A DNA stretch of 64,000 bases from contig NW_018408761.1 in NCBI RefSeq assembly GCF_002113885.1, positions 997,580 through 1,061,579 of the forward strand. Direction: 5' to 3'. This document shows, piece after piece, positions 1 through 64,000 of the stretch; positions within the stretch are counted from its first letter, which is position 1, and every line of letters begins with the position of its first letter. Origin of the DNA: Mizuhopecten yessoensis. Its lineage: Eukaryota. The notes under the pieces were generated by a model. That model made no database searches, was not told the DNA's origin, and was given only the letters and a program-made list of their open reading frames with translations. The translations under genes were made by a program, and so were the position numbers.

Positions 1-235
1 TAAACTTTAATATCTTGAGTATCTTTATAAATTTTAATATATTTAATATCTTTATAAACTTTAGTATCTTTAGTATCTTTATAACCTTTAATATCTTTTG
101 TATCTTTATAAACATTAATATCTTGAGTATCTTTATAAATTTTAATATATAAATATCTTTATAAACTTTAGTATCTTTAGTATCTTTATAACCTTTAATA
201 TCTTATAGCATCTTTAGCATCTTTATTGTTATACC
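1..235. repeat. AT-rich satellite, about 10-20 bp TATCTTTATAAAC-type subunits with an approximately 110 bp higher-order period
   Basis: Direct reading: TATCTTTATAAACTTTA(A/G)TATCTT units recur. Block 1-110 recurs nearly verbatim at about 111-225. Confidence 0.8.
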
Positions 236-1095
236 CCTTTACCATTGGTTAAGTCAAGTACAGCTATAAATTACAGACCAGACGTTATATTTTGTATCCC
301 AAAGGGAGACTAATCTACACAATGCATAAATAAGGGAGACCCATTTCTCTTTATAATATCAAACATGTATTGCCCTTGATTTATGGAAACACGACTCTTT
401 CTCTCCCTGAGTTTAATCGCACCATTAGTACCGTCTCTTTCAGTCACATAGAACAAAGTTGTGGTGCATCTAACTCATTTTCCAGAGAGAGTCCGAATAA
501 GGGAAAAGGACGGGGGAATTCGAGCGCGAGAGAGAAAGCGCAGTGTTGTGTGGACCAAACCAGATTTATCTCTGTGCAATTCACACGGAAACACAATATT
601 AGTTTACAACGAAATACAATTTAAAGATGAAAACGATGATTATTGGATAGATCAGTGATTATTTAAGTGGTTAATTGATTTTATTATAATAATCAAAGCA
701 ATAATCTATTATCGTTTTTATATAGAAAAAAAAGGCTAAAAGTCATTGACATCCAATTGCCCCACAGGTGTGTATAATTTGTGCAGATTTTTTTTTTAAG
801 AATAAAAAAACCCACTAAAGGCATGAAGCCCAACCTTGTTATCGTAATATCAAGACAATTGTTAATTCATCTTATCTGGAAGTCCTTTATTGAATCTTTG
901 AATCTAACAAGGATAGGGAGACTTAATGGAAGTTCAGGGAAATGACGAACTTTCTTAAACACATTCAATTCATTGATAAAAATATTCTGGTAGCTTCGCC
1001 CTCGTGAAATACGATTGATCTCAGGGAAACAAAGATTCATGTTTCTCTGCAGTAATATATTAACAAAACAGTAAATTACTATTTACGTAAAGCAG

Positions 1096-1101
1096 TTTAT
1101 T
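1096..1101 (-). terminator. Candidate AATAAA polyadenylation signal of the coiled-coil gene
   Basis: TTTATT on the + strand (AATAAA on -), about 126 nt downstream of the stop codon at 1229-1227. Confidence 0.3.
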
Positions 1102-1226
1102 TATGTGCGTGTTATCAAAGACATAATCAGCTTGAAGTTTTCCGTAGAAATAATATCAAAAGGATTACTAATCTTGGTAGATACAAATGTTCGCTTATTA
1201 GAATACCTTTTTACCACAGAAAGATA

Positions 1227-2519
1227 TCAATCTTCATCACCCCTCACGACACACGATGGCCGGCGTGACCTTGTTCTCATTTCTCGCATTTTCCTGTCCT
1301 GATTAGTTTCCGGAAGCAACTCAATTATCTTTGCTTTCTCCTTTCTGGCCTCTTCTTTAAAATCGACCCATTTTCCGTCAAATTTTGATAGAATCATCTG
1401 CCTCTGAACCCTACTCATCAGATTCTTCATAGACTCCCAAGCCACGTTTTTCTCTCGATCGACGTTTTCGCATTCTTGTATCCGACGCGTTTTTTCATCT
1501 GCGCATGCTTTCTCAACCCATTTTGCAGCAATTTTCCTAACAAGCTCTTCCTCTACTCTAGACTTTAGTTCTCTAACTTTCTCCTTGTAGCTTTCTTCTA
1601 TCCTTTCTTCCTCCTCTAATACTTGTTGATACATCCTTCTCATGTTGTCCAGGACCTTATCAAAATTTTGAATTGCTTTGGCTCTTTCCTTGTCTTTTAG
1701 CAGGTTATTCTGTTCCATCACACGTTCCTTCTGTTCATCCTCAAACAGCTTCTTCGTCACATCTCTATCCATATTTAAAACAATCCTGATAAGAGATTCA
1801 TCCAGCATCTCCATCATGGCTCCCCGGTAATCATCATCCAAACACTTTTCGTCGTCGACAAGCCTTCCGAACGCTTCTTCCAGATCACGATTGATGTAGG
1901 TCCTCTTCTGATTCGTTTCAGACATAGCGTCGACTAAATCTTCAACACTTGGAGACTTATCAACGTTGCTTAACATCGCTCGAAGCAATTTAATCTGATG
2001 AAAACGCTCTTCTTCTGTTTCCATGGCAACCAGACCAGCGTGCGTGTAGTTCAGAAGCTGAAGCTGCATGTCATCTTTGACCTTTGCCTGGTGGTTTTTC
2101 ACAGATGCTGTTTCCGTTTTCATCTTTTTCCCGCTGAATTTCATGGTATCATCGAATTCTTTGTTCATGGGACTAAGTGCTTCACTTGCCATTAACTTCT
2201 CAGTTTCCTCAAAATGAACCTTCCTGTCTTTCTCCTTGTCAACCTCGGCGTTAATATGATGAAGTGTCAGGCGTCGAGTCGCTCTGGCCATAGGAGCCAT
2301 CCCCTCGACATCCCAATGATTTCCACTGTACGTTTTCTCATCCAGTGATTTCTGCTTGCGATCCCGTAATTCATAAAACCCGGGTTGTTTCTTTATTCCG
2401 CTGTAGTTGTTTTGTAGATTTTTCGCCTGTCTAATACCCTGTCCAAAATCTCTGTTCAAATAACGCTTTATCTGAAATTCTTCAATGCTATCCGAATCAG
2501 AATCGCTATCCGACGACAT
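1227..2519 (-). CDS. Intronless gene for a charged coiled-coil protein (430 aa from the second Met; family not recognised)
   Basis: Uninterrupted 459-codon ORF 1227-2606. I place the start at Met30 (ATG 2519-2517, MSSDSDSDSDSIEEFQIKRY...) because the first ATG of the ORF lies inside a palindromic TGACGTCA motif. Long E/K/R-rich heptad-like region (..EEEERIEESYKEKVRELKSRVEEELVRKIAAKW..). Stop TGA at 1229-1227. Confidence 0.6.
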   Translation of the reverse strand: MSSDSDSDSDSIEEFQIKRYLNRDFGQGIRQAKNLQNNYSGIKKQPGFYELRDRKQKSLDEKTYSGNHWDVEGMAPMARATRRLTLHHINAEVDKEKDRKVHFEETEKLMASEALSPMNKEFDDTMKFSGKKMKTETASVKNHQAKVKDDMQLQLLNYTHAGLVAMETEEERFHQIKLLRAMLSNVDKSPSVEDLVDAMSETNQKRTYINRDLEEAFGRLVDDEKCLDDDYRGAMMEMLDESLIRIVLNMDRDVTKKLFEDEQKERVMEQNNLLKDKERAKAIQNFDKVLDNMRRMYQQVLEEEERIEESYKEKVRELKSRVEEELVRKIAAKWVEKACADEKTRRIQECENVDREKNVAWESMKNLMSRVQRQMILSKFDGKWVDFKEEARKEKAKIIELLPETNQDRKMREMRTRSRRPSCVVRGDED

Positions 2520-2597
2520 TTTCCTGACAGTATATAGACACAACACGCGAAACTGTCGTGTGACGGCAGCCGATGCGTCGTCAAGTAGCCCCGAGGA

Positions 2598-2661
2598 TGA
2601 CGTCACAATAGATAATAATCCGGTGATTAATTGTGACGTGGCCCATTCAGTCTATGACGCA
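2598..2661. promoter_or_regulatory. Cluster of CRE/ATF-type motifs at the 5' end of the coiled-coil gene (candidate core promoter)
   Basis: TGACGTCA 2598-2605 (perfect palindromic CRE), TGACGTG 2634-2640, TGACGCA 2655-2661. They lie 80-140 bp upstream (on -) of the proposed ATG at 2519. Confidence 0.4.
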
Positions 2662-3058
2662 GCCCAAATAAACAAGTACATATTTTCCATTGCTTTCATT
2701 GACATTTCTGAATAAAGACTGTTTATCTTAATGAAACCTTGAAATGACAATACACTTTATATAACTGTTTAGAAGTTGTGGAGATGTAACCAAACATGAA
2801 CAGAAGTGCAATATAAAATTTTCATAAAAAGAATTCAGTGTAAAAGCTATGGAAAGTCCGCTTGGAGGGACCATAAAAAGGATGAGTTCTTTTTTGTTTA
2901 TTTTTTTATTGTGTGTCTATTTCTTTGTAGGTAGGTGCCTAGGTTTTATCAAATGAAAAAAAATAAGGAAATATTTGTTCATCCACGACAACAATGGTCT
3001 AGGGGAGGCGATCCTGTCATCTGTAATATTTACCGCCAGATGGCAGAGCTAGTATATA

Positions 3059-3540
3059 ATGTTTATTTCCGGGGTTGTCTGCTTTTGTCATTTCTAAATT
3101 TAGATTTAGCTTGATTTGCAAAAAGTTAAATCACAATGTTTGAGTTCTACAAAACAATATGAAGGTATCTTGGCCACCTGACAAGATGACAGACATTGAC
3201 AAATGCCAAGTCCAGAAGTTTTCTTGGCCGAAGTGGACCAGTAGCAACTTGCATCTCACGAGCGTAGTGGCAGGAGTACCCACGAGTGGAGAGCTAGGTA
3301 CACTGCATTGTCCCTTTGCTAGTACGGAAGTTTTTGTGGATTTGTAAAATGCATGCTGTTATATGAATGACTTGCACGAGGTTTGCCAAGTGTTGAGCAA
3401 ATCAATATTAGACAATAAAAGTTTATAAAACTGTTACAGTTATACTAAAATAGTATCAGGTTTTGAATGCAGTTCACCTTTACTTTCACTTTCCTATATA
3501 AATCAATGGCCATCAGGCAGACAACCCCGGAAATAAATGT
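3059..3540. mobile_element. MITE-like element bounded by 24-bp inverted repeats
   Basis: ATGTTTATTTCCGGGGTTGTCTGC (3059-3082) versus GCAGACAACCCCGGAAATAAATGT (3517-3540): reverse complements with one mismatch. Confidence 0.45.
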
Positions 3541-4043
3541 TGACTGCCTGAATACATTTTACAAAAAATGGTGAAAAAATAGCAACACGCAAATACCGGT
3601 ATTTATTTATAGGCTATACATATAATGTTTAGATAAAAGATGTGTTGAATATTTTAAAGATTTCAGAATTATTGCTAACATCACGGAATTTAAGTCCGTG
3701 CTAGCATGGACATTTCCACTCTGTTATCAGTTTCAAGAGTGAGTTAATCAGTTGGTATAGTTGTCACTTGCAAAACTTTCCACTTTTACAGTAAATACTG
3801 GGTAGTCACCCAAAATTTTAACACCTGATGAGTCATATTGAAAGCCTGATGAAATGTTGGAATTAAGATACACATCTTAAATGTTAATAGAACTTGTATA
3901 GTACTGTAGTTTTTCAAATGACACATGTTGACATTAACACATTGTCTGTATAATATGGCACAAGGATCAATGTCTTCATAAAAAATACTTATTGGCTTGA
4001 TAGTGTGTCAGTCTCTTTGGGAAAAAAATGAATGCTGCGAAAT

Positions 4044-4580
4044 GACTAGCCCGAGTTTCCTCTGGCCCTGACACCAGACTTAGACATTTTGACAGAAAGA
4101 TGTCTGGTGTGGGGCCAGAGCACACTGCTATATAAAAATGTGGAATTATCTGACACCGTTTGGTATCAGGGAGTGACTAATCCGGGGGGGTGAACAAAAA
4201 GACATGGTCCGGAAATCTTCTGAACAATAATTATATATTCCGTTTTCAGTCCCGGTTTATTGATTAGACACGACCTACAAAAATGGCATTCGCTCAGGTG
4301 AGAAATTTTTAATGAATGAAAATCGAAGACTCGACTGAATAAATTTAGCAGCTGTTGGTGATATGAGAGCTGATTTTGATCAATAAATAATCCATTTGTC
4401 ATTATATGCGAGATATGTGTTGTGTCGTAGTAGATTTTTGTTGTCAGCACCTTATAACTCTCTGATACCAAACAGTGTCGGAGAACTCCACGTTTTCACA
4501 TAGCATTGCACTCTGGCCCCACACCACCAGACATCTATTTGTCTAAGCCTGGTGTCGGGGCCAGAGGAAACTTGGGCTAC
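4044..4580. mobile_element. Foldback/MITE element with approximately 125-bp inverted arms, 200 bp upstream of the PARP4-like start codon
   Basis: Left arm GACTAGCCCGAGTTTCCTCTGGCCCTGACACCAGACTTAGAC...GGTATCAGGGAG (4044-4170). It is the imperfect reverse complement of 4458-4580 (...CTCTCTGATACC...GGTGTCGGGGCCAGAGGAAACTTGGGCTAC). Confidence 0.6.
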
Positions 4581-4779
4581 AAAATGACATATTATCAAAC
4601 AAAATACAAAATTTGATTTGTTTTTTGTATTGGAAATTTGATGTGCATTCAAGCATAAACAGATAAAGGAGTCTTGCAAATGCATGACAATCTTGGAAAG
4701 CTAAGGGAATTCCCAATTTCATTATCTTTTTTCTTCTTTCCCTTTCTACCAACCAGAAAACCCTTTAGAGAAGAAAACC

Positions 4780-4914
4780 ATGAATTCCTCCATATTCCGA
4801 CGTCTTACTGTTGTGCTTGAGTTCAACTCAATGATGCCATTCAAGGAAAAAGCCAGATGGCGCAAGAAAATTACGGACAATGGTGGGACTGTGTCCTATA
4901 TCATAACAAAGAAG
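4780..4914 (+). CDS. PARP4: PARP4-like exon 1 (BRCT, N-terminal half)
   Basis: ATG at 4780. MNSSIFRRLTVVLEFNSMMPFKEKARWRKKITDNGGTVSYIITKK. Donor AAG|GTGAGC, phase 0. Aligns with the vertebrate PARP4 N-terminus (..IKENGGKFSF..). Confidence 0.85.
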
Positions 4915-5532
4915 GTGAGCATAAACTTAGAATATTGTCTCGGCTACGTATACATATTAGTCTCAAGTAGTATGGTACAAAACATAAGTTACAGGAAACA
5001 CTACCGCTCACAAGGGTAATGCAACTGCACTGCAACATCCTACTTTTGCACAATGTCCTGCAGATTATTGTTTGTTGAGGCTGTCAGAGAAGAGTTATAA
5101 TTAACAGGACTAAAAAAATGGTCCTGAGATTCAACTGAAATCTACTATTTCTAGATGAAGTCTATTGACTGTATGGATATGTGTAAAACTATATATAGCT
5201 ATAGTTTTCCTAAGCAGCAATATAACTTGCATTTCACTCCAGGTGCCACCATTTAGGGAATACAATTTTAATTTTTGTATACTAACCAGCAGGCAGATTT
5301 GTTTCTATCTCGTGAAATTTTCCACCCTGAACACTGTTAGCCAAACTCTTTACGGTTTTGTTTTCTTAACTTTAGAATAAAAACATACATTTTTTGTATA
5401 AATGTTTTTCCATGATTCATATCAAACAAAATTGTGCTTCTGATATTCTTTGTTTATTATTCCTTTGTTAGAAACGTTAACCTTCTCAGATTCTGTGATG
5501 ACATTTTGACAACATTTGTGATTTGTTTACAG

Positions 5533-5731
5533 ATATCCTGCCTGGTTTTATTTAACGACATGTTGGAGAAATCTACATACAAAGTTCGTCAGGCTAGAAG
5601 GTGCAGGGTGCCCGTGTTGAGGGCCGAGTTTATTGACGACAGTCTGCAGCAGCAGCAGAGACTGTCCATGACTACTTATATTGCTGGAGAGGCTATGGAG
5701 GGCAAGAATTTCCAGAAGGGAAAAATAATGA
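5533..5731 (+). CDS. PARP4: PARP4-like exon 2 (BRCT, C-terminal half)
   Basis: Acceptor TTGTTTACAG|. ISCLVLFNDMLEKSTYKVRQARRCRVPVLRAEFIDDSLQQQQRLSMTTYIAGEAMEGKNFQKGKIM. Donor ATGA|GTAAAT, ends in phase 1. Confidence 0.8.
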
Positions 5732-6052
5732 GTAAATCAATTCTTATTTAACCTTACATCTTATATAAAAAAAAATCTTGTACATATTGGCAACATATCT
5801 TTTTATTTGAACACAAAAAAAAAGGTCCGCTTTATATGAGTTTTGTAAAACATTATTATTTCTAATTCAATTTCCATGGAAGTATTGGTGTTATACACAG
5901 AAATATCATTTAGATTTTCTGCTCCACTTTCCATCCAGTCCTGTGTAACATTTGTTGACCTGTGATCTAGATATATGTTAGTTTGAACGTATTGACACTA
6001 TTGCATTTATTTTATTCCTGAACTTCACATGCACTTGGTTTGAATTTGACAG

Positions 6053-6195
6053 CCCCACAGCAGCGATTAGTACGGAAGAAGAAACGGAAAATACATATGA
6101 ACCTGAACAGCCTAGAGTGCTGGCCCCTTGGTGACCCAGATAGTCCTGAGTATGACGAGGAGGGATACTCTGTGGCCAAATGGGCGGTTCTCAAA
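6053..6195 (+). CDS. PARP4: PARP4-like exon 3 (linker with basic NLS-like RKKKRK)
   Basis: Acceptor TTTGACAG|. (T)PQQRLVRKKKRKIHMNLNSLECWPLGDPDSPEYDEEGYSVAKWAVLK. Donor AAA|GTAGGT. Phase is consistent with exon 2. Confidence 0.75.
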
Positions 6196-6442
6196 GTAGG
6201 TACTCACTTCTAGTCTGCCACGAAAAATCAAAATGATATCAGTAATATGTTTATTGATGATTTCAAATACTAAATTGTGTGTATGGTTCTTGAGAAAGTT
6301 GCTTATAAAACTTCATTCATATGTACACTCAGTATTAAAGCCAGCTTCCTTTAGTGTCATATAGAAATATTTGCTAAATATTACTTGTACTTGGTCAAAC
6401 TTGTGAACAGGTTAAGTACTTAAGTAACTAATTTACCCCATT

Positions 6443-6886
6443 TTTAGGTCAACTTAGCTTTAGCTCCTGACAAAGTGTTGATAGTTTTTCGGGTCAATCA
6501 GAAATCCAATATGGCCGCCACGGCCGCCATTTTGAAAAACTATTTCAAACTTAAAGTCAAGTTCTACTGGGCCGATTGAACTGAAACTTTGTAGGAATGA
6601 TCGACTCATGGTCCTGACAAAGTGTTATTATTATATTTCGGGTCGATCAGAAATCCAATATGGCTGCCACGGCCGTCATTTTGAAAAACTATTTCAAACT
6701 TAAAGTCAAGTTCTAATAGGCCGATTGAACTGAAAATTGGTCTAGGAATGATCAGTTCATGGTCCTGACAAACTTAAGTTAACGTTATACTTAACAATTT
6801 TTTACTCAAATTGGTACATATTTCAACAACAAAAATTAATACTGTAGGACTCAGGTGACCGTTAAGGCCCATGGACCTCTTGTTTT
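6443..6886 (+). mobile_element. Composite non-autonomous element, family B (ends TTAGGTCA... / CAGGTGACCGTTAAGGCCC.TGG.CCTCTTGTT) with internal approximately 131-bp tandem units
   Basis: Units GGTCCTGACAAAGTGTTG...TTCGGGTC.ATCAGAAATCCAATATGGCCGCCACGGCCGCCATTTTGAAAAAC...AATGATCGACTCATG appear about 2.5 times. The same unit and tail recur at 43240-43925 and 56229-56956. Confidence 0.65.
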
Positions 6887-7530
6887 ATGGTAAAATCCCC
6901 TTTAGGTTTTTGGGGGAAAGAATTAACCTTTTTGTTATCTAACTGTATGGGTCTTATGTAGAATTTCATGTTTTCCTTTATGTCTCCTAAATAGAGGAAA
7001 TTGGAGAAAACTGCATGTGCTACAACCTTTTTTTTCTTTTTCTTATATGTTTCTGGTATTTCTACCCAGTGTGGCCTTGTATGATATCACAGATAACAAA
7101 ATCCAAATTCTATTTATCAGAGATTGATGTATGAAAAGCATAAGATTTATTTTTTCTTACATTCAAAACCAGATTATAAAAGAAAACAATGCTGTGATGA
7201 AGACTTTGAAGGCTAATCTGAAGAAATAAATATATGTCGGAGTTGGGCCTACATATATAAATGTCTTTGATAGCCTGAACAAGACTTGTGTATAATGAAG
7301 TCTCAGTGAAAGTAAATGTAGTAAAACCTTTTTATACTGCCACCATTTGTTTGACAATAAATTGGAGTAATTGTTTAAAATAATTCTTAAGAAAACGAGA
7401 AAAGGGTCATTGAATTTTTTTGGCGATAAACGTGGTGCCAAATGAAACAAGGGGCATTATATCAAGGTTTTACTGTATAAACATTTCTAAAAATGTCTTA
7501 CAAAAATGTGTCCCATGTTCTCTTTTGCAG

Positions 7531-7632
7531 TCTAAAGAGTCTGTCCAGATCCTGGAGGTACACACCAGCCAGTGTGATGTTGATCTTCCCTACCGTCTAT
7601 ACTCTCAGGCAGGATCATTGTCAGAGAAAATG
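7531..7632 (+). CDS. PARP4: PARP4-like exon 4
   Basis: Acceptor CTTTTGCAG|. SKESVQILEVHTSQCDVDLPYRLYSQAGSLSEKM. Donor ATG|GTATGG. An earlier in-frame donor, GAG|GTACAC after 7557, is an alternative. Confidence 0.65.
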
Positions 7633-8024
7633 GTATGGTTTGGCAACACTTGCAAGAAAACATCTTGTTGTAATCCTACTGAGATTCAATTGTAACTGCT
7701 GTTCAGTGGAAAGACAGACATCTCCTCTTGATTAGCCAGTTTATTTATATCTTAGTAAGAAATTTCAAGAAATATTGGTACATTTTGTGCATGTTATACA
7801 GCCAGCATTTGTCTATAGAAATGATTACATTATAAAGAGGTTTGCCAATAAATTGAGGGGAATTTTTAAGAAAAAGAGAAATAGGAACCTTGAAATATGT
7901 TAGCAGTAAGCAAAGGGGAAAGGAACATGGTGCTTTATATCACAGTTTTACTGAATATCAGTGTTGCTTTGTTTAAACAGACTCACGACAACATGATATA
8001 TGTAAGTGTTTTATGTTTTGACAG

Positions 8025-8195
8025 ACTAGTGATAACAAAGACACTCCTGTAGCCTGGTATGTGAGCACGTCCGAGGAGGTTGTGAGTGGATATGAACAGT
8101 TGTACCAGCAATACACCTCACATCCCTATAACATGTCTGTATGGGATAACCCTGTGCTAACTAACAGTACCTTGGGGTCTCCCAAACTCCGACTG
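8025..8195 (+). CDS. PARP4: PARP4-like exon 5
   Basis: Acceptor TGTTTTGACAG|. TSDNKDTPVAWYVSTSEEVVSGYEQLYQQYTSHPYNMSVWDNPVLTNSTLGSPKLRL. Donor CTG|GTAGGT. Confidence 0.7.
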
Positions 8196-8299
8196 GTAGG
8201 TAGCTTGTCATCACAGAAATGTTTCTCTCAGAACATCATACTGGAGATCAGTTTTCCTTTTTTGAATAAAATGAATACTGATGTCTCATTTCCTGAAAC

Positions 8300-8700
8300 C
8301 TAAAAGATTCTTTCACTTTAGCCGTGGTTCTGTTATTTTGTCATATGTATCTCTATGCATTTTGGAATAGCTTACCATATGCTATTAGAAAGTCAAATAC
8401 CCTGGCTAAATTCAAGCAGAACATCAAAACACACCTCTTCACATCGACATCAAAACACACCTCTTCACGTCTGCATTTTAGGGTCTCTGTAAAGACGTCA
8501 TGTAAATACCACCCTTTATTTATTCATTTATGTACACATTGAGATGATTATCTGCTTGCTTAATGTATAATGGTTATTGTAAGCCTTTGTTTTTGTTTCA
8601 CAATTATAACTAATACTATTATCAATATGTTGTAAAGCGCTTTAGAGTAATTTTACAAATTATATAGGGCGCTATATAAATGTTGTATATTATTATCATG
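8300..8700 (+). mobile_element. 3' fragment of a LINE-type retrotransposon (ORF2 C-terminal tail motif)
   Basis: ORF 8324-8542 contains ..FWNSLPYAIRKSNTLAKFKQNIKTHLF... It is followed by ..AAGCGCTTTAGAG..GGGCGCTATATAAATG..ATTATTATC. This is a widespread non-LTR 3' end pattern (WN.LP....R......FK..LKTHLF). Boundaries are approximate. Confidence 0.45.
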
Positions 8701-9226
8701 GCAATGCTATGGTAACATGTCTGACATTGTTTACATTGTGACATTATTGGTATTGACATGCGATATAGTCAAACATCCATAAATCAAAATTCAAAGATTC
8801 AAATTTCTTGATGTGTCCAACTTGACAGAGCCCAGATTTTCCCCTTATATAACAATACTGATATTCCATTTATGAATTAAACTTTATTAAGTCAAATTTC
8901 TCACTGTTTCGAACTACAATCAATACCCAGTCATAAGGATAACATTGAAAATAACTACTAACAGATTGAAGTAGAACAATTAGCTGTACAAGAACATTGA
9001 AATGTCCCACAGTCATTTTAACACCTAAACATGCAATCTACAGTGTATAAATTTATGTAAAAATATTTTCTAATTACTTTGAATCCAATTTTTATCAATT
9101 CCAAATTTTTCTCGCATTGTGTTGCGTTACTTAACAATCAAATTTGGTCTTATGCAGTATATACAGGATCTCAAAGATGTTTTCATTTCTACTTTTGTGA
9201 GCCGAAGTTGTGATTTTGCAAATGTT

Positions 9227-9372
9227 TCTCATTGGTCCCCCAAAGTTCTCATTGGTCCTACAAAGTTCTCATCGGTCCCCCAAAGTTCTCATTGGTCCCA
9301 CAAAGTTCTCATTGGTCCCACAAAGTTCTCATTGGTCCCGCAAAGTTCTCATTGGTCCCCCAAAGTTCTCAA
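9227..9372. repeat. 20-bp minisatellite, 7 copies (TCATTGGTCCCNCAAAGTTC)
   Basis: Direct reading. It generates the repetitive ORFs 9119-9433 and 9210-9467. Confidence 0.9.
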
Positions 9373-9767
9373 CATCAGAAAGTTTGACTGTAGTTCTAAA
9401 ACTAAAGAGAAAGGGTCAAATGTATTTCAATAGGGTCACTTTCATTATCCCGTTCTCAATGGTGTGACTTGTTGGATTAGACTTTTTGTTCATGAAATTG
9501 TTGACTGATGTTGTTTTCAAGTGAGCCTTGACAAAGACTTTCAATGCATCATTTAATGTATATTTATATAAATCTCCGAGGGTTTTCCTCTGTAAATGTT
9601 TCCAATCATTTATTAGATGATGAACCAGTTGTTCTACATATACAAGAAAATAAAATGTTCTTTGGTAAAGAGAAAAACAGTATGAAATCCATCCTATAGA
9701 TTTTGTAAAGGATTGAGATCAGTCTGTATGGAAGGTGTTGTATTACATCATATCATATTTGTCACAG

Positions 9768-9905
9768 TTGCTGGGAGAGTTGTGTACCCTGACAACGGAG
9801 ATCAGTCCAGAGGTTGGTCAGCTGGTGGAACTGGTTTGGGCAGAGGCGAGTCACGAGGCTGAGACACAACTGAACACGAAACTCCAGCACATCAAGCAAG
9901 AAAAG
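9768..9905 (+). CDS. PARP4: PARP4-like exon 6 (helical region preceding the catalytic domain)
   Basis: Acceptor TTTGTCACAG|. LLGELCTLTTEISPEVGQLVELVWAEASHEAETQLNTKLQHIKQEK (compare vertebrate ..SQEVSDLVEMIWAEALGHLE..). Donor AAG|GTGACA. Confidence 0.8.
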
Positions 9906-11130
9906 GTGACAGAATTAGCATACACCAAGTTGTGCAAAATTTTTGGTTGACCAAGACTGGTTACATGAATCATAGGTCTTATAAGCCTGTTGTCTTGTTC
10001 TATCAATATTGTGAAACTATTGTCAGTAAAATTTGTCGAAATTGAAAACTAGATATTTGAATGTCAATATTGATTTGTTTTACCTGTTAAGCATGTATGC
10101 CCATATGGCATATCAATCTAGCCAGGGAATATGAGGGGAAACTTACACAGCCTTACTGACAAGCTAGCTTTCCAGCGATGTGGTATAACCCTGGGACATG
10201 CTCACTAGTTCTGCAACATAAAGCGTCAACACTATGACATCACTTTAGTTTACTTCTTCTGCCAGTAAAAGAAACATTGAGGGCAATTCCAGATATGAAT
10301 TTATTAGGATTCATAAGAATCGAGGTGGGCACAAATGATTTATAAAATATATTGGTGATGGTGTATCAAATGATACTTTATTAGACAAACTTTAGGGTGA
10401 TGGATATCACAAAAAACGTGTATTATATGAGTTTACCCTGACTTAACCTTGATCCTGTAGTCTTCAGTGACTAGCTTCCAGTGGTCCAGTAAAACATATT
10501 GGTAATGAACCCATGGGACCTCGGATACAAGTTTGATTTAAGTGTGAACACATGAACATTTATTTATAGGTTTTAGATGTACACAATATATACTATACAG
10601 ATTTCCAAAACATTGCCCACTCAAACACTTTCTGCAAGAAAAATGTCCAGCTTTACAGTATGTATAGAATTATGTTATACAGTTTGGTGTTCAAATCACT
10701 TCATTACAAGTAATAATTTACAATAAGAATATTATTATTTAACATTTAAGGCCATCACAATATATTGGAAAACTAGTATATATCGCAATTCACAGGCATA
10801 CCATATCGTATCGCAATATAGAAATGAAATATGGCTGTATCACAATATTTTCCAAAAGTTTATTTTTATGTACCTGCTGTGTGTTTTAGCTTTTGAAATT
10901 ACTACTGACAGTTTTAAAATCCATATAATAAATGCTTCAGTTTGATATCTGACCACAATTTCTTTTTAAATTGAACACCTTTTAATAAGATTTTCCTATG
11001 ACAATATATCGGGATATGTATCACAGTACATTCCTTCTGTATTGCAAAATACCTTGATACACTCTAGGGGTATTGTGACACCCCTGATAAGATGCATTAA
11101 ATTACTAAACATATTTTACTGTGTTGACAG

Positions 11131-11307
11131 GTTGAAGAAGCTGAGGCAGCACTGTTACAACTGAAGGCCTCAGTGATAGAAGGAGCTGACAACACCAAGA
11201 TAAGTGGTTTACTGGAGGAGTTCTACTCTGCAATGCCACATAAAGACATGTACAGAAAGGATACCATGTCACTTAAAGATATCTCGACGAAACAGGATCT
11301 CTGTCAG
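11131..11307 (+). CDS. PARP4: PARP4-like exon 7
   Basis: Acceptor GTGTTGACAG|. VEEAEAALLQLKASVIEGADNTKISGLLEEFYSAMPHKDMYRKDTMSLKDISTKQDLCQ (compare vertebrate ..MTEFYRLIPHKG...KKADLCQ). Donor CAG|GTATAT. See the finding on the exon 7/8 junction. Confidence 0.8.
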
Positions 11308-12033
11308 GTATATAGGTTACACCATCATATCACATACACACAGCTGTGGGATACCCCAACTAACACTTCAGTCCTGACAGATCACATTTAACGCTCTGAA
11401 CTTTTGAAATCACTATGAAATATTCTGAGATAACAATTGTCTTCTGATGTCAATTCAAGTACGCACTCAGGTGTTCAAAGATTTCAAATATCTTGTGATA
11501 TTATGTCCTAAACAATTATGTGTCTTAGGCCCCTTTCGTGTATCCGGTTGAACCTGAAAGAAAACGACAGGCGCAGATCTGAACCAAGGTTGACCTCCGG
11601 AATATTTGGCACGTGTAGATTGTGGGTTCCAGAGGTGCCTGACCGAAACTAAAATGCTGACTATTTTTAGTTTGCATTATTTCTTTATAAAACAAGGTCA
11701 ACCCACATATAGATTTTAAGCTACGTTATATAATTTACTTGACGCGTGAAAAAAGAACATATAATTCTAGATGTATTGTTTTCTGTTCTCCGAAACTGCA
11801 TTTTTAGCTCCACCTTCAGTTCGGTCCAAGTGCATTTGTTTATGGTGGAATATTTCTGGGCCACCTGAACCGTTTAGACTCGTATACACAAATGCGACCT
11901 TAATCTATATGTCTTGAATTCTCGAGGATTAAGCTTGTAATCTGTCCATGCTATAAGAAATGAGTACAGAATGAATAAAAAAATAACATTTTTTTGGCCG
12001 TAGCTTGTTAATGACATCCTAGGTGTGAGTGAG

Positions 12034-12164
12034 GCGACAGACTGGTCCGATGAGGCAACAACCAATGCCAAATATAGAGCTCTTCGATGTCATGTGACCA
12101 GTCTGGATCAATCATCAAAAGAGTTCCAAAATGTGTCTGAAATGGTGACAAGTACATCGGAAAG
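12034..12164 (+). CDS. PARP4: PARP4-like exon 8 (5' boundary ambiguous: 12023 or 12034)
   Basis: ATDWSDEATTNAKYRALRCHVTSLDQSSKEFQNVSEMVTSTSE. The AKYRALRC motif is shared with vertebrate PARP4. Donor AAAG|GTTTGT, phase 2. The strong acceptor CATCCTAG| (exon start 12023) fits only a weak phase-1 donor at 11302. The phase-0 solution uses a weak GAG| acceptor (start 12034). Confidence 0.65.
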
Positions 12165-12885
12165 GTTTGTAATGAGGTTTTTTCCTGAATAAAATAAATA
12201 CCACTAGAATCCATTATATTATTTCTAAAGTCAATCAGTTTGTGCAAGGCTGATTAGAAACAAGTTGAGTTTTGGTGATAACCTACCAAAAATATCAAAT
12301 TTTCTTCACCTTTTATAATACCAGCTCTCTGTGTTTTCTCGACAGTCTCCACTTATGGATGTGTCAATATCTAAATCAAACATTTTCTCTTCTACCTCTT
12401 TTCATTAATTTTTGCTTTAATTATTTGCCTGTTCTATGACTGTTTTGACTCTCCTTATGCCTTTGTGAAATTAATAGCCCATTAAAATCACATCATTCAA
12501 TAAATCAGGAGTCCTTTATTAAACCTGAAAAACTTCTATTAAGGCACTCTCTGCTTTAATTCGGCTGTTGATAGGACGTTAAACATACTAAACCAAACCA
12601 AACCATTGTGAAATATTTTTTTCATTAGAATACTATTATTCCAAAAGCAGATATCATCACTAACTTATCTGTCATTCCATACCATTATTGTGTGTGTTTC
12701 ATTGTTGGACAGGGAATAAAAAGTTGTGTATAGTTGCTAAGAAGTAAATACACCACTTAAAAGTACTTTTTTCGAGGACTTAACTTGGATTCACATTTGA
12801 AAATTCCTCGTAGTTACTTATAATGTGAAAACTTTTAGAAGAAATTAAGGTGTTCTTTTCGTAACCAAATTTTCCTTGTCCTCAG

Positions 12886-13014
12886 TGTTGAGGTGAAGAA
12901 TATCTACAGTGTCTGTCGCACATTGGAGGAGCTGGAATTTCAGTCGGACATTGGAAATGTAACCTCACTGATGCACGCATCTTCCACACATAACTTCCTA
13001 GGAATAATGTCTAG
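12886..13014 (+). CDS. PARP4: PARP4-like exon 9 (PARP catalytic, His)
   Basis: Acceptor CCTTGTCCTCAG|. (S)VEVKNIYSVCRTLEELEFQSDIGNVTSLMHASSTHNFLGIMS. Donor TAG|GTGAGT, phase 2. Confidence 0.9.
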
Positions 13015-13199
13015 GTGAGTTTATCATGCTTTACTATATTGACACAAGGACAAGGTAGCTAAAATCATGTCAAATCATATTTTCACCTAGGTAACCTTTT
13101 TAAGTTTTTGAGAAAAGTTTTGTATGACAAACTTTATTTTCTACAAAAAGAAAATATGAATTGAATGGCAATGGTATCCTTTAATTTTTTCCAATTTAG

Positions 13200-13298
13200 G
13201 GGTTTGTTGCTGCCGAACCTTGTGGAAAGCTCATTTGGGGTCACCCGAACAGATAGAGGCATGCTGGGATGTGGAATATACTTCTCTAACTCTGCCAG
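13200..13298 (+). CDS. PARP4: PARP4-like exon 10 (PARP catalytic, Tyr)
   Basis: Acceptor TTCCAATTTAG|. (R)GLLLPNLVESSFGVTRTDRGMLGCGIYFSNSA (compare vertebrate RGLLLPKVVEDRGVQRTDVGNLGSGIYFSDS). Donor CAG|GTAATT, phase 2. Confidence 0.9.
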
Positions 13299-13845
13299 GT
13301 AATTAATGATTGAATATTAAGTCAGAACCATTATAAACATAATTGCATAGGTTTTTATTTATAAGTAATTACGTCTCAATATCATGTGTAAAATTATATT
13401 GGACACAAACAGTAACATCTACAGTTGCCCTGGGTAACCGATGTTGTGCAACATCTCGAGAAAGTTGTCTGTTGCTGTTGGAATATTGCTAGACTATATT
13501 ATTCTCTATGTAATTTTATCTGCTATATATGCATGAAGTTACTGATAATGATAATAATAAAACTACTCTGATATCTAGAGATATAGATACAATCAAATTT
13601 CAGTATCTGATTCTGTTTTCTAAACTTGATCATTCTCACCTTTCTGAAATTATTTAAATGTAATTTCGAATTATTGAACAAAATTTAATTATGTCTATAG
13701 TTAATATCTTAAGAAATATATACAATATACTTTCAGACCTATATCTATAGCTGACAGTGAAGATACAAAGGAAACATTTCAAATAATCAATCTTTGTCTG
13801 TAATGATTTGATTGTAATGTCTAATGCACTTTCTCTGTCGTACAG

Positions 13846-14029
13846 CACTTGTTTAAAGTACTCCGTTCCGAGTCCCATCTATGGGTGTCGCCTTCTCCTG
13901 GTATGTGAGGTGGCACTGGGCCGACAGTGTCCTTACACAAGTACTGACTACTCCCTCACAGCATCTCCCACTGGTTACCATAGCACCCATGGGGTCAAAA
14001 GGTCATCTGATGTCAACAGTCACTTTGAG
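13846..14029 (+). CDS. PARP4: PARP4-like exon 11 (PARP catalytic)
   Basis: Acceptor CTCTGTCGTACAG|. (S)TCLKYSVPSPIYGCRLLLVCEVALGRQCPYTSTDYSLTASPTGYHSTHGVKRSSDVNSHFE. Donor GAG|GTCAGT. Confidence 0.9.
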
Positions 14030-14403
14030 GTCAGTATGATATTTGATGTTAGTATGATATTTTATCTCAATCAGATGAGGTACAATTTACCTCTAACCTG
14101 TAAGCAAAATAATGATTATGTTTTTTTTCTATCATTCTGCTCAATTATGTTTTTTGGAGTCCCCTACTAGTACTAAGTGAAGGACTAAGATAGGTTTGCA
14201 ATTCATCTGTCCATCTGTCTGTCCTTTATGGGACCCTTTGCTTTTACTTCAAACCTTTAACTACAAATGTAGGACTAAATTTGTTCTTTGACCATGGAAA
14301 TGATAGTTCAAGTTATTCTTATATATTTAACTTTTTGCCTTTTATCTGGAAAATATCGGTTAAGATATTATCCTTGAATGTCTGTCCTTTAATTGTTGAC
14401 CAG

Positions 14404-14563
14404 GATGATGAGTTTGTGGTGTACAGTCCGAGACAACAAAGGATCCGGTATGTGGTGGAGTTTTCTCTCCCTGAGGATCCCAAGGTGGCCGTCCCCTCGC
14501 TCAGCCTCCAGTCTGACAAAGACACCGAAAACGAAGACCTCTCCAGCAACCTAGCTGATATTG
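14404..14563 (+). CDS. PARP4: PARP4-like exon 12 (PARP catalytic, Glu; end of domain)
   Basis: Acceptor TTGTTGACCAG|. DDEFVVYSPRQQRIRYVVEFSLPEDPKVAVPSLSLQSDKDTENEDLSSNLADI. Donor ATTG|GTAAGA, phase 1. Confidence 0.9.
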
Positions 14564-14645
14564 GTAAGAGCTATATTTTTTACCATTTTTTCTCTTTTGG
14601 TCATCTAACAAATAGCAGTCAGGCACATATTTAACCCTTGTCAAT

Positions 14646-16213
14646 TTTTTAGGTCACCTGGTTGGATTTTTTTCAAACTTGGTCAGAATCATCCTTGGTA
14701 GATGAGGCTACAAAATTGTAAAATTGGGATTCCTACCCCAACCCCTGGGGCCAGGGCGGGGCCCCAAAGGGAAAATTAACCAATATTTCAAAAATCTTCT
14801 TCTTCAGACTCAGAGGTACTACATTTTCTCTACACGAAAAGAAAGATCATCAGTGGCTTTACTTAAATTGTAAATTTCAGGACCCCCAAGCTATCCGTTC
14901 TCCCTTGGGGAGGGGGTAAAGTTTACTATAGTTTATATAGGGAAATAACACTTTTGGGTATATTTTGACAACTTTCTGTAGGAAATTATTTTTACTTGGT
15001 GAGAATTATCCTTGGAGGTAGATGGTTTCAAATTGTAAAATTGAGATTCCTACCCCGACCCCTGGGGCCAGGGCGGGGCCCCAAAGGGAAAATTAATCAA
15101 TATTTCAAAAATCTTCTTCTCCAGACTCAGAGGTACTACAGTGATTTTCTCTACGTGGAAAGAAAGATCATCAGGGGCTTTACTTAAATTGTAAATTTCA
15201 GGACCCCCGAGCTATCCGTTCTCCCTTGGGGAGGGGGTAAAGTTTACTATAGTTTATATAGGGAAATAACACTTTTGGGTATATTTTGACAACTTTCTGT
15301 AGGAAATTATTTTTACTTGGTGAGAATTATCCTTGGAGGTAGATGGTTTCAAATTGTAAAATTGAGATTCCTACCCCGACCCCTGGGGCCAGGGCGGGGC
15401 CCCAAAGGGAAAATTAATCAATATTTCAAAAATCTTCTTCTCCAGACTCAGAGGTACTACAGTGATTTTCTCTACGTGGAAAGAAAGATCATCAGGGGCT
15501 TTACTTAAATTGTAAATTTCAGGACCCCCGAGCTATCCGTTCTCCCTTGGGGAGGGGGTAAAGTTTACTATAGTTTATATAGGGAAATAACACTTTTGGG
15601 TATATTTTGACAACTTTCTGTAGGAAATTATTTTTACTTGGTGAGAATTATCCTTGGAGGTAGATGGTTTCAAATTGTAAAATTGAGATTCCTACCCCGA
15701 CCCCTGGGGCCAGGGCGGGGCCCCAAAGGGAAAATTAACCAATATTTCAAAAATCTTCTTCTCCAGACTCAGAGGTATTACAGTCATTTTCTCTGCATGG
15801 ATGGAAAGATCACCAGGGGTTTTATTTAAATTGTAAATTTCAGGACCCCCGAGCTATCCGTTCTCCCTTGGGGAGGGGGTAAAGTTTACTATAGTTTATA
15901 TAGGGAAATAACACTTTTGGATATATATTTTATCCATTTTCAGCAGAAAATTACTCAAACTTAGTCAGAATCATCTTTGGTGAATGAGAGTATTACTTTG
16001 GGAATCCTGTCCCATCCCCAGGGGCTAGGGCGGGGCCCCAAAGGGAACATTTACCAATATTTTCAAATTCTTATCCTTTGATGTCATGACAAGTATTGTA
16101 TTTCACTTAGTTTACATGCTGATTTCCACTTCACATCTAAACAATAAAATAAAGCTACCAGTACCTATGATATAACTCAGGTGACCGCTAAGGCCCTTGG
16201 GCCTCTTGTTTTT
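14646..16213 (+). mobile_element. Composite non-autonomous element, family B, with internal 321-bp tandem array
   Basis: Head TTTTTAGGTCACCTGG (14646). Tail CTCAGGTGACCGCTAAGGCCCTTGGGCCTCTTGTTTTT (ends about 16213). Lies in intron 12. Confidence 0.7.
14680..16080. repeat. 321-bp tandem repeat, about 4.3 copies
   Basis: Two identical 63-codon ORFs and one variant copy start at 14996, 15317 and 15638, an exact 321-bp spacing. Partial diverged copies lie at both ends. Confidence 0.95.
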
Positions 16214-18305
16214 AAATGAATTGAAAAAACCTATACCATCAAACCTCATTAATCAAGTCTCTTTGGTTCTAAAATATTTTCCAGATTATTATACCCTAGT
16301 CAACTAATCGTTGAGGGTATATAGGGATCTGCCCGTACATTTTTTCATCCTACGTACATAGGTGTCCCAAATGGTGTCACTGCTCTACAGACTTCATTTC
16401 TTATTTGTTTTTCACAAAATTTTACACACATTTTGCAAACATCATTTCTTATTCAAAAAATGGTAGTTTCTACTTCTGCTTAGCGCTCAGCATTTTGGAA
16501 GTGGGACAACTGATTCGCCCAATGTCAGTATAATGTGACCGGGTGAGGTGTCCTGTTGGATGTCTTCGGTAGAATGCTTTAGTGCGGTAGTACTATAAAG
16601 TTGACATCAGTTCGCGCTATCACAAGAGGACAAACACGAACATAACACTTCACGCATGCATCTCGCACACCACAAAAATATATGCCGTCTCATCCCTGAT
16701 GTCGTGTATAATGTCGTGTATACACGACAATTAAGAGACTTTGGTGTTACCTGCCTTATTTTTAGCTAGTAATTGCACACGAAAGTCGCGTAATCAAATT
16801 AATTGTCGCTAAAATCACCACCCACTATTTGGAAAAAAAAAAAAATTTATAGGTGCAGGGTACACATTTTTCATCATGTGACCTATTGTTTTCAAATTTC
16901 CCACAAGATTTTTGCATTTACTGGTCTCCAACATACACAATATGGCGGCGACTTAATTCGGTACGAACACTCGTAATATTATCACTAATTATGTAATGAG
17001 ACTTTTGGAAGTAAATAGGAATATTATGTACAATAGTTGTTATATATGTACCAAAGAAAGGAAGCTATCTGGATACGCCGCAGTGGGCCAGTTCTAAATC
17101 GAGACGAGGGGGCTCAAAGACTCTCACGTCTATGACCAAGTGTTAACAAAGCGTAGCTGAACTGAGTCATTTCGGTACATATATAACAACTATTGTACAT
17201 ATACGTTTCCAGCGTAGCCGAAATCGACATAGATTTTATGGATAACTCGTACACATTTTACACCTTTGTGTGCATATGCTTCATTGGTCATTTGTCTGAT
17301 GAAGGTGACAGTGTACATATCGTACTAGTCATCGAAACGTCACATAGAAAATGTTATTGGTTGTGTAAAAAGAACTTCTCATAATCCATACTTACCAACC
17401 TGATTTTTTTTTTTAGAAAAAACAAAAGGAATCATATTGTTCGTGCCGGACAAATGTCGATTTCTCATTCATAATCAGTTGCAAGTTAGTCATAATGCTT
17501 CAGAAATGAAGATGTGTATGTCTTTAAACAATTCCATAAAACAGTAACAACATTTGTTCACGGTTACCTGTTTATTTCTTGCAGCAGTTACACCTCGTCT
17601 TAAAAGTACATTAATAATCCGCCATTTTTTTATATGTGCGGGGGCGATTTTAGTAAGGACATCGGATACGGAATCCGGACTGGAGTTGCGGTACGGAAGT
17701 AGTTAAACAATACAAACCAAACCTTATCCGATTGTCACGAAACTTCACACACCATAGACCATTTGATTAGGAATCTGCTGGGTTATTAATCTAACAGACT
17801 TTTATCACTATTCTAGTATTTATTGTAAGATTGACCACTTCAAAACTGTAATACAGATTTTTAATTCACACTTCTTAAAACCATTTATAATGAAGTGTTT
17901 TTTGGAGGAATCTGTATAGTTTTAATGAGCAACTGTTCAAGCTGTAAATTGCTTTCAATTTCATTTTTTCTCTGTTAATGAAATGAAGTTCATCTATAGT
18001 GGACATGGCTTTAAAATTTACAAATCGCATTCAAGATTAGATATTAGACAAATTTTGTTTACACAGAGAACTGTTGATTTATAGAACAATCTTCCGTCTA
18101 ATGTTGCCGGTTCAAGCATAGTTAAACAATATAAACAATAAGATGAACACTGGCAACACCAAATGCAGAAATACAGTGTTGAAGAAAAAATCGAAATCTT
18201 AATGTCAAAACTTGTGAAATATGTTTTTATTAAAATATTTTTTATTTAAGAGCTGACTATCAAAGGATTGTAAAATCCTAATTTTTCAACTAACCAATTT
18301 TTCAG

Positions 18306-18433
18306 ACATATCTGATGTTAAAGACCTTCCAGACCCTCTCCAGAAAGTCCCTGGGGGCCTGATTGGGGGTAAAAAATCAGTACCTCTCAAGTGTGTCCAT
18401 ATCAGGGCCAGTATGCTGGACATGGTGGCTAAG
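18306..18433 (+). CDS. PARP4: PARP4-like exon 13 (linker / start of VIT)
   Basis: Acceptor CAATTTTTCAG|. (D)ISDVKDLPDPLQKVPGGLIGGKKSVPLKCVHIRASMLDMVAK. Donor AAG|GTCAGT. Confidence 0.75.
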
Positions 18434-18652
18434 GTCAGTGAAATGCCAGAAACATCTGTGTTAAAAGTAAATCCATAGTTTTACAGATCAGACCTCTGTA
18501 AGTAATAAGTGAATGGTTTAAGGTTGGTCCATAAATATGAGGAGATGGAGTTGGTAGGTACTAATCTTTGTGTCCCCACCTGCTGCAATTAGTTTTTTGC
18601 ACAATTTCTGTCTTACTCTGATCTGTAAATTCTTTGGATCATTTAAATCAAT

Positions 18653-19404
18653 GGGCAGGTGAGCTAATGCCATGGCACAGCGTTCGTCGTTCTTCGTCCA
18701 TCCATCCATCAACTTTTCCTTTAAAACACTACTTGTCCTGAATGGCCTAGTAGATTTTGACTAAATTTGGTCTGGAGCATCTTTAGGCTAAGGGGACTCA
18801 ATGTTATATAAATGGTGGGTGTGGACTCCCTTGGGGCAGACGGGTGGGGACGAATAGGGGAAATTGAGGTAAAACATTTAAAATCCTTCTTCTACCATAG
18901 CAATTAAGGGATTATATCTTAATTTGGTCTGGAGCATCCTTGGACTAAGGGGACTCAATGTTGTATAAACGGTGGGTTTAGACCCCCTTGGGGCAGAGGG
19001 GTGGGGCCAAATAGGGGAAATAGAGGTAAACTTTTAATATATTTCTTTTACCATAGGGATCAAGGGATTTCATCCCAATTTATTTTTGGAGCATCCTTGG
19101 GCCAAGGGGACTCAATTTTATATAATTGGTGGGTTTGGACCTCCCTGGGGCAGAGTTGCATCACCCAATAGGGGAAATAGAGGTAAAAAACTTTGAAATC
19201 CTGCTTATACAATAGGGATCAATGGATTTCCGGGTGAGGCCTCTCTGGGTGCTGAGAGTTGCGGGGCCAAATAGGCAAAAGAGAAATTCGAGGTTTTAAT
19301 CTTTAAATTCTTTCTTCTTCTCCATTGGAGGGATTTTATGTAATAAAAATAATTTCCCATTATTGCTTTATTATCCAGGTGAGCGATACTGGGCCTCTTG
19401 TTTT
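18653..19404 (+). mobile_element. Composite non-autonomous element, family A (5'-truncated), with internal approximately 150-bp units
   Basis: Begins inside the head motif (GGGCAGGTGAGCTAATGCCATGGCACAGCG). There are 4 units of GGTCTGGAGCATCCTTGG.CTAAGGGGACTCAATGTT.TATAAA.GGTGGGT..GGAC.CCCTTGGGGCAGAG.GGTGGGGCCAAATAGGGGAAAT. Tail TCCAGGTGAGCGATACTGGGCCTCTTGTTTT. Confidence 0.6.
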
Positions 19405-19424
19405 ACTTTCAATTATCAACTCAG

Positions 19425-19590
19425 ATACATACAAACACTGTTAATGTTTTATCACAGATTCATACAAACACTGTTAATGTTTTATCACAGATACATACAA
19501 ACACTGTTAATGTTTTATTACAGTTACATACAAACACTGTTAATGTTTTATCACAGATACATACAAACACTGTTAATGTTTTATCACAAG
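19425..19590. repeat. 33-bp tandem repeat, 5 copies, 19 bp upstream of the exon 14 acceptor; each unit ends in a pyrimidine-rich ..TTTTATCACAG
   Basis: ATACATACAAACACTGTTAATGTTTTATCACAG five times. It explains the repetitive N-terminal part of track ORF 19363-19752. Confidence 0.95.
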
Positions 19591-19608
19591 AACTACTCTT
19601 TGTTCCAG

Positions 19609-19735
19609 GTTGTGGTTCTCCAGAAATACAGAAATGACAACGACTCGGCGATCGAGGCCAAGTACATCTTCCCACTGGATGACACAGCAGCTGTTTGTGG
19701 GTTTGAAGCATTCATTAATGGAAAACACATTGTTG
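19609..19735 (+). CDS. PARP4: PARP4-like exon 14 (VIT core)
   Basis: Acceptor CTTTGTTCCAG|. VVVLQKYRNDNDSAIEAKYIFPLDDTAAVCGFEAFINGKHIV, near-identical to the vertebrate PARP4 VIT core. Donor GTTG|GTGAGT, phase 1. Confidence 0.95.
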
Positions 19736-20030
19736 GTGAGTCATACATTTGATTATTAAAAACATTTTAAGATAAACATGGTCTGCTTATTAACAGTGTC
19801 CAGAGATTTTAATAATGTTTTGAATCAGGACTGTAGGATTGTACATTTTAATTAGTTGTATTAAACTCTATACCATATCAATGTGAAGCTAGTGAGACAT
19901 GTTTGCCAGCACTTTGTGGGCAAGATTTTGAGTGTCTTAAATATCATACTGAATTCTACACAAATGGTAAATAACTAATTATTGTATGAAAAAGAAAATT
20001 ACCAAATTTTGTGGACTGATTCGTTTTCAG

Positions 20031-20122
20031 GTAAGGTGAAGGAAAAGAAGACTGCCCACAAAGAGTACAAGGAGGCTATCAGTAAAGGACATGGTGCCTA
20101 CCTCATGGATGAGGAGGAGCCG
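20031..20122 (+). CDS. PARP4: PARP4-like exon 15 (VIT)
   Basis: Acceptor TCGTTTTCAG|. (G)KVKEKKTAHKEYKEAISKGHGAYLMDEEEP. Donor CCG|GTAAGA. Confidence 0.95.
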
Positions 20123-20570
20123 GTAAGATTATATAAACACCCATAACTGTCAACCCCTGCCTCATTAGGAGGAAGACCTCCTCATTTTGACCAAAATTTA
20201 CCAATTTCCCTCATTCAAGTCCAAACTCACACAAACGCAAAATCTACATCCTGTGGTCAAATGATCTCCTAGTTACTGCAGGGCGGTTGAGACGATCCTA
20301 ACAGGTATGTGTGAATCAAATGAAGTTTTTTTGGAGCTTATTTATTTGATGCATTAAAAGGGGAAAATAAATTGAGCAAATCAGTTTCTGTCATGTTTCA
20401 CACACTTTCCCCCTCGTTTGAAATGTGGAATGAGAGATCCCTGTCATTGGAGGTTTCAGAGGCTGACACCTACAAATACAGGGCAGACTTTTGTGTTCAT
20501 TCATGAGTCGTGGTGTATTTTGTTTTAATTGAATACTGTAAACATACACATTTTGGCAAACTTTTGATTT

Positions 20571-21494
20571 TTTAACTCACCTGCCCGAAGGGCAAGTGAG
20601 CTTATGCCATGGTGCGGCGTCCGTCGTCTGTCGTCCGTCTGTCCGGCGTCAACTTTTTACTTTAAACAACTTCTTTTCAGTAACCAAAAGGCCTAGGATG
20701 ATGATATTTGGCCAGTAGCATGCTGGGATGAAGGGCTACCAATTTTGTTCAAATGAATGACCTTGACCAATGTTCAAGGTCACAGGGGTCAAATGTCTTT
20801 AAATATTCAAACAACTTCTGCTCAATAACCAAAAGGCCCAGTGTACTGATATTGGGCCTGTAGCATGCTGGGATGAAGGACTGCCAAGTTTGTTCAAATG
20901 AATGACCTTGACCAACTTTCAAGGTCAAAGGGGTCAAATGTCTTAAAATCTTCAAACAACCTCTTCTCAATAACCAAAAGGCCAATGGAACTGATATTAG
21001 GCCTGTATCATGCTGGGATGAAGGGCTACCAAGTTTGTTCAAATAAATGACCTTGACCAACTTTGAAGGTCACTGGGGTCAGATGTCTTAAAATCTTCAA
21101 ACAACTTCTTCTCAATAACCAAAAGGCCCACGGTACTGATATTGAACCTGTAGCATGCTGGGATGAAGGACTACCAAGTTTGTTAAAATGAATGACCTTG
21201 ACCAATTTTCAGGGTCACAGGGGTCAAATGTCTTTAAATCTTCAAACGACTTCTTCTCAATAACCAAAAGGCCCAGGGTACTGAAATTGGACCTGTAGCA
21301 TGCTGGGATGAAGGACTACCAAGTTTGTTCAAATGAATGACCTTGACCAACTTTCAACCTAATGTCCTTGTTTGACAATCAAGGTCACAGGCATCATATG
21401 TTTAAATCTTTTAATAGGTTCTTATGAAATCTTATGATTACAAGTGTGAGATTAATACCAGGTGAGCGATGCAGGCCCATTGGGCCTCTTGTTT
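20571..21494 (+). mobile_element. Composite non-autonomous element, family A (ends TTAACTCACCTGCCCGAAGGGCAAGTGAGCTTATGCCATGG... / CCAGGTGAGCGATGCAGGCCCATTGGGCCTCTTGTTT), with internal approximately 120-bp units
   Basis: There are 6 units of ..AACAACTTCTTCTCAATAACCAAAAGGCCCA.GGTACTGATATTGGGCCTGTAGCATGCTGGGATGAAGG.CTACCAAGTTTGTTCAAATGAATGACCTTGACCAACTTTCAAGGTCACAGGGGTCAAATGTCTT. The termini are inverted (AGCTCACCTG / CAGGTGAGC). Confidence 0.7.
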
Positions 21495-21954
21495 AATGGA
21501 CTAATCCATTGATGAATGGGCACATCAACCAAATAAACTTCAATTTAGTGCAATCATAAAATTACACTAAGAAGCACTAAAATGTGAAATTACTGCTAAA
21601 ATATGTTCATTTCCAGTATCTTATAAAAAAATAATTAATTCAGGCGACATATTGCTCTTATTCCTTTTGCAAGATCTAATTAATTCCGAATTATCCTTGG
21701 GAGTAAGTTGTTGAAAAAAACAATCATGAAAAGAAGTATTTACAAAATTTAATGCTTTACAGTTTTTGTCTAAACATTGTCTGTAAACCTGAACCTTAAG
21801 TAGGTAGGAAAATCAAATTGTATTACAGATTTGCCGAAGCACTGTTTAAAAAAAGAATTCCTGAATAAATAGACTTTTCCCAGGAAAAGAATTTACGTTC
21901 TAAATCTGAAGATGAGTTAGAAATATGTCAGTGATTTTTGTCTTTGTATGACAG

Positions 21955-22119
21955 GATGTGTTTACAGTTAGCGTGGGTAACTTGCCACCTAAGTCAGATG
22001 TCCTGATCAAGATTACCTATATCACAGAGCTACAGGTGGAGGGAGAGAGCATCGCGTTCAGAGTGCCAGCCTCTGTTGCTCCATGGGTCAAAGATACAGC
22101 ACTGGCACAGCAGACTCAG
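21955..22119 (+). CDS. PARP4: PARP4-like exon 16 (VIT)
   Basis: Acceptor TTGTATGACAG|. DVFTVSVGNLPPKSDVLIKITYITELQVEGESIAFRVPASVAPWVKDTALAQQTQ. Donor CAG|GTGAGT. Confidence 0.95.
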
Positions 22120-22647
22120 GTGAGTGGTTCTCTTGTATAGAGATAATTTCAATATATGCTGTCCAAATTATCTTATTACAGCACATGGACTTAGGTACTG
22201 GTATATGCAGTCAGCTTACCTTGATGCCTCATACAAATGTGATGTACTTTTAAGAAAGTTTATTATCTCCAGTCTACCACAGAGCTTTATACCAGAATAG
22301 TCCATCAGCTATAACTCCCAGCCGTAGGTTCTTTGTTACAATGCATGTAAAAGACATCTGTAGAGGTTGATATCATTACTGAGGCTGCTTACTTCAAGAG
22401 TGACTAATGAGATGAGCAACATATGAAATATGTAGAAAGCTGCTGTCCTTACGTTTGTCTTGGGAAAGTTTTATATTCTATTTACTTTAAAGCAAATATA
22501 GCTTGTTCACAATATCAGAAAAAAAATGTTCCGACTCTATCGACCAACAAATTTTAAGTCTGGAAGCAGTCACATCTTTGAAAATATTTTTTCATATCTA
22601 AAAATTTAACATAAAAAGTATTACAGATGTTTATTTAACTTTTCAAG

Positions 22648-22770
22648 GTTGACCTTGACACACTCAAGATCCAAGATGGTGGAAGGTCATCACTGTCACT
22701 ACAGGTTTCCATGGAGATGCCTTTTGATATACGCAATGTTATGTCACCAACGCACCTGGTCAAATACAAG
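22648..22770 (+). CDS. PARP4: PARP4-like exon 17
   Basis: Acceptor AACTTTTCAAG|. VDLDTLKIQDGGRSSLSLQVSMEMPFDIRNVMSPTHLVKYK (compare vertebrate ..SFSLTMSIEMPYVI..). Donor AAG|GTAAAT. Confidence 0.85.
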
Positions 22771-22974
22771 GTAAATATTGTAGATAGAGCTGTCATACCT
22801 TTAAATACAAGGGAAATTCCCATTGGGATTAAGATTTTGTTTTGTTATATGAAAGTGAGGTTAGGTTTTTATACTTAATATGTAAAACCGATTATATAGC
22901 TTACTTACCATATTTCCAAACTATCATACATCTCTGGTGTAATTTTACGTACATTGGAATACTTTTTTGAATAG

Positions 22975-23109
22975 AAAACAGCCACAAAAGCCGTAGTAGA
23001 GCTCCCAAGGAATGCCCGACTGGACGATGGTTTTATTCTCCTGGTCACCTTGGCTGAAATCCATGTACCCCGTATGTGGGTGGAGAGACATCCAACCAAG
23101 GGCAGTCAG
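22975..23109 (+). CDS. PARP4: PARP4-like exon 18
   Basis: Acceptor CTTTTTTGAATAG|. KTATKAVVELPRNARLDDGFILLVTLAEIHVPRMWVERHPTKGSQ (compare vertebrate ..YLPRMWVEKHPEKESE). Donor CAG|GTAAGT. Confidence 0.9.
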
Positions 23110-23387
23110 GTAAGTGACATGATCAGTCATTGGGAAAAACACCCATTGGACCTTAAGCTTGTCTACATGGGGAATTTTCATTTATCCTGAATGATTGCTG
23201 TCTCTATGTTTAAAAAACATTTTTTCAAGGGGTTAAATCTGGCAAACCTGCAAAGGTTTATGCAAGCATTGTCATGGCTCATCAAAAAACAAACTGGGTT
23301 TATATATCTATTTGATTAATAAAACTTCTGGTCCAACTGAACTATTTAGGATGCGAGAAACATGAACATCCAGCTCCTTACTCGACC

Positions 23388-23567
23388 AGGGCCGTTTTCG
23401 TTTAAACGGTTGAACTGGTCAGACCACAGTTGTTCGTTCATGAAATAAGGTCAGACCTAGTAATCTAATGCTGCTTAAAACATATGCAGGTCCGCCAGGA
23501 TCTATACCCGAAACTGTTGCATTTAAAAATGGACAAACAGGTTGTTCCACATAAACAAACAGGCCCC
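23388..23567. mobile_element. MITE (imperfect TIR GGGCCGTTTTCGTTTA... / ...TAAACAAACAGGCCCC)
   Basis: A related copy lies at 59577-59801. Shared core: ..TCATGAAATAAG(G)TCAGACCTAGTAATCT(A/G)ATGCTG.. and ..TTGTTCC(A/G)CATAAACAAACAGGCCC. Confidence 0.55.
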
Positions 23568-23720
23568 AGATGTCAAAATCCAGCTTGAACAGTTTGAAAG
23601 GAAATTTTATTGAGGCAGTCTTTAAATGTTTATATAATTTTTTGTAATGAGTGGTGTCGGAGTTATCTGTGATTTTTTGCCCTGGATAAACGATTTTAGA
23701 TTTTTGTGGCTTTTCAATAG

Positions 23721-23840
23721 GCTTGTATGCTGGCGTTCTACCCCGAGTTTGAGGCGGAGTTAGAGGAGGACCCCGAGATTGTATTCCTGCTGGACATGTC
23801 TAATTCCATGAAGGGTCAGTCAGCTCGAGATGCAAAAAAG
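23721..23840 (+). CDS. PARP4: PARP4-like exon 19 (VWA, MIDAS DxSxS)
   Basis: Acceptor GCTTTTCAATAG|. ACMLAFYPEFEAELEEDPEIVFLLDMSNSMKGQSARDAKK. Donor AAG|GTAGGT. Confidence 0.9.
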
Positions 23841-24158
23841 GTAGGTTACAAGGATAAGCAAGTTCAAGTAAGGTCATGATAGATTGAAAAGTTTGAAACC
23901 TAATTTTGATCAATTTAGAATGTCAGAACCAATGTCTTTAAATGATAAAAATTTTACATTGTACCTAAAGGTTAACATAAGGGGAAAACATTAAAACTGT
24001 TATCTGTTTTTAGGTGTATATTGGGTATGAAAAGTATTGTGATAAGGCAAACCATATTTAAATCTTTATTTAACTCATCTGTTTTAGCTGAATATAAGGT
24101 ATGAGATCAGGTATTGTGATAACAAACAATAGTATACAGGTGATTACTTAACCAACAG

Positions 24159-24299
24159 GTGTTCCTGTTAGCTGTTGAAAAGTTACCAGAGAAAGCCCTC
24201 ATCAATGTAGTCAGTTTTGGCACATCTTACTCGGAACTCTTTCCTTCACCTCAAAAGATGACAAAACAGACTTTACAGAAAGTTACAGAATTTGTACAG
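24159..24299 (+). CDS. PARP4: PARP4-like exon 20 (VWA)
   Basis: Acceptor TTAACCAACAG|. VFLLAVEKLPEKALINVVSFGTSYSELFPSPQKMTKQTLQKVTEFVQ. Donor CAG|GTAAGA. Confidence 0.85.
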
Positions 24300-25165
24300 G
24301 TAAGATTTTCACTTTGTATGATTTCTTGTTCAAGGCATTATCTTACAATGATTTCACATTTCAGAACAGAAAGGACTTACCCAGTGAAACATGCTCACTC
24401 ACGCTTAGTTTCGATCACTTCATTATAATGGATTTTTTTTATGCTCCTTGAATGATTTTTTCGGTAGAAAATATATAACCATCACTTATATGAGCATTAT
24501 TTACAATATATTACATCGGATGAAATGTATTAGAGAAAACCACCTTAATTGTAAGTATCTTTTCTGTGCTTCATTTTAAACCTGGTTTACTTTGTATATA
24601 ATATAGCCCAAAACAGCTGAAAAGTATGTAGATTTATGGTTTATAGTTACAGTGCAATTGTTTTACTTAGTTTACAACACAAACTTTACATCAACATTTT
24701 AAACAGAAATATGTTACAGCAAATATTTCAAAATTAAGGAAAATATCAAGGAATATCAAGGTGACAGATGGGTCCATTTTCAATATAATTTTGATTAATT
24801 TTATTCAGCATTTTGGTGGCTTTTTAATCTAGAAAGTTGGATTTTGAGTTTTTAAAGTGAATTCAGACAGATGATTCTAGTACTTCTGTAAGTTTGAATA
24901 AACCACAAATAAGTTGAAATGATAGTTAAATGGGGATACACATGTTACAAGTCTACAATGTATCTCTGCCTAGTTGTTTAACAATACTACATTACATTAA
25001 TATTTCCCAGTTTAGATTCCAGAGGAAATTCCAAAATCCCATCAATGTTTTACTCAAATATAACATGAAACTGAATTTTAACATTGTACAAAAGAAGAAC
25101 TATGCTGAAACAAAAACTTCTTCCTTATAACTGAGGAAGTGTACCAAATCGCTGCTCCTTTTGCA

Positions 25166-25340
25166 TTATAGATCTACACCTGGAAAGGTTGTGGAATTTC
25201 TGTTTTCATCTCCAATAATTATGTTCGTTGAACCAGTAGTGGATGATTCAACAGGTAATGTTGTTGGATCCATAGGGTTTGAATCCCGAAGTATTAAACC
25301 AGTTGTTGTTGAATGAGTAGTTGAATCAGTTGTTATACGC
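25166..25340 (-). CDS. Candidate nested gene, exon 3 (Ser/Thr-rich tail)
   Basis: Acceptor TTTAAACTCGACAG|. (R)RITTDSTTHSTTTGLILRDSNPMDPTTLPVESSTTGSTNIIIGDENRNSTTFPGVDL. Stop TAA at 25168-25166. 594+200+175 = 969 nt = 323 codons, so the model is frame-consistent. Confidence 0.35.
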
Positions 25341-25384
25341 CTGTCGAGTTTAAAAGTGAATAAATATTAGATTGGAATAATGCA

Positions 25385-26977
25385 TCCTACCAGGATTGGC
25401 CCTAAGCTACTTCAAGGTCATAGGAGTCAACTATGTCAAAAACTTCTAACGACTTTTTCTAAAAAAACGAGGCCAAAAATTGTACTATTTGGCAAGCAGC
25501 TTCTTGGGAAAGAGCCCAATAAAGTTTGCAAACAAATATTACTTTGATCCACTTTCAAGGTTGCAGGGATCAGACATGCCAAATATTCAAACAACTTCTT
25601 TTGAAAAACAAAAATAACCAAGAGTCATGATATTTGGGTATAGGCTTTCTGGGGTACATTCAGCCAAAGTTTGCTAAATAAAATTACTTTGACTTACTTT
25701 CAAGTTGAAAGGGTTCAAAAGAAGGCATAGAATCATGATATTTGGCCAGTAGCTTTCTGGGACAGAGCCATACAATGTGTGTGGGGGGAAAAAGTGGGCT
25801 TGACCTACTTTGAAGGTCCCCAGAGTCAGATATAAAATAACTAGAGTCATGGTATCTTGCTGGTTGCTTTCTAGGATGGAGCCCATCATCATTTCCATGT
25901 CAAGAGTTGACCTTGACATACTTTCAAGGTCACAGACGTCAAATATGTCAAGAAATTCAAATGACTTCTTTCAAAAGGCCTGGAATCATGACAATTTGAA
26001 TGATCCCAAGAATGTATAGGTTGAAAAAAGAAATGACTGACCTTTGACTATCCAGGTCACAAACATAAAATTGTGCTGAGTCATTTAGGGCAAATAAGGT
26101 GTAGATTAAGTACATTCACAATTTCATATTACTGGTATTGTTGAAATAAACCAATTAAATATTACAGACGTCCACTAATATCTTGCACACCAAATCACTT
26201 TACACATTGGACAAGTGAGGAATACAGGCACTTTTTACCACCTGTTAGATTTAGGTCAATTATTACATCACCTTCATTATTTTCATTCTTGACTACCAAA
26301 AGGCCTAGGGTGATGATATTTGGCCAGTAGCATGCTGGAATAAAGGACTGGCAAGTTGTTCAAATGAATGACCCTGACCAATAGTCAAGGTCACAGGAGT
26401 CAAATTTATTGAAAAAATTCAAACAACTTCTTCTGAATAACCAAGAAGCATAGGGAGGTTATATTTGGCCAATAACATGCTGAGATGAAAGGTTATCAAG
26501 TTGAAGAGAATGAACTTCAACCGTATTCAAGGTCACAGGGTTCAAATTTGTTAAAAACTTCAAACAACTTCTTCTGAATAACCAAATGACATAGGGTAAT
26601 GTTATTTAGCCAGTAATATACTGCAATGCATGGTTATCAAATTTGTTCGAATGAATGACTTTGACCTATTTTCAAGGACACAGGGGTCAAATTTGTTTAT
26701 ATGATGTGTTAAAAGTGAATAAATAACTAGACTAACCATCTTTAGTTCAGATCAATAAAATATGTTCAAATCTTCCAACAAAGATTCACAAAGATACATA
26801 AGGTGTAGAGTAATAAAATGTTTTGAGGAAGACCCAAAAAAGTGTATAGCCTGTTTTAACAGCTAAATGAGTTTCTGATACTCCCTTTGATAAACATGTA
26901 TCGTATCCAAAAGGTTGAAAAATTAAAAAAAATAAAATTTAGGTGAGCTAGCTATCAAGGCCCCTGGGCAGTTTGTT
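25385..26977 (+). mobile_element. Degenerate family A-type element (diverged approximately 120-bp 'TTCAAGGTCACAGG.GTCAAAT' units)
   Basis: Diverged copies of the 20571-21494 unit run throughout. Tail-like TTAGGTGAGCTAGCTATCAAGGCCCCTGGGCAGTTTGTT ends about 26977. The 5' boundary is approximate. Confidence 0.5.
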
Positions 26978-27391
26978 GACTATGTTCTGCATTAAGGTTC
27001 ATGCAACTTTACATATTTATGTGCTTTTATCAGAAGAAAATGTCCCACAATATTTTTAAATCCTTGACTATGACCTTGACCTCTATGAAATTGCTTTGGG
27101 TCTTAAGTGTGGGAAGTGGACATCCCTGTCTAACAGACACATTTCTAGTTGAACCTGAAAAGAAGTTTCAGTCGTTCAATTGATGACAACCACGAATATG
27201 GGATTTACTCTGAAAAAGGCCTGTATTCTTTGTGTAAGATTAGAAAACAATGTTAGTATATAACAAAAATTCAAGTTATCTGACAGACACATGGTTTAAG
27301 CTGATTTAAGGCTAAGGGGCCAAGCAAATTATATCTCTACACTGAAAAACTTATTTAAAAAACAAAAACGCTAAGATGCAATAAAACTGAC

Positions 27392-27591
27392 CTTGAAATA
27401 GTTGATGGAGAACTTGGGTGTACTGGTGGTGTTAAGGGTTGTGTTACAGTACTCATCTGGTACATCCTGTAGTTGTAGTGTACATCTCCTAGTTGGACAC
27501 GGTTGCTGCCAGCCTGGTACACAAACTTAAACACTACCGCTGTGGTGGCAGCGGTGGGATGTGATAGGTCAGCACTGCATGTGGTGCCAAT
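27392..27591 (-). CDS. Candidate nested gene, exon 2
   Basis: Acceptor ATACCACTACAG|. IGTTCSADLSHPTAATTAVVFKFVYQAGSNRVQLGDVHYNYRMYQMSTVTQPLTPPVHPSSPSTIS. Donor CAAG|GTCAGT, phase 2. Confidence 0.4.
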
Positions 27592-27865
27592 CTGTAGTGG
27601 TATCACATCAGTGGAATAGCATGTCGATGTGAGATTTGTCCACGAGATGATGTCTGTTGTTGTTTAAATCCAAACTGTTTGTTTGGCCTCTTGTCAAATT
27701 TTAAAATGGTAACACTAGTTTTTGACTGACTAGTAGTAAGTTTTGACAAATCAGCCAGTTTGAGCAACTCAGTTGTTTCCATTGTTGCAACGTCCTCTTG
27801 ATTGGGATAAAAGTTCATATAAATCCCTGCCTCACTTAGATGGCTTTCCATGATGTACTTCTCAC

Positions 27866-28459
27866 GGTTGAATTTATCTGGACTCGAGAATTGTATAACA
27901 TTCTTTGAGTCAATAACACTAACACAAGAATAGAACCACTTAACATAATTGTTAGTCCAAGGATCTTGGTAAATAGCAGACATTTTGTGTCAGTTTTTCT
28001 CTTGTTTTTTGATAGTTTCGTGTTCTGCAAATCCTTTTTCGAAAATGTGACACTGATTATGGTCAAGACCTCTAACATCACTGCTATGGCCTTAACCATT
28101 TGTAAAATACTGACTGCCACCTTGCAACATCCTGCAATGTAGACATTAAGGAATATCAATGGAACATTTTCCCATACCAAAATCACATTTGCTCCGTCCA
28201 ATAGCCATGAGGGGAGGTGACTCTCATCCTTCACATCCATAATTATAACAATCACCTCTGTTATGTAAGTCATGGTTCCTATAACAGAGAAGGCAAGAAG
28301 TGATGACATCACACTACATGTACTAGGAAATGGTTCAAATACAAGGCCTTGTTCCAGGCCACTGACCTCATAATAAAACAGCCAATCACAAATTAGGTCA
28401 AAGGTCAACGCCAGAGATGAGATGATGAGAATCAAAATTTTGTTTGTGCGGGAATCCAT
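27866..28459 (-). CDS. Candidate nested antisense gene in PARP4 intron 20, exon 1: multi-pass membrane protein
   Basis: ATG at 28459. MDSRTNKILILIISSLALTFDLICDWLFYYEV...ILGLTIMLSGSILVLVLLTQRMLYNSRVQINST. Five hydrophobic 18-23 aa segments. Donor ACC|GTGAGA, phase 0 (the raw ORF runs on to a stop at 27836). Confidence 0.5.
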
Positions 28460-31334
28460 CTCTGTAGGAAATTCTTGATTTGTTTTGTCTCAACTGGTTA
28501 GTAAATCAAGTACGCTAGTGATGTCTGAAGTATATGTTATAAAATGACACCTCTTTTAGAGCCTATCACTTTTGGCCTCAACCCTTTTCCTATAATAACA
28601 AATGATGATAAATAGAAATACTTGGCGAAATAAAATTAGAGGTTATATATTTTGACAAAAATGATGTTACAAAATTTACTTGGTAAAGTTACCATTCTTG
28701 ATGCAAATCTATGAAGAAAATTGTTATCATTAAACATGTTTACCTATCAGCATTTTCCTGTAATTGTGTTTTTCAGCAAGAATGTTGGAATTTGAAAAAA
28801 TTCAAAAATGATGATATTGACTCTTAAATCAAATCTGGAAGACAAACATATTTTTCATTACACATGAATCGCATGTTGCTTATCGCTTACCTTTTGTAAC
28901 TTTAATAACAAATTTACCTGTATGCACATAGTGGTTTTCCTCGTCTTGAATGTTTATAATCAAGCTGTTTATCCTAGAGGACTTTGAGAAGAAAATGAAG
29001 CCCGCAATATCTTTCTACAACCATGGCTACAAATCTGTCTATTACTGAGATGTAGTAGATGGATTCTCAACAGTTATCTATTATATGAAGATGAGACTAA
29101 GACTGGTTAGTCCTAAGTGTATTTATTCTGTGTTGGGTGGCCCATGTTAAAAGTGATTATTACAGACATGTATTGTAAGTTTGTCTTGTCTTCTTTAAAT
29201 CATTATTGATCCATATGCATATATTTTGGTAATATTTTCTTAATTTAAAAATGATTGTTTACCGTATTCAGACTTCATGTTTGAGTTATGTTAATTTGAC
29301 CCTCCTGTACGGAACTGCAACTGTAGTTCTGGTAATATAACACTTCAGTGATTATTTAATTAAATATATATAAAAACAGATATTTAGCTTTTGACCTTGT
29401 TAACATTATCAATTTAAATTATAGGTTGTTTTTATATAATATGCAGCAATTTTTATGATTATGTGTGACAATATCCTTAATTTGGTAAACTCGTGACGAT
29501 ACAGAAATTGGCTTGTTCTCAGGGTTCACTGTTGGTGCTGTATGGTCTTTTTGTGAACATTGTTTACATTTGTATGAATTAAACATACACATCTCTGTAA
29601 AATTGTTTAGAAGTTTAAAAGTCCACCAGTATTTGTCCGTCCTGTTAACATACACATTTTGTGCTTGTCAGTTAATGTTATTTGTGACAGCTTTTCAACT
29701 GGATTTCTAAACAGTGATATAAGATATCTCTGTAGCTGTGGCTAAATCATCGGAGCAATGTAACGCTCTTTTTTCATTAAAACTGTGTTTAGGAAATAAT
29801 TTTTATGAACAAATTGAGGCAGCATAAGAGGGTTTTACGGTAATTCAACGTAAAGTTTGAAAATATTTATTCAATAAAAGAAAGGTTTTTTCTTATCAAA
29901 AAATTGTATAATTTTGATTTGTTAAATATACTTAAGTATTTGATAAAATATTAAATACTACTTCACTGTCTAAACCAGGCGGTTCAAATATAGATTTTTA
30001 TTTTGTCTAAAATAAGAATTTGGTTCCAGCAATGAAAATCTATTATACCGTTAAACAATTAGACTATCTACCATCCAGAACATGCAGGAAATCGGCTATC
30101 ATTGCTTGGTCCTAGCTAGGAGTGTTTGTCCACACTTATAGTTTTTGGTGATTATTTCAGAATCCAGAAGTCCAAAACTTATGAAATTTTATATGGTGAT
30201 TTACTGTTATATGCACATATGCAATGGTAGTTATAAAAGTTCATAAGGTCAAAGTCAATATGCACATGCATGTGCAATGGGAGTTTAAAAAGAGCGTAAG
30301 GTCAGTCACTATTGCTAAAACTTCATTGCCTGTGTGACCTGTCAGTGTTGCATTTTTAATTGTTGGTTATGCTTCATTTATACATTGTAGCACCATATAA
30401 CCTTGAACCCGTAATCCAAGATTGCAACAAGTCAAGGTCAAGGTCACTGATACTAATAATAAAACAGGAGTGATTTACTGTTAAAACTACATTTTATGAC
30501 TTGGTCAGTGTTTGTTATGATTGCAAATGTTACTTGGCAGATATCCTGTACATCTATAATGCCATATTTCCTTAATCCTGAAATCTAAGATGGCCGACAT
30601 CTATTGCTTCTGACTGGCTGAGACATAACTTTTGTTTTGTTAATACAATTTTGTTCATATGTCATGGAAAATGATGCTTATAAGGGACAGTCCATATGGT
30701 GAATATGAACATATTGTCCGATACCCATGAAACAAGTTGGCTGACATAGTTTCTCATTGGCTGGGGTTTCAACTTTGAAGTCATATTACCTAGTCTGTAA
30801 CTTTTTATTACAATGTTCCAAATTCCTAGTGATCACTGCATAAGACTTTTTCTTCGCAATTTTGCATTCTAGATAAACTGTCAGGATGGGGCCATTATTT
30901 GCTGACCTATATCTGAGTTCTATGTAATTGGTTCCTGATTTAAATACCTACTAAATTGTGTTCACATTGCATAAATCGCATTGTATATACTGCATTACCC
31001 CAAAATAATTTTGATTTTTCCTTATACATAATGTAATTGCATTAAAAAAGCCAAACAACACTTTCAAGGGCATAGTTAATGAATATTTATTCAAAAATAA
31101 TTTTGCACATAACACAGCATTAATGATTATGCTGTAACTTAATTCATCATCAAGCATCCATTCAGAATTTAAAATTAAAAATACTGCGACAAACATTGTG
31201 GTATAATTCACACCTGGGAAAATCATTGCAACAGTAAATATCACATGAAAGAAATGGGATGTTTAAATTTTGAATTGATGTGATTATTGAATAACGTCAA
31301 ATATACTGATTATAATGTTATAATGATATTTCAG

Positions 31335-31522
31335 GCTGTGCAGCCACATTTGGGAGGAAGCAATGTTGATTACCCAGTAGAGTCCTTGTTCCTTCTCAGT
31401 CCAGCAGAGGGCAGCAGGAGTGTCTTCCTCATCTCAGATGGTTACCTTAGCAACAGTGATGTGTTGCTGTCAACAATCAGGAAAGGAAATGCTAAAAATA
31501 GAGTCTTCACCATTGGTGTTGG
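31335..31522 (+). CDS. PARP4: PARP4-like exon 21 (VWA)
   Basis: Acceptor TGATATTTCAG|. AVQPHLGGSNVDYPVESLFLLSPAEGSRSVFLISDGYLSNSDVLLSTIRKGNAKNRVFTIGV(G). Donor TGG|GTAAAT, phase 2. Confidence 0.9.
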
Positions 31523-32388
31523 GTAAATATGGTATATGTAATGATTATTTTGTAAATTAAGATTTTATATGAAAAAGATAAGTTAAGTTTGATCGGTGCG
31601 TTTCATTTATGTTGAATTTCTACTAACCAGTTGGTATTATTCATGGAAGATTGAATTTTGCTATTTTCAAGGCCATTCAAAATTATGAAAATTTAACATC
31701 TAGCCAATATTTAATATTGCTGTCAATTATAACTGCTGTGACTATAAACAGGCCCACATAGAGTGTATAGACATGCTTATAATTACTGCTAAAAAAACAG
31801 GTGACCAAACTTCAACCAGCTGACCATGTTGTGGTGTTGTCGATGTCAGTTTGTTTTCAAACCTTTCCCAAGCAAGGTTGTTATTAAACAATTAGTAAAA
31901 ACAAATGTGATTTACACGCTTTTATTGAAAAGTAAATAAACCTCACCTGTAAATTGGACATGTCCATGACTTGAGGGTTGTGCGGTACTAATCTAACTTG
32001 CCTACAGTATTATAAATCAATTTTACCTAGTTTCAGAGAATTAGATGGGATTGCTATCTAAGTCTGTGCTAGTACCTATACCAAAGTAGCCAGTGACACT
32101 GAAGTTTTGACTTGCTGGTGTTTCAAAAATTTTCATCCCTGTGAAATAGTTCCAATCAAGATAGCTGCATAACATGAGCCCTTTAAAATTAGATTTGAAA
32201 TTAAACAACTATACAGTATGTAAATGGATGTGCAAGTGTTTCACAGGATAGAGGCAGGACGTATGATGTTGAGGTGTAGGCTATTGATTATCAATTGGAA
32301 TTGAAGCATGATGGGTTTTTTCAAAATGTATATAAAGGTATTTATGTGTAAAGTAAGTAATATTTTGAACTTTGATGTTTTTATGAAG

Positions 32389-32488
32389 ACAAAACGTGAA
32401 CCACCACCTGATGCGGAGCCTGGCGTCACGAGGAGGCGGTACCTATTACCATTACAACTATAAGACACGCTCCGTTTGGGAGGCCAGG
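32389..32488 (+). CDS. PARP4: PARP4-like exon 22 (VWA end)
   Basis: Acceptor GTTTTTATGAAG|. (G)QNVNHHLMRSLASRGGGTYYHYNYKTRSVWEAR (compare vertebrate STANRHVLRILSQCGAGVFEYFNAKSKHSWRKQ). Donor AGG|GTGAGT. Confidence 0.85.
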
Positions 32489-33507
32489 GTGAGTGATCCA
32501 GTCTCATCACCTTGTTGTATGAGGCTTTGTTATTGTTGGTTGTAAGCAAGGGAGAAACTCTCAGCATCATCCTGAGAAAATAATCTGACCCAAGCATCTG
32601 CACTAACAAATCTCATATGAAGGATTGTAATTTTAACACAGTACTGGGTCTCTTCTAAAGTGGTGGACGTTTTTTTGTTTCAAACATTACTATACTGTAG
32701 ACCTTGGTTTGAACTCTCATACTAGTAGAATGACTCAGGCATTTATATTCACAAAGTTCACTACAAAGCAAACAGTCATTTAAGTCAGAATGAACAAAAA
32801 ATATAACACTGAGTTCCTTGTTAAATTTCTTTTTGCAAATAATGTTAACGAGCTTTCCTTTAGCATAGGAAAGGGGGTGAGTCTAAATTACAGGTAACAA
32901 ACTTAGTGGTTAAACTATATCATAGTGATCTCAATGTCTTTACTCTAATATACAATTTCGCAACTTTCGTGTTGAGCGATAAACTTCATGTTTTTCCTGC
33001 CATATAATTTCACTGAACCTATTGGAACAGAAGATAATGCCCAAATTCTTCAAGAATTTCTTGAAGTCTCTCAAAAAACAGGGACATAATTCAAATCAGA
33101 GCTTAGTCAATGATTAAAGCTTAATAGGGTAGAAACATGCAGACTAGATCACAAATTAAAAACAAATTTTGCTACTGAAATCATCACATTACATATTGGA
33201 ATACTGGTAGAAGTGGTTCAGTATGATTTACAGAAACAATTATACATATAGATTTGAAATATAGCATTACAAAGAGACAATCTACAGGAAATACGTGTTT
33301 AAAGCTGTCAATCAATATCCATTCCCTTAGTTAACTCATTCACCCCTGATTTCATAATGAATTATTCCAAACTTTGAATTGGAAGAGTTCAAATGTGTCT
33401 TCAGGGGTAATTGAGTTAAATATGATCTCTGAAAATTTCATCTTTAAGAGATATTTAAGAGGTAGTCTTGTACTTCTATGTCACTTTTATGTTTTAATAC
33501 TCTCCAG

Positions 33508-33678
33508 ATGAACACTCAAGTTCAGAAGGCATGCCGTCCAGGTATTTCTGGTGTTAAAGTGGAGTGGCAGCAAAACATGGACACGACCAACAGACCTCTT
33601 CAGGCCCCTAATCACATCCCAAGTTTGTTTTCTGGGTCACGACAGGTCGTGTATGGCTTTGTACCTAACTGTACACAG
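33508..33678 (+). CDS. PARP4: PARP4-like exon 23
   Basis: Acceptor ATACTCTCCAG|. MNTQVQKACRPGISGVKVEWQQNMDTTNRPLQAPNHIPSLFSGSRQVVYGFVPNCTQ (compare vertebrate ..VSVKWQQ...LQAPAQVPSLF...LLVYGFIPHCTQ). Donor CAG|GTGAGA. Confidence 0.9.
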
Positions 33679-35760
33679 GTGAGAATTTTTATTACACTGA
33701 TGTGCTGGTAAGCAGGGGTTCAACTAGTTATATCTTTGTATGGCTTTGTACCTAACTGCACACAGGTGAGAATTTTTATTACACTGATGTGCTGGTAAGC
33801 AGGGGTTCAACTACTCCCCTCGGTAGGGACAAGTTATATCTTTGTATGGCTTTGTACCTAGCTGTACACAGGTGAGACTTTGTATTACACTGATGTACTG
33901 GTAAGCAGGGGTTCAACTACTCACCTCGTTAGGGACAAGTTATATCTTATCTTTGTATGGCTTTGTACCTAACTGTACACAGGCGAGAATTTTTATTACG
34001 AGGATGTGCTGGTAAGCAGGGGTTCAACTACTCGCCTCGTTAGGGACAAGTTATATCTTTGTATGGCTTTGTACCTGAATTTAGGCAGGGGAGGCTTTGT
34101 ATTACACTGATGTGCTGGTAAGCAGGGGCTCAACTACTCACCTCGGTAGGGACAAGTTATATCTTCATATGGCTTTGTACCTAACTGTACACAGGTGAGA
34201 ATTTTTATTACGAGGATGTGCTGGTAAGCAGGGTTTCAACTACTCACCTCGGTAGGGACAAGTTATATCTATGTATGGCTTTGTACCTAACTGTACACAG
34301 GTGAGACTTTTTATTACGAGGATGTGCTGGTAAGCAGGGGTTCAACTACTCCCCTCGGTAGGGACAAGTTATATCTTTGTATGGCTTTGTACCTGAATTT
34401 AGGCAGGGGAGGCTTTGTATTACACTGATGTGCTGGTAAGCAGGGGTTCAACTACTTATTTCTGGTGTTAAAGTGGAGTGGCAGCAAAACATGGACACGA
34501 CCAACAGACCTCTTCAGGCCCCAAATCACATCCCAAGTTTGTTTTCTGGGTCACGACAGGTCGTGTATGGCTTTGTACCTAACTGTACACAAGTGAGAAT
34601 TTTTATTACGAGGATGTGCTGGTAAGCAGGGTTTCAACTACTCACCTCGGTAGGGACAAGTTATATCTTCATATGGCTTTGTACCTAACTGTACACAGGT
34701 GAGAATTTTTATTACACTGATGTGCTGGTAAGCAGGGGTTCAACTACTCCCCTCGGTAGGGACAAGTTATATCTTTGTATGGCTTTGTGCCTAACTGTAC
34801 ACAGGTGAGACTTTGTATTACACTAATGTGCTGGTAAGCAGGGGTTCAACTACTCACATCGGTAGGGACAAGTTATATCACGCTTTATATCTAGATAAAA
34901 TAAAACGAGTTCATTACAAAGATGACCGGACAAAAAATGATGTATTCAATATCAATATCAATATTGATATATCTTTGTATGGCTTTGTACCTAACTGTAC
35001 ACAGGTAAGACTTTGTATTACACTGATGTACTGGTAAGCAGGGGTTCAACTACTTACCTCGTTAGGGACAAGTTATATCTTTGTATGGCTTTGTACCTAA
35101 CTGTGCACAGGTGAGACTTTGTATTACACTGATGTGCTGGTAAGCAGGGATTCAACTAGTTATATCTTTGTATGGCTTTGTACCTAACTGTACACTGGTG
35201 AGACTTTGTATTACGAGGATGTGCTGGTAAGCCGGGGTTCAACTACTCACCTCGGTAGGGACAAGTTATATCTATGTATGGCTTTGTACCTAACTGTACA
35301 CAGGTGACACTTTGTATTACGAGGATGTGCTGGTAAGCAGGGGTTCAACTACTCCCCTCGGTAGGGACAAGTTATATCTTTGTATGGCTTTGTACCTAAC
35401 TGCACACAGGTGAGAATTTTTATTACACTGATGTGCTGGTAAGCAGGGGTTCAACTAGTTATATCTTTGTATGGCTTTGTACCTAACTGCACACAGGTGA
35501 GAATTTTTATTACACTGATGTGCTGGTAAGCAGGGGTTCAACTAGTTATATCTTTGTATGGCTTTGTACCTAACTGCACACAGGTGAGAATTTTTATTAC
35601 ACTGATGTGCTGGTAAGCAGGGGTTCAACTAGTTATATCTTTGTATGGCTTTGTACCTAACTGTGCACAGGTGAGACTTTGTATTACACTGATGTGCTGG
35701 TAAGCAGGGGTTCAACTACTCACATCGGTAGGGACAAGTTATATCACGCTTTATATCTAG
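33543..35760 (+). repeat. Minisatellite (about 86-110 bp unit, about 19 copies) seeded from the last codons plus 5' splice site of exon 23; includes a 136-nt second copy of the exon 3' part at 34457-34592
   Basis: Each unit starts with TATGGCTTTGTACCTAACTGTACACAG|GTGAGA (YGFVPNCTQ plus donor). It continues with ATTTTTATTACACTGATGTGCTGGTAAGCAGGGGTTCAACTAC(TCACCTCGGTAGGGACAA)GTTATATCTTTG. Confidence 0.9.
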
Positions 35761-35920
35761 ATAAAATAAAACGAGTTCATTACAAAGCTGACAGGACCAA
35801 AAATGATGTATTCAATATCAATATCAATATTGATTATATTAGGAGACTGTAAGTGCAGAATTAAGTTCTTTGCAAAGGGGTTTTTAATGTGTGGTGGAAC
35901 TGGAATGGGTTGATTGTCGG

Positions 35921-36010
35921 TGGCCAGGTAGCTCAAATAGTAGTGTCTGTCTAGTGTTGTGAGGGTTCCAGGTTTGAACCCCAGTCTGGCCATTGCATTT
36001 CTGTTTTGCA
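35921..36010 (+). mobile_element. tRNA-derived SINE head (degenerate A and B boxes)
   Basis: GGCCAGGTAGCTCAAATAGTAG...GGTTCCAGGTTTGAACCCCAGTCTGGCCATTGCATTTC. A related, better preserved copy lies at 62690-62790. Confidence 0.45.
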
Positions 36011-36078
36011 ACAAATGTATTGTTGTGTCTGGTTGTAATTTGGTTAGTCTGTTTAATGAAGAAGGTAAAAAGGTTATA

Positions 36079-37118
36079 TTAGCTCACCTATGAGCTTATG
36101 GTATGGCGTGTTGTCACTCGTCTGTCATCCGCCCGTCATTGAGTCTGTCGTTCATCGTCCCATCAACGTTTTCTTTGAATGGCTTGTTCTCAAGAACTGG
36201 AGGACCTAGGGCCATGATATTTGTTCAGTAGGTACCTGGGACAGAGTGCTGTAATATTTTCTCAAATAAATGACCTTAACTTACTTTCTATGTCACAGGG
36301 GTTAAATATATAAAAAAACCTTTAAACAACTTCTTCTGAATAACCAGGAGGCCCAGAGTAATAATACTAGGTCAGTATGTACCTGGCATGAAGTGCTATA
36401 AAGTGTCCTCAAACAAATGACCTTGACTTACTTTCAAGGTCACAGGGGTCAAATGTGTTTAAAAACCTTTAAAACATCTTCTTCTGAATTTCTGAATAAC
36501 CAGTAGGCTAAGAGTCATGATATTTGGTTTGGCCAGTAGGTTCATGGGACAGAGTGCTATAAGTTTTCCTCCAATAAATAACCTTGACCTACTTTCAAGG
36601 TCATGGGTTAAATATGTAAAAAATAAATTAAACATCTTCTTCTAAATAACCAGGAAGCCCAAAGTAATAATACTTGGCCAGTAGGTACCTGGCATGAAGT
36701 GCTATAAAGTTTCCTCAAATAAATGATCTTGACATACTTTCAATGTCACAGGGTTCAAAATTGTAAAAATCTTTAAACAACTTCTTCTGAATAGCTAAGA
36801 GGCTTAGAGCAATGATATTTGGCTAGTAGGTACCTGGGACAGAATGCTATCACGTTTCCTCATATAAATTACCTAGACCTCCTTTACAGTCACAGGGTTC
36901 AAATATGTGAATACTTCTTCTGCAATACCAGGATGCCCTCATTGATGATGTTTGACAAGTAGCATGCTGGGATAGAGTAGTATAAAGCTTCATTTAGTCT
37001 GGAGCATTCTTAAGCCAAGGAAACTCAATATATTAAAATATTTACAAAAGTACTTTTATTGAGAATATTTTCCCATGATTGCTCAAATAACCAGGTGAGT
37101 GATAAGAGGGCCTCTTGT
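36079..37118 (+). mobile_element. Composite non-autonomous element, family A, with approximately 120-140-bp internal units
   Basis: Head TTAGCTCACCTATGAGCTTATGGTATGGCGTG. Tail AACCAGGTGAGTGATAAGAGGGCCTCTTGTA. The internal units are related to those at 20571-21494. Confidence 0.65.
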
Positions 37119-37340
37119 AAAATGATTAAAGAGTTTCTCCATTTCAGAATGTTGTCAGTCTGTTAGAGATATATATAGATGGTAATATTTGCCTCGGACA
37201 AATAACAAACTTACAATGTCGGATCATACCAAGGTAAATATCTCTTTGTAACAATAACAAACTTACAATGTCGGATCATAACAAGGTAAATATCTCTTTG
37301 TAACAATAACAAATTACAGCAACCATCATTTATTTTACAG

Positions 37341-37421
37341 GCCTATTTGAAGGCAACTGTGGACAACATGGAGGTTTCTACGATGGTAGCAACAACAGAA
37401 CTCAACATTACACAAGGAGAG
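37341..37421 (+). CDS. PARP4: PARP4-like exon 24
   Basis: Acceptor TTTATTTTACAG|. AYLKATVDNMEVSTMVATTELNITQGE (compare vertebrate ..EFRTMVSTTELQKTTGT). Donor GAG|GTAATC. Confidence 0.85.
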
Positions 37422-37803
37422 GTAATCAACATCAATTAGAAATGGAAAATGTATTCTATTATAATATCTCATTGCTTGTGAACAGAACTCCTTTTTCAAC
37501 ATCTCGTTCATTCAGATAAATTAAAGTCTATCTACCAGAAGCATAACATTTACATCAGACTTCCAAAGGTGAATTCAAAGCATTTCTCTTGGTTGTCATT
37601 TATATTTACTTGATATTTTGTACTTTACACCACAAGCTTTCTAGTTAATTAAATCAGATTATCAGGGCCCTAGCTGGTGATTTTTATGTGAGTAAATAAA
37701 TTCTACAACCTGTGTGAAAGTTTGATGGAATAGCAGCATTGAAAACAATGTTACCTGTTTTACATGTAGTTCTCTCCCCTGATTGGATATATTTTGTCCC
37801 CAG

Positions 37804-37884
37804 ATGCTGCATCAGCTGACGGCTCGTGCGGTGATCCGTGACTACGAGGATGGCATCCTTTGTGAGGACAAGATACAACAGCGG
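37804..37884 (+). CDS. PARP4: PARP4-like exon 25
   Basis: Acceptor TTTTGTCCCCAG|. MLHQLTARAVIRDYEDGILCEDKIQQR (compare vertebrate MIHKLAARALIRDYEDGILHE). Donor CGG|GTAGGT. Confidence 0.9.
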
Positions 37885-38640
37885 GTAGGTACTCGTGCAA
37901 ACATAATCTCTTATTTTGCAATTATTCAAATGCTATTGGTACAAATTCTCAAGAAACACAAAAAAAAAAATCATAACATTAAATTACTTTTGAATAATTG
38001 AAATAATACAGAGTTGGCTGTTGGCTGTCATTGACCGTGACAAAAGGTGGATTGTTGTTCTGATGGTACTTACCAAACATACAAAACTTGTTTGCAAAGC
38101 TGTCCTTTCTGGTTTGGTCCTCTATACATCAACTAGCCAAAGATATTGCAATGATTCCCATGAAGGTTTTGTTGTAATGATTGAATCATTGCAATTAACT
38201 TAGTCATGATGAATGGATACAACCAATATTTCAGATCTAGTATTATCAAAGTTTTGTTAGTGTATAACCTGTTTCTCCATGATCAAAGAATTTTAACGTG
38301 TTTGGTGCCAACTCATGCTGGATATCTTATAGACTCTATACTGCAGATAACTCTGACCAAGATCACTGTTTCCAAGTGCTTCCATTGTGCTAAACCCTTG
38401 GTTAACGGTTACTATCCCATTGTTCTATAGATTAACCTGAAGAGAAATTCCATCTAGCCGAATCAGTAACAAAGTTTCTAAATAATTCACCACTTTGACA
38501 TAGCCCTCCATGGAAGGACCTGACCCCTAAGACTTCAGTGACAACCATAATTATGCCTTTAAGAGTAAGGCTAAAGAGATGATAAAACATAGTATTGTGA
38601 TCACATTGTAAGCACCAGTGTATACGTAACTGAGATCCTT

Positions 38641-39365
38641 ATTTCTCTTACCCTGGACAGGTGTATACACACTTTTCCTGTTGTGAGTTTATAATAGAAT
38701 CTTTCACCCCAAAGGGTGAGATGAGGGAATCTCAACCCGAGGGGGAAGATTCTTAAGTTGACAGCAAAGCCTCAGGTTCGGCAACTTAGGAGAATCTCAA
38801 CCATTCTTTCCCTGAGGGTTGAGATTCTCCTATCTCACCCCCAGGGGGATGAGAGATTATTTTTCTCTTACCCTGTTCTTGCATTGTGTATAATATACAT
38901 ATTGTAATGTTACAGGCTAAATTCAGGGTTGACGTGACGTTGATGGATTGTTTATGTGACGTCATACCATTGTTATGAATAGGGGAATCCCCCCGTTTCA
39001 ACCCTAGGGTGTGACATTGATATATCACACCGGTAAAAGTGTGGATACACCTGTCCAGGGTAAGAGAAATCCTTGTCTTTCCTAGGGTTGAGACGGGGGG
39101 ATTCCCCTATTCATAACAACTGTATGACGTTACGTCAACATTACATCAGCATCATGTCAACAACGTATTATATGATACACAATGAGTGAACAGGGTATTA
39201 AGAGAAAAATAATTATTGACCCGCTTGTGGTTGAGATTGGGGAAATATTCTTAAGTTGCCTTACACTCGGCAAAACCTCATGTTTGTCAACTTAAGAATC
39301 GTCCCCATCATGTTGAGATTCCGCTATCTCACCCGCAAGGGGTGAGAGATTCTATTATTCCAAGT
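38641..39365. mobile_element. Long imperfect palindrome / foldback element in intron 25
   Basis: TTTCTCTTACCCTGGACAGGTGTATACACACTTTT (38641-38675) versus AAAAGTGTGGATACACCTGTCCAGGGTAAGAGAAA (39035-39069). Also about 38690-39010 is mirrored as a reverse complement at about 39078-39365. For example, TTGTTATGAATAGGGGAATCCCCCCGTTTCAACCCTAGG matches CCTAGGGTTGAGACGGGGGGATTCCCCTATTCATAACAA. Confidence 0.65.
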
Positions 39366-39537
39366 TCACCCGCTAGGTCTCTAATCCAGATTTACAAAAT
39401 TCAAATCCATTCTAAACTTTCTCCTAATTATCAGAGTCAACAAGTGATTAGATGCTTCTCTACTTTGACAATCAGAAAGCCAGTACTAGCTGAATAAGTT
39501 CTCAGAATTGATTTCAGTATGAACTGTGCTTCTTCAG

Positions 39538-39639
39538 GTGCTGAAACAGGAGAGAAAGAACACCATTATACAGCTGAGCACGGAGTACTCCATTGTGACC
39601 CCCTACACCAGCTTTGTGGCCATTGAGGAAAGAGATCAG
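39538..39639 (+). CDS. PARP4: PARP4-like exon 26
   Basis: Acceptor GTGCTTCTTCAG|. VLKQERKNTIIQLSTEYSIVTPYTSFVAIEERDQ (compare vertebrate ..LSKENSLITQFTSFVAVEKRDE). Donor CAG|GTATTT. Confidence 0.9.
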
Positions 39640-40474
39640 GTATTTACAGTGTTAATAACTTGTATCTCTTGTACAGATCTGGGAAATATTAAGGGATTCC
39701 TTTACAACCTTTGGTTGGTTGGTTCACATGTTTATCAGTCAGTGTGGGGGAGGGGGGTTAAGTGGCCTTTACAAACCCTCCTAGTCATGTGTGTCTATGC
39801 ATGATCCCCACGGCACTCCTATCCCTAAGCAATCCTGTGAATGCTTCTTATATATATATTTATATACCAGATGCAAATTAAAGTCAACCTGTCTTTGTCA
39901 GCACCTCTGTTAATAAGCAGACACTTCTCTAATCCTGCCACTGTTAAGGAATATAGTACTGTATAACATGAAATGTTCGATGTGTATAAACATTCGAGGT
40001 TTTCGTGGTTTCTATTGAATCACGAAAATAAATTCAAACAAATTTGAATGATATAAGTGTCTACTGTTTGTTATTATAGGATATCCACAAAAGTTTGTAC
40101 CATGAAACGATCTAAATGGCTTCAATCCACTAAGGAAAATAGCCACGAACATTTTGTGTTATACAGTATTATAGTTATAGTCAAACAATTAATTAGAACT
40201 TGTATAATAGCCACTTGTATTCAGCAGCCACTTTTGACGATCCCTAAATCAGGTTTTACCATACAATACCTTGTCGATCTTGAATAACTAGGCCCACTGA
40301 GGACGACTCATCTTACATATGAAACAACATCTGTTGATATCTGAAATAACACACAAAATTGTCCAACTGTAATGACTTTTTTATGCTGCTTGACATTGTT
40401 TTATCATATTATTGAACTTTTTATCAAACAGCACATGAAAACATAAAATTGTTTGTGTTTCTTACCATTGTCAG

Positions 40475-40582
40475 GATGAGCAGATAACAGATGGACCATC
40501 TATTGATGACCTGGTTGCTGAGGAATCTGTAGACATTTTGGATTATGTAGGCTGGCAGAACCCTGATTTCTTTGATGAAAAG
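40475..40582 (+). CDS. PARP4: PARP4-like exon 27
   Basis: Acceptor CTTACCATTGTCAG|. DEQITDGPSIDDLVAEESVDILDYVGWQNPDFFDEK (compare vertebrate ..ELIAKEDVDFLPYMSWQGEPQ). Donor AAG|GTAAGT. Confidence 0.75.
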
Positions 40583-41235
40583 GTAAGTTCACCATAACTC
40601 TCTCTTTTTGTTAGATTCCTGATGATACCTGATTTAGTTTGTTTTAAATTTTCAAAATTCTTCATTAATAGGTTTGAATATTTTGATATGGTGAAATGTC
40701 AGGATATGTTAGTTAAAAGAAATTCTGTAGAATTTTCACTTCAAAATTGTAGAAATAATTGGGTCCCAGTGGAGGATTTAAAGTAAATCTTGTAAATTCT
40801 ATTCCTTTAGTACCAATGTAAGGATATTCTTTTTATTAATGGAGGGTGTGGACCCACTTAGGGCTGAGAGACAGGGCTCAGTTAGGGAAGTAATGTCAAA
40901 TAAAAACTTGAAAATCCTATTCCTTTGATACTGGTTAAGTTCTTTTTACCAAAGTTATTCTGTGCTCCTTAAGGGGACTCAATAATGTATTAATGGAGGG
41001 TGTCGACCCTCTGAGGGTGGAGTGGCAGGGCTCAATTCGAAAAATAAAATGTTATTCTTCCTTTTTCAGTACTGGTTAAGGGATTTTAACCAAATTTGGT
41101 CTTGGGGCTTAGGGGAGGGAATTGATTGTTGCATAAACATTTAAGTGTGTAGCACAACAAAATTATGAATAAAAGTGAAGTACAATAAGATCAACATAGC
41201 ATTTAATTTTGTTTGCTTGTTTGATTCTGATCTAG

Positions 41236-41382
41236 GAGCCAGAAGAAATTGTAGAGGAACTGTTAAGAAAAGCTTTGATTGCAGAGAGCTTCTCACAACA
41301 GGAGGCAAATAGAACCTATGCCTCTATCTTAGATTACAAATCCTGTCTTCAAAACGATGCCAACAACGAACTCAAAGAAAAG
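41236..41382 (+). CDS. PARP4: PARP4-like exon 28 (lineage-specific linker; no homology recognised)
   Basis: Acceptor TTGATTCTGATCTAG|. EPEEIVEELLRKALIAESFSQQEANRTYASILDYKSCLQNDANNELKEK. Donor AAG|GTAACT. Phase 0 to 0. Confidence 0.6.
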
Positions 41383-41443
41383 GTAACTGCACTGAATTTG
41401 ATGAAAAACAAGTCAGCCATACTTTATAATTTGTCATTGCTTT

Positions 41444-41855
41444 TTATGCACCTACCATAAAATGGGGGGGGGGGGGGGCATATATAGTGTTGCCCATGTC
41501 TGTCCTGTCCCGTTCCGGTTCAATGTAAACACCCGTCCCGTCCCATCCCATCCCGTCACTCTTGTTGGCCCTTGCCACAACTCATACTGATCACTCTTGT
41601 TGGCCCTTGCCACAACTCATACTGATCACTCTAGATCTTGTTGGCCCTTGTTACAACTCATACTGATCATTCTTGTTGGCCCTTGTTACAACTCATACTG
41701 ATCACTCTTGTTGGCCCGGATGTTAGCGTGCAGGGAGTCTTACTGTTGGAGGAAACTAGTGTTCCCGGAGAAAACCCACATGATCGGGTTGGTGACCCAT
41801 ACCTTTTCACGTCTGATTGGGGAATCGAACCCTGGCCGCCTTAGTGAAATTGAAC
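41444..41855. mobile_element. Element sharing its head with 57419-58000 (TTATGC.CC.ACCATAAAATGGGG..GGCATATATAGTGTT.CCCATGTCTGTCC); poly-G tract, 4 copies of a 30-bp unit, tRNA-like end
   Basis: G14 run at about 41466-41479. Four copies of CTCTTGTTGGCCCTTGCCACAACTCATACTGATCA. The right end, ..GGGGAATCGAACCCTGGCCGCC, is the reverse complement of a T-arm-like GGGTTCGATTCCCC. The right boundary is uncertain. Confidence 0.45.
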
Positions 41856-41999
41856 ATTGATTAACGTGTAAGTTCATAGACTAAATTGAATAATGTGTCA
41901 AGACAGTCCTTGTAAAGCTTATATACATATATACTTAAATCAAGTGTTGAACAAGCTGGGAAGTATATATTTTTACCTTGTATGTTTTTGTTTTCAAAG

Positions 42000-42087
42000 G
42001 TTATGGAAGCAGCTGAAAGATTTTTCTCCTGTTCTAAAGATGACATTAGCCAAAATATGTTGGCAGAGTTTCGGAAAAGTTTTCCTT
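42000..42087 (+). CDS. PARP4: PARP4-like exon 29 (leader of the ubiquitin-like module)
   Basis: Acceptor GTTTTTGTTTTCAAAG|. VMEAAERFFSCSKDDISQNMLAEFRKSFP(F). Donor CCTT|GTAAGT, phase 1. This is the only frame compatible with both neighbouring exons. It contains an in-frame ATG at 42003. Confidence 0.6.
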
Positions 42088-42549
42088 GTAAGTATTAAAA
42101 TATGTTACTTAATATGTAAATGAGTGATAAGCTAGACAGACTATCCTGTATGTGCAGATTTGGCAGAGAAGTTAACACTCATGTCTCCCACAAACGCTGG
42201 AATGCAATCCCTTGAGCTATTTTAGCATGGATTTTCATTCCTCAGAGCTTTTGCAGCATAGATTTTTCAGAGAACATGTTTTTCTCCAATAATCCAGACG
42301 GAGAATTAAATTGTCTGCAGTGGGTGCTATAGTGACTGGGATGTAACAATCAAGTGAGATGTCACTGTGGTGAAAGATTTAATTAATACACCAGCCCACT
42401 GCACGACACAAACAAATGGAGATTTAGACGGAGCCTTTCCTTCTAATGTCTGTAGTTACTGTGTACCAGATGTTGATAATACTCTTTTCATATCAAAATA
42501 TATTTTGAAAAAAGAATTGATGAAAGTTTTACATTTATTCCCATTGCAG

Positions 42550-42726
42550 TCCCAATCGAGATACACACCCTGACTGGTAGGACTATCCCCGTGAGTGTGT
42601 CCGAGGGCGACACCGTGTCTGACTTGAAGAATAAGATCCATCAGATAGATGGACTTGACCCAGAGCAGCAGAGATTGATTGTTGGTGGGAAACCGCTGAA
42701 GGATCTCGCTGTTCTCTCCGATCTTG
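42550..42726 (+). CDS. PARP4: PARP4-like exon 30 (ubiquitin-like domain, first three quarters)
   Basis: Acceptor TTATTCCCATTGCAG|. (F)PIEIHTLTGRTIPVSVSEGDTVSDLKNKIHQIDGLDPEQQRLIVGGKPLKDLAVLSDL, which aligns with ubiquitin [58 protein letters not shown]. Donor CTTG|GTAATT, phase 1. Confidence 0.85.
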
Positions 42727-42744
42727 GTAATTATACCCCACATA

Positions 42745-43166
42745 ACGTTGTATAAACGGTGGGTCTGATCCCCATTTGGGACAGAGAGGCGGGGCTTTAA
42801 TATCCTTCTTCTTCCGTTGGGATGAAGGTATTTTGACCAAACTTGAACAGTAGCATCCTATGGGGAAGGGAAATCCATATTAGGTCTAATGCATCCTTGG
42901 GTGAAGGGGACCTAATTTTGTATCAATTGTGGGTCTAACCCTCCTATGGGCAAAGGGGCGGGGCCCAATAGAGGAAACATAGCAAATTCTTCAAATCCTC
43001 CTTTTCCTGTAGGAATGACAAGATTTTGTCCAATTGCATATAAATATAATCCCTGACTAATCATGTAATACATGTACATTTCCAGCATCATCTGGCTATT
43101 TCAACTTCAATTTTGCTAACATTTCCAGGTGAGCTATACAGGTCCTCTGGGCCTCTTGTTTTTTTT
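42745..43166 (+). mobile_element. Family A element, 5'-truncated, starting about 18 bp after the exon 30 donor
   Basis: Units of the ..TGTATAAA..GTGGGTCT.....CC......GGG.....GGGGC....AATAG.GGAAA type. Tail TTCCAGGTGAGCTATACAGGTCCTCTGGGCCTCTTGTTTTTT. Confidence 0.55.
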
Positions 43167-43239
43167 ATTTTATGAAACTCAACAAATGTAATCTTACACC
43201 ACACTCTGAAGTGTTGCTTTTCTTTTTTTCATCAAATAG

Positions 43240-43925
43240 TGGGCTGTTCAAATCACTATTCATCTGTGGTCTGTCTTCCATTCATCATTCAGTCCATCCA
43301 TCCATCCATTTGTCCTTAAACAATTCTTGATAGTGCTATTTCTCAGAGAGATCTTTCTCAAGTTTCACCTGAAGGTTCCCTTTGTTCCCTAGTTATGCTT
43401 ATCAAATTAAGGGTCCTGACAAAGTGTTGTTATTTTTCGGGTCGATCAAAATTCCAATATGGCCGACATGGCCACCATTTTGAAAAAAAACAATTTCAAA
43501 CTTAAGGTCAAGTTCTGCTGGGCCGATTAAACTTAAACTTTTTAGGAATGATCGACTTATTGTCCTGACAAAGTGTTGTTATATTTCGGGTCAATCAGAA
43601 ATCCAATATGGCCACCACGGCCCCCATTTTGAAAAACTATTTCAAACTTAAAGTCAAGTTCTAATGGGCCGATTAAACTGAAACTTTGTAGGAATGATCG
43701 ACTCATGGTCCTGACAAAGTGTTGTTATTTTTCGGGTCGATCAGAAATACAATTTGGCTGCCATGGCCGCTATTTTGAAAATAACTATTTCAAACTTAAA
43801 ATCAAGTTCTAATAGGCCCATTTAACTGAAACTCTTTCTAAGAATGATCAGCTCATGGTCCTGACAAACTTAAGTTAACGTTATACTTAACTATTTTTTA
43901 CTCAAATTGGTACATATTTCAACAA
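43240..43925 (+). mobile_element. Family B element (approximately 131-bp units, about 3.5 copies), 3'-truncated
   Basis: Same GGTCCTGACAAAGTGTTGTTATTTTTCGGGTCGATCA.AAAT.CAATATGGCC...GCC.CCATTTTGAAAA units as 6443-6886. No tail motif. Confidence 0.55.
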
Positions 43926-44738
43926 CAACAAAAAATCTTGGATTTCAACAGTTCAGTTTGTTGTCACTTTTTCCCATAAAGTCCTTAAACAATAAGCATT
44001 GTACTAGTAAATAGGTAAAACAACCAGCTCGCTTTGAAAGAACAGTGTCATACACAGCAGAATGAAGGCTTTGCTCAAAAGTTACCACAATTAAGGTGCG
44101 TTACTGTTAACGTGACTCAATCTTACAGATAAGAGAGAAAAGAAGAATCTTACATAGAATCTATGAAGATAATAAGAATAATATCTTTTATTTAACCAGG
44201 GTTACATATTTAGACAATGTCTAGTTTACAATATGGCGCTGAAGCAAACTATATATACAAGCATGACAACAATTTAAGATAACAGTATAACACTGCAGTA
44301 TATGGTATCATCACAGTCAATGTAACTTGAAGTTAAGTAATCCTAAATTAGAATTTAATAGTGAACACTTGCATATCACACGAGTGTTACTGAATGATAT
44401 GGTTAAAGCATAGTCAAATATACATAATATGTTAATATGGCAAAGCGTAAAAAATGACAAGATATACACCAATTAGTCCAATATAGTGTGTATTAAAATG
44501 AGACAAAGAAGTCGGTGGTGTGAAAAATAATAATTTATGATAGAAATATGATGGTACGATAGTCGGTGTCAAGGTCCCCCGGGGATCTCTTGTTTTAAAA
44601 GACAGAAAGATGTGAAAATGAAAATAAAGCATTAATGGGGAAAATAAAACACGAACTGCTAAAGAGGTTAATGTCGTTTTCTTTAAGGCAGTGGCCAATC
44701 ATATCGTCCACAGTCATATCTAAAAGCAGATCTATGCT

Positions 44739-46463
44739 TTTTAGCTCACCGGCCTGAAGGGCAAGTGAGCTTATGCTATGGCGCGGCGTCAGGCATCCGT
44801 CATCTTTTCCTAAAAAACGCTACTTGTCATAAACGACTGAGCAGATTTTGACCAAATTTGGTCAGAAGCATCCTTATGGGAAGGGGAACAAATTTTGTAT
44901 AAATGGTGGGTCTGGCCCCCTAGGGGCTGAGGGGTGGGGCCCAATAGGGAAAATATAGCAAATTCTTTAAAATCCTTCTTCTTTTGTAGGAATAAAAGGA
45001 TTGGTTCCATATTTGGTCTGAAGCATCCTTGGGGGAAGAGGAACCAATTTTGTATAAATGGGGGGTCTGGCCCCTGAGGGGCCTGAGCGACAGGCCAAAT
45101 AGGGGAAACATAGCAAATTCTTTAAAATCCTTCTTCTGTAGGAATGAAAGGATTTGTTCCATATTTAGTCTTAAGCATCCTTGGGTTAAGGGGAACCAAT
45201 TTTGTATAAACTGTGGGTCTGGCCCCTTTGGGGCCTGAGCGACGGGGCCCAATAGGGGAAACATAGCAAATTCTTTAAAATCTTTCTTCTGCAGGAATGA
45301 AAGGATTTGTTCCATATTTGGTCTGAAGCATCCTTGGGTGAAGTGGAACCGATTTTGTATAAGCAAGGGGTCTAGCCCCCATGGATCTGAGGGGCGGGGC
45401 CAAAAGGGGTCAATTGCGCTATATTGATTTAAGCGACTTCTTCTCTGGAACTAAGAGATGGATATCAACCATATTTGACTGGAAGCATCCCTCTGTAGTG
45501 GAGATTCACAATTGTACAAATGGTTGGGCTGACATCCCAGGGGGCTGAGGTGCGGGTCCAAAAGGGCGCAATTTGGCTATATTGGTGTACGACTTCTTCT
45601 GTAGCATTATACCATGGATATCGATCATATTTGGTCAGAAGCTTTCATGGGAAGTAGGGATTCAAAATTGTACAAATGGTGGGGCTGACCCCCCGTGCTA
45701 AGGGGTGGGGCCAAAAAAAGTTTATTACTTGGAAATGGTTGAGATCCCAACCATATAACCATATATATAATTGTGGAGTATGAAGAGAAGCATTCACATT
45801 TGCTTCAAGGATGGCCTAGGGTCTGGCCCCACCCTTTGAGACATAGTCCCTGGGTCATATCTTTGAAACGATTGAGATCCGCACCCCAGAACTATATATA
45901 CAAATGCTTGGCATAAAGAGACAAAAGTAGTCATGGTATTAAAATAGACCCTGGGGTCTGACCGAACCCCTAGGGACCTAGTTTCTTAGTCACAGCTTCG
46001 AAACAGTTGAGATCCCCACCCTATAACTATGCATATATACAATTGCTGAGTATAAAGAGATGAATGCACATATGCTTCCAGGATGGCCTTGGGGTCTGCC
46101 CAAACTTTGCAGACTTAACCCCTGGGTAAATATAACTTTGAAACAGTTGAGATCCCCACCCCAAGACTATAAATACAAATGCTAGACAAAAAGAGACGAA
46201 TATAGTCATGATATTATAATTGATCCTGGCGTCTGGCCACAACCCGAGGGATCTAGTTTCTGAGTCACAGCTTGGAAACAGTTGAGATCCCCACCCCATT
46301 ACCATACATTAAATTGCTGGGCATGAAAAATCTAATACAGACATACTACAAGAATTGACATTGGGGTCTGGCATATACCCTTGGATCTCATTTGGAGAAT
46401 ATTTTGCTTTTTGATTGCTTAGATATTCAGGTGAGGAATTCAGGCCCTCTGTGCCTCTTGTTT
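44739..46463 (+). mobile_element. Long family A composite element (three different internal tandem arrays), ending about 130 bp upstream of exon 31
   Basis: Head TTTTTAGCTCACCGGCCTGAAGGGCAAGTGAGCTTATGCTATGGCGCGGCGTC. Internal arrays of about 120 bp (44860-45400), about 165 bp (45400-45720) and about 150 bp (45720-46320). Tail TTCAGGTGAGGAATTCAGGCCCTCTGTGCCTCTTGTTT. Confidence 0.7.
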
Positions 46464-46593
46464 ACCATAAGAATACATCATATTTGATTGAGAGGATGTG
46501 CTTTTAGAGGTGGCAGCTGTTTTGATACAACGTTATGTGAGGGCATGAGTTAGCCTCTATATAACAATTGTATTTTTTTTCTATATTCTTCAG

Positions 46594-46694
46594 ATCTGGA
46601 GTATAATGCTGTCTTCCTGTTACCAAGGCTGCGAGGGGGACTTAGTTTTGGTCTCAAGGAAGATTTGAAAACAAAGCGTATTCTCGCGGAAAAC
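46594..46694 (+). CDS. PARP4: PARP4-like exon 31 (ubiquitin-like domain C-terminus with RLRGG)
   Basis: Acceptor TTTTCTATATTCTTCAG|. (D)LEYNAVFLLPRLRGGLSFGLKEDLKTKRILAEN. RLRGG is at 46626-46640. Donor AAC|GTATGA, phase 0. Read-through of the donor gives V then TGA. Confidence 0.8.
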
Positions 46695-46777
46695 GTATGA
46701 TATGACAATAAGACATAAAATGTGGATTCCACTCTCAAAAATCTAAGGGTGGGGTAGAAAGTGGTTTATTGGACATT

Positions 46778-48637
46778 TTTAGCTCACCTGCCCGAACGGC
46801 AAGTGAGCTTATGCCATGGCGCGGCGTCCAGCATCCTTCAACTTTTCCTAAAAATCGCTACTAGTCATAAACGACTGAGCAGATTTTGACCAAATTTGGT
46901 CAGAAGCATCCTTATGGGAAGGGGAACAAATTTTGTATAAATGGTGGGTCTGGCCCCCCTGGTGGCTGAGGGGTGTGGCCCAATAGGGAACACATAGTAA
47001 ATTCTTTAAAATCCTTCTCCTTCTGTAGGATTGAAAGGATTTGTTCCATATTTGGTCTGATGCATCCTTAGAGAAAGAGGAACCAATTTTGTATAAACCG
47101 TGGGTCTGGACCCCGAGGGGCCTGAGGGGTGGGGCCCAATAGGGAACACATAGTAAATTCTTTAAAAACCTTCCTCTTCTGTAGGAATGAAAGGATTTGT
47201 TCCATATTTGGTCTGAAGCATCCTTAGGGAAAGAGGAACCAATTTTGTATAAACCGCGGGTCTGGCCCCCGAGGGGCCTGAGGGGTGGGGCCCTATAGGG
47301 ATCACATAGTAAATTCTTTAAAATCCTTCCTCTTCTGTAGGAATAAAAGGATTTGTTCCATATTTAGTCTGAAGCATCCTTGGGTAAAGGGGAACCAATT
47401 TTTTATAAACCATGGGTCTGGCCCCACAGGGGCCTGAGCGACGGGGCCCAGTATGGGAAACTGAACAATTTCTTTAAAATCCTTCTTCTCTGTAGGAATG
47501 AAAGGATTTGTTCCATATTTGGTCGGAAGCATCCTTCGGTGAAGGGGAACCAATTTTGTATAAACAAGAGGTCTGGCCCCCAGGAACTTGAGGGGCGGGG
47601 CCAAAAGGGGGCAGTTGCGCTATATTAATTTAAGCGACTTCTTCTCTGGAACTAAGGGATAGATATCAACCATATTTGACTGAAAGCATCCCTCGGAAGA
47701 GGAGATTCAAAATTGTACAAATGGTTGGGCTGACCCCCCGTGCTAAGGGGTGAGGGTTGCTATTAACGACTTATTCTGTAGAATTATGCTAAGGATATCA
47801 ATCATATTTGGTCAGAAGTATTCATGGGAGGTAGGGATTCAAAATTGTACAAATGTTTGGGCTGACCCCCCTGTGCTAAGGGGTTGGGCCAAAAAAGGTT
47901 TATTACTTGGAAATGGTTGAGATCCCCGCGGTATAACCATATATACAATTGTGGAGTATAAAGGGAAGCATGCACATTTGCTCCCAGGATGGCCTAGGGT
48001 CTGGCCCCACCCTTTGAGACATAGTCCCTGGGTCATAACTTTGAAATGATTGAGATTTCCACCCCAGAACTATATATACAAATGCTTGGCATATAGAGAC
48101 AAAAGTAGTCATGGTATTAGAATAGACCCTGGGGTCTGACCGAACCCCTAGGGACCTAGTTTCTTAGGCAAAGCTTCGAAACAGTTGAGATCCCCACCCT
48201 ATAACCATGCATATATACAATTGCTGAGTATGAAGAGATGATTGCACATATGCTTCCAGGATGGCCTTGGGGTCTGCCCCACCCTTGCAGACTTAACCCC
48301 TGTGTCATAACTTTGAAACAGTTGAGATCCCCACTTTAAAACTATATACAAATGCTGGGCTTAAAGAGAAGAAACCAGTCATGATATTAAGAATTGATCC
48401 AGGGGTCTGGCCACAACCCTAGGGATCTAGTTTCTGAGTCACAGCTTGGAAACAGTTGAGATCCCCACCCCATAACCATACATTAAATTGCTGGGCATGG
48501 AAAATCTAATACAGACATACTACAAGAATTGGCATTTGGATCTGGCATATTCCCTTGGATCTCATTTGGAGAATATTTTGCCATGATTGCTTAGATATCC
48601 AGGTGAGCGATTCAGGCCCTCTGGGCCTCTTGTTTTT
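46778..48637 (+). mobile_element. Long family A composite element, starting about 84 bp downstream of exon 31
   Basis: Head TTTTTAGCTCACCTGCCCGAACGGCAAGTGAGCTTATGCCATGGCGCGGCGTC. Same array order as 44739-46463. Tail TCCAGGTGAGCGATTCAGGCCCTCTGGGCCTCTTGTTTTTT. Confidence 0.7.
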
Positions 48638-48765
48638 TAAATCTACTCTTCATGAATGATAGGTTTCTTCAGTACCTTTAAATTGTGAATGCAATTACCC
48701 TGATGTCTCCCATTCACCACTGGGAAGGGGGAAATTCTGCTACATTTCCTATGGTTATAACAGCT

Positions 48766-50481
48766 TTTAGCTCACCTGGTCCGAAGGACCAGGGTGAGCT
48801 TATGCCATACCATGGCATCCGTCGTCCGTACGTACGTCAACAATTTCTTTAAACGACTTCTTCTTCTTAACCACTGGTTGGAATTAAACTAATTTTGACT
48901 GGAAGCATCCCTAGGTGGTTGGGATTCAAAATTGTACAAATGGTGGGGCTGACTCCCCAGGGGGCTGAGGGGTGGGGCCAAAAGGGGTCAATTTGCCCAT
49001 ATTGCTGTAAGCGACTTCTTCTCTGGAACTAAGAATTGGATATCAACCATATTTGACTGGAAGCATCCCTAGGTGGTGGTGATTAAAAATTGTACAAATG
49101 GCGGGGCTGACTCCCCAGGGGGCTTAGGGGGGGCCAAAAGGGGGCAATTTTGCTATATTGCTACAAACGACTTCTTCTGTAGAACTGTGCACTGGATATC
49201 AATCATATTTGATCAAAAGCATTCCTGGGAGGCAGGGATTTAAAATTGTACAAATGGTGTGGCTGACCCCCCAGGGGGCTGAGGGGCAGGGCCAAAAAGG
49301 GTATTTGGCTATACTGCTTTAAGTGACTTCTTCTCTGGAACTAAGTGATGGATATCAACCTTATTTGACTGGAAGCATCTCTAGGTGGTGGAGATTCAAA
49401 ATTGTACAAACGGTTGGGCTGACCCCCCAGGGGGCTGAGGGGCGGGGCCAAAAGGGGGCAATTTGGTTATATTGCTATAAATGACTTCTTCTGCAGAACT
49501 ATGCCATGGATATTGATCATATTTGGTCGGAAGTATTCATGGGAGGCAGGGATTCAAAATTGTACAAATGGTGGGGCTGACCCCCCGGGCTAAGGGGTGG
49601 GGCCAATAAAATGTATTACTTGGAAATGGTTGAGATCCCCACCATATAACCATATATACAATTGCTGAGTATAAAGAGAAGAATGCACATTTGCTTCCAG
49701 GATGTCCCTAGGGTCTGGCCCCACCCTTGGAGACATAGTCCCTGGGCCATAACTTTAAAACGGTTGAGATCCCCACCCCAAAACTATATATACAAATGCT
49801 GGGCATAAAGAGACGAATGCAATCATGATATCAGAATAGACCCTGGGGTCTGACCGAACCCCTAGGGACCTAGTTTCTTAGTCACAGCTTGGAAACAGTT
49901 GAGAGCCCCACCCTATAACCGTATATATACAATTGCTGAGTATAAAGAGATGATTGCACATATGCTTCCAGGTTGGCCTTGGGGACTGCCCCACCCTTGG
50001 AGACTTAACCCCTGGGTCATAACTTTGAAATGGTTAATATCCCCACCCCAAAACTATATATACAATTGTTGGGCATAAAGAGACGAATGCAGTCATGACA
50101 TTAGAATTGATCCCAGGGTCTGCCCCACCCTTGCAGACTTGGCCCCTGGGTCATAACTTTGAAACGGTTGAGATCCCCACACCAAAACTTTATATACAAA
50201 TGCTTGGCAAAAAGAGACAAATGCAGTCACGATATTAGAATCGATCCTGGGGTCTGGCCACAACTCTAGGGACCTAGTTTCTGAGTCAAAGCTTGGAAAC
50301 AGTTGAGATCCCCACCCCATAACCATACATAAAATTGCTGGGCATGAAAAATTTAATATAGCTATGCTACAAGGATTGGCCTTGGGGTCTGGCATATTCT
50401 CTTGATCTCATTTGGAGAATAGTTTGCCATGATTGCTTAGGTATCCAGGTGAGCGATACAGGCCCTCTGGGCCTCTTGTTT
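48766..50481 (+). mobile_element. Long family A composite element (third consecutive copy)
   Basis: Head TTTTAGCTCACCTGGTCCGAAGGACCAGGGTGAGCTTATGCCATACCATGGCATCCGTCGTC. Tail TCCAGGTGAGCGATACAGGCCCTCTGGGCCTCTTGTTT. Confidence 0.7.
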
Positions 50482-50554
50482 ATTTATCCTCAGCAGAAAA
50501 TAATTCAGTTCAATTTTTGTTATGGCATGGCATCGATATAGAATCTATTTTAGT

Positions 50555-51060
50555 TGTTGTACAACATAAAGATTTGTGGTTAAATTCTAAGCTATGAGAT
50601 ATGAAGTCTCTCTTACTCACCGGTACTCAGTATAACATGAAGATTTGTGGTTAAATTCTTAGCTATGAGATATGAAGTCTCTCTTACTCACCGGTACTTA
50701 GTATAACATGAAGATTTGTGGTTAAATTCTTAGCTATGAGATATGAAATCTCTTTTACTTGCTGTATAACATGAAGATTTGTGGTTAAATTCTTAGCAAT
50801 GAGATATGAAATCTCTTTTACTTGCTGTATTATATGGAGATTTGTGGTTATATTCTCAGCTATATGATATAGAATCTCTTTTACTTGGTGTATAATATGG
50901 AGATTTGTAGTTATATTCTCAGCTATATGATATAGAATCTCTTTTACTTGCTGTATAACATGTAGATTTGTGGTTAAATTCTCAGACATGTGATATAGAA
51001 TATCCTTTACATGGGGAAAATATGAAGTTTGTTGGTAAATTATTAGCTATTTTTAGTGAA
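50555..51060. repeat. 62-71-bp minisatellite, about 8 copies, 170 bp upstream of exon 32
   Basis: The (A/G)AGATTTGTGGTTAAATTCT.AGCTATGAGATATGAA.TCTCT.TTACT.. units are spaced 71, 71, 63, 62, 65, 63 and 62 bp apart. This generates ORF 50684-50989 (-). Confidence 0.9.
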
Positions 51061-51232
51061 CATTGATTAATCAGCCTTAATATTTTTACTTTTGTCAGTT
51101 AAACTATATTTAGTCACTATACTCAATGTAAACTTCTTAATAATACCCACAAAAACCACAGAAGCAATGATTCATGAGTTTACTATTGTACAGTACAGGT
51201 ACATGTGAAGTATTAACATTTCTGTATTTCAG

Positions 51233-51459
51233 GACATGAATGAGTATGATCAGATATATGGTAAGAAGGTGCATACGGAAAAGGACAAAAGCTGTACTGA
51301 TGATGGAAAAAACCCGGTGAAGATGTCCTCATTGTTTTCTCCTTTTAGGCAATCCTTACGAATGATGGCTCCAAGGAAACAGTTAGCAACCAAAGCTGCC
51401 AGAAAATCTGCACCTGCAAACTTTGATGAAAATGAGGAGGAGCAGAATGAGGATGACAG

Positions 51460-51497
<38 letters not shown>

Positions 51498-54313
51498 TTG
51501 AAAAGATGGGCAACTTTAGCTGCATGGCACTTCCAGATGACAACGTGGTTGATGATGCTACGAACAAGAAACAGGAAGTGTCAGATGTAGGAAGAATACC
51601 AGACTCTCCACTCTCAGCAACACAGTTTGGCCCCTTGTCTCCAAAATGTTCAGATTCATTTGGTACAAACTTTGAAAAATTTGAAATCTCTCAGTATTTA
51701 GATGAAGACATGGAGATTGATTTAGATACTGAAGACCCGGCATTCCTCATTCTCACTTCTGAAATATCTGACATATTTTCACCTTCAATGGCAGGCCATT
51801 CTCAGGACACTCCAGCCTATATATCAACCTCCCCATCTTACAAACCAACTTCCCCATCCTATTCGCCCACTTCCCCATCTTACAAACCAACTTCCCCATC
51901 CTATTCGCCCACCTCCCCATCTTACAAACCAACTTCCCCATCCTATTCGCCCACCTCCCCATCTTACAAACCAACTTCTCTATCCTATTCGCCCACTTCC
52001 CCATCTTACAAACCAACTTCTCCATCCTATTCACCAAATAGAAGAGCACGAAGAGCCAAATCAACATTTGAGGATTTCCAACATGAATCAACATCAAACA
52101 ATAAAGATTTTGTGGTTTCAGGTTCAAGACAAGCAAAGTCAAGCAGCACATCTAGTGAACATGGTTTGTGTGGAGCTCCAGTGCAAGCAGAACCAGGCAG
52201 TAAACCAAGTCAGAGCTTCAATTTTAATGCTTCGCTACAAACAGCATCAAGCAATGAACCAACACAAAGTTTGGGATTGGGGGCTCCAAACCTAGCAGAA
52301 CTAGGCGGTAAACCAAGTCAGGGGTTCAATTTTAGTGCTCCTCTAGTAACAGCATCAAGAAATATATCAACACAAAGTTTGGGATTGGGGGCTCCAAACC
52401 TAGCAGAACCAAACACAATGCCAAGTCAAGGGTTTTCCTTTGGAGCTCGAATGCAAACAACTCAAAGCGCTTCACCAGCCGAAGGTTTCAGTTTTTCTCA
52501 GAATCAAACATTGCAGAGCATTACCAGTAAAGGAAGCCATTGTTTTGGATTTGGGACTTCAAAACCAGCCGGAGCAAGCAGAACGACAAGTCAAGGGTTT
52601 TCCTTTGGCGCTCAAATGCAGTCCCAACGATGCAATATACCAACCCAAGATTTCTATTTTGGAGCTTCAAATTCAGCAGGTTTTGGAGATGACGGTGACA
52701 GACGTGGTGGTTATGGAGGTGTCAGTGTTAGACCTGGTGGTTATGGAGATGACAGTGACAGACGTGGTGGTTATGGAGGTGTCAGTGTTAGACGTGGTGG
52801 TTATGGAGGTGTCAGTGAGGGACTTGGTGGTTATGGAGGTGTCAGTGTTAGACGTGGTAGTTATGGAGGTGACAGTGTTAGATGTGGTGGTTATGGAGGT
52901 GTCAGTGAGGAATGTGGTGGTTATGGAGGTGTCAGTGAGGGACTTGGTAGTTATGGAGGTGTCAGTGAGGGACTTGGTAGTTATGGAGATGACGGTGTCG
53001 GACGTGGTGGTTATGGAGATGACAGTGTCGGACGTGGTGGTTATGGAGGTGACAGTGTCGGAGGTGATGGTTATGGAGGTGTCAGTGAGGGATTTGGTGG
53101 TTATGGAGGTGACAGTGAGGGATGTGGTGGTTATGGAGGTGTCAGTGTTAGATGTGGTGGTTATGGAGGTGTCAGTGAGGGACGTGGTGGTTATGGAGGT
53201 GACAGTGAGGGACGTGGTGGTCCTAGACTTGCTGGTTCTAAAGATGGACATGTTTCTTACATAGAAACAGCACCAACATTTACATATTTGAAGGATCTTG
53301 ACTTGAATTTAGCAAAACATGATCCAAAAACTAGGATATTGAAGGAAAATGACAGAAGACCTTCCAGTGTAACAGAGAAGGATCTGCCTTCACAGCCTTT
53401 CAGACATGTACAGGATAAAATGTTCCCACCAGACTTTGATGAATCCTTATTACCTAAACAAAAGAGAAAAATTCCTCCTGTTGGAAGAGGAGGTTCTGGA
53501 TTCACTGCAAGGAATGACCAGGGTCCTGCTGAAACAACCAAAGAACAAGGTCGAAGGTCATTAAAGTCAGTCAGAGGCGCAATGCATGGTGCAAGATCAA
53601 GAGACAGAAATAGGGAACAATCTCGTGAGCTTATTGTGCTGGATAAGAGTAAAAAACTAAGTTTGAGTCATGACAGAAGGCGGAGGAGTTTGAGTAGAAG
53701 TTTGAGTCGAGACAGAAGACAGAGGAGTTTGAGTAGAAGTTTGAGTCGAGACAGAAGGCGGAGGAGTTTGAGTAGAAGTTTGAGTCGAGACAGAAGGCGG
53801 AGGAGTTTGAGTAGAAGTTTGAGTCGAGGAAGGGGGAGAAGAGACTTGGAAAGATGTTACAGTAGAGATAGAGCAAGAAAGGAAAATAAAAAAATGCACA
53901 GATCAAGTGGAAATAATGATACAAACAGTAGGAATAAAAATAGGGACAAAGCAGGAAGCAAAATAGACAGAGATCCTGCAAGAGAAAGTAAGAAACAGAT
54001 AAAGCATAAAAATGAAAAGAAGGAGCAAACAAAGGCTGATGAACAGGTTGTCAAAACATTTGGGAAAAAAGGGAAGAAAAGGGAACAGACAAGGGATGAT
54101 GAAGAGATTGTCAAAACTGGAGGGAAGAACCTGTCAGGAAAGTTGGAATATGATGATCATGAGAAAATGGACTTTACAGTGGACATGGCACCAACTTTGA
54201 AAGTCTGGGATGTAACATCAGAGACAGGCAAGGACATTGTGAAATTCATAAAGTATATTTCTGATTCAATCTTCTTTTATATACAAAAGATCTGTAATTT
54301 TCTACAAATTCAA
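51233..54313 (+). CDS. PARP4: PARP4-like exon 32: 3081-nt low-complexity exon (H3-tail copy, poly-Asp, CTD-like heptads, FG-like, GGYGG, RS and Lys-rich modules)
   Basis: Acceptor TTCTGTATTTCAG| with phase 0 from exon 31. Single open frame of 1027 codons (the track ORF 51236-54337 is the same frame). Donor CAA|GTGAGC after ..KICNFLQIQ (compare vertebrate PARP4 ..SCFLQIK..). An alternative weaker donor is ATCT|GTAATT after 54293. Confidence 0.8.
51368..51418 (+). other. Histone H3 tail copy: [17 protein letters not shown] (identical to H3 residues 15-31)
   Basis: Direct translation of GCT CCA AGG AAA CAG TTA GCA ACC AAA GCT GCC AGA AAA TCT GCA CCT GCA in the exon 32 frame. Confidence 0.9.
51461..51496 (+). 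repeat. (GAT)12 coding microsatellite, poly-Asp tract
   Basis: Twelve uninterrupted GAT codons within [18 protein letters not shown]. Confidence 0.95.
51824..52039 (+). repeat. RNA polymerase II CTD-like heptad array (42-bp two-heptad unit, about 10 heptads)
   Basis: [72 protein letters not shown]. Confidence 0.9.
52214..52687 (+). other. FG-nucleoporin-like segment
   Basis: SFNF, GFNFS, GFSFG, GFSFS, CFGFG, GFSFG, FYFG and AGFG motifs, separated by uncharged S/T/Q/N/A/G/P-rich spacers. Includes a 34-aa duplicated unit ([20 protein letters not shown]). Confidence 0.7.
52700..53221 (+). repeat. 30-bp coding tandem repeat, about 17 copies of the decapeptide (R/L/C)GGYGG(V/D)S(V/E)(R/G)
   Basis: [50 protein letters not shown]...[14 protein letters not shown]. 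Other frames on both strands stay open across it because of the repeat. Confidence 0.9.
53657..53833 (+). repeat. 42-bp coding tandem repeat, 4 copies of [14 protein letters not shown] (RS-domain-like)
   Basis: [62 protein letters not shown]. Confidence 0.9.
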
Positions 54314-54344
54314 GTGAGCTTAAGTGAACTTTCTTGATTAGCTT

Positions 54345-54975
54345 GTAATGATATACAGTCCTGCAGTAAAACTTGTCTAAGAACTCACCTGTCTAAATCA
54401 TCTTGTAGTGTTACAGTCCTACAGTAAAACTTGTCTTAGAACTCACCTGTCTAAATCATCTTGTAATTATATTTATACAGCCCTACAGTAAAACTTGTCT
54501 AAGAACTCACCTGTCTAAATCATCTTGTAATTATATATATACAGTCCTACAGTAAAACTTGTCTTAGAACTCACCTGTCTAAATCATCTTGTAATTATAT
54601 ATATACAGCCCTACAGTAAAACTTGTCTAAGAACTCACCTGTCTAAATCATCTTTTAGTGTTACAGCCCTACAGTAAAACTTGTCTAAGAACTCACCTCT
54701 CTTAATCATCTTGTAATTATATATATACAGTCCGACAGTAAAACTTGTCTTAAAACTCACCTGTCTAAATCATCTTTTAGTGTTACAGCCCTACAGTAAA
54801 ACTTGTCTAAGAATTCACCTGTCTAAATCATCTTGTAGTGTTACAGTACTACAGTAAAACTTGTCTAAGAATTCACCTGTCTAAATCATCTTGTAGTGTT
54901 ACAGCCCTACAGTAAAACTTGTCTAAGAACTCACCTGTCTTAATCATCTTGTAATTATATATATACAGTCCTACA
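54345..54975. repeat. 57-65-bp minisatellite, about 10 copies, starting about 30 bp after the exon 32 donor
   Basis: CCTACAGTAAAACTTGTCT(A/T)AGAACTCACCTGTCTAAATCATCTTGTA(GTGTTACAG / ATTATATATATACAG) repeated. Confidence 0.9.
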
Positions 54976-55605
54976 GCATTTCATGTCTCAGAATCGATTT
55001 GTGTAAACCAACTTGTGTCCATGTTATATTTCATGGTAATCTCAAAATCCAAGATGGTTGCCCTTAGTTATCCTTTTCATTGGGTAAAACCCTTCCTCTG
55101 AGACATTTTCAATTTTTGTATACTAGAAAATGTTTCTTATGTGAAACTCAAATAATGTTGTTACTTTTCATGACAAAAATACAAGATAGCCACCAATGGC
55201 TCCGATTTGCAGACAGTTGCTATTTCTCTATAACAGTAGCAATTGACTTCTAACTAATCTAAATGATTCAAATTTAATGTTCCTGTATTGTTTAAAAAAA
55301 ATGTAATTCATGTGAGCGTTAAAGCTTATTTCGTTTCTTGTTATTATACATATATCTACACTGTCCATAACAACCAAATGCATGCTCAAGGAAAGGCTAA
55401 CTGTTAAAACAGAATCTGATGTCATGCACTTTTTTCCCATATTGATCATTAAGTTTCATTCAACAAACCTTAATCGTTGGATATGGAAAAAATATCCTAG
55501 AATAGATAACAAACTACAGTTTAGAAGTATCATAAATCATTTGGTATATCTAGAACATCTAATTAAAAAGAAAAGAGAATAATAACATTTGTTCTATTGT
55601 TACAG

Positions 55606-55640
55606 GTGAAGCAGCTCCCTCCTCAGTTCCTGCGATGTAA
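55606..55640 (+). CDS. PARP4: PARP4-like exon 33 (mini-exon; donor choice uncertain)
   Basis: Acceptor TTCTATTGTTACAG|. VKQLPPQFLRC(N) using donor TAA|GTATGA (ends 55640, phase 2). An alternative frame, (C)EAAPSSVPA(I), uses donor GAT|GTAAGT (ends 55636). It is also phase-consistent if exon 32 ends at 54293. Confidence 0.55.
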
Positions 55641-55733
55641 GTATGACAATGTTGAAGTTGGACTGTCTAAAGAAATATTAAACTTACTTATTGAAGAAAT
55701 GAAGAAAACTATTAAGAAAATCAATTTTGTGGT

Positions 55734-56228
55734 TTTTAGCTCACCTGGCCCCTTGGCCCATGCCGTGGTGCGGCATCCGGCGTCAATATTTTACTTTAAA
55801 CAACTTCTCAATAACCAAAAGGCCCTAGGTACTGATATTGGGCCTGCAGCATGCTGGGATGAAGGGCTACCAAGTTTGTTCAAATGAATGACCTTGACCC
55901 ACTTTCAAGGTCACAGGAGTCAAATATCTTAAAATCTTCAAACAACTTCTTCTCAATAACCAAAAGGCCCAGGGTACTGATATTGGGCCTGTAGCATGCT
56001 GGGATGAAGGGCTACCAAGTTTGTTCAAATGAATGACCTTGACCCACTTTCAACCCAATATCCTTGTTCGACATTCAAGGTCACAGGCGTCATATGTTTA
56101 AATCTTGTAATAGGATCTTATGAATCAAACACTGATATTCTGCCTGTAGCTGTATTTTAGTCCACTCTTAAGATTACAAGTGTGAAATAATACCAGGTGA
56201 GCGATGCAGGCCCATTGGGCCTCTAGTT
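55734..56228 (+). mobile_element. Family A composite element, about 94 bp after exon 33
   Basis: Head TTTTTAGCTCACCTGGCCCCTTGGCCCATGCCGTGGTGCGGCATCC. About 120-bp units as in 20571-21494. Tail ACCAGGTGAGCGATGCAGGCCCATTGGGCCTCTAG. Confidence 0.65.
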
Positions 56229-56956
56229 TTTAGGTCACTTGAGCTTAAGCTCAATTGACCTATTGTTATCCGTCTTTGTCCGTCGTCTTCCGTCGTGCGT
56301 CGTCAGTCGTGTGTCGTCATTTTACATTTTCAACTTAAGCTGAAATACTGGCAAAGGGATTTCATTAATATTTCATGGGAAGTTTACTGACATTTTCCAG
56401 ACAAAGTGTTAATATTTTTCGGGTCAATCAGAAATCCAATATGGCCACCACGTCTGCTATTTTGAAAAACTATTTCAAACTTAAAGTCAAGTTCTGCTAA
56501 GCCGATTGAACTGAAACTTTGTCGGAATGATCGACTCATGGTCCTGACAAAGTATTGTTATTTTTCGGGTTGATCCGAAATCTGATATGGCCGACATGGC
56601 CGCCATTTTGAAAAACTCTTTCAAACTTAAAGTCAAGTTCTACTGGGCCGATTGAACTAAAACTTAATAGGAATGATCGACTCATGGTCCTGACAAAGTG
56701 TTGTTATTTTTCGGGTCGATCAGAAATCCAATATGGCCACCAAGGCCGCCATTTTGAAAATAACTATTTCAAACTTAAAGTCAAGTTCTGCTAGGCCGAT
56801 TTAACTGAATCTTTTTAGGAATTATTGACTCATGGTCCTGACAAACTTAAGTTAACGTTATACTTAACTATTTTTTACTCAAATTGGTACATATTTCAAC
56901 AACAAAAATAAATACTGTAGGACTCGGGTGACCGTTAAGGCCCATGGGCCTCTTGT
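56229..56956 (+). mobile_element. Family B composite element directly abutting the previous element
   Basis: Head TTTTTAGGTCACTTGAGCTTAAGCTCAATTGACC. About 131-bp units, about 3.5 copies. Tail CTCGGGTGACCGTTAAGGCCCATGGGCCTCTTGTT. Confidence 0.65.
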
Positions 56957-57305
56957 TATAATTATGTTTTAAGTACAATAATGCATACAGAAGTATTTTG
57001 TTTTCTTTTATTATCTTTTAGGATAGCTATTTAAATGTTTTGTTCATGAGTAACTGTAATGGAAACCAGCCTTCAGGAGAATATTCTCTTATTTATTTGC
57101 TTTTTATTACAAGGGCTTCTGTATACCACTAGGTATCCTCCTTAAACCTAGAAGAAGAATGTAATACTTCGATGTATAATGGATATTCGATTTCTACACT
57201 TGATTTCAACTCATTAATTATTGGAAACATTACAGAATTCTGCTGCTGATATATCACACATTAAATCAAATTGAATTAAATTTGAATGCAAAATTCACTT
57301 TCAGT

Positions 57306-57393
57306 TGTGAGGATGTCGGGATCTGGAAAGGCATTGTACGAAAGATTTCAAAAGTCCCTAACACTGAGGATCTCCTGCAACACATTAATACGG
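57306..57393 (+). CDS. PARP4: PARP4-like exon 34 (C-terminal vault-interaction-like region)
   Basis: Acceptor AAATTCACTTTCAG|. (N)CEDVGIWKGIVRKISKVPNTEDLLQHINT (compare vertebrate ..WQDAVPWTELLSLQTED). Donor ACG|GTACAG, phase 0. The other frames hit stops here or in exon 35. Confidence 0.7.
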
Positions 57394-57418
57394 TACAGAA
57401 ATAGTTAGTCTTGTTTTT

Positions 57419-58000
57419 TATGCCCCCACCATAAAATGGGGAGGCATATATAGTGTTACCCATGTCTGTCCCGTCGCGTCCCGTCCCGTCCCGATTCAAT
57501 GTAAACACTTGGCAGCTTCATTCTTCGACAGATTTTGGTCAAACTTTATACAAAGGTCAAGTATGAGTATACTTCGGACATCGTTTTATTTCAGGGATCC
57601 AAGGTCAAGGCCAAGATCACACTTGCTATATATAGAAAATCATCAACTGATACAATTTAAACACTTAGCAACTTCATTCTTTCAAGGATTTTGGTCAAAC
57701 TTTATGCAAAGGTCAAGTATGAGTATACTTCGGACATTGTTGTGTTTCAGGGTTCCAAGGTCAAGGCCCAGGTCAATGTTGCTATATATAGAAAATCATC
57801 TACTGATTAAATTTAAATGCTTAGCAACTTCATTCAATATGTTATGGAGATGGTAATAACATACAGAAAATACATATGAATATTAAAATCAACTTTAAGT
57901 GTAGTACCTTGTGTGTGTGCATGTTTCAGGGTATCAAGATCAAAGTGGTTGTAACTTTTTATAGAACACAGAAACTAATTTCACATGGCAGTGGGGGCAT
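57419..58000. mobile_element. TIR element (ATGCCCCCAC ... GTGGGGGCAT) with internal approximately 140-bp tandem units, starting about 26 bp after the exon 34 donor
   Basis: ATGCCCCCAC at 57421-57430 and GTGGGGGCAT at 57991-58000. The internal duplicated unit produces the repetitive ORF 57509-57856. Confidence 0.6.
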
Positions 58001-58426
58001 TTATGTCTTATAGACATTTTCTCGTTATAAGTAAGATACACTGAGAAATAGTTAGTCCATCTCACTTTTCAGTGAGGTACGTTAAGAAACAGGGTCACTA
58101 CCTGTGTTACTTATCAGTAAGGTACATCAAGAAGTATTTAGTCGGTCCTCAGTTGAGAAATAAAACACTCGATCCTACTGATTTAATGTGTTTACTGGTA
58201 TTAGATCACCTTGCCGATCAAGTGAGCATATGAAATGGAGAATTGTCCATCTTTCAAGTTTCATCTAAAACCTTATCTTGATCCGACTGCCCCGTATATA
58301 CTGTAAAACTTTAGAGCACTGATTGAAAGCAGACTTCAAGTTTGGTGCAATACAATGATCGGGTCTAGTGGAGAGGTCCTGCACTGGAAACTAACTCTTG
58401 AGTAACTCTGTAAAAGTCGCATTTTT

Positions 58427-58840
58427 GTGTCGCCTGCAACACGAGGCGACATATAGGTATTACTTTGTCTGCGTCGTCAGAAACAAGGTTTCGGTGTGAT
58501 AACTTGAGTTCCTTTGGGTTGATTGAACTCGACTTTGGTACACGTATGGCATACCAACAAAACTCAGACAGGTACGTATTTCAGAAGTTTACATGCATCT
58601 TTAGTGGAGTTATGCCCCTTTTATTGCCAGATAAGGGCATTGTGTTGTAAATTTATGCAAGAACTTTTTTATTTTATCAATTCCTTTCAAATTTTGTACG
58701 GTAATGCTAGAAGCAATAATGTTCAACATATATTATGGGTTTTTCTGTCGAGTTTCAACATTCCGCGTTTTGGCATATCTGTTTACGTGATAACTCAAGC
58801 CAAAACACTTTTCCTACTAAAAGCGCTGTGCAGGCGACAC
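58427..58840. mobile_element. MITE with TIR GTGTCGCCTGCAAC / GTGCAGGCGACAC, ending about 73 bp upstream of exon 35
   Basis: GTGTCGCCTGCAACACGAGGCGACAT at 58427 onward, versus ..GCTGTGCAGGCGACAC ending at 58840. Confidence 0.5.
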
Positions 58841-58913
58841 ATCCACTTCCGTGGAATTCTTGTTTATTTCTGTGTTGTTGGAAAATCATTTTGTATATTC
58901 TTGTGTTTCACAG

Positions 58914-59013
58914 GGACAATATTGGGAACTGACTCCAGAGCTGTGTCAAACCCTCGGTGTTTTCTACATCAAGGTCACCAACCAGCTGAAGCTACATGGC
59001 CTGTACTCCTTAG
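58914..59013 (+). CDS. PARP4: PARP4-like exon 35 (C-terminal vault-interaction-like region)
   Basis: Acceptor TTCTTGTGTTTCACAG|. GQYWELTPELCQTLGVFYIKVTNQLKLHGLYSL(G) (compare vertebrate DGFWKLTPELGLILNLNTNGLHSFLKQKGIQSLG). Donor TTAG|GTATGT, phase 1. Confidence 0.85.
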
Positions 59014-59576
59014 GTATGTATACAGACCCTTGAGGGTTCTCGTAATTATGTCACAATATACGTCTTTGGTCATACAGCTCACACGTCTTGAGCTCAATAT
59101 GGCTTGACATCCATCGTCTATCAGCCATCTGTCAACTTTTTATTTAAATGACTCCTTGTCCAGAAAAGTTAAACTGATTTCAATTAAATATGATGTGGAC
59201 AATTCCTTGTAAATGGGACTCAACATTGTATCAACTTAGTGTGTGGTTGTTTTGCCTACTTGCCAACTTTTTGAAATTTCCATGGGGGAGATAATGCATG
59301 CTCAGAATGAAAACCATTAATAAAATGTGTGTATCATCAGGTCATAGAAAATAGGTAGAGTTTAGCAAATTAAATGGTTAAAAATCATTTTTGGGTCCAA
59401 AATCGAGAGTCTCCCTCTAAAATAAGGAGAGTTGACAAGTATGCTTGTGGGGGCAGAGAGATGGGGCCTGATACAGGAAATAGAAGTTCAATTTTCAGAG
59501 GACTTCTCCTTCAGTATTAGTGAAGGGAATCAATTTTAAGTAATAAGTAATAAAGGATCCCTTGACCAAGGAGACT

Positions 59577-59801
59577 AGGGCTGCTTTCGTTAATCGCGAT
59601 TCGAAATGTTGAACAGGTTTGGACCATTGTTGTTCCTTTATGAAATAAGTCAGACCTAGTAATCTGATGCTGTTTTCAGGCGAGCTTTGACTATGCCTTG
59701 CAAGGCCTGCATTTATATTTGCAGGTCAGCCAGTATTTATACCTGAAAATGTCACATTTAAAAACAGACAAACCGATTGTTCCGCATAAACAAACAGGCC
59801 C
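59577..59801. mobile_element. MITE, second copy of the 23388-23567 family
   Basis: GGGCTGCTTTCGTTAATCG...TTTATGAAATAAGTCAGACCTAGTAATCTGATGCTG...TTGTTCCGCATAAACAAACAGGCCC. Confidence 0.55.
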
Positions 59802-60475
59802 TTATGTTTATTAAGGGAAGACTCTTGCTCCCTATGGGGACAGAGGGGTGGGTCCAGATACAGATAATAGGGGTTAAATCTTTAAAATACTAAGCCTCCA
59901 GTAGGAGGGAAACAGTTTTAATCCAATTTGCTTGAAATGATCTCTTGACCATGGAACTTAATACTATTGTAAAAGAAGGGTGTGGACCCCTTGGAGCAGA
60001 GAGGAGGGGCATACAATAGGGAAATATGGGGAATTCTTTTAAAATGTTATTTAAACAAATTGTTTGCCTGCCTTAACTTTTTTGGAACAATGGTGTGGGG
60101 CTCAATAGTGTAAACTAAGGTCAATTTGAACAATAAATACATAACAATGTTATATAAATACACAAAAGCATTCTGAGAATATAGAATAATCAGCTTTAAA
60201 TTGAAGTATGCTATTACAGTTCAGATAATCTTTGAATTACTGTATATTGTTCAATGCAGTTTAACTTAAGCCATTTTGCCCTCGGTAATGACAGCAAATT
60301 TATCATGACAGCAACTATTGATACACGCTATACTATACATAGCCATTGCATGAGAGGGCAAAAATAACACTTGGTGAAAAATTTTACAAGTAAATGGCGA
60401 CAGTTTCCCAGCTGTAAACAGTATGGTTTTACAGTATGAAATGTAGTCACTTGTAAAAATAAATCTGTGTTGTAG

Positions 60476-60843
60476 GAAGCCATGCTGCATCCTTAGGAGA
60501 AAACATGGTAGCAACATATCTTGTGGTCCTCAAGATAATACAGATCATTTACCAGCAGATGAACAGAAAACCACTGAAATTGGACCTGGCCGGATTTGCG
60601 TCTTTGGACTTGATGAACTGGACATTGAATTGTAACAATACCCTGTCCATCAAGTTAGATACTACGCGGTCAACAGGATGCTCAGCGGTGTTGTATCTCC
60701 ACAATGAAATATCAGGTGTTCACAAATGGTTGACCGAGAAGCGTGGTGAACATGAACGACTCTGTAGGCAGTTAGAACTAGGACATTCCTTACAAACTTT
60801 CACTTGGAACCTTTTCTGTGCTCTCAACGAAAAGCCAGTCTGA
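60476..60843 (+). CDS. PARP4: PARP4-like exon 36 (last coding exon)
   Basis: Acceptor AATCTGTGTTGTAG|. (G)SHAASLGENMVATYLVVLKIIQIIYQQMNRKPLKLDL...SAVLYLHNEISGVHKWLTEKRGEHERLCRQLELGHSLQTFTWNLFCALNEKPV. Stop TGA at 60841-60843. Compare vertebrate ..LLDLIATMLVLQFIRTRLEKEG...AFEAIKQASEWVRRTEGQYPSICPRLELGNDW. Confidence 0.85.
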
Positions 60844-61703
60844 TTGTTAAATTTTCATTTATATCCTTGAAAAGGAAGAAAGACATGCATATACATTTGA
60901 ACAAAACCTATGCAACTGAAATGGAAATCCTCGTGAAGTTTCAGATAATTCTGTTATTTAAAGTATGATGTTATAATGTTGGTTTGAGATCACAGAATGG
61001 TACTGTTGAGAGATTGTTCCTTTTTTTAATTGCAGTGATTGTGATAATGTAGTTTACAGTACAACATATCCTACATATAATCAGAGAGACCTCTCATTCG
61101 CATTGTTTGCATTAGAGCATGTTGTATGTATACATATAAACAACATGACAATCTTGTTTTTGTATAGTGATTACCGGTATCCCATATACATTTAAGTATA
61201 AATGTTTTATTATTTCCTTCTTGAATGTTCAGCTTATTTCAATTTACGTGATGTATTGTTTAACCATGCTAAAGATAGAAGCTGTATTTATATTGAAATG
61301 AACAGAGAAGATGAACTTAAGTTCCTGATGAATGAGCAAGGCCTGCAGCTTTAAGTAGCTTAGTGTATATATAGCATGATGCGTAGACCCAGGTTGCTAA
61401 GTATTTAAGTGTATATATATATTTGACTTAATACAATATCGTGGATATTATCTGATATATTAATTAATTTTAAGCATGTACATTTTAATATAACATCATC
61501 TTTTAGAATGTATTATCATAGGCCTATATAATATCTGATATATTTTAAGTGTGTACATTTCGTCATTTTTTTAGAGTGTCTCATAGGCCAACTATGGCCG
61601 GATGTTAATACATCATGATATATAATTAGAAATGAAGATATTTTAATTTTCCATTTTAAAATGTCATTGTTTTAGTATGTATTAACATGTGACATTATGA
61701 TAA

Positions 61704-61709
61704 AATAAA
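61704..61709 (+). terminator. Candidate AATAAA polyadenylation signal of the PARP4-like gene
   Basis: First canonical AATAAA I found after the stop codon (about 860 nt downstream), followed by a T/G-rich stretch (TTGTTTTGTATTGT). Confidence 0.3.
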
Positions 61710-62239
61710 TTGTTTTGTATTGTACTGGTCTGCAGATCATACATAGCAGTATACATTGAAGATTTAAAGATGAAATGGTATATTTTTTGGGAATTGTCAT
61801 GTCTGTATGAAGTGCAATAGGGTTTATATATGGCATCTATTTAGAATTTCAATACACTTACATGTAGTATAAGTATATAGTAGAGTATATTAGAATAAGT
61901 TTTGAATATGTCTGCAAGTCACTGCTTACCATTCTATTTAGTGTGTATGTACCGAGTAGTACCATTACATAACTACAAGCCTATTGTCTGTGATAAGATA
62001 CCATCAGGAGTCGCCCTCATCACAGTATACAGGGAACTTTTGGTACGTCACTAGTGAAGTCTATATTCGCCCATCAAAAATGTTACCCTTCACATGTTAT
62101 AATTATATATAATCAACTCACCGTTACCTCACCGTTGTCGACGCCATACCATTGATCTACGACTATACTATTGACACATCTACTGGTGTAACTGGTACAC
62201 ACTCCCGGTCTGTACCTCCCGCTCTGTAGCATGCGGGGC

Positions 62240-62640
62240 TAAAGTTGCCTGGGTGTTCCTTTCATGCACGGTTCAGTCTTGACTACCGTTCAATAAAGGC
62301 AGTGTTTACAATTTCAGGTGTTAGATTGTTCCAGAGTTCTTTAGTCACACGGTGTGAAAAAGCGTTTCCTCTTAGTTTTGTTCCAAAACGTTTTTTGTTG
62401 TGTCCTCTAGTGTTGTGCATGTTCTGTCCAGTCGCGAATATTGTGAATTTATCTACATTGGCCTCCACCAGACCGTTTATTTTATGGTGTGAATTAATAT
62501 TTGCTGTCAGGATAAATTTGCAGTCATTATGGACAGCTAAAAAGGCTAAAGTTAAACTGCTCCGAACATTTCCCGATATACAGTGTAACTGCTTAGGGAA
62601 TGAGAGTTGGAGGTACGTGTTGTAAATAGTTTATATCTTC
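62240..62640 (-). mobile_element. 3' fragment of a LINE-type retrotransposon
   Basis: The - strand ORF 62283-62468 reads ..NTRGHNKKRFGTKLRGNAFSHRVTKELWNNLTPEIVNTAFIER. This is a degenerate form of the common non-LTR ORF2 C-terminal pattern TRGH..KL.......R..FFS.RV...WN.LP..VV.A.S...F. Boundaries are approximate. Confidence 0.45.
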
Positions 62641-62689
62641 GGGGGCAAAGACTTAGGAAAAGGATTGTTAAATATAGCAGAACTGGACT

Positions 62690-62790
62690 GGGTCGATCTC
62701 GGCGACCAGGTAGCTCAGTTGGTATAGCGTCCGTCAAGAGTTCGGAGGTACTAGGGTTCGAACCCCAGTCTGGCCGTTGCATTTCAGACT
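62690..62790 (+). mobile_element. tRNA-derived SINE head (not a functional tRNA)
   Basis: GACCAGGTAGCTCAGTTGGTATAGCGTCCGTCAAGAGTTCGGAGGTACTAGGGTTCGAACCCCAGTCTGGCCG has A-box and B-box-like motifs. However, the D, anticodon and T stems are mismatched and position 33 is not T. Confidence 0.5.
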
Positions 62791-63532
62791 TTCTACTGTT
62801 ACACAGATATGATATACATTATGTTTCAGTTGTGTATCTTGTTATTATTATTATATAACATAATTGTGTGGAACCCAAACTACTTCAAACGAAATTATTC
62901 TAAGGTGCTTCATATTCAAGAAATGATGTACAGCATTCCACACAGAAGAGTGTGGGAACATCCTTACTGAAGCCCATCATACAACTTGATTCTCATTAGT
63001 GCCTTTGTGAGGGTGTGCGAGTGTGTATTAAAGGATGTATAGGTGTTCTGCTTGTTTTGCGTCAGTATTTTTAACAGCTCATTTATCATGCTTTAACAGT
63101 GGACTACTGCAGCATGGAAACCATAAAACTAACATACTACAGGTTTTATATTGTGTTACGGTTACAGAATTTGATGTGCAGTATTATTTTATACTAGTTG
63201 AAGGTTCAAAATATTAAGCACCATACTACAGTTTTGTAAAAACTTTTTTTCTGAGAATTATTCATCCAAAATAATATTCATGAAGGTTCAGATTCAAGAA
63301 GGAGCAAAAAGTTATATATGTTTAAATATTTTCTTAAAGGGGCATCACGGTGAAGTAACTTTATTTTTTGTCTTTTTTTCAAATACTACATAAACATATC
63401 AAGTGAGACTTCTTATGGAAAAAAACGATCGGATTTGGCTGAAATAGATTCATAAAAATGATTAAATCTAAGAAAATCATCGGTATTTCTACCTGTCTGA
63501 CCAACGTTTTGTTCAGGGATTTCCCTCTACTG

Positions 63533-63542
63533 GCGCATGCGC
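63533..63542. promoter_or_regulatory. GCGCATGCGC palindrome (NRF1-type motif), possible promoter of a gene continuing beyond the window
   Basis: Exact GCGCATGCGC. About 30 bp downstream lies CAAAATGACTGGCCGTGTGAA|GTAAGC (an ATG followed by a strong donor). Confidence 0.25.
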
Positions 63543-64000
63543 ATAGCACACCATTTCTTTGTAAACAAAATGACTGGCCGTGTGAAGTAAGCGAAAGAAA
63601 AGTGTTGTACCGTGTCAGCTACGAAACGAAAAGTTGCCAAATGGTCAAAAGATAGCGCAAGGAGTACGTTACGGTATCATTTTTGCAGGTGGGCAGTATT
63701 CAAAGGAGAAAATAACTGCCGTAGCAGTTAGTACGGTGCATGTATTCTTCCGGATAGCCGGTTAAGCTGAAATGGAATCGACAGAAATGCTAGCGCTGTT
63801 TATGTTATGAATAAATATCTAAAACTATTAAGCTCGCTAGTATCTTTGTCTGAGTTTGAACACAGATGAACTTAGTTTAATATGTTAATGGGCATGTATT
63901 GGAGAGAGTTTACTTTGTGTTTCTATAATTATACAGTGGTTTATGCGAAAGGAAGGGATAAGTGACTGGTTAGTTTGATTTTTCCATGAGGCCCTCCAAG

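Follow-up and report, generated by a model that had tools for sequence, protein, structure and literature searches.

Length-variable coding tandem repeats have been described in the disordered regions of yeast proteins (bioRxiv 10.1101/339663), and the Drosophila Nopp140 gene contains a large, repetitive second exon (bioRxiv 10.1101/513978). Similar to these systems, an exon at positions 51,233-54,313 of the 64,000-nt stretch of Mizuhopecten yessoensis DNA analysed here (the window) carries in-frame mini- and microsatellites within one large exon of a low-complexity protein, with units that are near-identical in DNA and copy numbers that vary between lineages. In contrast with the yeast and Nopp140 repeats, however, five distinct arrays are assembled in this single exon, and the motif repeated in each is known from a different nuclear protein class. 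We consider it probable that the locus is a real coding exon of the C-terminal tail of PARP4, that its in-frame arrays grew in place, and that the minisatellites on either side are independent of them.

The exon lies on the forward strand and comprises 3,081 nt, or 1,027 codons, beginning and ending in phase 0. A strong pyrimidine tract and an AG stand directly 5' of the open reading frame (ORF); the acceptor is ttctgtatttcAG followed by GAC, and the donor is GTGAGC preceded by CAA. The gene upstream is PARP4. Human PARP4 is matched at 2.4e-65 by the exons at 11.1-14.6 kb (PARP2 only at 1e-17), and the alignment of those at 19.6-40.6 kb covers its residues 639-1213 at 7.6e-142. The PARP catalytic, VIT and vWA parts are all closest to PARP4, and the nearest relatives are the PARP4s of Solemya, Lottia and Saccostrea. 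A BRCT-like ORF was also spotted, by eye only, at ~4.7-5.0 kb. The upstream architecture thus resembles that of human PARP4, with which it is colinear as far as human residue 1213. In contrast with the human protein, a ubiquitin-like (UBL) domain precedes the giant exon, and the MINT-type vault-binding domain was not found in this window; forward-strand ORFs between 54.3 and 64 kb, and the C-terminal part of the exon, gave no PDB match, including to the PARP4 MINT domain, which may lie outside the window or be too diverged. No similarity to human PARP4 was detected in the giant exon itself. The UBL domain is encoded by two forward-strand exons, at 42,550-42,727 (phase 1 in, 1 out; ubiquitin matches at ~1e-9) and at 46,594-46,694 (..LEYNAVFLLPRLRGG..; found by tblastn; phase 1 in, 0 out). 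The acceptor of the second follows a strong pyrimidine tract and its donor is GTATGA preceded by AAC. The phase chain 1>1, 1>0, 0>0 leads from both UBL exons into the giant exon on the same strand. From the AG/GT sites, phase, strand and synteny we infer that the giant exon would be spliced into the PARP4 mRNA, and its most likely place is in the variable C-terminal region of a mollusc PARP4 (vault PARP) gene.

A different reading of the same features is that the ORF, from an ATG at 51,236 to a stop at 54,335-54,337, represents a gene in its own right, or else an alternative terminal exon, downstream of PARP4, which would itself end at the stop after the second UBL exon. The in-frame ATG is only 3 nt past the acceptor, with a G at -3, the in-frame stop is reached 24 nt past the putative donor if this is unused, and an in-frame TGA is located inside the donor of the exon at 46,594-46,694. 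The combination of a stop after the second UBL exon with the giant ORF's own ATG and stop therefore makes a separate or alternative transcript possible. In addition, the equivalent ORF in Lingula is annotated as a separate gene of 751 aa, an RS-rich gene of 488 aa follows PARP4 in Solemya, and the downstream sequence contains no match to the C-terminal (MINT) part of PARP4. These separate models are, however, automatic predictions on unfinished assemblies, and an independent gene sits uneasily with the pyrimidine tract and AG before the ORF, a length that is a multiple of 3, a phase that fits the preceding exon, and the lack of an AATAAA within 1.2 kb downstream of the stop at 54,335-54,337. 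Furthermore, the PARP4-like proteins P0181, P0186 and P0208 carry VIT, vWA and UBL in one chain, and two of them, P0181 and P0186, run past the UBL into a disordered tail. On balance we regard an independent gene or terminal exon as doubtful, and prefer a tail exon of PARP4.

An earlier note on this DNA had described the exon as itself made of four coding arrays. All four are present, but an FG array with a 108-bp unit and an old duplication of 60 bp had been overlooked, and to say that the exon is made of arrays is an overstatement because they cover ~37-38% of its 3,081 bp, the remainder being unique sequence. The repeats are head-to-tail, in frame and coded on the forward strand. The most N-terminal is a perfect (GAT)12 microsatellite encoding Asp12, exactly as the note had it, at 51,461-51,496 (TRF score 77). 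It is followed, at 51,818-52,036, by a tract resembling the C-terminal domain (CTD) of RPB1, comprising ten heptads (YISTSPS, four YSPTSPS, four YKPTSPS and one YKPTSLS) and a final YSP. The core of this tract (51,827-52,032) is an array with the 42-bp, two-heptad unit that had been proposed (4.9 copies, 96% identity, TRF score 377). Its DNA units are 96% identical, so the tract was amplified recently from a two-heptad unit. Phmmer aligns the tract to RPB1 chains with E-values down to 5e-75, and the PDB matches touch only ORF residues 192-268. Similar to RPB1, the tract contains tandem YSPTSPS heptads, four exact and six variant. In contrast with RPB1, there are only ten of them, Lys occupies position 2 in every second one (YKPTSPS), and they are found in a PARP4 gene context; identification of the gene as RPB1 was rejected, as the catalytic core is absent (no Pfam domain, and the neighbouring exons are those of PARP4).

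The 108-bp FG-type repeat (52,186-52,411; 2.1 copies, 88% identity, TRF score 361) begins an FxFG-like region in which ~7 FxFG-type motifs were counted by eye between ~52,190 and 52,680. An FG nucleoporin was considered and rejected, since there is no Pfam match (E up to 0.1) and no structured domain. The adjacent 30-bp GGYGG array (52,679-53,221; 18.1 copies, 87% identity, TRF score 694) has the unit length reported previously and encodes R-G-G-Y-G-G-[V/D]-S-[V/E]-[R/G], in which the core GGT GGT TAT GGA is invariant. This array is the only part of the exon with matches among 1.84 billion representative proteins, all of them low-complexity. The RS-type array (53,659-53,828; 4.4 copies, 95% identity, TRF score 312) has a unit of 39 bp (13 aa) and not the 42 bp previously assigned to it; Pfam found no RRM, and an SR protein was rejected. 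Finally, a repeat search revealed the old duplication, two copies of 60 bp with 75% identity, in the Lys-rich tail at 54,017-54,129. The exon product is repeat-rich, of low complexity and without a recognised domain; it is taken to be intrinsically disordered, and is probably a nuclear-type protein.

Such a composition raises the question of whether the ORF is functional, or is instead a decaying or chance frame held open mainly by stop-free repeat units. Indeed, long ORFs also arise from the repeat units in other frames and on the opposite strand, the ORF at issue contains no Pfam domain (E up to 0.1), and its unique parts have no homologue in databases of 5.8 billion or 1.84 billion proteins, the single match being to an H3. 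Furthermore, the variant codons of the GGYGG array are all non-synonymous (0 synonymous, 15 non-synonymous), a ratio that fits relaxed or diversifying evolution over simple purifying selection. Chance, however, does not readily explain 708 unique codons with 0 stops, where the other two frames have 25 and 71 (P ~3e-19), or a GC content that varies by codon position (46/44/31%). The array periods are all multiples of 3 (3, 42, 108, 30, 39 and 60) with 0% indels, in contrast with the 4-6% indels and mixed unit lengths of the non-coding arrays that flank the exon. Variation in the CTD array is mostly synonymous (4 synonymous, 1 non-synonymous), a run of 17/17 residues is identical to histone H3, and related modules occur in the Lottia and Lingula lineages. 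The exon at 51,233-54,313 is a genuine and very long coding exon, and we consider a non-functional frame extremely unlikely.

Growth of the exon by repeated internal duplication, as the earlier note proposed, is supported by the near-identity of the DNA units and by the presence of the same motifs as single copies in Lingula and Lottia. Within arrays the units are 87-100% identical in DNA, synonymous sites included, and the array edges are degenerate; the arrays span ages from 75% to 100% identity. Comparison of units, one of the tests the note had suggested, revealed that identical units recur (CTD units 1 and 3, RS units 3 and 4, and GGYGG units 1 and 3 and units 8 and 16), which fits growth in place. 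Adjacent units, however, are not significantly closer than distant ones (permutation P=0.11-0.8), and the order of duplication is therefore unreadable. Duplication also accounts for only ~1.0 kb of the 3.08-kb exon. The unique part is still ~2 kb and the Lingula counterpart is already a 2-kb ORF, so the giant size of the exon has largely other causes. We propose that the five in-frame arrays and the one old duplication would have arisen in place from short founder motifs, probably through replication slippage or unequal exchange, with selection admitting only changes that preserved the reading frame. Each array would multiply one short linear motif (Asp, the YSPTSPS heptad, FxFG, RGG-Y-GG or RS), and the changes would therefore alter motif copy number, or valency, and not create new folds. 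The flanking minisatellites, in this mechanism, would merely neighbour the coding arrays and be neither their cause nor their product.

Those flanking arrays correspond closely in position and copy number to what had been reported. The upstream, intronic minisatellite (50,535-51,050) has a TRF period of 63 with 8.0 copies, 84% matches and 4% indels, comprises units of 71, 71, 63, 63, 63 and 63 bp, and ends ~180 bp before the giant-exon acceptor. The downstream minisatellite (54,346-54,976) has a period of 58 with 10.3 copies and 87% matches, or can be read as a 122-bp dimer present 5.1 times; its 58- and 64-bp units are mixed, and it starts 33 nt past the putative donor. The two had been called unrelated and AT-rich. 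They are unrelated, sharing nothing beyond chance matches of 9-13 nt, but at 30% (upstream) and 33% (downstream) GC, where the window has 37% and the giant exon 43%, they are only mildly AT-rich. Neither has a second copy in the window, and their units are unrelated to those of the coding arrays.

The earlier note had also seen in this concentration of arrays a hotspot of length variation. Taken to its limit, this would mean a local domain of instability in which recombination or slippage drives the coding arrays, all of them being strongly length-polymorphic. There are indeed seven arrays in 4.4 kb, the (GAT)12 is uninterrupted, identity reaches 95-96% in the CTD and RS arrays, the GGYGG unit has reached 18 copies and array content varies between species. 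The surrounding DNA, however, is just as dense in arrays: 27 tandem arrays of period >=10 fill ~20-21% of the window, ~60% of the upstream intron (43.4-51.05 kb; summed intervals) is tandem array, and in 7% of random placements a 3,081-bp segment lies no more than 200 bp from an array on each side. That the flanking units resemble neither each other nor the coding units also argues against such a domain. The flanking arrays are independent intronic arrays that form part of the ordinary background of a repeat-rich gene, the hotspot is the weaker part of the earlier interpretation, and a driving domain of instability appears improbable. The coding arrays may be length-polymorphic today; that array content varies from one species to another fits change in length over the long term, and is not in itself a sign of present polymorphism.

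One part of the exon appears to depart from growth in place. At 51,347-51,418 on the forward strand, 24 residues align without gaps to residues 8-31 of histone H3, with identity throughout residues 15-31 (17/17) and with Gln in place of K9 and Met in place of K14. Phmmer against PDB H3 peptides matches ORF residues 38-62 to H3 tail residues 8-32; only the tail is matched, with no Pfam histone match and thus no histone fold. Histone-tail mimics are known elsewhere, in the ARSK tail of influenza NS1, the ARKT automethylation site of G9a and the K27M-like peptide of EZHIP. Similar to these, the exon stretch copies an H3 segment that contains modification sites (K18, K23, R26, K27 and S28), and Lys is replaced at positions 9 (Gln) and 14 (Met). 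It differs in that the match is much longer (24 residues aligned, 17 of them consecutive and identical), and in that the copy appears to be derived from H3 coding sequence itself. The best explanation is that H3 coding sequence was captured long ago and is now common to Lottia as well, and the earlier statement that the exon did not arise by a single capture event was in that respect half right.

Comparison with other species, which the note had also called for, places the arrangement in a longer history. Downstream of Lottia PARP4, an exon-like ORF contains (GAT)11.7. Two stretches there resemble the H3 tail (tblastn E=2e-6 and 0.012), and the counterpart of the Mizuhopecten stretch aligns to H3 residues 3-61. 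The region also has FG motifs, one SPSYSPTSE and a 51-bp RS-type coding array of 5.2 copies, and is split into at least 6 blocks. Downstream of Lingula PARP4 there is an acidic exon, one SPAYSPTSPSF (z=5.8) and a single 2-kb ORF of 676 aa with FG motifs (tblastn E=0.004; shuffle z=4.4) and one RGRGGYSFGG, the modules being in the same order as in the giant exon. Motifs that form arrays in Mizuhopecten (10 heptads and 18 GGYGG units) thus have single-copy counterparts, the heptad in both Lottia and Lingula and the RGGY motif in Lingula. Outside the motifs, similarity to the Lottia and Lingula regions is weak (shuffle z 2.6-4.4, several blast E-values >1), and the available DNA of Tegillarca and Saccostrea contained none of the modules except a D9 run in Saccostrea. 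The occurrence of like modules downstream of PARP4 in both Lottia and Lingula indicates that the arrangement is old and syntenic.

This synteny bears on the possibility that the exon is mobile-element cargo, such as a Helitron-type capture in which pieces of H3, RPB1, nucleoporin, RGG-protein and SR-protein genes were picked up together, with the flanking satellites forming part of the element. The exon does indeed read as a patchwork of segments like those of unrelated host proteins, and the window is full of satellite families, which often accompany mobile elements. In addition to the conservation of the same kinds of module in Lottia and Lingula, however, no inverted repeats of >=16 nt flank the exon, the flanking arrays are unrelated and confined to single sites in the window, and no relatives of the exon were found in viral or metagenome contigs. 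Capture of an RPB1 CTD would also not be expected to yield array units as nearly identical in DNA as these. With no flanking inverted repeats, and with each flanking array present only once in the window, transposon-borne capture was rejected, and we consider cargo of this kind very unlikely compared with in-place growth of a PARP4 tail exon.

The process itself is an ordinary one: the genome is that of a repeat-rich invertebrate, and arrays prone to slippage occur both within a low-complexity exon and beside it. The interest lies in what the arrays multiply and where, namely in the little-understood C-terminal half of the vault PARP. None of the papers searched contains both PARP4 and YSPTSPS. 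We suggest, tentatively, that lophotrochozoan PARP4 may carry a conserved, polyvalent 'tail-mimic' region, of a kind not known to have been described for any PARP, through which this vault-associated ADP-ribosyltransferase would dock to, or soak up, the enzymes and readers of chromatin, Pol II, nuclear pores and splicing factors. Such a region would combine the H3-tail copy, with its Lys replaced by Gln or Met, with CTD heptads, FxFG, RGG/GYG and RS motifs, and the coding minisatellites would let lineages tune the valency of each bait. The comparison flags an apparently unannotated part of the PARP4 genes of Lottia and Lingula, and it points to single ancestral motifs, one Pol II-type heptad and one RGGY, that have expanded to arrays in one lineage. 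A series of such 'valency alleles' may be used to test whether motif arrays carried by a non-cognate protein recruit CTD kinases, importins, arginine methyltransferases or SR kinases.

The giant exon (51233-54313, plus strand) comprises 3081 nt, or 1027 codons, with phase 0 at both ends, and belongs to an ORF of 1033 aa (51236-54337) that is bounded by a pyrimidine tract with AG (51231-2) and by a CAA/GTGAGC donor (54314). The exon codes for protein, because its 708 codons outside the tandem arrays contain no stop (P ~3e-19, computed from the stop frequency of the window), compared with 25 and 71 stops in the two remaining frames, its GC content by codon position is 46/44/31%, and its arrays are in frame and free of indels. 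The encoded protein contains no Pfam domain and is instead a chain of low-complexity modules, which comprise, in order, a copy of the histone H3 tail, Asp12, heptads, FxFG motifs, RGGYGG decapeptides, a unique stretch, an RS array, a Lys/Arg-rich tail and a hydrophobic end. In the H3-tail module (51347-51418) ORF residues 38-61 pair with H3 residues 8-31 without a gap, and 15-31 are identical; K9 is replaced by Gln and K14 by Met, while K18, K23 and K27 are retained. H3 peptides in which Lys is replaced by Met are inhibitors of SET-domain methyltransferases. The CTD tract has 10 heptads, among them four YSPTSPS and one YISTSPS, and matches RPB1 at 5e-75. Some seven FxFG-type motifs were counted by eye, and there are 18 R-G-G-Y-G-G decapeptides.

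Tandem Repeats Finder, run on 49.0-56.5 kb of the window, recovered every array that the earlier note had named, with an offset of no more than 20 bp. Within the exon (GAT)12 is exact (51461-51496), the 42-bp two-heptad CTD unit occurs 4.9 times at 96% identity and the 30-bp GGYGG unit 18.1 times at 87% identity. The RS unit, previously given as 42 bp, is actually 39 bp (13 aa) in 4.4 copies, and two repeats had been overlooked: a 108-bp unit in 2.1 copies that opens the FG-type region, and a 60-bp duplication of 75% identity in the Lys-rich tail. Arrays cover only ~37-38% of the exon, which is thus not ‘made of' tandem arrays as had been claimed. All the coding arrays have 0% indels and a period divisible by three, features in which the flanking repeats differ. 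The units of each array are near-identical in DNA, synonymous sites included; identical units recur, and those at the edges are degenerate. Identity rises from 75% in the 60-bp pair, through 87-88% in the GGYGG and FG arrays and 95-96% in the CTD and RS arrays, to 100% in GAT, and the arrays span a range of ages. Selection also differs between them, as judged from the variant codons: in the CTD array four are synonymous and one non-synonymous, whereas in the GGYGG array none is synonymous and 15 are non-synonymous, around an invariant GGT GGT TAT GGA core. The similarity of neighbouring units did not differ significantly from that of distant units in a unit-order test.

The exon is flanked by two minisatellites, upstream at 50535-51050 (period 63, 8.0 copies, 84% matches, 4% indels) and downstream at 54346-54976 (period 58, 10.3 copies, 87% matches, 6% indels, with an alternative reading as a 122-bp dimer in 5.1 copies). 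Splitting on anchor motifs gave upstream units of 71, 71, 63, 63, 63 and 63 bp and a downstream mix of 58 and 64 bp, and so the unit ranges proposed earlier, 62-71 and 57-65 bp, are fair. The two flanks are indeed unrelated, sharing only matches of 9-13 nt, which is the chance level, and neither has a second copy within the window. They are AT-rich, but mildly so, with a GC content of 30% (upstream) and 33% (downstream) against 37% for the window. It should be noted that 27 arrays with a period of at least 10 occupy 21% of the window (20% when the exon is left out), and that summed array intervals make up ~60% of the 7.6 kb preceding the exon. When a 3081-bp segment is placed randomly in the window, it is flanked on either side by an array no more than 200 bp away in 7% of cases, and the double flanking of the exon is not special against this background. 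At 33526-35718 the PARP4-type gene carries a 106/87-bp minisatellite in which the last ~30 nt of an exon and its GTGAGA donor are repeated at least 10 times, creating a series of donors that could act as splicing decoys; the exon concerned, which encodes ..SGSRQVVYGFVPNCTQ, itself occurs twice (33526-33678 and 34458-34592), with 100% identity over 45 aa. Thus, given this minisatellite and the array load across the window, minisatellite birth is a general trait of the locus and genome and not specific to the exon. The flanking minisatellites add nothing to the proposed hotspot for length variation beyond background. No inverted repeats bracketing the exon were found, and Rfam and tRNA scans around it were empty.

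A few satellite families with units of 134-160 bp, or multiples of these, recur across many introns of the PARP4-type gene (14677-15926, 18764-19228, 20660-21357, 26377-26697, 36214-36908, 44852-50345 and 55800-56100). Some of their units have G/C-rich cores, such as GGGGCTGAGGGGCGGGGCC, and the satellites yield long spurious ORFs in several frames. Elsewhere ARAGORN called a tRNA-Ser (anticodon AGA) at 62703-62777 on the plus strand. The minus strand holds a charged ORF of 459 aa, coiled-coil-like by eye, at the start of the window (1227-2606) and, inside a PARP4 intron, a hydrophobic ORF of 207 aa that is apparently multi-pass membrane-like (27836-28459); neither has a Pfam family above threshold or is recorded in the assemblies collection.

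By homology, a PARP4 orthologue lies upstream of the giant exon on the same strand. Against human PARP4 the exons at 11.1-14.6 kb reach 2.4e-65, compared with only 1e-17 for PARP2, and those at 19.6-40.6 kb align with its residues 639-1213 at 7.6e-142. Among database proteins the most similar are the PARP4s of Solemya velum (60% identity), Lottia gigantea and Saccostrea (50%), which marks the window as molluscan. A Logan contig with a 97% match to 30 aa of the VIT domain was rejected as a same-species source, as it derives from a different species and has no DNA in common with the window. The PARP4-homologous part is followed by two exons encoding a ubiquitin-like domain (UBL), at 42550-42727 (phase 1 to phase 1) and, found by tblastn, at 46594-46694 (phase 1 to phase 0, donor AAC/GTATGA). 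The acceptor of the second is preceded by tattttttttctatattcttcAG, and the encoded stretch includes ..LEYNAVFLLPRLRGG.. The UBL, which follows the vWA region and ends in RLRGG, was not seen in the alignment to human PARP4 residues 639-1213; VIT, vWA and UBL do, however, occur in a single chain in three PARP4-like proteins of other organisms (P0181, P0186 and P0208), and in the first two a low-complexity tail follows. The second UBL exon ends in phase 0 and is thus compatible with the giant exon, which starts in that phase, and there is no AATAAA within 1.2 kb of the stop of the giant ORF. We infer from this organization that the giant exon encodes the variable C-terminal part of the PARP4 in the window. 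It could be argued that the exon belongs to a separate or alternative transcript, which is possible because an ATG lies at its start and stops follow closely behind both its donor and that of the second UBL exon. A ‘KQLP' motif at first suggested that the exon donor connects to a short exon at 55607 as well as to Lottia ORF 28182-28526, but the link was discarded, having no tblastn support and scoring no better than an off-frame match.

Searches for relatives of the exon returned little. Its unique sequence retrieved only a plant H3 from a word-index search of 5.8 billion proteins, HMMER against 1.84 billion representatives gave only period-10 low-complexity matches to the GGYGG array, no relatives were found in metagenome and viral contigs, and exact look-ups for three ORFs of the window found no match. 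We therefore compared the DNA downstream of PARP4 gene models at other lophotrochozoan loci. The modules are absent from the available DNA of Tegillarca and Saccostrea, and several loci gave no usable counterpart (Candidula and Solemya end too early, Acropora is gapped, and Ridgeia carries satellites and a retroelement). In Lottia (KB201931.1 20423-28526), unannotated ORF blocks share the strand of a partial, probably truncated PARP4 model and lie up to 8 kb downstream of it. They include a perfect (GAT)11.7 encoding Asp12, an FG-rich ORF that also has a stretch rich in Pro and a single YSPTS heptad (SPSYSPTSE), and an RS-type coding array of 51 bp in 5.2 copies without indels. A further ORF has two H3-tail-like stretches, corresponding to H3 3-61 and 2-15, and matches more than 100 H3 chains by phmmer (best 3.4e-4). 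In tblastn with H3 1-62 the first aligns across H3 3-61 (E=2e-6), with GVKKPHRYRPG matched exactly; the second, RTTQSARFSTGGKA, gives E=0.012 and has Thr at the K4 position and Phe at the K9 position. The N- and C-terminal unique parts of the window exon display weak colinear similarity to Lottia (z=3.5 and 3.2).

In Lingula (LFEI02001411.1 14410-17308) a 751-aa gene without a Pfam match lies directly behind a PARP4-like vWA gene, and it probably represents a PARP4 C terminus that the annotation has detached from the rest of the gene. The post-vWA exons are followed by an acidic exon and by one in which an exact heptad, also counted within the 751-aa gene, occurs once (SQHEVSPAYSPTSPSFY versus the window counterpart; shuffle z=5.8). 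A single ORF of 676 aa, annotated as the 751-aa gene, contains one RGRGGYSFGG, poly-Pro and ~10 FG motifs counted by eye, and matches the window exon by tblastn at E=0.004 (z=4.4). The order acidic module, heptad, FG, RGGY is common to Lingula and the window. In Solemya velum (L002), the closest available relative, the gene behind the PARP4 model (62292-63403) begins VSYSGTSPTSY, continues with RGGCRGRGRG and then runs through an extended RS-rich tract. This gene may correspond to the window exon, although the available locus stops at this point. In the same assembly an exon behind the vWA region is seemingly inverted.

The description of the arrays in the earlier note is largely right, subject to three corrections, and its interpretation is partly supported. 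Growth of the exon by internal duplication in place is supported by the near-identity of units and by motifs that are single in Lingula and Lottia but arrayed here. Duplication, however, explains only ~1.0 kb (array length minus one founder unit per array); without this gain the exon would still be ~2 kb, and the Lingula ORF at the matching place is already 2 kb. The H3-like module has the look of H3 coding sequence that was captured long ago and is common to Lottia, and the exclusion of capture is therefore not fully right. A hotspot for length variation is plausibly predicted at (GAT)12 and the purest arrays.

The arrays belong to an established class, tandem repeats that code within disordered regions of proteins (bioRxiv 10.1101/339663), including those of Drosophila Nopp140 (bioRxiv 10.1101/513978). 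Slippage or unequal exchange would multiply short linear motifs, selection would retain products that keep the reading frame and, within the CTD array, also the sequence, and the outcome would be an altered motif valency in a disordered tail. A literature search found no publication coupling PARP4 with YSPTSPS; a review (PMC2964712) describes links between vaults and the nuclear pore complex. More speculatively, and we regard this as rather doubtful, the tail might mimic nuclear modification substrates in polyvalent form, carried by a vault-associated ADP-ribosyltransferase.

Follow-up and report, generated by a model that had tools for sequence, protein, structure and literature searches.

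Why does a scallop PARP4-like gene carry, in the linker that precedes its C-terminal domain, a stretch of protein identical to part of the histone H3 tail? What vaults do, and what PARP4 does within them, has been an open question since 1986, and the only evolutionary clue so far is positive selection on the disordered largest exon of PARP4 in mammals. Here we examine the locus within a stretch of 64,000 nucleotides of Mizuhopecten yessoensis DNA (contig NW_018408761.1), referred to as the window; all coordinates are window positions on the forward strand.

The PARP4-like gene of the window

The gene comprises about 33 collinear exons, which encode in order BRCT, PARP, VIT and vWA domains, a ubiquitin-like domain ending in LRGG, a large exon and an MVP-binding-like C-terminus, and across these exons the window is collinear with an annotated 3048-aa protein of the scallop Ylistrum. 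Orthologues were searched for with a 2231-aa X-masked pseudo-protein, a first query that included CTD heptads having been swamped by RPB1 fragments; the search lists proteins of about 0.57–1.75 times the query length. The best database matches were PARP4 orthologues (E = 0 down to 1e-177), which, along with the collinear exons and the Pfam domains, supports the first-pass annotation of the gene as PARP4-like.

About 29 upstream coding exons at 4756..42086, delineated by collinear tblastn and Pfam, encode the BRCT, PARP catalytic, VIT and vWA domains. Pfam on the concatenated window exons returned BRCT (E 2.7e-6), BRCT_2 (8e-7), PARP (6.3e-11), VIT (2.6e-17) and VWA_3 (4.1e-25), and the H-Y-E positions of the PARP domain are seen in MHAS, GIYF and DDEFVVY. 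An N-terminal BRCT followed by PARP, and a central VIT plus vWA (ITIH-like), are the features by which PARP4, or vault PARP (a clade 5 PARP), is recognised. The ubiquitin-like domain starts in an exon at 42540..42725, located by tblastn of protein P0121, with 48% identity to ubiquitin and a Pfam ubiquitin match at E 2.7e-13. It is finished by a small exon at 46594..46694 (EYNAVFLLPRLRGG; Ylistrum equivalent L001:31420-31488), where the ubiquitin fold ends upstream of the linker in FLLPRLRGG. Orthologues have ubiquitin-like domains of 37–74% identity to ubiquitin, most of them with an LRLRGG-P ending.

The small exon joins the large exon by a phase-0 donor, and the H3 copy lies 63 residues past the LRGG, about 45 codons into the large exon. 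The latter (51233..54238; Ylistrum counterpart L001:34695-38867) encodes a disordered linker of about 1000 codons, collinear with P0121 residues ~1776–2862, in a stop-free ORF of 1033–1042 codons within a 37% GC genome. Its acceptor (tttcag/GAC at 51232/51233) is good, and its donor is ambiguous between 54212, 54239 and 54253. The copy had earlier been assigned to exon 32, in agreement with our count of coding exons, and the segment is coding within this ORF. The large exon is internal, not terminal, and matches in position the 'largest exon' of vertebrate PARP4, an equivalence of place rather than a demonstrable homology of the exon between phyla.

Three C-terminal exons (57309-57389, 58905-59015 and 60472-60837, spanning 57309..60837) encode a conserved domain with 81%, 81% and 58% identity, respectively, to the P0121 C-terminus. 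It shares the motifs YWELT..SLG.. and LELG with all invertebrate and vertebrate orthologues read. No Pfam model matched the C-terminal domain, and its alignment with human PARP4 (PDB entry) residues 1581–1636 and 1668–1702 is weak (E 0.13). We take this domain to correspond to the MVP-interacting domain of human PARP4 (residues about 1562–1724; PMC10450202, PMC12280208), with MVP binding as a putative property.

A copy of the histone H3 tail

Translation of 51368..51418 gives a peptide that agrees with canonical H3 A15–A31 at 17/17 positions, as the first-pass annotation had stated. The tail-identical motif that characterises a histone mimic is therefore found in full, with K18, K23, R26, K27 and S28 all present and the ARKS motif (K27/S28) included. 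When H3 was compared by tblastn with the whole window a single site was found, where the similarity reaches 19/24 (H3 8–31). The added residues come from a weak H3-like extension at 51347..51367 (RQSLRMM against H3 R8–K14, 2/7 identical), seen by tblastn and by alignment with Ylistrum. This extension appears to be the decayed part of an H3-like unit, the Ylistrum counterpart of which still reads RRATGGKG.

The rest of the histone is missing. Full-length H3 gave no tblastn match for residues 32–135 in any frame of the window, no histone fold (alphaN, alpha1–alpha3) was found by tblastn after the copy in the whole window, and Pfam returned no Histone domain on the large exon. What the window contains is a copy of the tail rather than a histone gene, and we rejected an H3 pseudogene or retrogene because no histone fold comes after the 17-mer. 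Chance origin was likewise rejected: a 17/17 match has a probability of ~20^-17 per position.

The Arg, Leu and Ser codons of the copy are AGG, AGA, TTA/TTG and TCT; judged from the copy by itself, they are what an old copy might be expected to show after drifting towards the local composition. The scallop peptide (..ARKSAPA..) looks H3.1/H3.2-like and that of Mercenaria (..ARKSAPSTG..) H3.3-like, which we presume from these few residues.

We scanned a library of 1.84 billion representative proteins by HMMER with the 47 residues around the copy (cut-off E<=1e-3) and obtained 14 matches. Inspection of 13 showed 11 to be genuine H3 or chimeric (multi-histone) models containing H3, the others being P0061 and P0244. 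The 7722-aa P0244 was discarded as a non-histone carrier of the peptide, its match being a repeat artefact of SPIKQLATQTAP units. P0061, encoded on a 4.3-kb Logan contig that lacks PARP4 context, carries a pair of H3-like units, both with acidic/Ser stretches behind them.

Could the H3 sequence have been placed inside the PARP4 locus by an assembly chimera? The first-pass annotation had raised misassembly as a worry, and we consider it almost certainly not the explanation: the independent assembly of another genus (Ylistrum balloti, GCA_031769215.1) has homologous DNA in the matching exon and frame, in none of the frames does the 17-mer continue into histone-fold sequence, and the ORF is unbroken through the junctions.

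Selection on the copied segment

In Ylistrum balloti the H3-like segment of the homologous exon is present as five full and two degenerate tandem units. Between the window and Ylistrum the DNA of the 17-mer differs by three synonymous and no non-synonymous changes (~38 non-synonymous sites), so that pN is 0 in the 17-mer as against 0.53 and 0.41 in its flanks and 0.38 exon-wide. In the alignment of the large exon with the scallop orthologue, the H3 copy is the sole 17/17-identical window. Between the two species dS is ~0.9 across 833 conserved codons, and at the exon-wide pN of 0.38 the probability of zero change in the 17-mer is ~2e-8. The synonymous difference in the 17-mer is 0.23 vs about 0.55, a value that rests on three changes only.

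The test uses one species pair, window and Ylistrum, because a third homology search, made with the ubiquitin-like domain, the masked exon and the C-terminal domain for more scallop orthologues, found only a Mytilus galloprovincialis fragment (P0254). Zero non-synonymous change in the 17-mer vs 41–53% in its flanks indicates strong local purifying selection, and neither chance nor artefact; the H3-tail look-alike noted earlier is a true one, kept identical by selection. The segment thus reads as a genuine, coding and selectively maintained copy of H3 A15–A31.

The acidic tract and other modules of the large exon

Directly after the copy comes an acidic tract at 51419..51496 (exon residues 63–88), defined by translation, repeat finding and charge count and including (GAT)12 at 51461-51496; Tandem Repeats Finder reports a period-3 array at 51460-51501. 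Net charge is -21 across the 40 residues after the H3 copy. Both the acidic run and the (GAT)12 noted in the first-pass annotation are real, although its placement nine residues downstream is slightly off, as the sequence is acidic from three residues, and the EEEQ run begins six residues, past A31. In P0121, P0122, P0254, P0131 and P0135 the H3/H4-like copies likewise lead into an acidic or Ser-rich stretch, and orthologues from scallop, mussel, clam and unionid all repeat the arrangement of a basic H3-like peptide with acidic sequence downstream. Most likely the tract would act towards the basic peptide as a histone chaperone does, by shielding it, or would add a multi-site phospho-acidic character.

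Pfam on the large exon alone found nothing, its modules being too short or too low in complexity. Alignment with Ylistrum reveals a second conserved island, acidic and hydrophobic, at 51671..51778; exon residues 151–197, which make up most of it, have a pN of 0.20 vs a pS of 0.56. There follow an RNA polymerase II CTD-like di-heptad array of about 5 copies (51824..52039; ~90% identity to consensus CTD), the heptads of which fill database searches with RPB1 CTD fragments when left in the query, and FG-nucleoporin-like repeats GFNFS, GFSFG and FGFG (52040..52684), built on a 108-bp repeat with GFSFG/FGFG kept in Ylistrum. Repeat finding and translation further identified RGG/GGYGG repeats with a 30-bp unit and about 18 copies (52685..53221) and about 4 RS-domain-like repeats (53675..53842), the latter array being greatly expanded in Ylistrum, oysters and Mercenaria. 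A Lys-rich basic tract, seen in translation, lies at 53876..54127.

Copies of host proteins in other PARP4-like proteins

The first-pass annotation had proposed to look for conservation among PARP4 orthologues, and copies were found in the scallop Ylistrum, in four other bivalve lineages and in two gastropods. Mussels, freshwater mussels, a clam and snails have H3-tail copies in their PARP4-like proteins, mostly with acidic runs after them. That of Mytilus carries H3 residues 3–20, 20–33 and 34–56, and H3 copies are also present in those of Sinanodonta, Mercenaria, Batillaria and Littorina. Gastropod orthologues keep H3 1–20, and the Mercenaria protein has an H4 1–21 copy as well. The vertebrate PARP4 sequences examined have no H3-tail copy.

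Histones are not the only proteins copied. In other phyla, PARP4 linkers contain partial domains above Pfam curated thresholds, namely Actin (5–66/410), Synaptobrevin (5–60/89) and 14-3-3 (127–222/223), along with EF-hand/calmodulin, Clathrin_propel and ubiquitin; the tail of Ribosomal_60s (48–88/88) scores 24.7 bits, just under the 28.1 cut-off, and P-stalk tail motifs are found in teleost PARP4 too. Extra host-derived domains are seen in PARP4-like proteins of sponge, Hydra, annelid and molluscs, several of the orthologues used being automatic gene models, some of which (those with the Mytilus clathrin-like and Saccostrea BRK-like inserts, for example) could hold mis-joined exons. The H3 copy is one module in a chain of conserved-host-protein look-alikes that fills the tether from the enzyme body to the C-terminal domain. 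So many host-protein copies in one linker suggest a bait or decoy array of general scope, and not a regulatory device specific to H3.

The identity of the donors bears on whether the H3 segment is a neutral relic, a fragment of histone mRNA or gene captured in a permissive, fast-evolving exon and devoid of any function. Histones, actin, calmodulin, ubiquitin, P-protein and 14-3-3 are among the most highly expressed genes, as capture by abundance predicts, and a relic is nonetheless strongly disfavoured already: the ~38 sites without non-synonymous change against flank pN of 0.41–0.53 (~2e-8 at pN 0.38), the retention across scallop genera with related copies in the other bivalves and gastropods, and codons that look like those of an old copy drifted to local composition leave it very improbable.

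Alternatively, the linker may be a ligand array for nuclear transport receptors, in which the H3 copy serves as a histone-type NLS and the FG, RGG, RS and Lys-rich modules bind importins and transportins. In this way PARP4 would be imported, or karyopherins and vaults would be linked together or tethered to nuclear pores. H3 and H4 tails, FG repeats, RGG, RS domains and basic tracts are all karyopherin-binding classes, so that every module of the window except the CTD heptads belongs to one; the H4-tail copy of Mercenaria is likewise a histone NLS, and vaults have reportedly been seen at nuclear pores. Such an array does not account for the CTD heptads, however, nor for the actin, VAMP, calmodulin, 14-3-3, clathrin and P-stalk tail copies of other phyla. 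An NLS needs a few basic residues, as opposed to 17/17 H3 identity held over a dS of ~0.9. Moreover, the C-terminus of human PARP4 is anchored inside the vault with its disordered regions in the lumen (PMC12280208), an arrangement that keeps the linker there. We consider a transport-receptor array unlikely.

As the first-pass annotation suggested, the H3-like peptide, with its KS and ARKS motifs, could instead be ADP-ribosylated by the PARP domain of the very protein that carries it, or could occupy the acceptor site of that domain, serving automodification or autoinhibition. The PARP domain retains the residues expected for activity (MHAS, GIYF, DDEFVVY; Pfam PARP), K27–S28 is retained in the copy, and the Ylistrum tandem units would suit a multi-site acceptor. 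Nevertheless the sequence data provide no link from PARP4 to HPF1 or to KS-serine targeting. Gastropods keep H3 1–20, and Mytilus additionally H3 34–56, the latter being a part that lacks KS motifs, and folded-domain fragments of actin, 14-3-3 and clathrin make little sense as acceptors. A few residues, not 17 identical ones, would suffice for an acceptor motif. A role in automodification or autoinhibition is in our judgement quite doubtful.

Discussion

Position, conservation and analogy lead us to suggest, with about an even chance of being right, that the large-exon linker is an array of baits or tripwires for factors that target host proteins. The PARP4 copy would draw in whatever binds, modifies or cuts the H3 tail, be it a pathogen effector or protease or one of the host's own tail-directed enzymes and carriers. 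Because the H3 copy sits in the tether, we propose, a bound factor would be held near the ADP-ribosyltransferase and sequestered in the vault. Cutting of the tether would in turn free the enzyme body (BRCT-PARP-VIT-vWA-UBL) from the vault, as a tripwire. The bait repertoire would turn over between lineages, with each bait staying identical to a host protein that does not itself vary. Of the mapped H3 clipping bonds, most lie inside A15–A31, from L20/A21 through K27/S28, with FMDV 3C protease acting at L20/A21 (PMC5988574); the A31/T32 clipping bond is absent from the window copy. The vertebrate counterpart has been viewed along similar lines: the largest PARP4 exon is disordered, variable in length and under recurrent positive selection, and was proposed to be a host–pathogen interface (PMC4038475), and viral proteolysis or post-translational modification of the linker, it was suggested, would alter vault association (PMC10450202). 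The evidence of conflict, namely positive selection, has been demonstrated in mammals and birds, not molluscs. The H3 tail, FG, RGG, RS and Lys-rich modules can equally be read as ligands of nuclear transport receptors, a non-immune role that counts against baits.

The linker might also act as a scaffold for condensates or vault cargo, each module recruiting host partners into or onto vaults with no link to pathogens. All its modules are of the archetypal multivalent low-complexity type, and loss of PARP4 alters the set of vault-associated proteins in human cells, PARP4 itself having been proposed to assist in cargo recruitment (PMC12280208). Generic multivalency does not, however, need exact H3 identity, and the fast turnover of modules between lineages, the change in copy number (one unit vs five full and two degenerate ones in scallops) and the positive selection in vertebrates fit conflict better. 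We find such a scaffold rather improbable, and it overlaps with a bait array in ways that are inseparable by sequence alone.

Taking the bait array one step further, the PARP4 tether may be a lineage-variable library of integrated decoys presented in the vault beside an ADP-ribosyltransferase, which would make the vault–PARP4 complex a baited trap or tripwire of animal innate immunity. We offer this broader proposal, drawn by analogy, tentatively, as a possibility. The library would hold H3/H4 tails, Pol II CTD, FG/RGG/RS, ubiquitin, actin, calmodulin, 14-3-3, the SNARE motif of VAMP and the tail of the ribosomal P-stalk, all modelled on unvarying hubs of the host that effectors such as toxins and viral proteases are obliged to bind or cleave. 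If true, it would be an animal counterpart of the integrated decoys of plant NLRs, provide a concrete function for vaults and explain the positive selection on mammalian PARP4 exon 30.

Being put together from host-protein copies, the molluscan region can be read directly, and an H3 copy that is letter-perfect amid drifting surroundings turns the 'host–pathogen interface' into concrete, testable hypotheses: that each module has its binders or cleavers, that PARP4 is released from vaults by cleavage and that bound factors are ADP-ribosylated. Among the endogenous histone-tail mimics known to us, the PARP4 copy is by far the longest. With its adjoining acidic tract and its tandem amplification in a sister genus, it matters for histone mimicry under any reading of the vault. 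The copy had been thought undescribed, and our literature search for an H3-tail copy in PARP4 found no publication describing one.

Known histone mimics, such as influenza NS1 (ARSK), the automethylation site of G9a (ARKT) and SARS-CoV-2 ORF8 (ARKS), likewise place histone-tail sequence in a disordered part of a non-histone protein, and can engage histone-directed readers and writers (PMC6028506, PMC2175347, bioRxiv 10.1101/2021.11.10.468057). They are cores of 4–6 residues, whereas the copy in the window has 17 identical residues, that of Ylistrum ~21 and that of Mytilus ~50 in pieces. Viral mimics act for the virus; in contrast, the PARP4 copy is host-encoded, in tandem in one species, set beside an acidic tract and found among many other mimics.

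Within PARP4 itself, the closest parallel is the largest exon of vertebrates (human exon 30), which is also a single large disordered-linker exon just upstream of the vault-binding domain and very variable in length and sequence (PMC4038475, PMC10450202). The mammalian exon has no reported similarity to other proteins, while the molluscan exon is built from host-protein copies. The vertebrate exon is under positive selection, in contrast with the purifying selection on the H3 piece of the scallop exon. Clade-5 PARPs of amoebae, Capsaspora, lancelet and sea urchin were shown to have extra 14-3-3, actin/actin-binding and ubiquitin-related domains (Perina et al. 2014, PMC4245714). These were read as signalling or cytoskeletal, with no unifying bait interpretation. 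The domains that we see in sponge, Hydra, annelid and molluscs are of like kinds, and our analysis adds histone tails, CTD, FG/RGG/RS, VAMP, the P-stalk tail and fragmentary copies.

In plant NLRs with integrated decoys, and in the protease tripwires NLRP1 and CARD8, the action of an effector on a mimic leads to a host response (PMC7857732, PMC13037943, PMC10249858). PARP4 would resemble them, so far as the likeness can be drawn from sequence alone, as a putatively defence-related host protein with a copy of candidate pathogen targets in a fast-evolving region. Unlike NLRs and inflammasome sensors, it strings many mimics in one disordered tether inside a cage-like particle.

An exact H3 tail copy in the tether of a PARP4-like protein

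Translation of positions 51368–51418 (+) of the window yields 17 residues that are all identical to A15–A31 of canonical H3, as the first-pass annotation had claimed; K18, K23, K27 and S28 are among the residues kept. A tblastn search with full-length H3 in all six frames found this one H3-like site in the whole window, extended the similarity to 19/24 residues (H3 8–31) and detected no resemblance to the histone fold downstream of the copy. An acidic tract (51419–51496) follows directly, ending in twelve Asp encoded by (GAT)12, and the 40 residues downstream of the copy have a net charge of −21. The copied stretch covers the majority of H3 clipping bonds that have been mapped: L20/A21, cut by FMDV 3C, A21/T22, cut by cathepsin L and a yeast endopeptidase, and K23/A24, R26/K27 and K27/S28 (PMC5988574).

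The sequence is eukaryotic in character (37% GC, introns, SINE-like repeats), and the copy lies in a 1042-codon stop-free stretch that opens at a good acceptor (tttcag/GAC, 51233). We used as homology query a 2231-residue pseudo-protein composed of hand-picked upstream exon pieces and the large exon, with low-complexity sequence masked. Its top match was a 3048-residue protein of the scallop Ylistrum balloti (P0121, 70% identity), followed by PARP4-like proteins of other bivalves, gastropods, an echinoderm, sponges and annelids, and by vertebrate PARP4. P0121 and the window are collinear between 4756 and 60834, across about 33 exons, and Pfam reports BRCT, PARP, VIT, VWA and ubiquitin domains in the concatenated upstream exons. 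The large exon (51233 to about 54240) is internal, not terminal: two exons encoding a ubiquitin-like domain precede it (42540–42725 and a small one at 46594–46694, ending FLLPRLRGGLSFGLKEDLKTKRILAEN with a phase-0 donor), and three exons follow (57309–57389, 58905–59015 and 60472–60837), which encode a conserved C-terminal domain aligning weakly to human PARP4 residues 1581–1702, within the MVP-interacting domain. This exon order places the H3 copy, 63 residues past the LRGG of the ubiquitin-like domain, at the opening of a long disordered linker that runs from the enzyme body to the vault anchor.

The ubiquitin-like domain itself, directly upstream of the linker, ends in LRGG, and in most orthologues (P0122–P0131, P0141) in LRLRGG followed by Pro, a context that resists ordinary deubiquitinases. 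The domain could serve as a processing site or itself be a ubiquitin decoy.

Selection on the H3 copy and its neighbours

In an independent assembly of Ylistrum, the equivalent of the large exon (L001:34695–38867) opens with tandem units, five full and two degenerate, of the form ..RRATGGKG-APRK(Q/R)LATKAARK(S/F)APA-VD, then SISLPSEESSEDDDSEEVSDEEEENEK. The closest unit (GCT CCA AGG AAG CAG TTG GCA ACA AAA GCT GCC AGA AAA TCT GCA CCT GCA) differs from the window copy at three positions, 3/3 synonymous. Between the two species, synonymous (pS) and non-synonymous (pN) differences are 0.52 (dS about 0.89) and 0.105 in the conserved N-terminal exons (833 codons), and 0.62 and 0.38 over the 862 alignable codons of the large exon. 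The 37 codons upstream of the copy are essentially neutral (0.52 and 0.53), and the 74 codons downstream give 0.56 and 0.41. For the 17 H3-like codons pS is 0.23 (3 changes), with 0 of 37.7 non-synonymous sites changed. This is the sole 17/17-identical window in the exon alignment, and the probability of zero change over 17 codons at the exon-wide pN is about 2e-8. The 17-mer is a coding, internal copy of H3 A15–A31 held identical by selection.

Three origins were rejected in the Ylistrum comparison: chance; misassembly, because orthologous DNA is present in the independent assembly; and a decaying pseudogene fragment or other neutral relic, which the selection test on the 17-mer rules out.

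Two further pieces are likewise constrained, the Pol II CTD-like heptads (pN 0.22) and an acidic–hydrophobic island at 51671–51778 (pN 0.20 over residues 151–197); together with the 17-mer they show that the large exon is read in the stated frame. Within the exon the island ranks second in conservation against Ylistrum, and it resembles an acidic activation-domain-like motif. The CTD-like array (51824–52039; about five copies, about 90% identity to the consensus) is a strict di-heptad in which YKPTSPS alternates with YSPTSPS, its five 42-bp units matching at 96%; with Lys at position 2 of every second heptad, half of the repeats have lost the Ser2 site.

Also encoded in the large exon are FG-nucleoporin-like repeats of the GFSFG/GFNFS type, GGYGG/RGG units in about eighteen copies, an RS-domain-like 13-residue unit present four times, and a Lys-rich tract. 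Module order is the same in Ylistrum, and the order H3/H4 plus acid, CTD, RS is common to other bivalves. This module set of M. yessoensis would suit a rival reading, an array of karyopherin ligands or nuclear localization signals, which has no need of 17/17 identity and does not fit the modules of other phyla.

Host-protein copies across lineages

A blastp survey of the 120 PARP4-like proteins from the homology search, with reference proteins as queries, found H3-tail matches in Ylistrum (five full units), three Mytilus species (a 31-residue string), Sinanodonta (an 18-residue string), Mercenaria (a 16-residue string and LLATWAARKSAP) and the snails Batillaria (SRTRQTARRSTGGRAPR) and Littorina (RTNQTARMSTGGKAPARMQMA), and no H3 or H4 match among roughly 80 vertebrate sequences. 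Mytilus has a second H3 segment, GVKKPHRYRP(A/G)TVALREIRRYK, after a long acidic insert, and Mercenaria an H4-tail copy, GKGGKGLGKGGAKRHRKV. The latter, at about residues 1745–1790 of P0135 from M. mercenaria (SRGGKGGKGLGKGGAKRHRKV), is near-exact (18/19 aligned residues of H4 4–22) and is followed by DSESEEDL in the same linker, where two H3-like copies and a pair of calmodulin-like EF-hands are its neighbours. In bivalves an acidic or Ser-rich run occurs within about 25 residues after almost every H3(15–31)-like or H4-like copy, so the pairing of basic peptide and acidic tract seen in the first-pass annotation recurs.

The H3-like peptide is very seldom carried by proteins other than PARP4. 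When 1.84 billion representative proteins were scanned in full, 14 matched at E ≤ 1e-3; of 13 inspected, 11 were true H3 or chimeric histone models, the others being a repeat artefact and P0061, a 165-residue predicted protein (L002:1855–2352, Logan assembly SRR6399773). P0061 contains two H3(15–31)-like units, each followed by an acidic/Ser-rich stretch, on a 4.3-kb contig that lacks any PARP4 context, and possibly represents a separate case of the H3-tail-plus-acid module.

In other phyla we took the linker as the segment from the vWA region to the C-terminal domain and judged fragments of other strongly conserved proteins by Pfam curated thresholds. These were reached by Actin (5–66/410; the sponge Dysidea, Hydra), Synaptobrevin (5–60/89 and 21–56/89; Dysidea, the brittle star Amphiura), 14-3-3 (127–222/223; the annelid Owenia), EF-hands 60–70% identical to calmodulin (Mercenaria, Babylonia, Nucella), a clathrin propeller (Mytilus) and, in molluscs and sponge, a complete ubiquitin fold that in most cases ends LRLRGG-P. 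A ribosomal P-stalk tail (..SDDDMGFGLFD) in Amphiura scored just under the cut-off (Ribosomal_60s, 24.7 versus 28.1 bits), and the tail is also found in Owenia, Dysidea, Patella, Aplysia, Dendronephthya and several teleost PARP4s. Most host-protein copies are fragments rather than whole domains, which fits peptide-level mimicry better than the acquisition of working domains. Perina et al. (2014, PMC4245714) had already noted that some PARP4-like proteins carry additional 14-3-3, actin or actin-binding and ubiquitin-related domains, which they took for functional links.

The teleost P-stalk copies (..SEESDEDMGFGLFD.., linker residues about 1227–1300; P0164, P0185, P0194, P0215), two of them in Anableps PARP4, show that host-protein copies are not restricted to invertebrates. 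Ribosome-inactivating toxins and translational GTPases dock on the P-stalk C-terminal peptide. The linkers of Dysidea (P0141) and Owenia (P0140) contain short strings that resemble the very end of the actin C-terminus (GPSIVHRKVF, AGIVHRKIF); the one in Dysidea, at about 1563–1574, directly follows a P-stalk-like motif in a linker that also has the actin N-terminal fragment and a WH2-like motif (E 0.0024, below the curated cut-off).

Other features of the window

An intronic duplicate (34458–34610) of exon 33505–33699 (encoding GVKVEWQQNMDTTNRPLQAPNHIPSLFSGSRQVVYGFVPNCTQ), 80% identical to the orthologue, is embedded in a tandem array (about 33750–35400) with units of about 39 codons that translate to LYTGETLYYTDVLVSRGSTTHLGRDKLYLCMALYLTVHR; this duplicate may represent an alternative or mutually exclusive exon, or be no more than a segmental duplication. 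The introns at 14700–16100 and 44900–50400 are densely filled with repeats, tandem as well as dispersed and SINE-like or of other kinds, for instance three units about 321 bp apart giving QLSVGNYFYLVRIILGGRWFQIVKLRFLPRPLGPGRGPKGK.. and many ..GLRGGAKRGQ.. copies, and such repeats occupy most of the 8.5 kb between the ubiquitin-like exons and the large exon. A 58-bp tandem repeat (54354–54465; 1.9 copies, 96% matches) lies directly past the stop of the long reading frame and must be in the following intron. Upstream of the gene, a 474-codon stop-free stretch on the minus strand (1230–2651; ..SSDSDSDSDSIEEFQIKRYLNRDFGQG..) probably belongs to a neighbour gene in divergent orientation.

Discussion

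The H3 observation is confirmed, far beyond chance, and the copy stands in the tether among other host-protein copies whose repertoire and number vary by lineage. Daugherty et al. (2014, PMC4038475) showed that in vertebrate PARP4 the largest exon (human exon 30) codes for >300 disordered residues, varies in length and has been under positive selection repeatedly in primates, bats and birds, and they proposed it as a host–pathogen interface. Suskiewicz et al. (2023, PMC10450202) located this segment after the ITIH-like region and before the MVP-interacting domain and suggested it as a possible site of viral proteolysis or modification altering vault association. Lodwick et al. (2025, PMC12280208) showed that the PARP4 C-terminus is anchored within the vault and that the disordered regions lie in its lumen.

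Identity to an invariant host protein amid a freely evolving region is what mimicry would be expected to produce, and we infer that the natural function of the copy is to engage factors that engage the real H3 tail. A factor binding it would be brought beside the ADP-ribosyltransferase within the vault, a cut there would detach the enzyme body, and the acidic tract would shield the basic peptide within the same molecule. Because binding in the tether would recruit a factor and cutting would release the enzyme body, we favour a bait or tripwire role, a statement that, taken whole, we hold to be evenly poised between right and wrong. The pseudosubstrate or automodification site suggested by the first-pass annotation fits poorly, since other molluscs keep different parts of the H3 tail. 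A scaffold for cargo or condensates, independent of pathogens, is a further alternative to bait or tripwire.

The wider pattern suggests a bait array drawn from host proteins in general rather than from H3 alone, and the finding offers a concrete approach to the role of PARP4 and vaults, a long-standing question. The interpretation proposed from the first reading is supported in part, in that the built-in histone mimic is real; the limited literature collection searched contained no description of histone-tail, CTD, VAMP or P-stalk copies in PARP4 and no paper giving them a bait or decoy reading. Among known systems, the H3 copy is akin to histone mimicry, established for motifs of 4–6 residues (NS1, G9a, ORF8; PMC6028506, PMC2175347, bioRxiv 10.1101/2021.11.10.468057), and the linker has an integrated-decoy-like architecture.

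Follow-up and report, generated by a model that had tools for sequence, protein, structure and literature searches.

An array of RNA polymerase II (Pol II) CTD-type heptads lies in what appears from exon structure and homology to be a real coding part of a PARP4-like (vault PARP) gene of the mollusc Mizuhopecten yessoensis. The array was found in a 64,000-nucleotide stretch of contig NW_018408761.1 (hereafter the window), and all positions refer to this window. Far from standing alone, the heptads turned out to be one module among several host-peptide mimics of a hypervariable PARP4 linker: copies of the histone H3 tail and ubiquitin are present in this gene, and copies of the actin D-loop and the ribosomal P-stalk tail are present in orthologues.

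The PARP4-like gene and its large exon

The best database matches of the gene were PARP4-like proteins, with E values down to 1e-184, the top ones being bivalve proteins of only ~45% identity. When the gene body was mapped with tblastn (queries P0122, P0123, P0124, and P0126), collinear exons were obtained over 4792-42740. Pfam matches to PARP, VIT, and VWA_3 fell on exons of the gene body, and together with the collinear exons they gave the PARP4 core order of BRCT, PARP catalytic, VIT, and vWA. The query that gave these PARP4-like matches combined exons upstream of the large exon with the non-repetitive stretches of the large exon itself.

The gene body is followed by a ubiquitin-like unit encoded by two exons (Table 1). 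The joined unit scored 58.6 bits on PF00240, and its exons could be spliced to the large exon with canonical AG/GT sites, with the frame kept and no stop codon. The ORF of the large exon (51209-54334) is 1042 codons long from stop to stop, and the other two forward frames contain 37 and 117 stops. Residues 1830-1896 of the Sinanodonta PARP4-like protein aligned to 51242-51412 in this exon. Pfam gave no match for the whole 1042-codon ORF.

Downstream of the large exon, the two last exons join in frame. Pfam gave no match for the C-terminal MINT-like domain that they are predicted to encode. A profile built from these two exons and two orthologues, searched against the PDB, matched residues 1584-1634 and 1664-1704 of human PARP4 with an E value of 3.2e-9, and this likeness points to a C-terminal MINT domain. 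The gene had been assigned to PARP4 beforehand from the sequence alone, and the collinear PARP4-like exons upstream and MINT-like exons downstream bear this out. The heptads thus follow the vWA/ubiquitin-like part and precede the MVP-interacting domain, and they lie in a long, disordered, hypervariable exon of ~1030 codons with low-complexity repeats. Because this exon follows the ubiquitin-like unit in frame and lies upstream of the MINT-homologous exons, we concluded that it is the counterpart of the disordered and positively selected "largest exon" of vertebrate PARP4.

Table 1. Features of the PARP4-like gene in the window
Feature	Position	Strand	Basis or detail
PARP4-like gene, whole	~4.8-60.8 kb	+	Exon collinearity with PARP4-like proteins
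PARP4-like gene body (BRCT, PARP catalytic, VIT, vWA exons)	4792..42726	+	tblastn collinearity with bivalve PARP4-like proteins, Pfam
Ubiquitin-like unit, exon 1	42550..42726	+	Pfam ubiquitin, AG/GT splice sites, in-frame joining
Ubiquitin-like unit, exon 2	46594..46694	+	Ends ...FLLPRLRGG then LSFGLKEDLKTKRILAEN; phase 0 joining to large exon
Large internal exon, disordered linker	51233..54334 (3' limit taken as ORF close)	+	Acceptor tttcag/GAC at 51233
Histone H3 tail mimic, 17 residues	51368..51418	+	PDB search, H3 peptides and nucleosome H3 chains
CTD-type heptad array	51824..52039	+	Translation, repeat analysis, Pfam PF05001, PDB search
FG-type repeats (GFNF, GFSFG, CFGFG, DFYFG), in part a 108-bp tandem repeat	52208..52687	+	Repeat analysis, translation
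GGYGG(V/D)S(E/V)(G/R) repeats, 30-bp period, ~18 copies, glycine/tyrosine/arginine-rich	52700..53221	+	
Arginine/serine repeats, 39-bp period, 4.4 copies	53672..53842	+	Repeat analysis, translation
MINT-like (MVP-interacting) domain, first detected exon (GQYWELTPELCQTLG...)	58914..59013	+	Collinear tblastn matches, five orthologues
Last exon, remainder of MINT-like domain (...LELGHSLQTF...), stop TGA	60476..60843	+	tblastn, profile

Structure of the heptad array

In the frame of the long ORF, the array begins with STSPS (from 51824), continues through nine full heptads (51839-52027), and ends with a truncated YSPN at 52039. YK-type and YS-type heptads alternate strictly: YKPTSPS occurs four times, YKPTSLS once (at 51965), and YSPTSPS, the exact consensus of the Pol II CTD, four times among the nine. 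The translation given by the sequence-only reading, an alternation of YSPTSPS and YKPTSPS, was recovered with the same letters, one of the nine full heptads being YKPTSLS. An ORF on the minus strand (51753-52151) also covers the repeat. Since the forward frame is part of the 1042-codon exon, we dismissed this ORF as a side effect of the repeat.

Tandem Repeats Finder gave a period of 42 bp for the DNA of the array (51827-52032), with 4.9 copies, 96% matches, and no indels; at a period of 21 bp, only 67% matched. Units 1-4 of the 42-bp repeat differed from one another at 0-3 bases, and the fifth unit was degenerate. The two heptads within one unit differed at 6-7 of their 21 bases. A 32-base core of the unit occurred four times, always in the array, and its expected count in 100 shuffles was 0. 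The recent expansion of a 42-bp di-heptad, which had been proposed from the sequence alone, agrees with this small divergence and with the period.

Taken on its own, the heptad block matched Pfam PF05001 (RNA_pol_Rpb1_R) with 34.8 bits, above the cut-off of 20.3. Its matches in the PDB were RPB1 and CTD peptides, except for a brief alignment with one chain deposited as CDK7.

Comparison with RPB1

The array resembles the CTD of RPB1 in its tandem, in-register heptads, four of them exact, and eight of the nine retain Y1, P3, T4, S5, P6, and S7. The CTD of RPB1, in contrast, has 26-52 repeats at the C-terminal position of the polypeptide, whereas the nine heptads here, with K at every second position 2, lie inside a PARP4-like gene, outside RPB1 and without its linker or tip. 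In 120 RPB1 proteins, serine was found at position 2 in 94% of 4292 heptads, and lysine in only one. Lysine holds this position in five of the nine heptads of the array, so Ser2 is not present in essentially every heptad as it is in RPB1. Since YKPTSPS has K at position 2, every second repeat is without Ser2, and Ser2-dependent readers could therefore use at most half of the repeats. The sequence-only reading of a CTD-type heptad array in an open coding frame is upheld, but YKPTSPS is no ordinary CTD heptad.

A homology search with the whole ORF gave RPB1 proteins for all of the best 120 matches listed, each covering 2-10% of the query, and so confirmed the CTD likeness but yielded no orthologue of the gene. 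No RPB1 linker, tip, flanking, or core-domain sequence was found in the ORF. The di-heptad unit seems to be old, because a pair of the Y(Q)-type is also present in distant bivalves. From the repeat structure, we concluded that the array expanded where it now stands, an older 42-bp di-heptad (YKPTSPS/YSPTSPS) having been amplified recently in tandem.

Other modules in the large exon

The 17 residues of the H3 mimic, which lies 135 residues upstream of the heptads, were all identical to residues 15-31 of H3.1 in the PDB search. An acidic run follows the mimic at 51452-51496. Besides the heptads, the large exon contains four further young tandem arrays, and NLS-like basic patches (RRARRAK and KQKRK) were noticed within it. 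When the 702 non-repetitive residues of the linker were searched with HMMER against 1.8 billion representatives, only one marginal match was obtained (E 4.8e-4). At the level of sequence, then, the linker has no alignable homologues beyond its short modules.

Heptads and other host-peptide copies in PARP4-like proteins

A survey of PARP4 orthologues, which the sequence-only reading had suggested as a check, showed that CTD-type heptads recur in the same linker of PARP4-like proteins from bivalves, sea urchins, crinoids, and a sponge. In-register heptads were present in 5-9 of 102 PARP4 tails, depending on the strictness of the pattern. In 300 composition shuffles, the looser pattern came up a single time and the stricter pattern not at all, and the bodies of these proteins had no heptads. 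Of the eight tails with heptads, five had a detectable MINT-like domain, and the heptads were upstream of it in all five. That several phyla have heptads in this one linker speaks for selection and against accident.

In unionid mussels, a di-heptad pair was located at the corresponding place of the linker, with a first heptad of the Y(Q)-type. Heptads were absent from the closest ubiquitin-type orthologues, which are those of Mytilus. Orthologue DNA loci were obtained for Antedon and Mactra. The crinoid Antedon has its own 21-bp heptad array (10 copies, 94% matches), in which serine is encoded by AGT, versus TCN in the M. yessoensis array; the Antedon array was therefore amplified independently. 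The Antedon heptads form a separate exon, which adjoins an exon with an actin fragment.

Many PARP4 tails contained fragments of other host proteins: the H3 tail, the ribosomal P-stalk tail, the ubiquitin LRLRGG, and the actin D-loop (actin ~20-70). Precomputed Pfam annotation of PARP4-like proteins listed actin, 14-3-3, ubiquitin, synaptobrevin, HSP70, and ribosomal P. GFSFG repeats were also present in the tail of the Mytilus orthologue, and unionid orthologues have RS-rich tracts at the position matching the arginine/serine repeats. The modules vary between species and between paralogues. Between a pair of unionids, whose gene models, like those of the other orthologues, are computational predictions, identity was 90% in the body and 86% in MINT versus 57% in the tail. 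Within the tail, it was 73% in the heptad stretch and 61.5% in the H3 mimic versus 57% in the rest. The heptad stretch and the H3 mimic are thus slightly or not better conserved than other tail sequence.

A possible role as bait, and competing explanations

The role of PARP4 and of the vault particle has been an open question for decades. To our knowledge, the sole evolutionary clue to the role of PARP4 so far has been one positively selected, disordered exon of vertebrates with nothing recognisable inside. In M. yessoensis and many other invertebrates, the linker becomes readable as exact or near-exact copies of host peptides, a Pol II CTD heptad included.

The vertebrate largest exon is disordered, is longer than 300 residues, and evolved under recurrent positive selection (human exon 30; Daugherty et al. 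2014, PMC4038475). It has been proposed as an interface with pathogens, leading to ADP-ribosylation or vault sequestration (PMC4038475). The M. yessoensis gene has two properties of an integrated decoy. It carries copies of host structures that are dispensable for the core of the protein (H3 15-31, CTD heptads, and the ubiquitin-like unit ending in RLRGG), and its modules are gained, lost, and expanded by lineage, as seen in their variation and in the separate amplifications in a bivalve and a crinoid.

We consider the chances about even that the linker strings together host-peptide mimics as modules, among which the heptads serve as the Pol II CTD bait of a vault PARP. The MVP-interacting domain, which adjoins the linker, would anchor PARP4 to the vault wall as in humans. 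The multivalent di-heptad repeats would offer a bait to proteins that recognise the Pol II CTD. At the vault or inside it, such proteins would be captured close to the ADP-ribosyltransferase domain and would then undergo modification or sequestration. Clients might come from pathogens, as factors that make use of the CTD, or from the host, as CTD kinases, phosphatases, and readers. We favour clients derived from pathogens, because hypervariability and positive selection in PARP4 fall on this linker. For the vault protein TEP1, a 2026 preprint reports a TIR-like NADase with kinship to an antiphage defence system, which also counts in favour of the bait. Since the heptads are one of several host-peptide mimics, a bait on a vault PARP would be their likeliest function, rather than a transcription-related titrator. 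Client access is questionable given that, in human vaults, the PARP4 domain next to the linker is attached to the inside of the vault wall. The lysine at position 2 of every second heptad, the lack of heptads in the Mytilus orthologues, and the slight or absent extra conservation of the heptad stretch and the H3 mimic in the unionid pair also weigh against a bait.

A wider proposal, about which we are more doubtful than confident, is that PARP4 linkers across animals consist of integrated baits in series, tethered next to an ADP-ribosyltransferase at the vault wall, and that PARP4 and the vault would together act as an innate immune trap. The baits would be the Pol II CTD, the H3 tail, the ubiquitin C-terminus, the actin D-loop, the P-stalk tail, SNARE motifs, and 14-3-3, that is, the most conserved host peptides that pathogens or toxins bind, cut, or need as cofactors. 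The specificity of such a trap could be rewritten by gain, loss, and tandem expansion of modules, and the nine-heptad array might be a recent expansion against a CTD-binding factor of a mollusc pathogen, for example a herpes-like virus.

It is less probable, and in our judgement rather unlikely, that the linker is an endogenous targeting or regulatory region, whose sticky disordered modules would direct PARP4 to the pore or into nuclear condensates of transcription or splicing, without any pathogen. In a variant of this explanation, the linker would be a multi-site substrate of proline-directed kinases and Pin1 that regulates PARP4 or its association with the vault. The H3 tail, CTD, FG, RGG, and RS modules are all nuclear disordered types that form condensates, and endogenous localisation would explain them as well as bait would. 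The S-P sites of the heptads and the NLS-like patches of the exon also fit, and the actin and 14-3-3 domains appended to PARP4-like proteins have been seen as links to host pathways (Perina et al., PMC4245714). Endogenous localisation leaves unexplained, however, the cytoplasmic fragments in orthologues (actin D-loop, P-stalk tail, SNARE motifs, and 14-3-3), the fast turnover of the linker beside a conserved body and MINT, and the positive selection in vertebrates (PMC4038475).

We regard as improbable that the array is a neutral by-product of replication slippage, which would have amplified a stretch rich in S, P, T, and Y within an exon under weak constraint and left a match to the CTD that has no function. 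The near identity of the 42-bp units, the four other young tandem arrays, the very fast evolution of the tail, and the modest conservation of the unionid heptads are what slippage would leave. It accounts poorly, however, for heptads that are in register in 5-9 of 102 tails against 0-1 in 300 shuffles and none in the bodies, for the crinoid array made independently with different codons, and for a frame kept without indels. Nor can slippage yield the adjoining 17-residue copy of H3 or a ubiquitin-like unit that ends in RLRGG.

Recent capture of a piece of an RPB1 gene, by retrocopy or exon shuffling, is very improbable. Four heptads have the exact consensus, and the Antedon heptad exon sits beside the exon with the actin fragment, as expected of exon shuffling. 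Capture was nevertheless rejected as the main origin, because the array comes from a single di-heptad amplified in place and YKPTSPS is essentially absent from RPB1. The age of the unit, the lack of RPB1 linker or flanks, and the small part of the ORF covered by RPB1 matches also speak against it. An artefact, either an assembly error in copy number or frame or an unexpressed pseudo-exon, is hardly credible: tandem repeats are liable to collapse or expansion and the exact ORF product was absent from the contig collection, but the array copies have distinct substitutions, the frame stays open through five different repeat arrays, in-frame, orthologue-supported PARP4 exons flank the large exon on both sides, and orthologues have the same kind of linker.

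Returning to the bait explanation, the recognisable modules provide concrete candidates for investigation: the binders of each module, their ADP-ribosylation by PARP4, and change on infection. That heptads expanded independently in two phyla suggests some value in mimicking the CTD as a target. Should the bait explanation be wrong, the linker is still an example of a chimeric disordered region built by tandem amplification and the shuffling of modules.

Relation to known systems

As far as we found in the open-access literature, this would be the first multi-copy, consensus-grade CTD array reported outside RPB1, and the search of that literature gave no account of PARP4 mimics of the CTD, H3, or P-stalk. 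The largest exon of vertebrate PARP4 is alike in family, in its place between vWA and the MVP-binding domain, and in being a single large, disordered, hypervariable exon. It has no described host-peptide mimics, whereas the M. yessoensis exon is ~3 times longer, contains copies of the CTD and H3, and follows a ubiquitin-like unit. Appended 14-3-3, actin, and ubiquitin-related domains have been described for PARP4-like proteins (Perina et al. 2014, PMC4245714), in which additional parts of conserved host proteins likewise come after the VIT-vWA core on its C-terminal side. That study treated whole domains as links to cytoskeleton and signalling, and the short modules (CTD, H3, P-stalk, and actin ~20-70) and their place in the linker were unreported.

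CTD-mimicking Nrd1-interaction motifs are present in Sen1 and Trf4 (PMC7110113, PMC4186968). Like the PARP4 array, whose likeness is in sequence only, they are CTD-like peptides on a protein other than RPB1, of a kind that a CTD-interaction domain would use. These motifs are single and degenerate and belong to the transcription-termination machinery, whereas the PARP4 array is multi-copy and lies on an ADP-ribosyltransferase.

Integrated decoys or captured baits are found in plant NLR-ID receptors, in TRIM5-cyclophilin A fusions, and in the protease 'tripwire' linkers of NLRP1/CARD8. The PARP4 linker would be similar in its logic, in that an effector or receptor carries host structures targeted by pathogens, often in a fast-evolving region with lineage-specific turnover of modules. 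It differs in that the carrier is a vault PARP and the putative baits are short disordered peptides in series.

Histone mimicry is known from the ARSK tail of influenza NS1 and the ARKT of G9a, and the known mimics are 4-6 residues long. The PARP4 mimic is likewise an H3-tail sequence on a non-histone protein, but it has 17 identical residues, lies on a host protein, and has other mimics alongside.

The heptads lie in the linker exon of a PARP4-like gene

Upstream of the heptad array, on the same strand, Pfam detected PARP catalytic, VIT and vWA signatures in several exons, and ubiquitin likeness in another. A query made of these upstream exons together with the non-repetitive stretches of the big exon retrieved PARP4-like proteins, the best from bivalves (Mytilus with 45% identity, then unionids and Pinctada), which places the window in a mollusc. 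The exons at 4792-42740 were collinear with four bivalve PARP4-like proteins in tblastn. The two ubiquitin-like exons and the big exon have AG/GT borders and are joined without a stop, and the joined ubiquitin-like unit scored 58.6 bits on PF00240. At the 3' end, a MINT-like profile built from three sequences matched residues 1584-1634 and 1664-1704 of human PARP4 in solved vault structures (E 3.2e-9), and we assign the predicted C-terminal domain in the window as the MVP-interacting (MINT) domain. The upstream and downstream assignments thus place the heptads in a long linker exon between the vWA/ubiquitin-like part and the MINT domain.

The ubiquitin-like unit keeps its C-terminal RLRGG and then runs on into the linker, so that it resembles ubiquitin fused linearly to another protein. 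If a deubiquitinase cut after RLRGG, the catalytic body would be parted from the linker and the MINT domain. The exact ending HLVLRLRGG is kept in many mollusc orthologues. Between the end of the big exon (about 54180-54290, +) and the beginning of the MINT-like exon at 58914 (GQYWELTPELCQTLG) there is a loose resemblance; the former may be a duplicate that has decayed, or else an alternative 3' end.

Features of the PARP4-like gene and its surroundings (window positions)
Feature	Position	Strand	Remarks
474-codon open frame	1230-2651	-	SDSDSDSDS run; upstream of PARP4-like gene, opposite strand
Three tandem 321-bp copies	14969-15826	+	open frame
Ubiquitin-like unit, split over two exons	42550-42726 and 46594-46694	+	ends ...FLLPRLRGG
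Big exon acceptor	51233	+	tttcag/GAC
H3 tail mimic	51368-51418	+	17 residues identical to histone H3.1 15-31 (K18, K23, K27, S28 included); PDB comparison
Acidic D/E run	51452-51496	+	after H3 segment
CTD-type heptad array	51824-52039	+	three-frame translation of 51500-52400
FG-type repeats	52208-52687	+	108-bp period; nucleoporin-FG-like
GGYGG(V/D)SEG repeats	52700-53221	+	about 18 copies, 30-bp period; RGG/GY-like
RS repeats	53672-53842	+	39-bp period; SR-protein-like
MINT-like domain exons	58914-59013 and 60476-60843	+	stop codon at end; in-frame join; collinear with orthologue C-termini

The array is a recently amplified di-heptad

The array is read in a frame without stops over 1042 codons (51209-54334, +); 37 and 117 stops occur in the other two + frames. 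In this frame the translation given by the sequence-only reading matched exactly: STSPS, nine full heptads in which YKPTSPS and YSPTSPS alternate strictly, and YSPN at the end. Four of the nine are the exact consensus YSPTSPS of the RPB1 C-terminal domain (CTD). Of the other five, four are YKPTSPS and one is YKPTSLS.

The proposed 42-bp, two-heptad repeat was borne out by Tandem Repeats Finder, which gave 4.9 copies with 96% matches and 0 indels, against only 67% matches for a 21-bp period. The first four 42-bp units differ pairwise by 0-3 bases, whereas the two heptads within one unit are 6-7 of 21 bases apart (TAC/TAT, AAA/TCG, CCA/CCC, TCC/TCT). The array is thus the product of a recent amplification of an older di-heptad. 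Four copies of a 32-base core of the unit are present, at this locus only; none is expected by chance. An ORF spanning the repeat on the minus strand was dismissed as a by-product of the repeat.

Likeness to the CTD and its limits

The isolated heptad block scored 34.8 bits on PF05001 (RNA_pol_Rpb1_R), above the cut-off of 20.3; the whole 1042-codon ORF gave no Pfam match. In the PDB, the block matched only RPB1 chains and CTD peptides, except for a short alignment with one chain deposited as CDK7. With the whole ORF as query against 5.8 billion proteins, all 120 matches listed were RPB1, each covering 2-10% of the query. Among 4292 heptads of these 120 listed proteins, position 2 was S in 94% and K once. 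YKPTSPS is therefore not a normal CTD heptad, and because of this K every second repeat lacks Ser2; Ser5-Pro6 is kept in every repeat except YKPTSLS. The description of the array as a CTD mimic was partly supported: it has to be qualified by the non-canonical K2 heptads and by the mosaic of the PARP4 linker in which the array lies.

Heptads recur in other PARP4-like linkers

A survey of PARP4 orthologues, which the earlier reading had proposed, found CTD-type heptads in the linkers of several other PARP4-like proteins: those of the bivalves Sinanodonta, Potamilus and Mactra (...EEMGFGLFDDEPLYSPTSPTYSPVSPTY, split by an intron), of Strongylocentrotus and Lytechinus (in register in the latter), of Antedon (seven heptads) and Anneissia (TSPRYSPTSPA), and of the sponge Oscarella. 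In-register heptads were present in 5-9 of 102 PARP4 tails. In 300 composition-preserving shuffles, the stricter heptad pattern arose 0 times and the looser pattern once, and the bodies of the same proteins contained no heptads. The MINT-like domain was detected in five of eight heptad-bearing tails, with the heptads upstream of it. No heptads were found in the closest Mytilus orthologues.

The unionid heptad pair differs from the di-heptad of the window in that Q replaces K at position 2, suggesting that the di-heptad is old in bivalves. The Antedon heptads form a separate exon (16782-16961 of the Antedon locus L001), and their DNA is a separate 21-bp tandem array of 10 copies with 94% identity (L001 16718-16926), using AGT serine codons in contrast to TCN in the window. 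This array, with its different codons, was amplified independently and probably also arose independently. It starts 64 bases upstream of the first base aligned to the annotated protein (16782), and the true exon may have more heptads (YSATSPG, YSVTSPG...) than the gene model.

The linker is a mosaic of peptides resembling host proteins

The H3 segment lies 135 residues upstream of the heptads in the same exon; on their 3' side follow the FG-type, the GGYGG-type and then the RS repeats. These last three arrays gave no Pfam match. The H3, FG, GGYGG and RS modules are all either tandem arrays of recent origin or short copies of familiar disordered peptides of the host.

Similar mosaics were found by a fuzzy scan of 120 PARP4 hits with reference peptides and by inspection of tails. 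H3-tail mimics were present in Mytilus (KKQSARKSTGGKCPRIQ), Batillaria (SRTRQTARRSTGGRAPRY), Sinanodonta and Littorina. The unionid orthologues have degenerate forms of the H3 15-31 segment, each followed by an acidic patch, and other gastropod and mussel tails mimic H3 residues ~2-18 instead. The C-terminal peptide of the ribosomal P-stalk (SDDDMGFGLFD-like) was found in 10 scanned proteins, one of them from a fish, and also in that of Mactra, where it directly precedes the CTD heptads. In P0127, P0137, P0140, P0141, P0156, P0159, P0166, P0217, P0230 and P0233 it lies within the linker; these proteins come from gastropods, bivalves, echinoderms, a sponge and the fish Fundulus. Ubiquitin ending in LRLRGG or a close variant was found in 13 proteins. 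A fragment of actin (residues ~20-70, the D-loop region), not the whole domain, lies in the linker of 25 proteins (among P0131-P0225) from sponges, cnidarians, echinoderms, hemichordates and molluscs; in Antedon (P0148 residues 1368-1397, L001 17317-17502) it occupies the exon directly after the heptad exon. Precomputed Pfam annotation added 14-3-3, synaptobrevin (two proteins), HSP70, Snf7, WH2 and EF-hand domains. A Mactra segment, LRKLKNIAVDIGQEIENQSKLVDSIEG (P0141 ~1278-1315, 37243-37356 of the Mactra locus L002), matched only C-terminal SNARE motifs of SNAP-25/SNAP-29 in the PDB, with weak E of 0.08-0.66.

PARP4-like proteins with 14-3-3, actin and ubiquitin-related domains were described earlier by Perina et al., who interpreted these domains as connecting the proteins to host pathways (PMC4245714). 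In the open-access literature, we found no description of PARP4 as carrying mimics of the CTD, of H3 or of the P-stalk.

A fast-evolving linker and its possible function

The largest exon of vertebrate PARP4 (exon 30 in human) encodes a disordered region of >300 residues between the vWA and MVP-binding domains, which is highly variable in length and sequence, shows recurrent positive selection, and was proposed to recognise pathogen factors for ADP-ribosylation or vault sequestration (Daugherty et al., PMC4038475). The big exon here is its positional counterpart. The linker is fast-evolving in molluscs too: between a pair of unionid mussels, identity was 90% in the body, 92% in the ubiquitin-like unit and 86% in MINT, and 57% in the linker with 79 gap columns. 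The 702 non-repetitive residues of the big exon gave one marginal match in a full HMMER search.

The sequence analysis shows in which gene the array lies, that it was amplified in place, that heptads recur and that the linker is a mosaic. As to function, which we infer from these sequences, we give an even chance to the linker being a row of baits, each mimicking a conserved host peptide. The heptads would then be a CTD bait, made multivalent by recent expansion, and would bring CTD-recognising proteins beside the ADP-ribosyltransferase domain at the vault. Pathogen-derived clients would be the more likely target, because of the hypervariability of the linker, the positive selection in vertebrates, and a report that the vault protein TEP1 carries a TIR-like NADase with a relationship to an antiphage defence system. 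Points that count against a bait function or leave it open are the non-canonical K2 heptads, the closest Mytilus orthologues without heptads, the uncertain access of clients to a linker that is anchored at the vault wall, and the modest conservation of modules within unionids (73% for heptads and 61.5% for the H3 mimic, against 57% for the tail).

The modules might instead serve endogenous condensate targeting or phospho-regulation, a role that would also explain why all modules in the window resemble nuclear disordered regions; we hold this less probable, at about half the weight of the bait function. Neutral slippage as the source of the repeats appears unlikely, recent capture from RPB1 very improbable, and an artefact hardly credible.

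The finding extends the known themes of a hypervariable PARP4 exon, of host domains appended to PARP4-like proteins and of CTD/histone mimicry. For the unexplained PARP4/vault system, the heptads and the mosaic supply concrete ligand candidates that can be tested.

Other features of the window

A PARP4 exon (…GVKVEWQQNMDTTNRPLQAPNHIPSLFSGSRQVVYGFVPNCTQ) occurs in two nearly identical copies ~1 kb apart (+; intervals 33466-33708, 34440-34622, 34795-35034 and 35661-35849). In the first copy of the repeat at 34795-35034 and 35661-35849 (+), the last residues of the exon (YGFVPNCTQ) survive as a remnant. Either a segmental duplication or a pair of mutually exclusive exons could account for this. 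The introns of the gene are repeat-rich (14969-15826, +; 44400-50400, both strands; 50535-51050): a family of short ORFs (…KDFKEFAMFPLLGP…) is represented by many diverged copies at 44-48 kb, and 134-bp and 63-bp satellites lie immediately 5' of the big exon (50535-51050). The 474-codon frame on the minus strand is probably a separate neighbouring gene.

Follow-up and report, generated by a model that had tools for sequence, protein, structure and literature searches.

A dense nucleoporin-style FG repeat among look-alike modules in the linker exon of a Mizuhopecten yessoensis PARP4-like gene

A segment of 158 amino acids encoded at 52214–52687 (+) of the window, the 64,000-nucleotide stretch of Mizuhopecten yessoensis DNA analysed here (contig NW_018408761.1, positions 997,580 to 1,061,579 of the forward strand), was confirmed as a genuine nucleoporin-style motif array in coding frame. 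It is one of several look-alike modules in a hypervariable PARP4 linker, the others resembling the histone H3 tail, the Pol II CTD, RGG/GY repeats and RS domains. We hold, with confidence about evenly balanced, that the segment is a lineage-specific, low-complexity FxFG module that mimics an FG-nucleoporin (FG-Nup) and acts as a multivalent bait on the tether between PARP4 and the vault.

Gene structure and host gene

The FG-like segment lies within a giant linker exon (51233–54313, +; 3,081 nt, 1,027 codons) with canonical AG/GT sites and phase 0 at both ends. Its frame is open from stop to stop over 1,042 codons (51209–54334) in DNA of approximately 36–44% GC, while the next-longest ATG/GTG/TTG-to-stop ORF within the window encodes 459 aa, and the exon's four large tandem arrays all have periods divisible by three (42, 108, 30 and 39 nt); this is therefore a genuine coding frame, and we infer that the exon, including its FG part, is present in the mRNA and translated.

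Exons encoding BRCT, PARP catalytic, VIT and vWA regions were located upstream (4780–42726, +) by tblastn with molluscan PARP4 homologues, the BRCT region being found at 4780–5016 in an exon-by-exon search. A query joining the exons that run from the helical region before the catalytic domain to the linker after vWA matches PARP4 proteins carrying PF00533, PF00644, PF08487, PF13768 and PF00092 at E = 0, with the closest PARP4 homologue showing only 53–58% identity in the conserved core. A ubiquitin-like domain (PF00240, 58.6 bits when spliced) is divided between an exon at 42550–42726 (+), phase 1 at both ends, and a second at 46594–46694 (+), which ends in LLPRLRGG followed by LSFGLKEDLKTKRILAEN and has a phase-0 donor that fits the linker exon. 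Joining the first of these exons (phase 1) directly to the linker exon (phase 0) would break the frame and was rejected, and the second was found because the missing ubiquitin C-terminus was then sought.

The last ~30 codons of the linker exon begin a MINT (MVP-interaction)-like domain, which continues in an exon at 58914–59013 (+; GQYWELTPEL...LYSLG) and a final exon at 60476–60843 (+) that includes the stop codon; the junction of the linker exon with the first of these rebuilds the conserved motif LQ..G[YF]WELTPELG. All five exons, from the ubiquitin-like domain to the stop codon, join through canonical AG/GT sites with matching phases into a single open frame of 1,274 codons. Comparison with 14 vertebrate MINT domains by hhalign gave a probability of 95.9% (E = 5.8e-9, 122 columns), with 35.8 bits in hmmsearch and E = 1e-5 in blastp; these profile and pairwise comparisons are the basis of the MINT-like assignment, since no Pfam model for this domain matched the assembled C-terminus in a Pfam scan. 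Judged by these homologies, the gene is a PARP4 (vault PARP, clade 5) orthologue encoding a MINT-like C-terminus, in agreement with the vault-associated PARP proposed as host by the initial annotation. We rejected the possibility that the giant ORF is an independent nested gene, because its 3' end supplies the first part of the MINT-like domain and the phases agree at every junction. Present gene models of invertebrate PARP4 probably end short of the vault-binding domain.

Lying in frame between the ubiquitin-like domain and the MINT-homologous exons, the linker exon is the positional equivalent of the PARP4 "exon 30" linker. In vertebrates this exon (human exon 30, the largest) encodes a disordered, hypervariable sequence under positive selection (Daugherty et al. 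2014, PMC4038475). Both are the largest exon, both separate the ITIH-like/vWA part from the MVP-interaction domain, and both are disordered and unconserved in length and sequence. They differ in that the linker reported here is longer (~1,027 codons versus ~360 aa in human), comes after a ubiquitin-like domain and is built of recognisable look-alikes, including the dense FG array.

Look-alike modules of the linker exon

Upstream of the FG-like segment, the exon encodes a copy of the H3 tail identical at 17/17 positions to histone H3 residues 15–31 (51368–51418, +; matching PDB H3 chains and peptides with E from 5e-6), an acidic poly-Asp run ending in VEK (51419–51505, +), two isolated FG motifs, TQFG and DSFG (51620–51664, +), and approximately 10 Pol II CTD-like heptads, YSPTSPS alternating with YKPTSPS at a 42-nt period (51827–52036, +). 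The heptads match RPB1 and Pfam PF05001 (34.7 bits versus a cut-off of 20.3). Towards the 3' end lie a GGYGG/RGG decapeptide array (30 nt × 18; 52679–53221, +), a classical-NLS-like basic patch, PKQKRKIP, assigned by resemblance only (53453–53476, +), and four RS-domain-like 13-mer repeats (53672–53827, +). Host-target copying is exact for H3 15–31, at profile level for the CTD and at motif level only for the FG-like segment. When the whole 1,042-aa frame was compared with 5.8 billion proteins, the only matches were to the RPB1 CTD and are uninformative for orthology; the 664 non-repetitive linker residues plus the FG-like segment gave no match at E ≤ 0.01 in the same number of proteins.

Motif content and composition of the FG-like segment

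The segment consists of seven 18-aa units with the core [PT]SQGF-x-FGA, plus a terminal GFG, and contains 15 F, 7 FxF, 6 FG and 4 FxFG. The eight F-motifs listed in the initial annotation (SFNF, GFNFS, GFSFG, GFSFS, CFGFG, GFSFG, FYFG and AGFG) are all present in the + frame, at start-to-start spacings of 36, 36, 18, 19, 18, 18 and 10 residues. The spacers had been described as rich in S, T, Q, N, A, G and P and nearly uncharged, and the composition bears this out, with 69.6% of the segment belonging to this polar/small set and 12 of 158 residues charged (7.6%, net +2). When the residues of the segment were shuffled 200,000 times, at least seven FxF occurred in 7 shuffles and at least four FxFG in 1, frequencies to be read with the motifs being non-independent events, as they lie in tandem repeats. 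The segment is predicted to be disordered, with pLDDT block means of 25–42 (mean 34) and no element reaching a pLDDT of 50, values that, coming from single-sequence AlphaFold prediction, are weak evidence for disorder.

The array had further been called typical of the FG domains of nuclear pore proteins, and this holds for composition, for the FxFG/FGFG motif type and for the ~18-residue spacing, all of which fit low-charge FG domains, but not for membership of a Nup family. As in the FxFG domains of the Nsp1/Nup62 family, GFSFG, FGFG or FxFG cores recur every ~18 residues in disordered, S/T/Q/N/A/G/P-rich sequence, with Phe invariant and the spacers drifting freely. Unlike that family, the segment has no Nucleoporin_FG profile match or NPC anchor, presents 8 motifs in 158 aa and lies inside a PARP4 gene. 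Measured against FG domains the array is short, and Gly is missing in three of its units (FNFN, FNFS and FSFS); both points count against reading it as an FG-Nup mimic.

Repeat structure and divergence

The seven units (consensus PSQGFSFGA) are diverged, with pairwise identities of 11–67%. Only F0 and F+2 are invariant (7/7), the remaining columns being conserved in 2–5 of 7 units, and F0 is encoded by both TTC and TTT. The duplication noted in the initial annotation is real, but its period is 36 aa (108 nt × 2.1 copies, 88% match in TRF) and not 34 aa; it is a recent tandem duplication at 52186–52411 (+) comprising the first two FG units (KPSQ[S/G]FNF...). Its two copies differ by 1.5 synonymous and 10.5 nonsynonymous changes (pN/pS ~2.2 on 12 differences), a mostly nonsynonymous pattern that relaxed constraint and diversifying selection fit equally. 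Set beside this FG duplicate, and comparing paralogous repeat units only, pN/pS was 3.3 for the GGY array and 0.08 for the CTD-like units.

The FG-like segment probably originated by tandem amplification of one 18-residue unit, independently of Nups. Capture of a nucleoporin exon was rejected, as the segment resembles no Nup outside its repeats and its units trace to one 18-aa consensus.

Search for nucleoporin relatives and comparable PARP4 linkers

In a Pfam scan the segment had no match to Nucleoporin_FG at E ≤ 10; its sole weak match was to Nup_retrotrp_bd (11.3 bits versus a cut-off of 25), and no NPC-anchoring domain, such as Nsp1_C, Nup54 or the Nup98 autoproteolytic domain, was found in the whole linker exon. 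Among 1.84 billion representative proteins, only four matched at E ≤ 1e-3, and the only functionally recognisable one is an Nsp1/Nup62-type nucleoporin (Nsp1_C plus Nucleoporin_FG) aligned through its GFSFGA repeats; homologues beyond such motif-level matches were not detected. A PDB sequence search with the segment returned only chance matches, to ketoacyl synthases. FG density of this order was absent from 120 retrieved PARP4 homologues (12 motifs per 160 aa here versus at most 5), so that conservation of the segment cannot be shown from them. Given the lack of a Nucleoporin_FG match, of an NPC anchor domain and of comparable FG density in these homologues, the segment is, as judged by profile and similarity searches, not a nucleoporin homologue.

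Vertebrate PARP4 linkers contain at most 1–4 FG dipeptides. Across them, 33 FG were observed versus 15.3 expected, an enrichment that carries little weight, given that these sequences share ancestry. Other PARP4 tails bear look-alikes of H3 1–16, the ribosomal P-stalk tail, the actin D-loop, 14-3-3 and ubiquitin. The attachment of 14-3-3, actin and ubiquitin domains to PARP4-like proteins has been recorded before (Perina et al. 2014, PMC4245714). In both cases clade-5 C-termini repeatedly gain pieces of abundant, conserved host proteins; those described previously are folded domains or fragments, whereas the H3 tail, CTD, FG, RGG and RS pieces found here are low-complexity repeats and short linear motifs. 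Literature searches gave no earlier description of a PARP4 with a decoy, mimic or FG repeat.

Possible function of the FG-like segment

The linker tethers the enzymatic part of the protein (BRCT, PARP, VIT, vWA and ubiquitin-like) to its vault-docking, MINT-like C-terminal domain, and the segment, if it is an FG-Nup mimic, would imitate an FG domain as its neighbours imitate the H3 tail, the Pol II CTD, RGG/GY and RS sequences. These nuclear look-alikes suggest that the linker acts as bait for proteins that dock on the corresponding targets, and, because they occur as a series, a dedicated nuclear-pore function is no more likely than a bait or mimic role. The paired Phe may serve as multivalent short linear motifs that catch proteins with FG-binding pockets, candidates being nuclear transport receptors of the host, or proteins of pathogens that cleave FG-nucleoporins or use them as docking sites. 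Proteins so caught would be kept beside the PARP4 catalytic domain and the vault, where they might be ADP-ribosylated or sequestered, or might cut the tether. FG motifs can be interaction modules on a non-NPC protein, as in AGFG1/hRIP, an FG-repeat protein outside the pore, which offers an analogy only, being unrelated in sequence and context. The vertebrate linker exon has been proposed as a contact for pathogen factors (PMC4038475), and the linker as a possible site of viral cleavage or PTM (Suskiewicz et al. 2023, PMC10450202).

The same FxFG/FGFG cores and uncharged spacers would also suit the transport-receptor binding suggested in the initial annotation, by a host transport element that binds importin-beta or NTF2-type receptors, with vaults or PARP4 docking at or passing through pores, or carrying receptors. 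H3 tails, RGG repeats, RS domains and basic patches are classes of import-receptor ligand, and the exon holds all four, the last as PKQKRKIP; CTD heptads and poly-Asp are not known to be such ligands, which counts against this possibility. An older idea links the vault to the NPC central plug (PMC2288824), but MINT docks PARP4 inside the vault cage (PMC12280208), from where FG motifs would not readily reach pores. An essential transport function also predicts conservation, yet no retrieved PARP4 homologue bears such a segment and the corresponding exon of vertebrates shows hypervariability and positive selection (PMC4038475), and we regard a transport element as unlikely. Self-association of the FG, GGYGG/RGG, RS and CTD modules into a condensate- or hydrogel-like mesh in the vault lumen, which would hold RNA or clients non-specifically, appears very improbable. 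It would accord with the low-charge, Phe-rich, polar make-up typical of cohesive FG domains, with the adjoining Tyr/Gly/Arg-rich and RS arrays, which belong to classes known to phase-separate, and with the ~10 PARP4 molecules reported per vault (PMC4038475), but it leaves unexplained the exact copy of H3 15–31 and the exact host look-alikes in homologues.

The repeat structure itself raises the alternative that slippage produced a compositionally biased spacer, in a linker that needs only length and flexibility, and that FxF motifs were inherited with no role in binding. Tandem repeats, a pN/pS of ~2.2 on 12 differences in the recent duplicate pair and the lineage-specificity of a feature that has no family match are all consistent with such a neutral by-product. 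However, older units at 11–33% identity still keep 14 of 14 paired Phe while TTC and TTT vary synonymously, and the 1,027-codon exon is still open in AT-rich DNA. Neighbouring modules are under strong purifying selection (CTD pN/pS 0.08) or mimic their target exactly (H3, 17/17), which argues that the content of the linker exon is selected, and a neutral origin of the motifs is in our estimate also unlikely.

A wider form of the mimic reading, which we advance tentatively and consider rather doubtful, is that the hypervariable PARP4 linker consists of an array of modules resembling host targets, and that this array works within the vault as a tripwire or as molecular flypaper. The array would comprise the H3 tail, Pol II CTD, FG-Nup, RGG/GY, RS and NLS-like modules here and, in other lineages, the actin D-loop, 14-3-3, ubiquitin, the ribosomal P-stalk tail and the H3 N-terminus. 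Pathogen proteases, toxins or capsid proteins directed at such host hubs would either be trapped, and then ADP-ribosylated or sequestered, or would cut the tether and free PARP4 from the vault; the FG-like segment would serve as the decoy for those that use FG-nucleoporins or attack them. Immune-sensor regions that copy host or pathogen target sites are found in the integrated decoys of plant NLRs and in the disordered tripwire of mammalian NLRP1, and the PARP4 linker would, by analogy, similarly be a fast-evolving region of a candidate immune protein with target-site copies. We know of no effector, cleavage event or downstream signalling for PARP4, and the analogy is functional speculation. 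Positive selection of the linker is documented only for vertebrates (PMC4038475).

Significance for vault and PARP4 biology

The function of the vault and of PARP4 is a long-standing question, for which the sole strong evolutionary clue so far has been positive selection on the linker exon in vertebrates. The window shows a linker that is legible, with a dense FG repeat, an exact H3 tail, CTD heptads, and RGG/GY and RS arrays placed between ubiquitin-like and vault-docking domains. The vague idea that the linker binds something can thereby be replaced by defined, separable bait modules with candidate partners and simple mutant controls, such as F-to-S for the FG repeat. If the flypaper or tripwire reading is true, it would give the vault, a functional puzzle for decades, a concrete role in innate immunity.

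Motif composition and repeat structure of the FG segment

The FG segment (52214-52687, + strand) encodes 158 residues in the frame of a long ORF. All eight F-containing motifs listed in the initial annotation are present, and its description of polar spacers almost free of charge holds, with charged residues accounting for 7.6% and S/T/Q/N/A/G/P for 69.6% of the segment. The duplication reported there is a real tandem repeat (52186-52411, 2.1 copies, 88% identical), but of 108 nt (36 aa) rather than 34 residues. Fourteen of the 15 Phe fall within seven F-x-F pairs, with six FG and four FxFG motifs; among 200,000 shuffles of the segment's residues, at least seven FxF occurred seven times and at least four FxFG once. 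Motif spacing (36, 36, 18, 19, 18, 18, 10) indicates an 18-residue period, and anchoring on the F-x-F pairs delimited seven 18-aa units with the consensus PSQGFSFGA. Only the two Phe columns are invariant (7/7), the remaining columns conserving 2-5 of 7, and unit pairs are only 11-50% identical once units 3 and 6 and the two recent duplicates are left aside. The codon of the first Phe is TTC in four units and TTT in three. FG domains typically keep their motif while the spacers drift, and the units show the same pattern.

Database searches place the resemblance to nucleoporins at the level of motifs. Neither Nucleoporin_FG nor a related Pfam family was found in the segment or the exon, a PDB sequence search with the segment gave chance matches only, and the segment and the non-repetitive exon sequence returned nothing at E <= 0.01 from 5.8 billion proteins. 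When 1.84 billion representatives were searched exhaustively with the segment (phmmer), four matched at E <= 1e-3, three of them unrelated repeat proteins and the fourth (E 1.2e-5) a nucleoporin with Nsp1_C and Nucleoporin_FG, aligned via its GFSFGA repeats. Judged from its sequence, the segment is not a nucleoporin relative, and the way its units are built points to amplification in place and not to a captured Nup exon.

Gene model

The segment lies in a giant linker exon (51233-54313, +, 1,027 codons), whose frame comprises 1,042 open codons (51209-54334; local GC ~36-44%), the runner-up ATG/GTG/TTG-to-stop ORF in the window reaching 459 aa. The periods of its four large tandem arrays (42, 108, 30 and 39 nt) are each a multiple of three. 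Upstream, the exons of 4780-42726 (+) match molluscan homologues of the vault PARP, PARP4, one by one, the BRCT, PARP catalytic, VIT and vWA regions among them, with only 53-58% identity to the closest (Mytilus, Solemya); the catalytic exons apparently keep what we take to be the PARP-signature His, Tyr and Glu at 'LMHAS', 'GIYFS' and 'DDEFVVY'. A ubiquitin-like (Ub-like) domain (PF00240, 58.6 bits when spliced) is split between 42550-42726 and the small exon 46594-46694, which came to light in a search for the C-terminal part of ubiquitin that was still missing (...LLPRLRGG). On the 3' side, homology to the vertebrate PARP4 C-terminal vault-docking domain, MINT or MVPID, is seen in exons 58914-59013 and 60476-60843 (blastp E 1e-5 against the C-terminal ~125 residues of a primate PARP4 and against a fish PARP4; hhalign against 14 vertebrate MINT domains, probability 95.9%, E 5.8e-9; hmmsearch 35.8 bits). 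The five-exon chain 42550-42726, 46594-46694, 51233-54313, 58914-59013 and 60476-60843 has canonical AG/GT and compatible phases at all junctions and forms a single open frame of 1,274 codons with a stop at its end, and the 54313>58914 splice restores the conserved motif '...FLQIQ/GQYWELTPEL' (fish counterpart '...LQEGYWELTTELG'). From these junctions and the rebuilt MINT motif, we infer that the giant exon belongs to a PARP4 orthologue as one of its internal coding exons. The phase-compatible junctions, and the start of the MINT-like domain at its 3' end, speak against a nested independent gene.

The Ub-like domain (42550-42726 and 46594-46694, +) ends in RLRGG, directly followed by the linker, and an in-frame stop (46697-46699) is read if the weak donor AAC/GTATGA is unused; two outcomes can thus be envisaged: the protein may terminate behind the domain as a short isoform, or be cut after GG by DUB-type cleavage. 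The introns on either side of the second Ub-like exon (~42900-50600) are full of transposon-like repeats, with recurring ORF fragments (...LRGGAKRGQ..., ...GAPKGKL.NISKIFF...) in both orientations and similar copies at 14700-16200. A 106-nt minisatellite of 15-19 copies in a PARP4 intron (33617-35834, +) has duplicated the 3' portion of the exon that encodes ...VKVEWQQNMDTTNRPLQAPNHIPSLFSGSRQVVYGFVPNCTQ (copies at ~33505-33687 and 34458-34601), and a 64-nt tandem repeat (54351-54600, four copies, 91% match) occupies the intron just 3' of the linker exon. A Glu/Lys-rich single-exon ORF of 459 aa with an SDSDSDSDS run (1227-2606, -), in which no Pfam family was found at E <= 0.01, is probably a neighbouring gene.

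Other modules of the linker exon

The linker exon is the positional equivalent of the largest vertebrate PARP4 exon, much longer, and its content is legible. On the + strand it encodes a 17-residue exact copy of histone H3 residues 15-31, including K18, K23, K27 and S28, in AT-rich codons (51368-51418); an acidic run (51419-51505); about ten Pol II CTD-like heptads, YSPTSPS alternating with YKPTSPS (51827-52036; PF05001, 34.7 bits against a cut-off of 20.3; 42-nt period, 96% match); the FG segment; 18 GGYGG/RGG decapeptides (52679-53221, 30-nt period); a PKQKRKIP basic patch (53453-53476) between these and four RS-domain-like 13-residue repeats (53672-53827); a Lys-rich stretch after the latter; and, in its final ~30 codons to 54313, the start of the MINT-like domain. 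Upstream of the CTD-like array lie two more isolated FG motifs, TQFG and DSFG (51620-51664, +), and an acidic-hydrophobic 17-residue stretch (51704-51754, +).

Compared as paralogous repeat units, which may be subject to gene conversion, the CTD-like units show 20 synonymous versus 4 nonsynonymous differences (pN/pS 0.08), the GGYGG/RGG decapeptides a pN/pS of 3.3 at variable positions, and the recent FG duplicate pair ~1.5 synonymous versus 10.5 nonsynonymous changes, too few to tell relaxed from diversifying selection. The value for the CTD-like units indicates purifying selection on the heptad sequence itself. A single-sequence AlphaFold model of the whole exon, on which the assignment of disorder rests, has a mean pLDDT of 34 and no residue at >=70, the better-scored elements being the acidic run (block means 49-58) and a helix at the extreme 3' end (53-65).

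Tails of PARP4 homologues

The FG segment contains 12 FxF/FG per 160 aa, against a maximum of 5 in the tails of 120 PARP4 homologues, so that the module is lineage-specific as far as these data reach. Vertebrate PARP4 linkers have 33 FG dipeptides versus 15.3 expected from composition, a roughly twofold excess that, among related sequences, is a hint only. Other PARP4 tails carry differing look-alikes of abundant conserved proteins: a sequence like H3 residues 1-16 in the C-terminal tail after the Ub-like domain of two gastropods (homologues P0137, Littorina saxatilis, and P0133, Batillaria attramentaria); a motif like the ribosomal P-stalk C-terminus in four molluscs and one fish (P0131, P0133, P0141, P0146, P0209; for example EEESDEEMGFCLFDSDDD and SDEDMGMGLFD); the actin N-terminus/D-loop in five species of three phyla; the C-terminal half of 14-3-3 in lancelets and a hemichordate; Ub-like domains in gastropods and Mytilus; and CTD-like heptads in a fish. 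The Littorina H3-like copy (RTNQTARMSTGGKAPARMQMAK) has Met at the K9 and K18 positions, reminiscent of K-to-M histone mutants, which inhibit SET-domain methyltransferases. Perina et al. (PMC4245714) had earlier described 14-3-3, actin and ubiquitin-related domains appended to clade-5 PARPs, which makes annotation artefacts unlikely. Unlike the gene in the window, none of 37 invertebrate PARP4 models (P0121-P0152, P0154, P0155, P0188, P0232, P0237) matched MINT, which suggests truncation; public invertebrate models probably end before the true 3' exons.

Possible partners of the FG segment

The H3 tail, RGG, RS and basic-patch sequences that co-occur in the linker exon belong to known classes of import-receptor ligand, which favours host transport receptors as candidate partners, as the initial annotation proposed. 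Pathogen factors are the other candidate, favoured by the lineage-specific turnover, by how exactly conserved host sequences are copied and by the positive selection documented for the equivalent vertebrate exon. That exon (human exon 30) has the same location, is almost wholly disordered, is highly variable both in length and in sequence and bears the gene's positive-selection signal; those who described it proposed contact with pathogen factors (PMC4038475). The segment may instead have originated as a neutral spacer, and a cohesive-phase role is likewise possible.

On the reading that we favour, with partners of either kind, the segment would act as an FG-domain mimic on the flexible tether that joins the enzymatic part of PARP4 to its vault anchor, the paired Phe serving as multivalent short linear motifs that catch proteins with FG-binding pockets. 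A domain survey regarded the linker between the ITIH-like region and MVPID as a possible site of viral cleavage or PTM altering vault association (PMC10450202), and MINT docks PARP4 to MVP repeats 3-5 on the inner side of the vault cage (PMC12280208). Going by the architecture and the published hypotheses (PMC4038475, PMC10450202), captured proteins might be ADP-ribosylated by the neighbouring catalytic domain or sequestered in the vault, or the tether might be cut. PARP4 linkers that are disordered and hypervariable are already known, as are FG repeats outside nucleoporins; the literature searched gave no description of an FG array lined up with look-alikes of the H3 tail, the CTD, RGG and RS within such a linker. 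The legible content of this linker makes the linker hypothesis experimentally tractable, one module at a time.

Follow-up and report, generated by a model that had tools for sequence, protein, structure and literature searches.

What is a glycine- and tyrosine-rich tandem repeat doing in a scallop enzyme gene? In Mizuhopecten yessoensis, a 30-bp coding repeat built around the peptide GGYGG lies within a 64,000-nucleotide stretch of contig NW_018408761.1 (positions 997,580 to 1,061,579 of the forward strand; hereafter the window, whose own numbering is used below). By itself, the array is an ordinary Gly/Tyr low-complexity repeat produced by tandem duplication, and its interest derives from its location in the large low-complexity exon of a PARP4 gene. 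What PARP4 and the vault do is an old question, and the sole evolutionary clue to it is the positively selected, disordered linker of the vertebrate protein (PMC4038475). The reading towards which we lean, with some confidence, is that the array is a coding repeat that forms a flexible, multivalent Tyr/Arg interaction module in the disordered linker of a pectinid PARP4.

The GGYGG array and its reading frame

The array occupies 52679..53221 of the plus strand, where Tandem Repeats Finder (TRF) assigns it a period of 30, 18.1 copies, 87% matches, 0% indels and a score of 694, with the consensus GGTTATGGAGGTGTCAGTGAGGGACGTGGT. Read in the frame of the ORF at 51236..54337, the unit is GYGG(V/D)S(V/E)(R/G)(R/L/C/G/F)G. 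The in-frame unit table resolves one degenerate leading unit (52679-52708) and 17 Tyr-bearing decapeptides (52709-53218), the latter agreeing with the 17 units counted in a preliminary description of this DNA. The start of 52700 given there does lie in the array, but about 20 bp inside its first unit. The unit motif proposed there holds broadly, except that three units carry SYG, three have GD replacing GG after the tyrosine, and the last spacer position also admits F, P, E and D. In a window-wide scan, the consensus at up to 3 mismatches is matched 10 times, every time within the array and nowhere outside it, against an expectation of 0 from 100 dinucleotide-preserving shuffles.

The array is read in frame within ORF 51236..54337 (plus strand, 1033 codons), the longest of the window; the next longest encodes 459 aa. 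Two alternative frames, 52440-53264 (+) and 52673-53251 (−), also remain open across the repeats, yet both stop at the array edge or just past it, while the GGYGG frame stays open for a further 1.4 kb on the 5′ side and 1.1 kb on the 3′ side. Because it alone extends far beyond the array, the GGYGG frame is the one that codes for protein; the remaining two are artefacts of the repeat, as had been surmised. In all four coding arrays of the exon, TRF finds 0% indels and a period that is a multiple of 3 (42, 108, 30 and 39), whereas the majority of the window's intronic minisatellites show indels and periods that 3 does not divide.

Variation among the units is unevenly distributed. The GGYGG codons are near-invariant and the spacer is the variable part, with all six high-frequency variable sites at unit positions 14-26. 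Pairwise comparison of units yields 448 non-synonymous versus 15 synonymous codon differences, and one of the 10 third-codon positions of the unit varies (hypergeometric P=0.037). The spacer differences bear no signature of purifying selection; diversifying selection is only suggested by the non-synonymous excess, and with so few mutation events it is not proven. Since unit identity is lower here (87%) than in the adjacent coding arrays (95-96%, TRF), the GGYGG array is not the youngest of the exon.

These features bear on a doubtful though by no means negligible alternative, namely that the array is a neutral minisatellite expansion in a permissive linker, serving as a spacer only. The window is indeed rich in minisatellites, with 34 TRF rows scoring ≥300 and arrays directly adjoining the large exon on both sides (50535-51050 and 54346-54976). 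The array is without homologue, its unit differences lack the mark of purifying selection, and in vertebrates the PARP4 linker is free to change in both length and sequence (PMC4038475). Neutrality sits less easily with a frame kept intact, at 0% indels, over 18 units and three further arrays of the exon when intronic arrays have indels, or with a near-invariant core next to a variable spacer. The positive selection on the homologous vertebrate linker (PMC4038475) likewise argues against neutrality.

A PARP4 gene and its linker exon

The conserved PARP4 body, consisting in that order of BRCT, PARP catalytic, VIT and vWA exons and a post-vWA segment, spans 4741..40582 of the plus strand (tblastn, Pfam). 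Pfam matches to PARP and VIT were found on window ORFs upstream of the array, and 148 PARP4-type homologues carrying BRCT, PARP, VIT and vWA domains were retrieved at E<=1e-10. A tblastn search with 120 PARP4 homologues gave 28 colinear exon clusters, all on a single strand between 4741 and 40558; the closest homologue is a Pecten maximus PARP4-like protein, 70-90% identical. The earlier assignment of the gene to the PARPs is thus confirmed by the upstream catalytic and VIT exons and by PARP4 homologues over 4.7-40.6 kb.

The position of the large exon within this gene can be fixed from conserved landmarks on either side. Upstream, the final PARP4 exon to be conserved ahead of the linker (...VAEESVDILDYVGW...) lies at 40475..40582 (+), recognized by tblastn and by a local HMM match at E=1.1e-4; the fish PARP4 motif EDVDFLPY aligns to about residues 1200-1215 of human PARP4 (PDB 11jf_P, 1724 aa). 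Downstream, splice sites, alignment and a weak tblastn match to fish PARP4 (E=0.65) delineate a candidate first exon of a C-terminal domain at 58914..59013 (+; GQYWELTPELCQ...), and the putative terminal coding exon (...CRQLELG...; tblastn E=0.05) follows at 60497..60843 (+), with its stop TGA at 60841-60843. Spliced together, 58914-59013 and 60497-60840 are colinear with human PARP4 1583-1716, to which the domain GFWKLTPELG...RLELG...QLLG aligns. The score of 76 corresponds to z=9.9, and none of 2000 shuffles reached it (mean 28.3, sd 4.8). In more general searches, phmmer found no match to this C-terminus among PDB sequences at E<=1, and a small fish-sequence profile gave E ~3. By sequence, then, the exons at 58.9-60.8 kb resemble the vault-docking MINT domain with weak homology. 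In human PARP4, MINT comprises residues 1562-1724 and docks the enzyme on the inner vault wall (PMC12280208).

The scallop landmarks at 40582 and 58914 bracket the large exon at 51233-54238, and their human counterparts lie at about residues 1215 and 1583. Human PARP4 exon 30, the largest exon, encodes some 360 residues that are disordered, hypervariable and positively selected (PMC4038475). Judged by these alignments, the large exon sits at the position of the human exon 30 linker.

The exon itself (51233..54238, plus strand; 3006 nt, 1002 codons) was delimited from its ORF, splice sites, phases and base composition. Its acceptor is tttcag|GAC and its donor a phase 0 site at 54238 (ATT|gtgaaa) or, alternatively, 54313 (CAA|gtgagc). 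It has 44% GC against 34-38% in the flanks, and its 1002 codons are open although the window is mostly 32-41% GC. Eight exons, from 40475 to 60840, can be joined through canonical AG/GT sites with polypyrimidine tracts into one stop-free frame of 1357 codons, with splice-site phases picked by eye and the 3′ boundary of the large exon ambiguous between 54238 and 54313. From this chain we infer that the large exon is included in the PARP4 mRNA.

Directly upstream of the large exon, and in frame with it, the chain encodes a ubiquitin-like domain in two exons. The first (42550..42726, +), placed by sequence and splice sites, is entered and left in phase 1; the second (46594..46694, +), supported by splice sites, Pfam and PDB sequences, has a phase 0 donor joined to the large exon. 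The spliced product matches Pfam PF00240 with 57.5 bits (cut-off 25.4), and its top match among PDB sequences is ubiquitin itself, aligned over residues 4-76 including the terminal RLRGG. The second exon ends in PRLRGG, which is followed by LSFGLKEDLKTKRILAEN.

Such a junction raises the possibility that the low-complexity exon yields a separate protein, either as a nested gene that begins with one of two ATG codons (42003 or 51236), or as part of a PARP4 precursor cut after RLRGG. Cleavage after a terminal Gly-Gly is the usual processing of ubiquitin-fusion proteins. The domain is nearest to ubiquitin, its RLRGG runs on into in-frame sequence much as in the Ub-L40 and Ub-S27a fusions found among its matches, and ATG codons stand directly after the acceptors at 42000 and 51233. 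The putative cleavage would free about 1150 residues, comprising the low-complexity region and the MINT-like domain. We consider a separate protein unlikely. The junctions from exon 40475 onward are all phase-compatible and have good acceptor tracts, and no poly(A) signal occurs within ~1 kb 3′ of the large ORF, the signals at 61704 and 62292 lying past the terminal stop. Vertebrate PARP4 keeps its large disordered exon in one polypeptide with the rest of the protein (PMC4038475), and the cleavage itself is pure conjecture.

The same context disposes of a kinship with structural Gly-Tyr proteins, which the preliminary description had entertained and which was not borne out. That the array could be an extracellular structural protein like those of mollusc shell matrix or byssus finds an argument in composition only, and is close to refuted: the enzyme that the gene encodes is intracellular, the exon with the array is internal and joins in phase to ubiquitin-like exons on one side and PARP4 C-terminal exons on the other, and neither a signal peptide nor a separate gene structure is evident from the ORFs and splice sites. 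A free-standing RNA-binding protein was ruled out as well, the array being located within the ~3.0-kb PARP4 exon.

Neighbouring modules of the exon

Besides the GGYGG array, this single exon holds at least four more modules built by tandem repetition, a context, at the position of the hypervariable PARP4 linker, that had escaped the preliminary description. Together, the modules comprise a histone H3 tail copy, a poly-Asp tract, heptads like those of the RNA polymerase II C-terminal domain (CTD), FG repeats, the GGYGG array, RS repeats and a Lys/Glu-rich tail, every one of low complexity in composition. Apart from the CTD repeat, Pfam recognizes no domain in the exon.

First in order is a segment at 51368..51418 (+) that is identical at 17 of 17 positions to histone H3 residues 15-31. 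A phmmer search of PDB sequences matched it to 120 H3 chains or peptides at E<=1, the best E among the 60 listed being 7.7e-05. It is followed by a (GAT)14 poly-Asp tract at 51460..51501 (+; TRF period 3, 14 copies, with its translation), embedded in an acidic segment of net charge −28. Nine CTD-like heptads, alternating YKPTSPS and YSPTSPS, are found at 51825..52032 (+) by TRF (period 42, 4.9 copies, 96% matches, 0 indels), motif count and Pfam PF05001 (31 bits, cut-off 20.3). A homology search with the whole ORF was dominated by RPB1 matches. An FG/FxFG nucleoporin-like region with the motifs GFNF, GFSFG, CFGFG and FYFG then extends over 52186..52690 (+), as marked by TRF and by FG and F.FG motif positions; its first part (52186-52411) is a 108-bp unit repeated 2.1 times with 88% matches and 0 indels, and it has no sequence homologue among PDB sequences. 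Beyond the GGYGG array, an Arg/Ser repeat of 13 residues (R 41%, S 32%) occupies 53659..53828 (+) in 4.4 copies (TRF period 39, 95% matches, 0 indels), with a weak RS-type match to snRNP27K (E=0.79) as its sole match. An H3 tail copied at 17 of 17 positions and CTD heptads above their Pfam threshold would be hard to reach by drift, which further weighs against a neutral by-product.

The H3 copy, which belongs to a neighbouring module and not to the GGYGG array, recalls known histone mimics, be they viral (NS1, and ORF8 with its ARKS/ARSK) or endogenous (G9a, NOP16), in that an H3 tail with ARKS near K27/S28 is placed in a non-histone disordered region. Known histone mimics span about 4-6 residues, as opposed to 17 identical residues here, and the present carrier is a host PARP instead of a viral protein.

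How does such an exon compare with its vertebrate counterpart? The two have in common the gene family, the position and a single very large exon, the largest one in vertebrate PARP4 (Daugherty et al. 2014, PMC4038475), and both are of low complexity, probably disordered, and without conservation across lineages. The scallop linker is considerably longer (~1000 residues, against ~360 at about residues 1215-1583 for human exon 30). It consists almost entirely of tandem arrays, contains recognizable copies or imitations of low-complexity regions of the host (H3 tail, CTD, FG, GY/RGG and RS), and follows an in-frame ubiquitin-like domain. Tandem modules, host-region copies and a ubiquitin-like domain are not described for vertebrate PARP4 in PMC4038475 or PMC12280208. 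The scallop exon is also an orphan, as homology searches retrieved no orthologous linker exon. A search of 52040-53650 against 1.84 billion representative proteins gave 34 weak matches, all to unrelated repeat proteins with a 10-residue period, and no homologue was found for the non-repeat part at 53219-53650.

Resemblances and possible role of the array

The array is rich in glycine (43%), serine (10.5%), valine (9.9%) and tyrosine (9.4%), which, together with the open frame, confirms that it is a coding Gly/Tyr-rich low-complexity repeat. It contains 14 GYG, 3 SYG and 7 RGG motifs, and 15 Arg, present in about half of the units, against 24 acidic residues (net charge −9). The nearest known motif is the C-terminal GGYGGDR repeat of TAF15, ...GGYGGDRGGYGGDRS... 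(PMC9957100). Both repeats space tyrosines within glycine runs, use an Arg/Asp spacer and have a similar number of repeats; the scallop array differs in its 10-residue period, its V/D-S-V/E-R/G-x spacer, its net acidity and a mere 7 RGG. With the FET family at large it shares [G/S]Y[G/S] motifs in a Gly-rich tract but not the context of RRM, RanBP2-type zinc finger and PY-NLS, nor, at net −9, an Arg-rich RGG tract of basic or neutral charge. By sequence comparison, the resemblance to TAF15 and the FET proteins is one of composition and possibly of mode of action, not of family membership.

The array had been called RGG-flavoured and likened to FUS/hnRNP proteins; as a statement on composition this stands, with its 7 RGG, but as one on homology it does not. 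Neither the 1.84 billion representative proteins nor PDB sequences contained a FET or hnRNP match, and Pfam found no RRM or zinc finger in the exon and the neighbouring ORFs scanned. A genuine FUS/hnRNP-type RGG/GY domain, binding RNA or poly(ADP-ribose) and so recruiting or retaining the product of the enzyme, is therefore improbable, even if the GYG, SYG and RGG motifs, the similar TAF15 repeat and the location in a PARP gene speak in its favour. The excess of acidic residues over Arg is unlike classical RNA-binding RGG domains, and recruitment by poly(ADP-ribose) in particular fits poorly with retrieved database records, which label PARP4 a mono-ADP-ribosyltransferase.

Conceivably, a 10-residue period could also reflect a folded repeat, such as a pentapeptide-repeat-like right-handed β-helix or another solenoid, the top library and PDB-sequence matches being 10-residue-period AGYSxSxLKx proteins such as DotG/IcmE. 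With best E values of 1.3e-15 in the library and 0.18 among PDB sequences, these matches are weak, and the period and GY are all that they share with the array. The pentads, GGYGG and (V/D)S(V/E)(R/G)x, depart from the pentapeptide rule A(D/N)LXX, with Glu central in about half of the units; Glu or Arg would face the core in half of the units, and glycine makes up 43% of the residues. AlphaFold likewise gave no secondary structure for the array at a pLDDT of 39, a weak test that says little on disorder here, since the MINT-like control, run from a single sequence and expected to fold, also reached only 35.6. We regard a solenoid as very improbable, and the linker exon is probably disordered.

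A flexible interaction module fits these properties better. In the scallop lineage, short coding units amplified in frame have extended the linker into a chain of low-complexity modules. Within the GGYGG array, the regularly spaced tyrosines, plus Arg in about half of the units, may act as stickers, and the Gly/Ser spacers with their acidic residues would create a flexible, multivalent surface for weak interactions, as in the TAF15 GGYGGDR repeat. The MINT-like domain could tether the linker inside the vault beside the catalytic part, where it would help PARP4 to capture partner macromolecules, be they substrates, cargo or pathogen factors. The positively selected vertebrate linker is presumed to contact pathogen factors or viruses (PMC4038475).

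A more far-reaching version of this proposal, which we put forward as speculative and on present evidence unlikely, is an integrated decoy. The linker as a whole would mimic, module by module, host low-complexity regions commonly engaged by pathogens (the histone H3 tail, the Pol II CTD, FG-nucleoporins, FET-type GY/RGG regions and SR-protein RS repeats), and it would be anchored within the vault beside an ADP-ribosyltransferase. It would thus capture, mark or sequester those factors of viruses or parasites that have the host regions as their targets for binding or modification; a processing or conjugation step could come from the ubiquitin-like RLRGG junction, and the GGYGG array may serve as FET/TAF15-like bait. 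If true, such an arrangement would offer a concrete mechanism for the unexplained positive selection on the vertebrate PARP4 linker. Even short of this, once it is read as recognizable modules to which a ubiquitin-like domain is fused, an otherwise anonymous disordered region offers ligands that can be tested. Questions then arise as to which module pairs with which partner, whether the kinases, methyltransferases or transport receptors of the originals modify the copies, and whether the modules are packaged into vaults.

A precedent for an antiviral factor using host-type low-complexity repeats as bait is MX2, whose cytoplasmic condensates are reported to collect FG-nucleoporins and to serve as nuclear-pore decoys that draw viral capsids (bioRxiv 10.1101/2023.06.22.545931). 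MX2 recruits separate FG proteins, whereas the scallop linker would have its FG-like and other low-complexity modules encoded in the enzyme itself.

The GGYGG array and its units

The preliminary description, made from the sequence alone, had reported a 30-bp coding repeat of Gly/Tyr decapeptides, and this array is confirmed both by Tandem Repeats Finder and by in-frame reading. It spans 52679–53221 on the plus strand with a period of 30, 18.1 copies, 87% matches, no indels and a score of 694. Read in the frame of the ORF at 51236..54337, the unit is GYGG(V/D)S(V/E)(R/G)xG; 17 units bear a tyrosine (52709–53218), preceded by one degenerate unit. Allowing up to three mismatches, the array consensus has 10 matches, 10/10 of them within the array, with 0 expected in shuffled sequence. 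Two other open frames noted earlier, 52440–53264 (plus strand) and 52673–53251 (minus strand), are both present and stop at the array borders, unlike the GGYGG frame, which stays open over 3.1 kb.

Among the 17 units, 11 of 30 sites vary. All six high-frequency variable sites lie at unit positions 14–26, the spacer, and the GGYGG codons are almost invariant. Pairwise codon differences comprise 448 non-synonymous versus 15 synonymous changes, and a single third-codon position out of ten varies (hypergeometric P = 0.037). Purifying selection on the spacer would produce the reverse of this non-synonymous excess, which, with few underlying mutation events, is suggestive only. Three or four unit subtypes (VSVR, VSEG, DDSx/GDSV and GDSEG) are interspersed along the array, a pattern that, together with two identical unit pairs, speaks for duplication or conversion in several rounds. 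The encoded segment is composed of G (43%), S (10.5%), V (9.9%), Y (9.4%), D (8.3%), R (8.3%) and E (5%), and contains seven RGG motifs and four cysteines at a net charge of −9.

Position of the large exon in PARP4

Upstream ORFs on the same strand match the Pfam PARP catalytic and VIT families, and with a query drawn from the upstream exons 148 PARP4-type proteins were found at E ≤ 1e-10; nearest among them is an incomplete PARP4-like protein from Pecten maximus. In a tblastn search, the retrieved PARP4 proteins aligned to 28 colinear exon clusters over 4741–40558, with 70–90% identity to the Pecten maximus protein. Together, the Pfam families, the homologues and the colinear clusters identify the gene as PARP4, the vault PARP, of a pectinid scallop distinct from P. 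maximus. With the array lying within PARP4, this context comes close to excluding an extracellular structural Gly/Tyr protein; the preliminary description had noted a likeness to structural Gly-Tyr proteins. A plus-strand minisatellite lies at 33493–35718. Its units, of 87 and 106 bp and numbering ~20, each contain the 3′ end of a PARP4 exon together with the splice donor of that exon (VYGFVPNCTQ/gtgaga), which gives rise to many potential decoy donors; the exon body is duplicated as well (33493–33777 and 34440–34673). On the minus strand, a PARP4 intron holds a 207-aa ORF (27836–28459), hydrophobic, resembling a multi-pass membrane protein and without Pfam match, which could be either a nested gene or an ORF that is open by chance. 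Upstream of PARP4, a 459-aa minus-strand ORF (1227–2606), Glu/Lys-rich, coiled-coil-like and likewise without Pfam match, is probably a single-exon part of a neighbouring gene.

The position of the exon that bears the array, 51233–54238, follows from landmarks on either side of it. In an alignment of fish PARP4 with full-length human PARP4 taken from the PDB sequences, the fish segment "...AEEDVDFLPY.SW" corresponds to human residues ~1200–1215, and the domain "GYWELT...RLEFG...QLLG" to 1583–1716. The human interval between these two landmarks, ~360 residues, is the product of exon 30, the largest exon (PMC4038475). Daugherty et al. found this region to be disordered, with a length and sequence that differ among vertebrates, and found positive selection in PARP4 nowhere else (PMC4038475). 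Beyond it, the MINT domain (human residues 1562–1724) docks PARP4 on the vault inner wall (PMC12280208). In the window, the landmark VAEESVDILDYVGW is encoded at 40475–40582, before the large exon; GQYWELTPELCQ is encoded at 58914–59013, and "...CRQLELG...", followed by a stop, at 60497–60843. The spliced scallop C-terminus is colinear with human 1583–1716 at a Smith–Waterman score of 76, reached by 0 of 2000 shuffles (mean 28.3, sd 4.8, z = 9.9); a phmmer search of this C-terminus against PDB sequences gave no match, and a small, poorly aligned HMM of fish PARP4 C-termini did not detect it. Flanked by landmarks on both sides, the low-complexity exon thus sits at the exact position of human exon 30.

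Eight predicted exons (40475–40582, 41236–41382, 42000–42087, 42550–42726, 46594–46694, 51233–54238, 58914–59013 and 60497–60840) can be joined in phase, with canonical AG and GT at their splice sites and with polypyrimidine tracts. The large exon has two candidate donors, 54238 (ATT/gtgaaa) and 54313 (CAA/gtgagc), each in phase 0, so that its 3′ end is ambiguous. A ubiquitin-like domain is split over 42550–42726 and 46594–46694 on the plus strand (Pfam PF00240, 57.5 bits); among PDB sequences it matches ubiquitin itself best. Its last residues are PRLRGG, after which the predicted frame continues into the large exon. A ubiquitin-like domain with in-frame sequence downstream resembles the arrangement of a ubiquitin-fusion precursor, which makes cleavage or conjugation at the Gly-Gly conceivable. 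Alternatively, the low-complexity region may act as a separate polypeptide, arising by cleavage after RLRGG or from a nested transcript. As for the predicted transcript, the eight joined exons form one stop-free frame of 1357 codons, and neither AATAAA nor ATTAAA occurs within ~1 kb 3′ of the large ORF, two being found beyond the terminal stop.

A chain of low-complexity modules

The ORF around the array, at 1033 codons the longest in the window, is a chain of low-complexity modules, all read on the plus strand. At 51368–51418 it encodes a copy of histone H3 residues 15–31, identical at 17/17 positions by PDB sequence match. It further encodes an acidic stretch that includes poly-Asp, (GAT)14, and nine Pol II CTD-like heptads at 51825–52032, in which YKPTSPS alternates with YSPTSPS (DNA period 42, 96% matches). 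An FG/FxFG nucleoporin-like region (GFSFG, GFNF, CFGFG, FYFG; 52186–52690), containing a 108-bp repeat, runs up to the GGYGG array. On the 3′ side of the array come a non-repetitive stretch of 144–145 residues (53219–53650), 4.4 copies of an SR-protein-like Arg/Ser repeat of 13 residues (53659–53828; period 39, 95% matches) and, at the end of the ORF, a tail that is Lys/Glu-rich by composition. Scored against the Pfam CTD repeat (PF05001), the heptads reach 31 bits, above the threshold of 20.3, and do so outside RPB1. A homology search with the whole 1033-aa ORF was dominated by matches to the CTD of RNA polymerase II RPB1, and supported only the CTD-like nature of 51825–52032. The H3-like stretch shares its exon with the GGYGG array, is written in AT-rich codons and covers K18, K23, K27 and S28; with its 17 residues it is far longer than the histone mimics known so far.

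All four coding arrays in the large exon are free of indels (0%), and their periods are multiples of three; in the introns of the window, most arrays contain indels and have periods that are not. This contrast speaks directly for maintenance of the open frame. The GGYGG array may be a tolerated minisatellite with a spacer function only, as befits a window crowded with minisatellites and the known plasticity of the PARP4 linker, yet such a reading fits poorly with the maintained frame and the invariant GGYGG core, or with an exact H3 copy and CTD imitations in neighbouring modules. Directly beside the large exon, the non-coding minisatellites at 50535–51050 (63 bp × 8) and 54346–54976 (58 bp × 10, 122 bp × 5) have 4–6% indels, unlike the coding arrays. 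The window is eukaryotic DNA with a GC content of mostly 32–41%, rising to 43–45% at 46–50 kb and 52–54 kb. The coding-strand skew at 52001–54000 (G over C +0.32, A over T +0.14) is far above that of the rest of the window, owing to the codon choice of the arrays for Gly (GGN), Arg (AGA) and Ser (AGT). A transposon or viral ORF was considered and rejected, as Pfam scans found no such domain in the ORFs scanned.

When 52040–53650 was compared with 1.84 billion representatives by full HMMER, only 34 weak matches were returned (best E = 1.3e-15); these are not accepted as homologues, being unrelated proteins with a 10-residue period that aligned to the array alone. The non-repetitive stretch at 53219–53650 had no match in a word-indexed search of 5.8 billion proteins, and an exact look-up of the ORF product in public assemblies gave no record, neither a second locus nor an orthologue. 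Among PDB sequences the array retrieved DotG/IcmE only, at a non-significant E of 0.18; nothing significant came from the array, the FG region, the acidic region or the C-terminal part, the only matches being those of the H3 segment and the ubiquitin-like domain. That these searches found no homologue of the array or its flanks is consistent with the known hypervariability of the PARP4 linker.

Possible function of the array

The array is built like a "sticker and spacer" low-complexity region: a Gly-flanked tyrosine recurs every ten residues, roughly half of the units contain an arginine, and the intervals are filled by acidic and small residues. Among described motifs, the GGYGGDR repeat of TAF15 comes closest (PMC9957100). 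The preliminary description had likened the composition to the RGG regions of FUS/hnRNP-type RNA-binding proteins, which are recruited by poly(ADP-ribose); the net acidic charge of the array argues against a classical RGG box that binds RNA or poly(ADP-ribose). AlphaFold predicts no secondary structure for the array (pLDDT 39), but the MINT-like domain, which is expected to fold, also scores 35.6 from single sequence, so that the disorder of the array rests mainly on composition. A pentapeptide β-helix or β-solenoid is unlikely, with Glu or Arg at the would-be core positions and no strands predicted.

The array most likely acts as a flexible, multivalent module for weak interactions in the PARP4 linker. 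Were the function of MINT conserved, the array would sit inside the vault beside the catalytic and VIT/vWA domains and, tethered in this way, would contribute to partner capture. The large, disordered, hypervariable PARP4 exon is already known, as is the Gly/Tyr low-complexity repeat as a kind of sequence. In the literature searched, we found no description of a PARP4 linker assembled from tandem modules in which several low-complexity regions of the host are copied or imitated, and joined to a ubiquitin-like domain, and nothing relevant on PARP4 and low complexity or on PARP4 in bivalves. It is conceivable, if improbable, that the scallop linker is an "integrated decoy". For its FG-type bait, MX2 condensates that mimic nuclear pores are a functional precedent, and histone mimicry is one for its H3 module.
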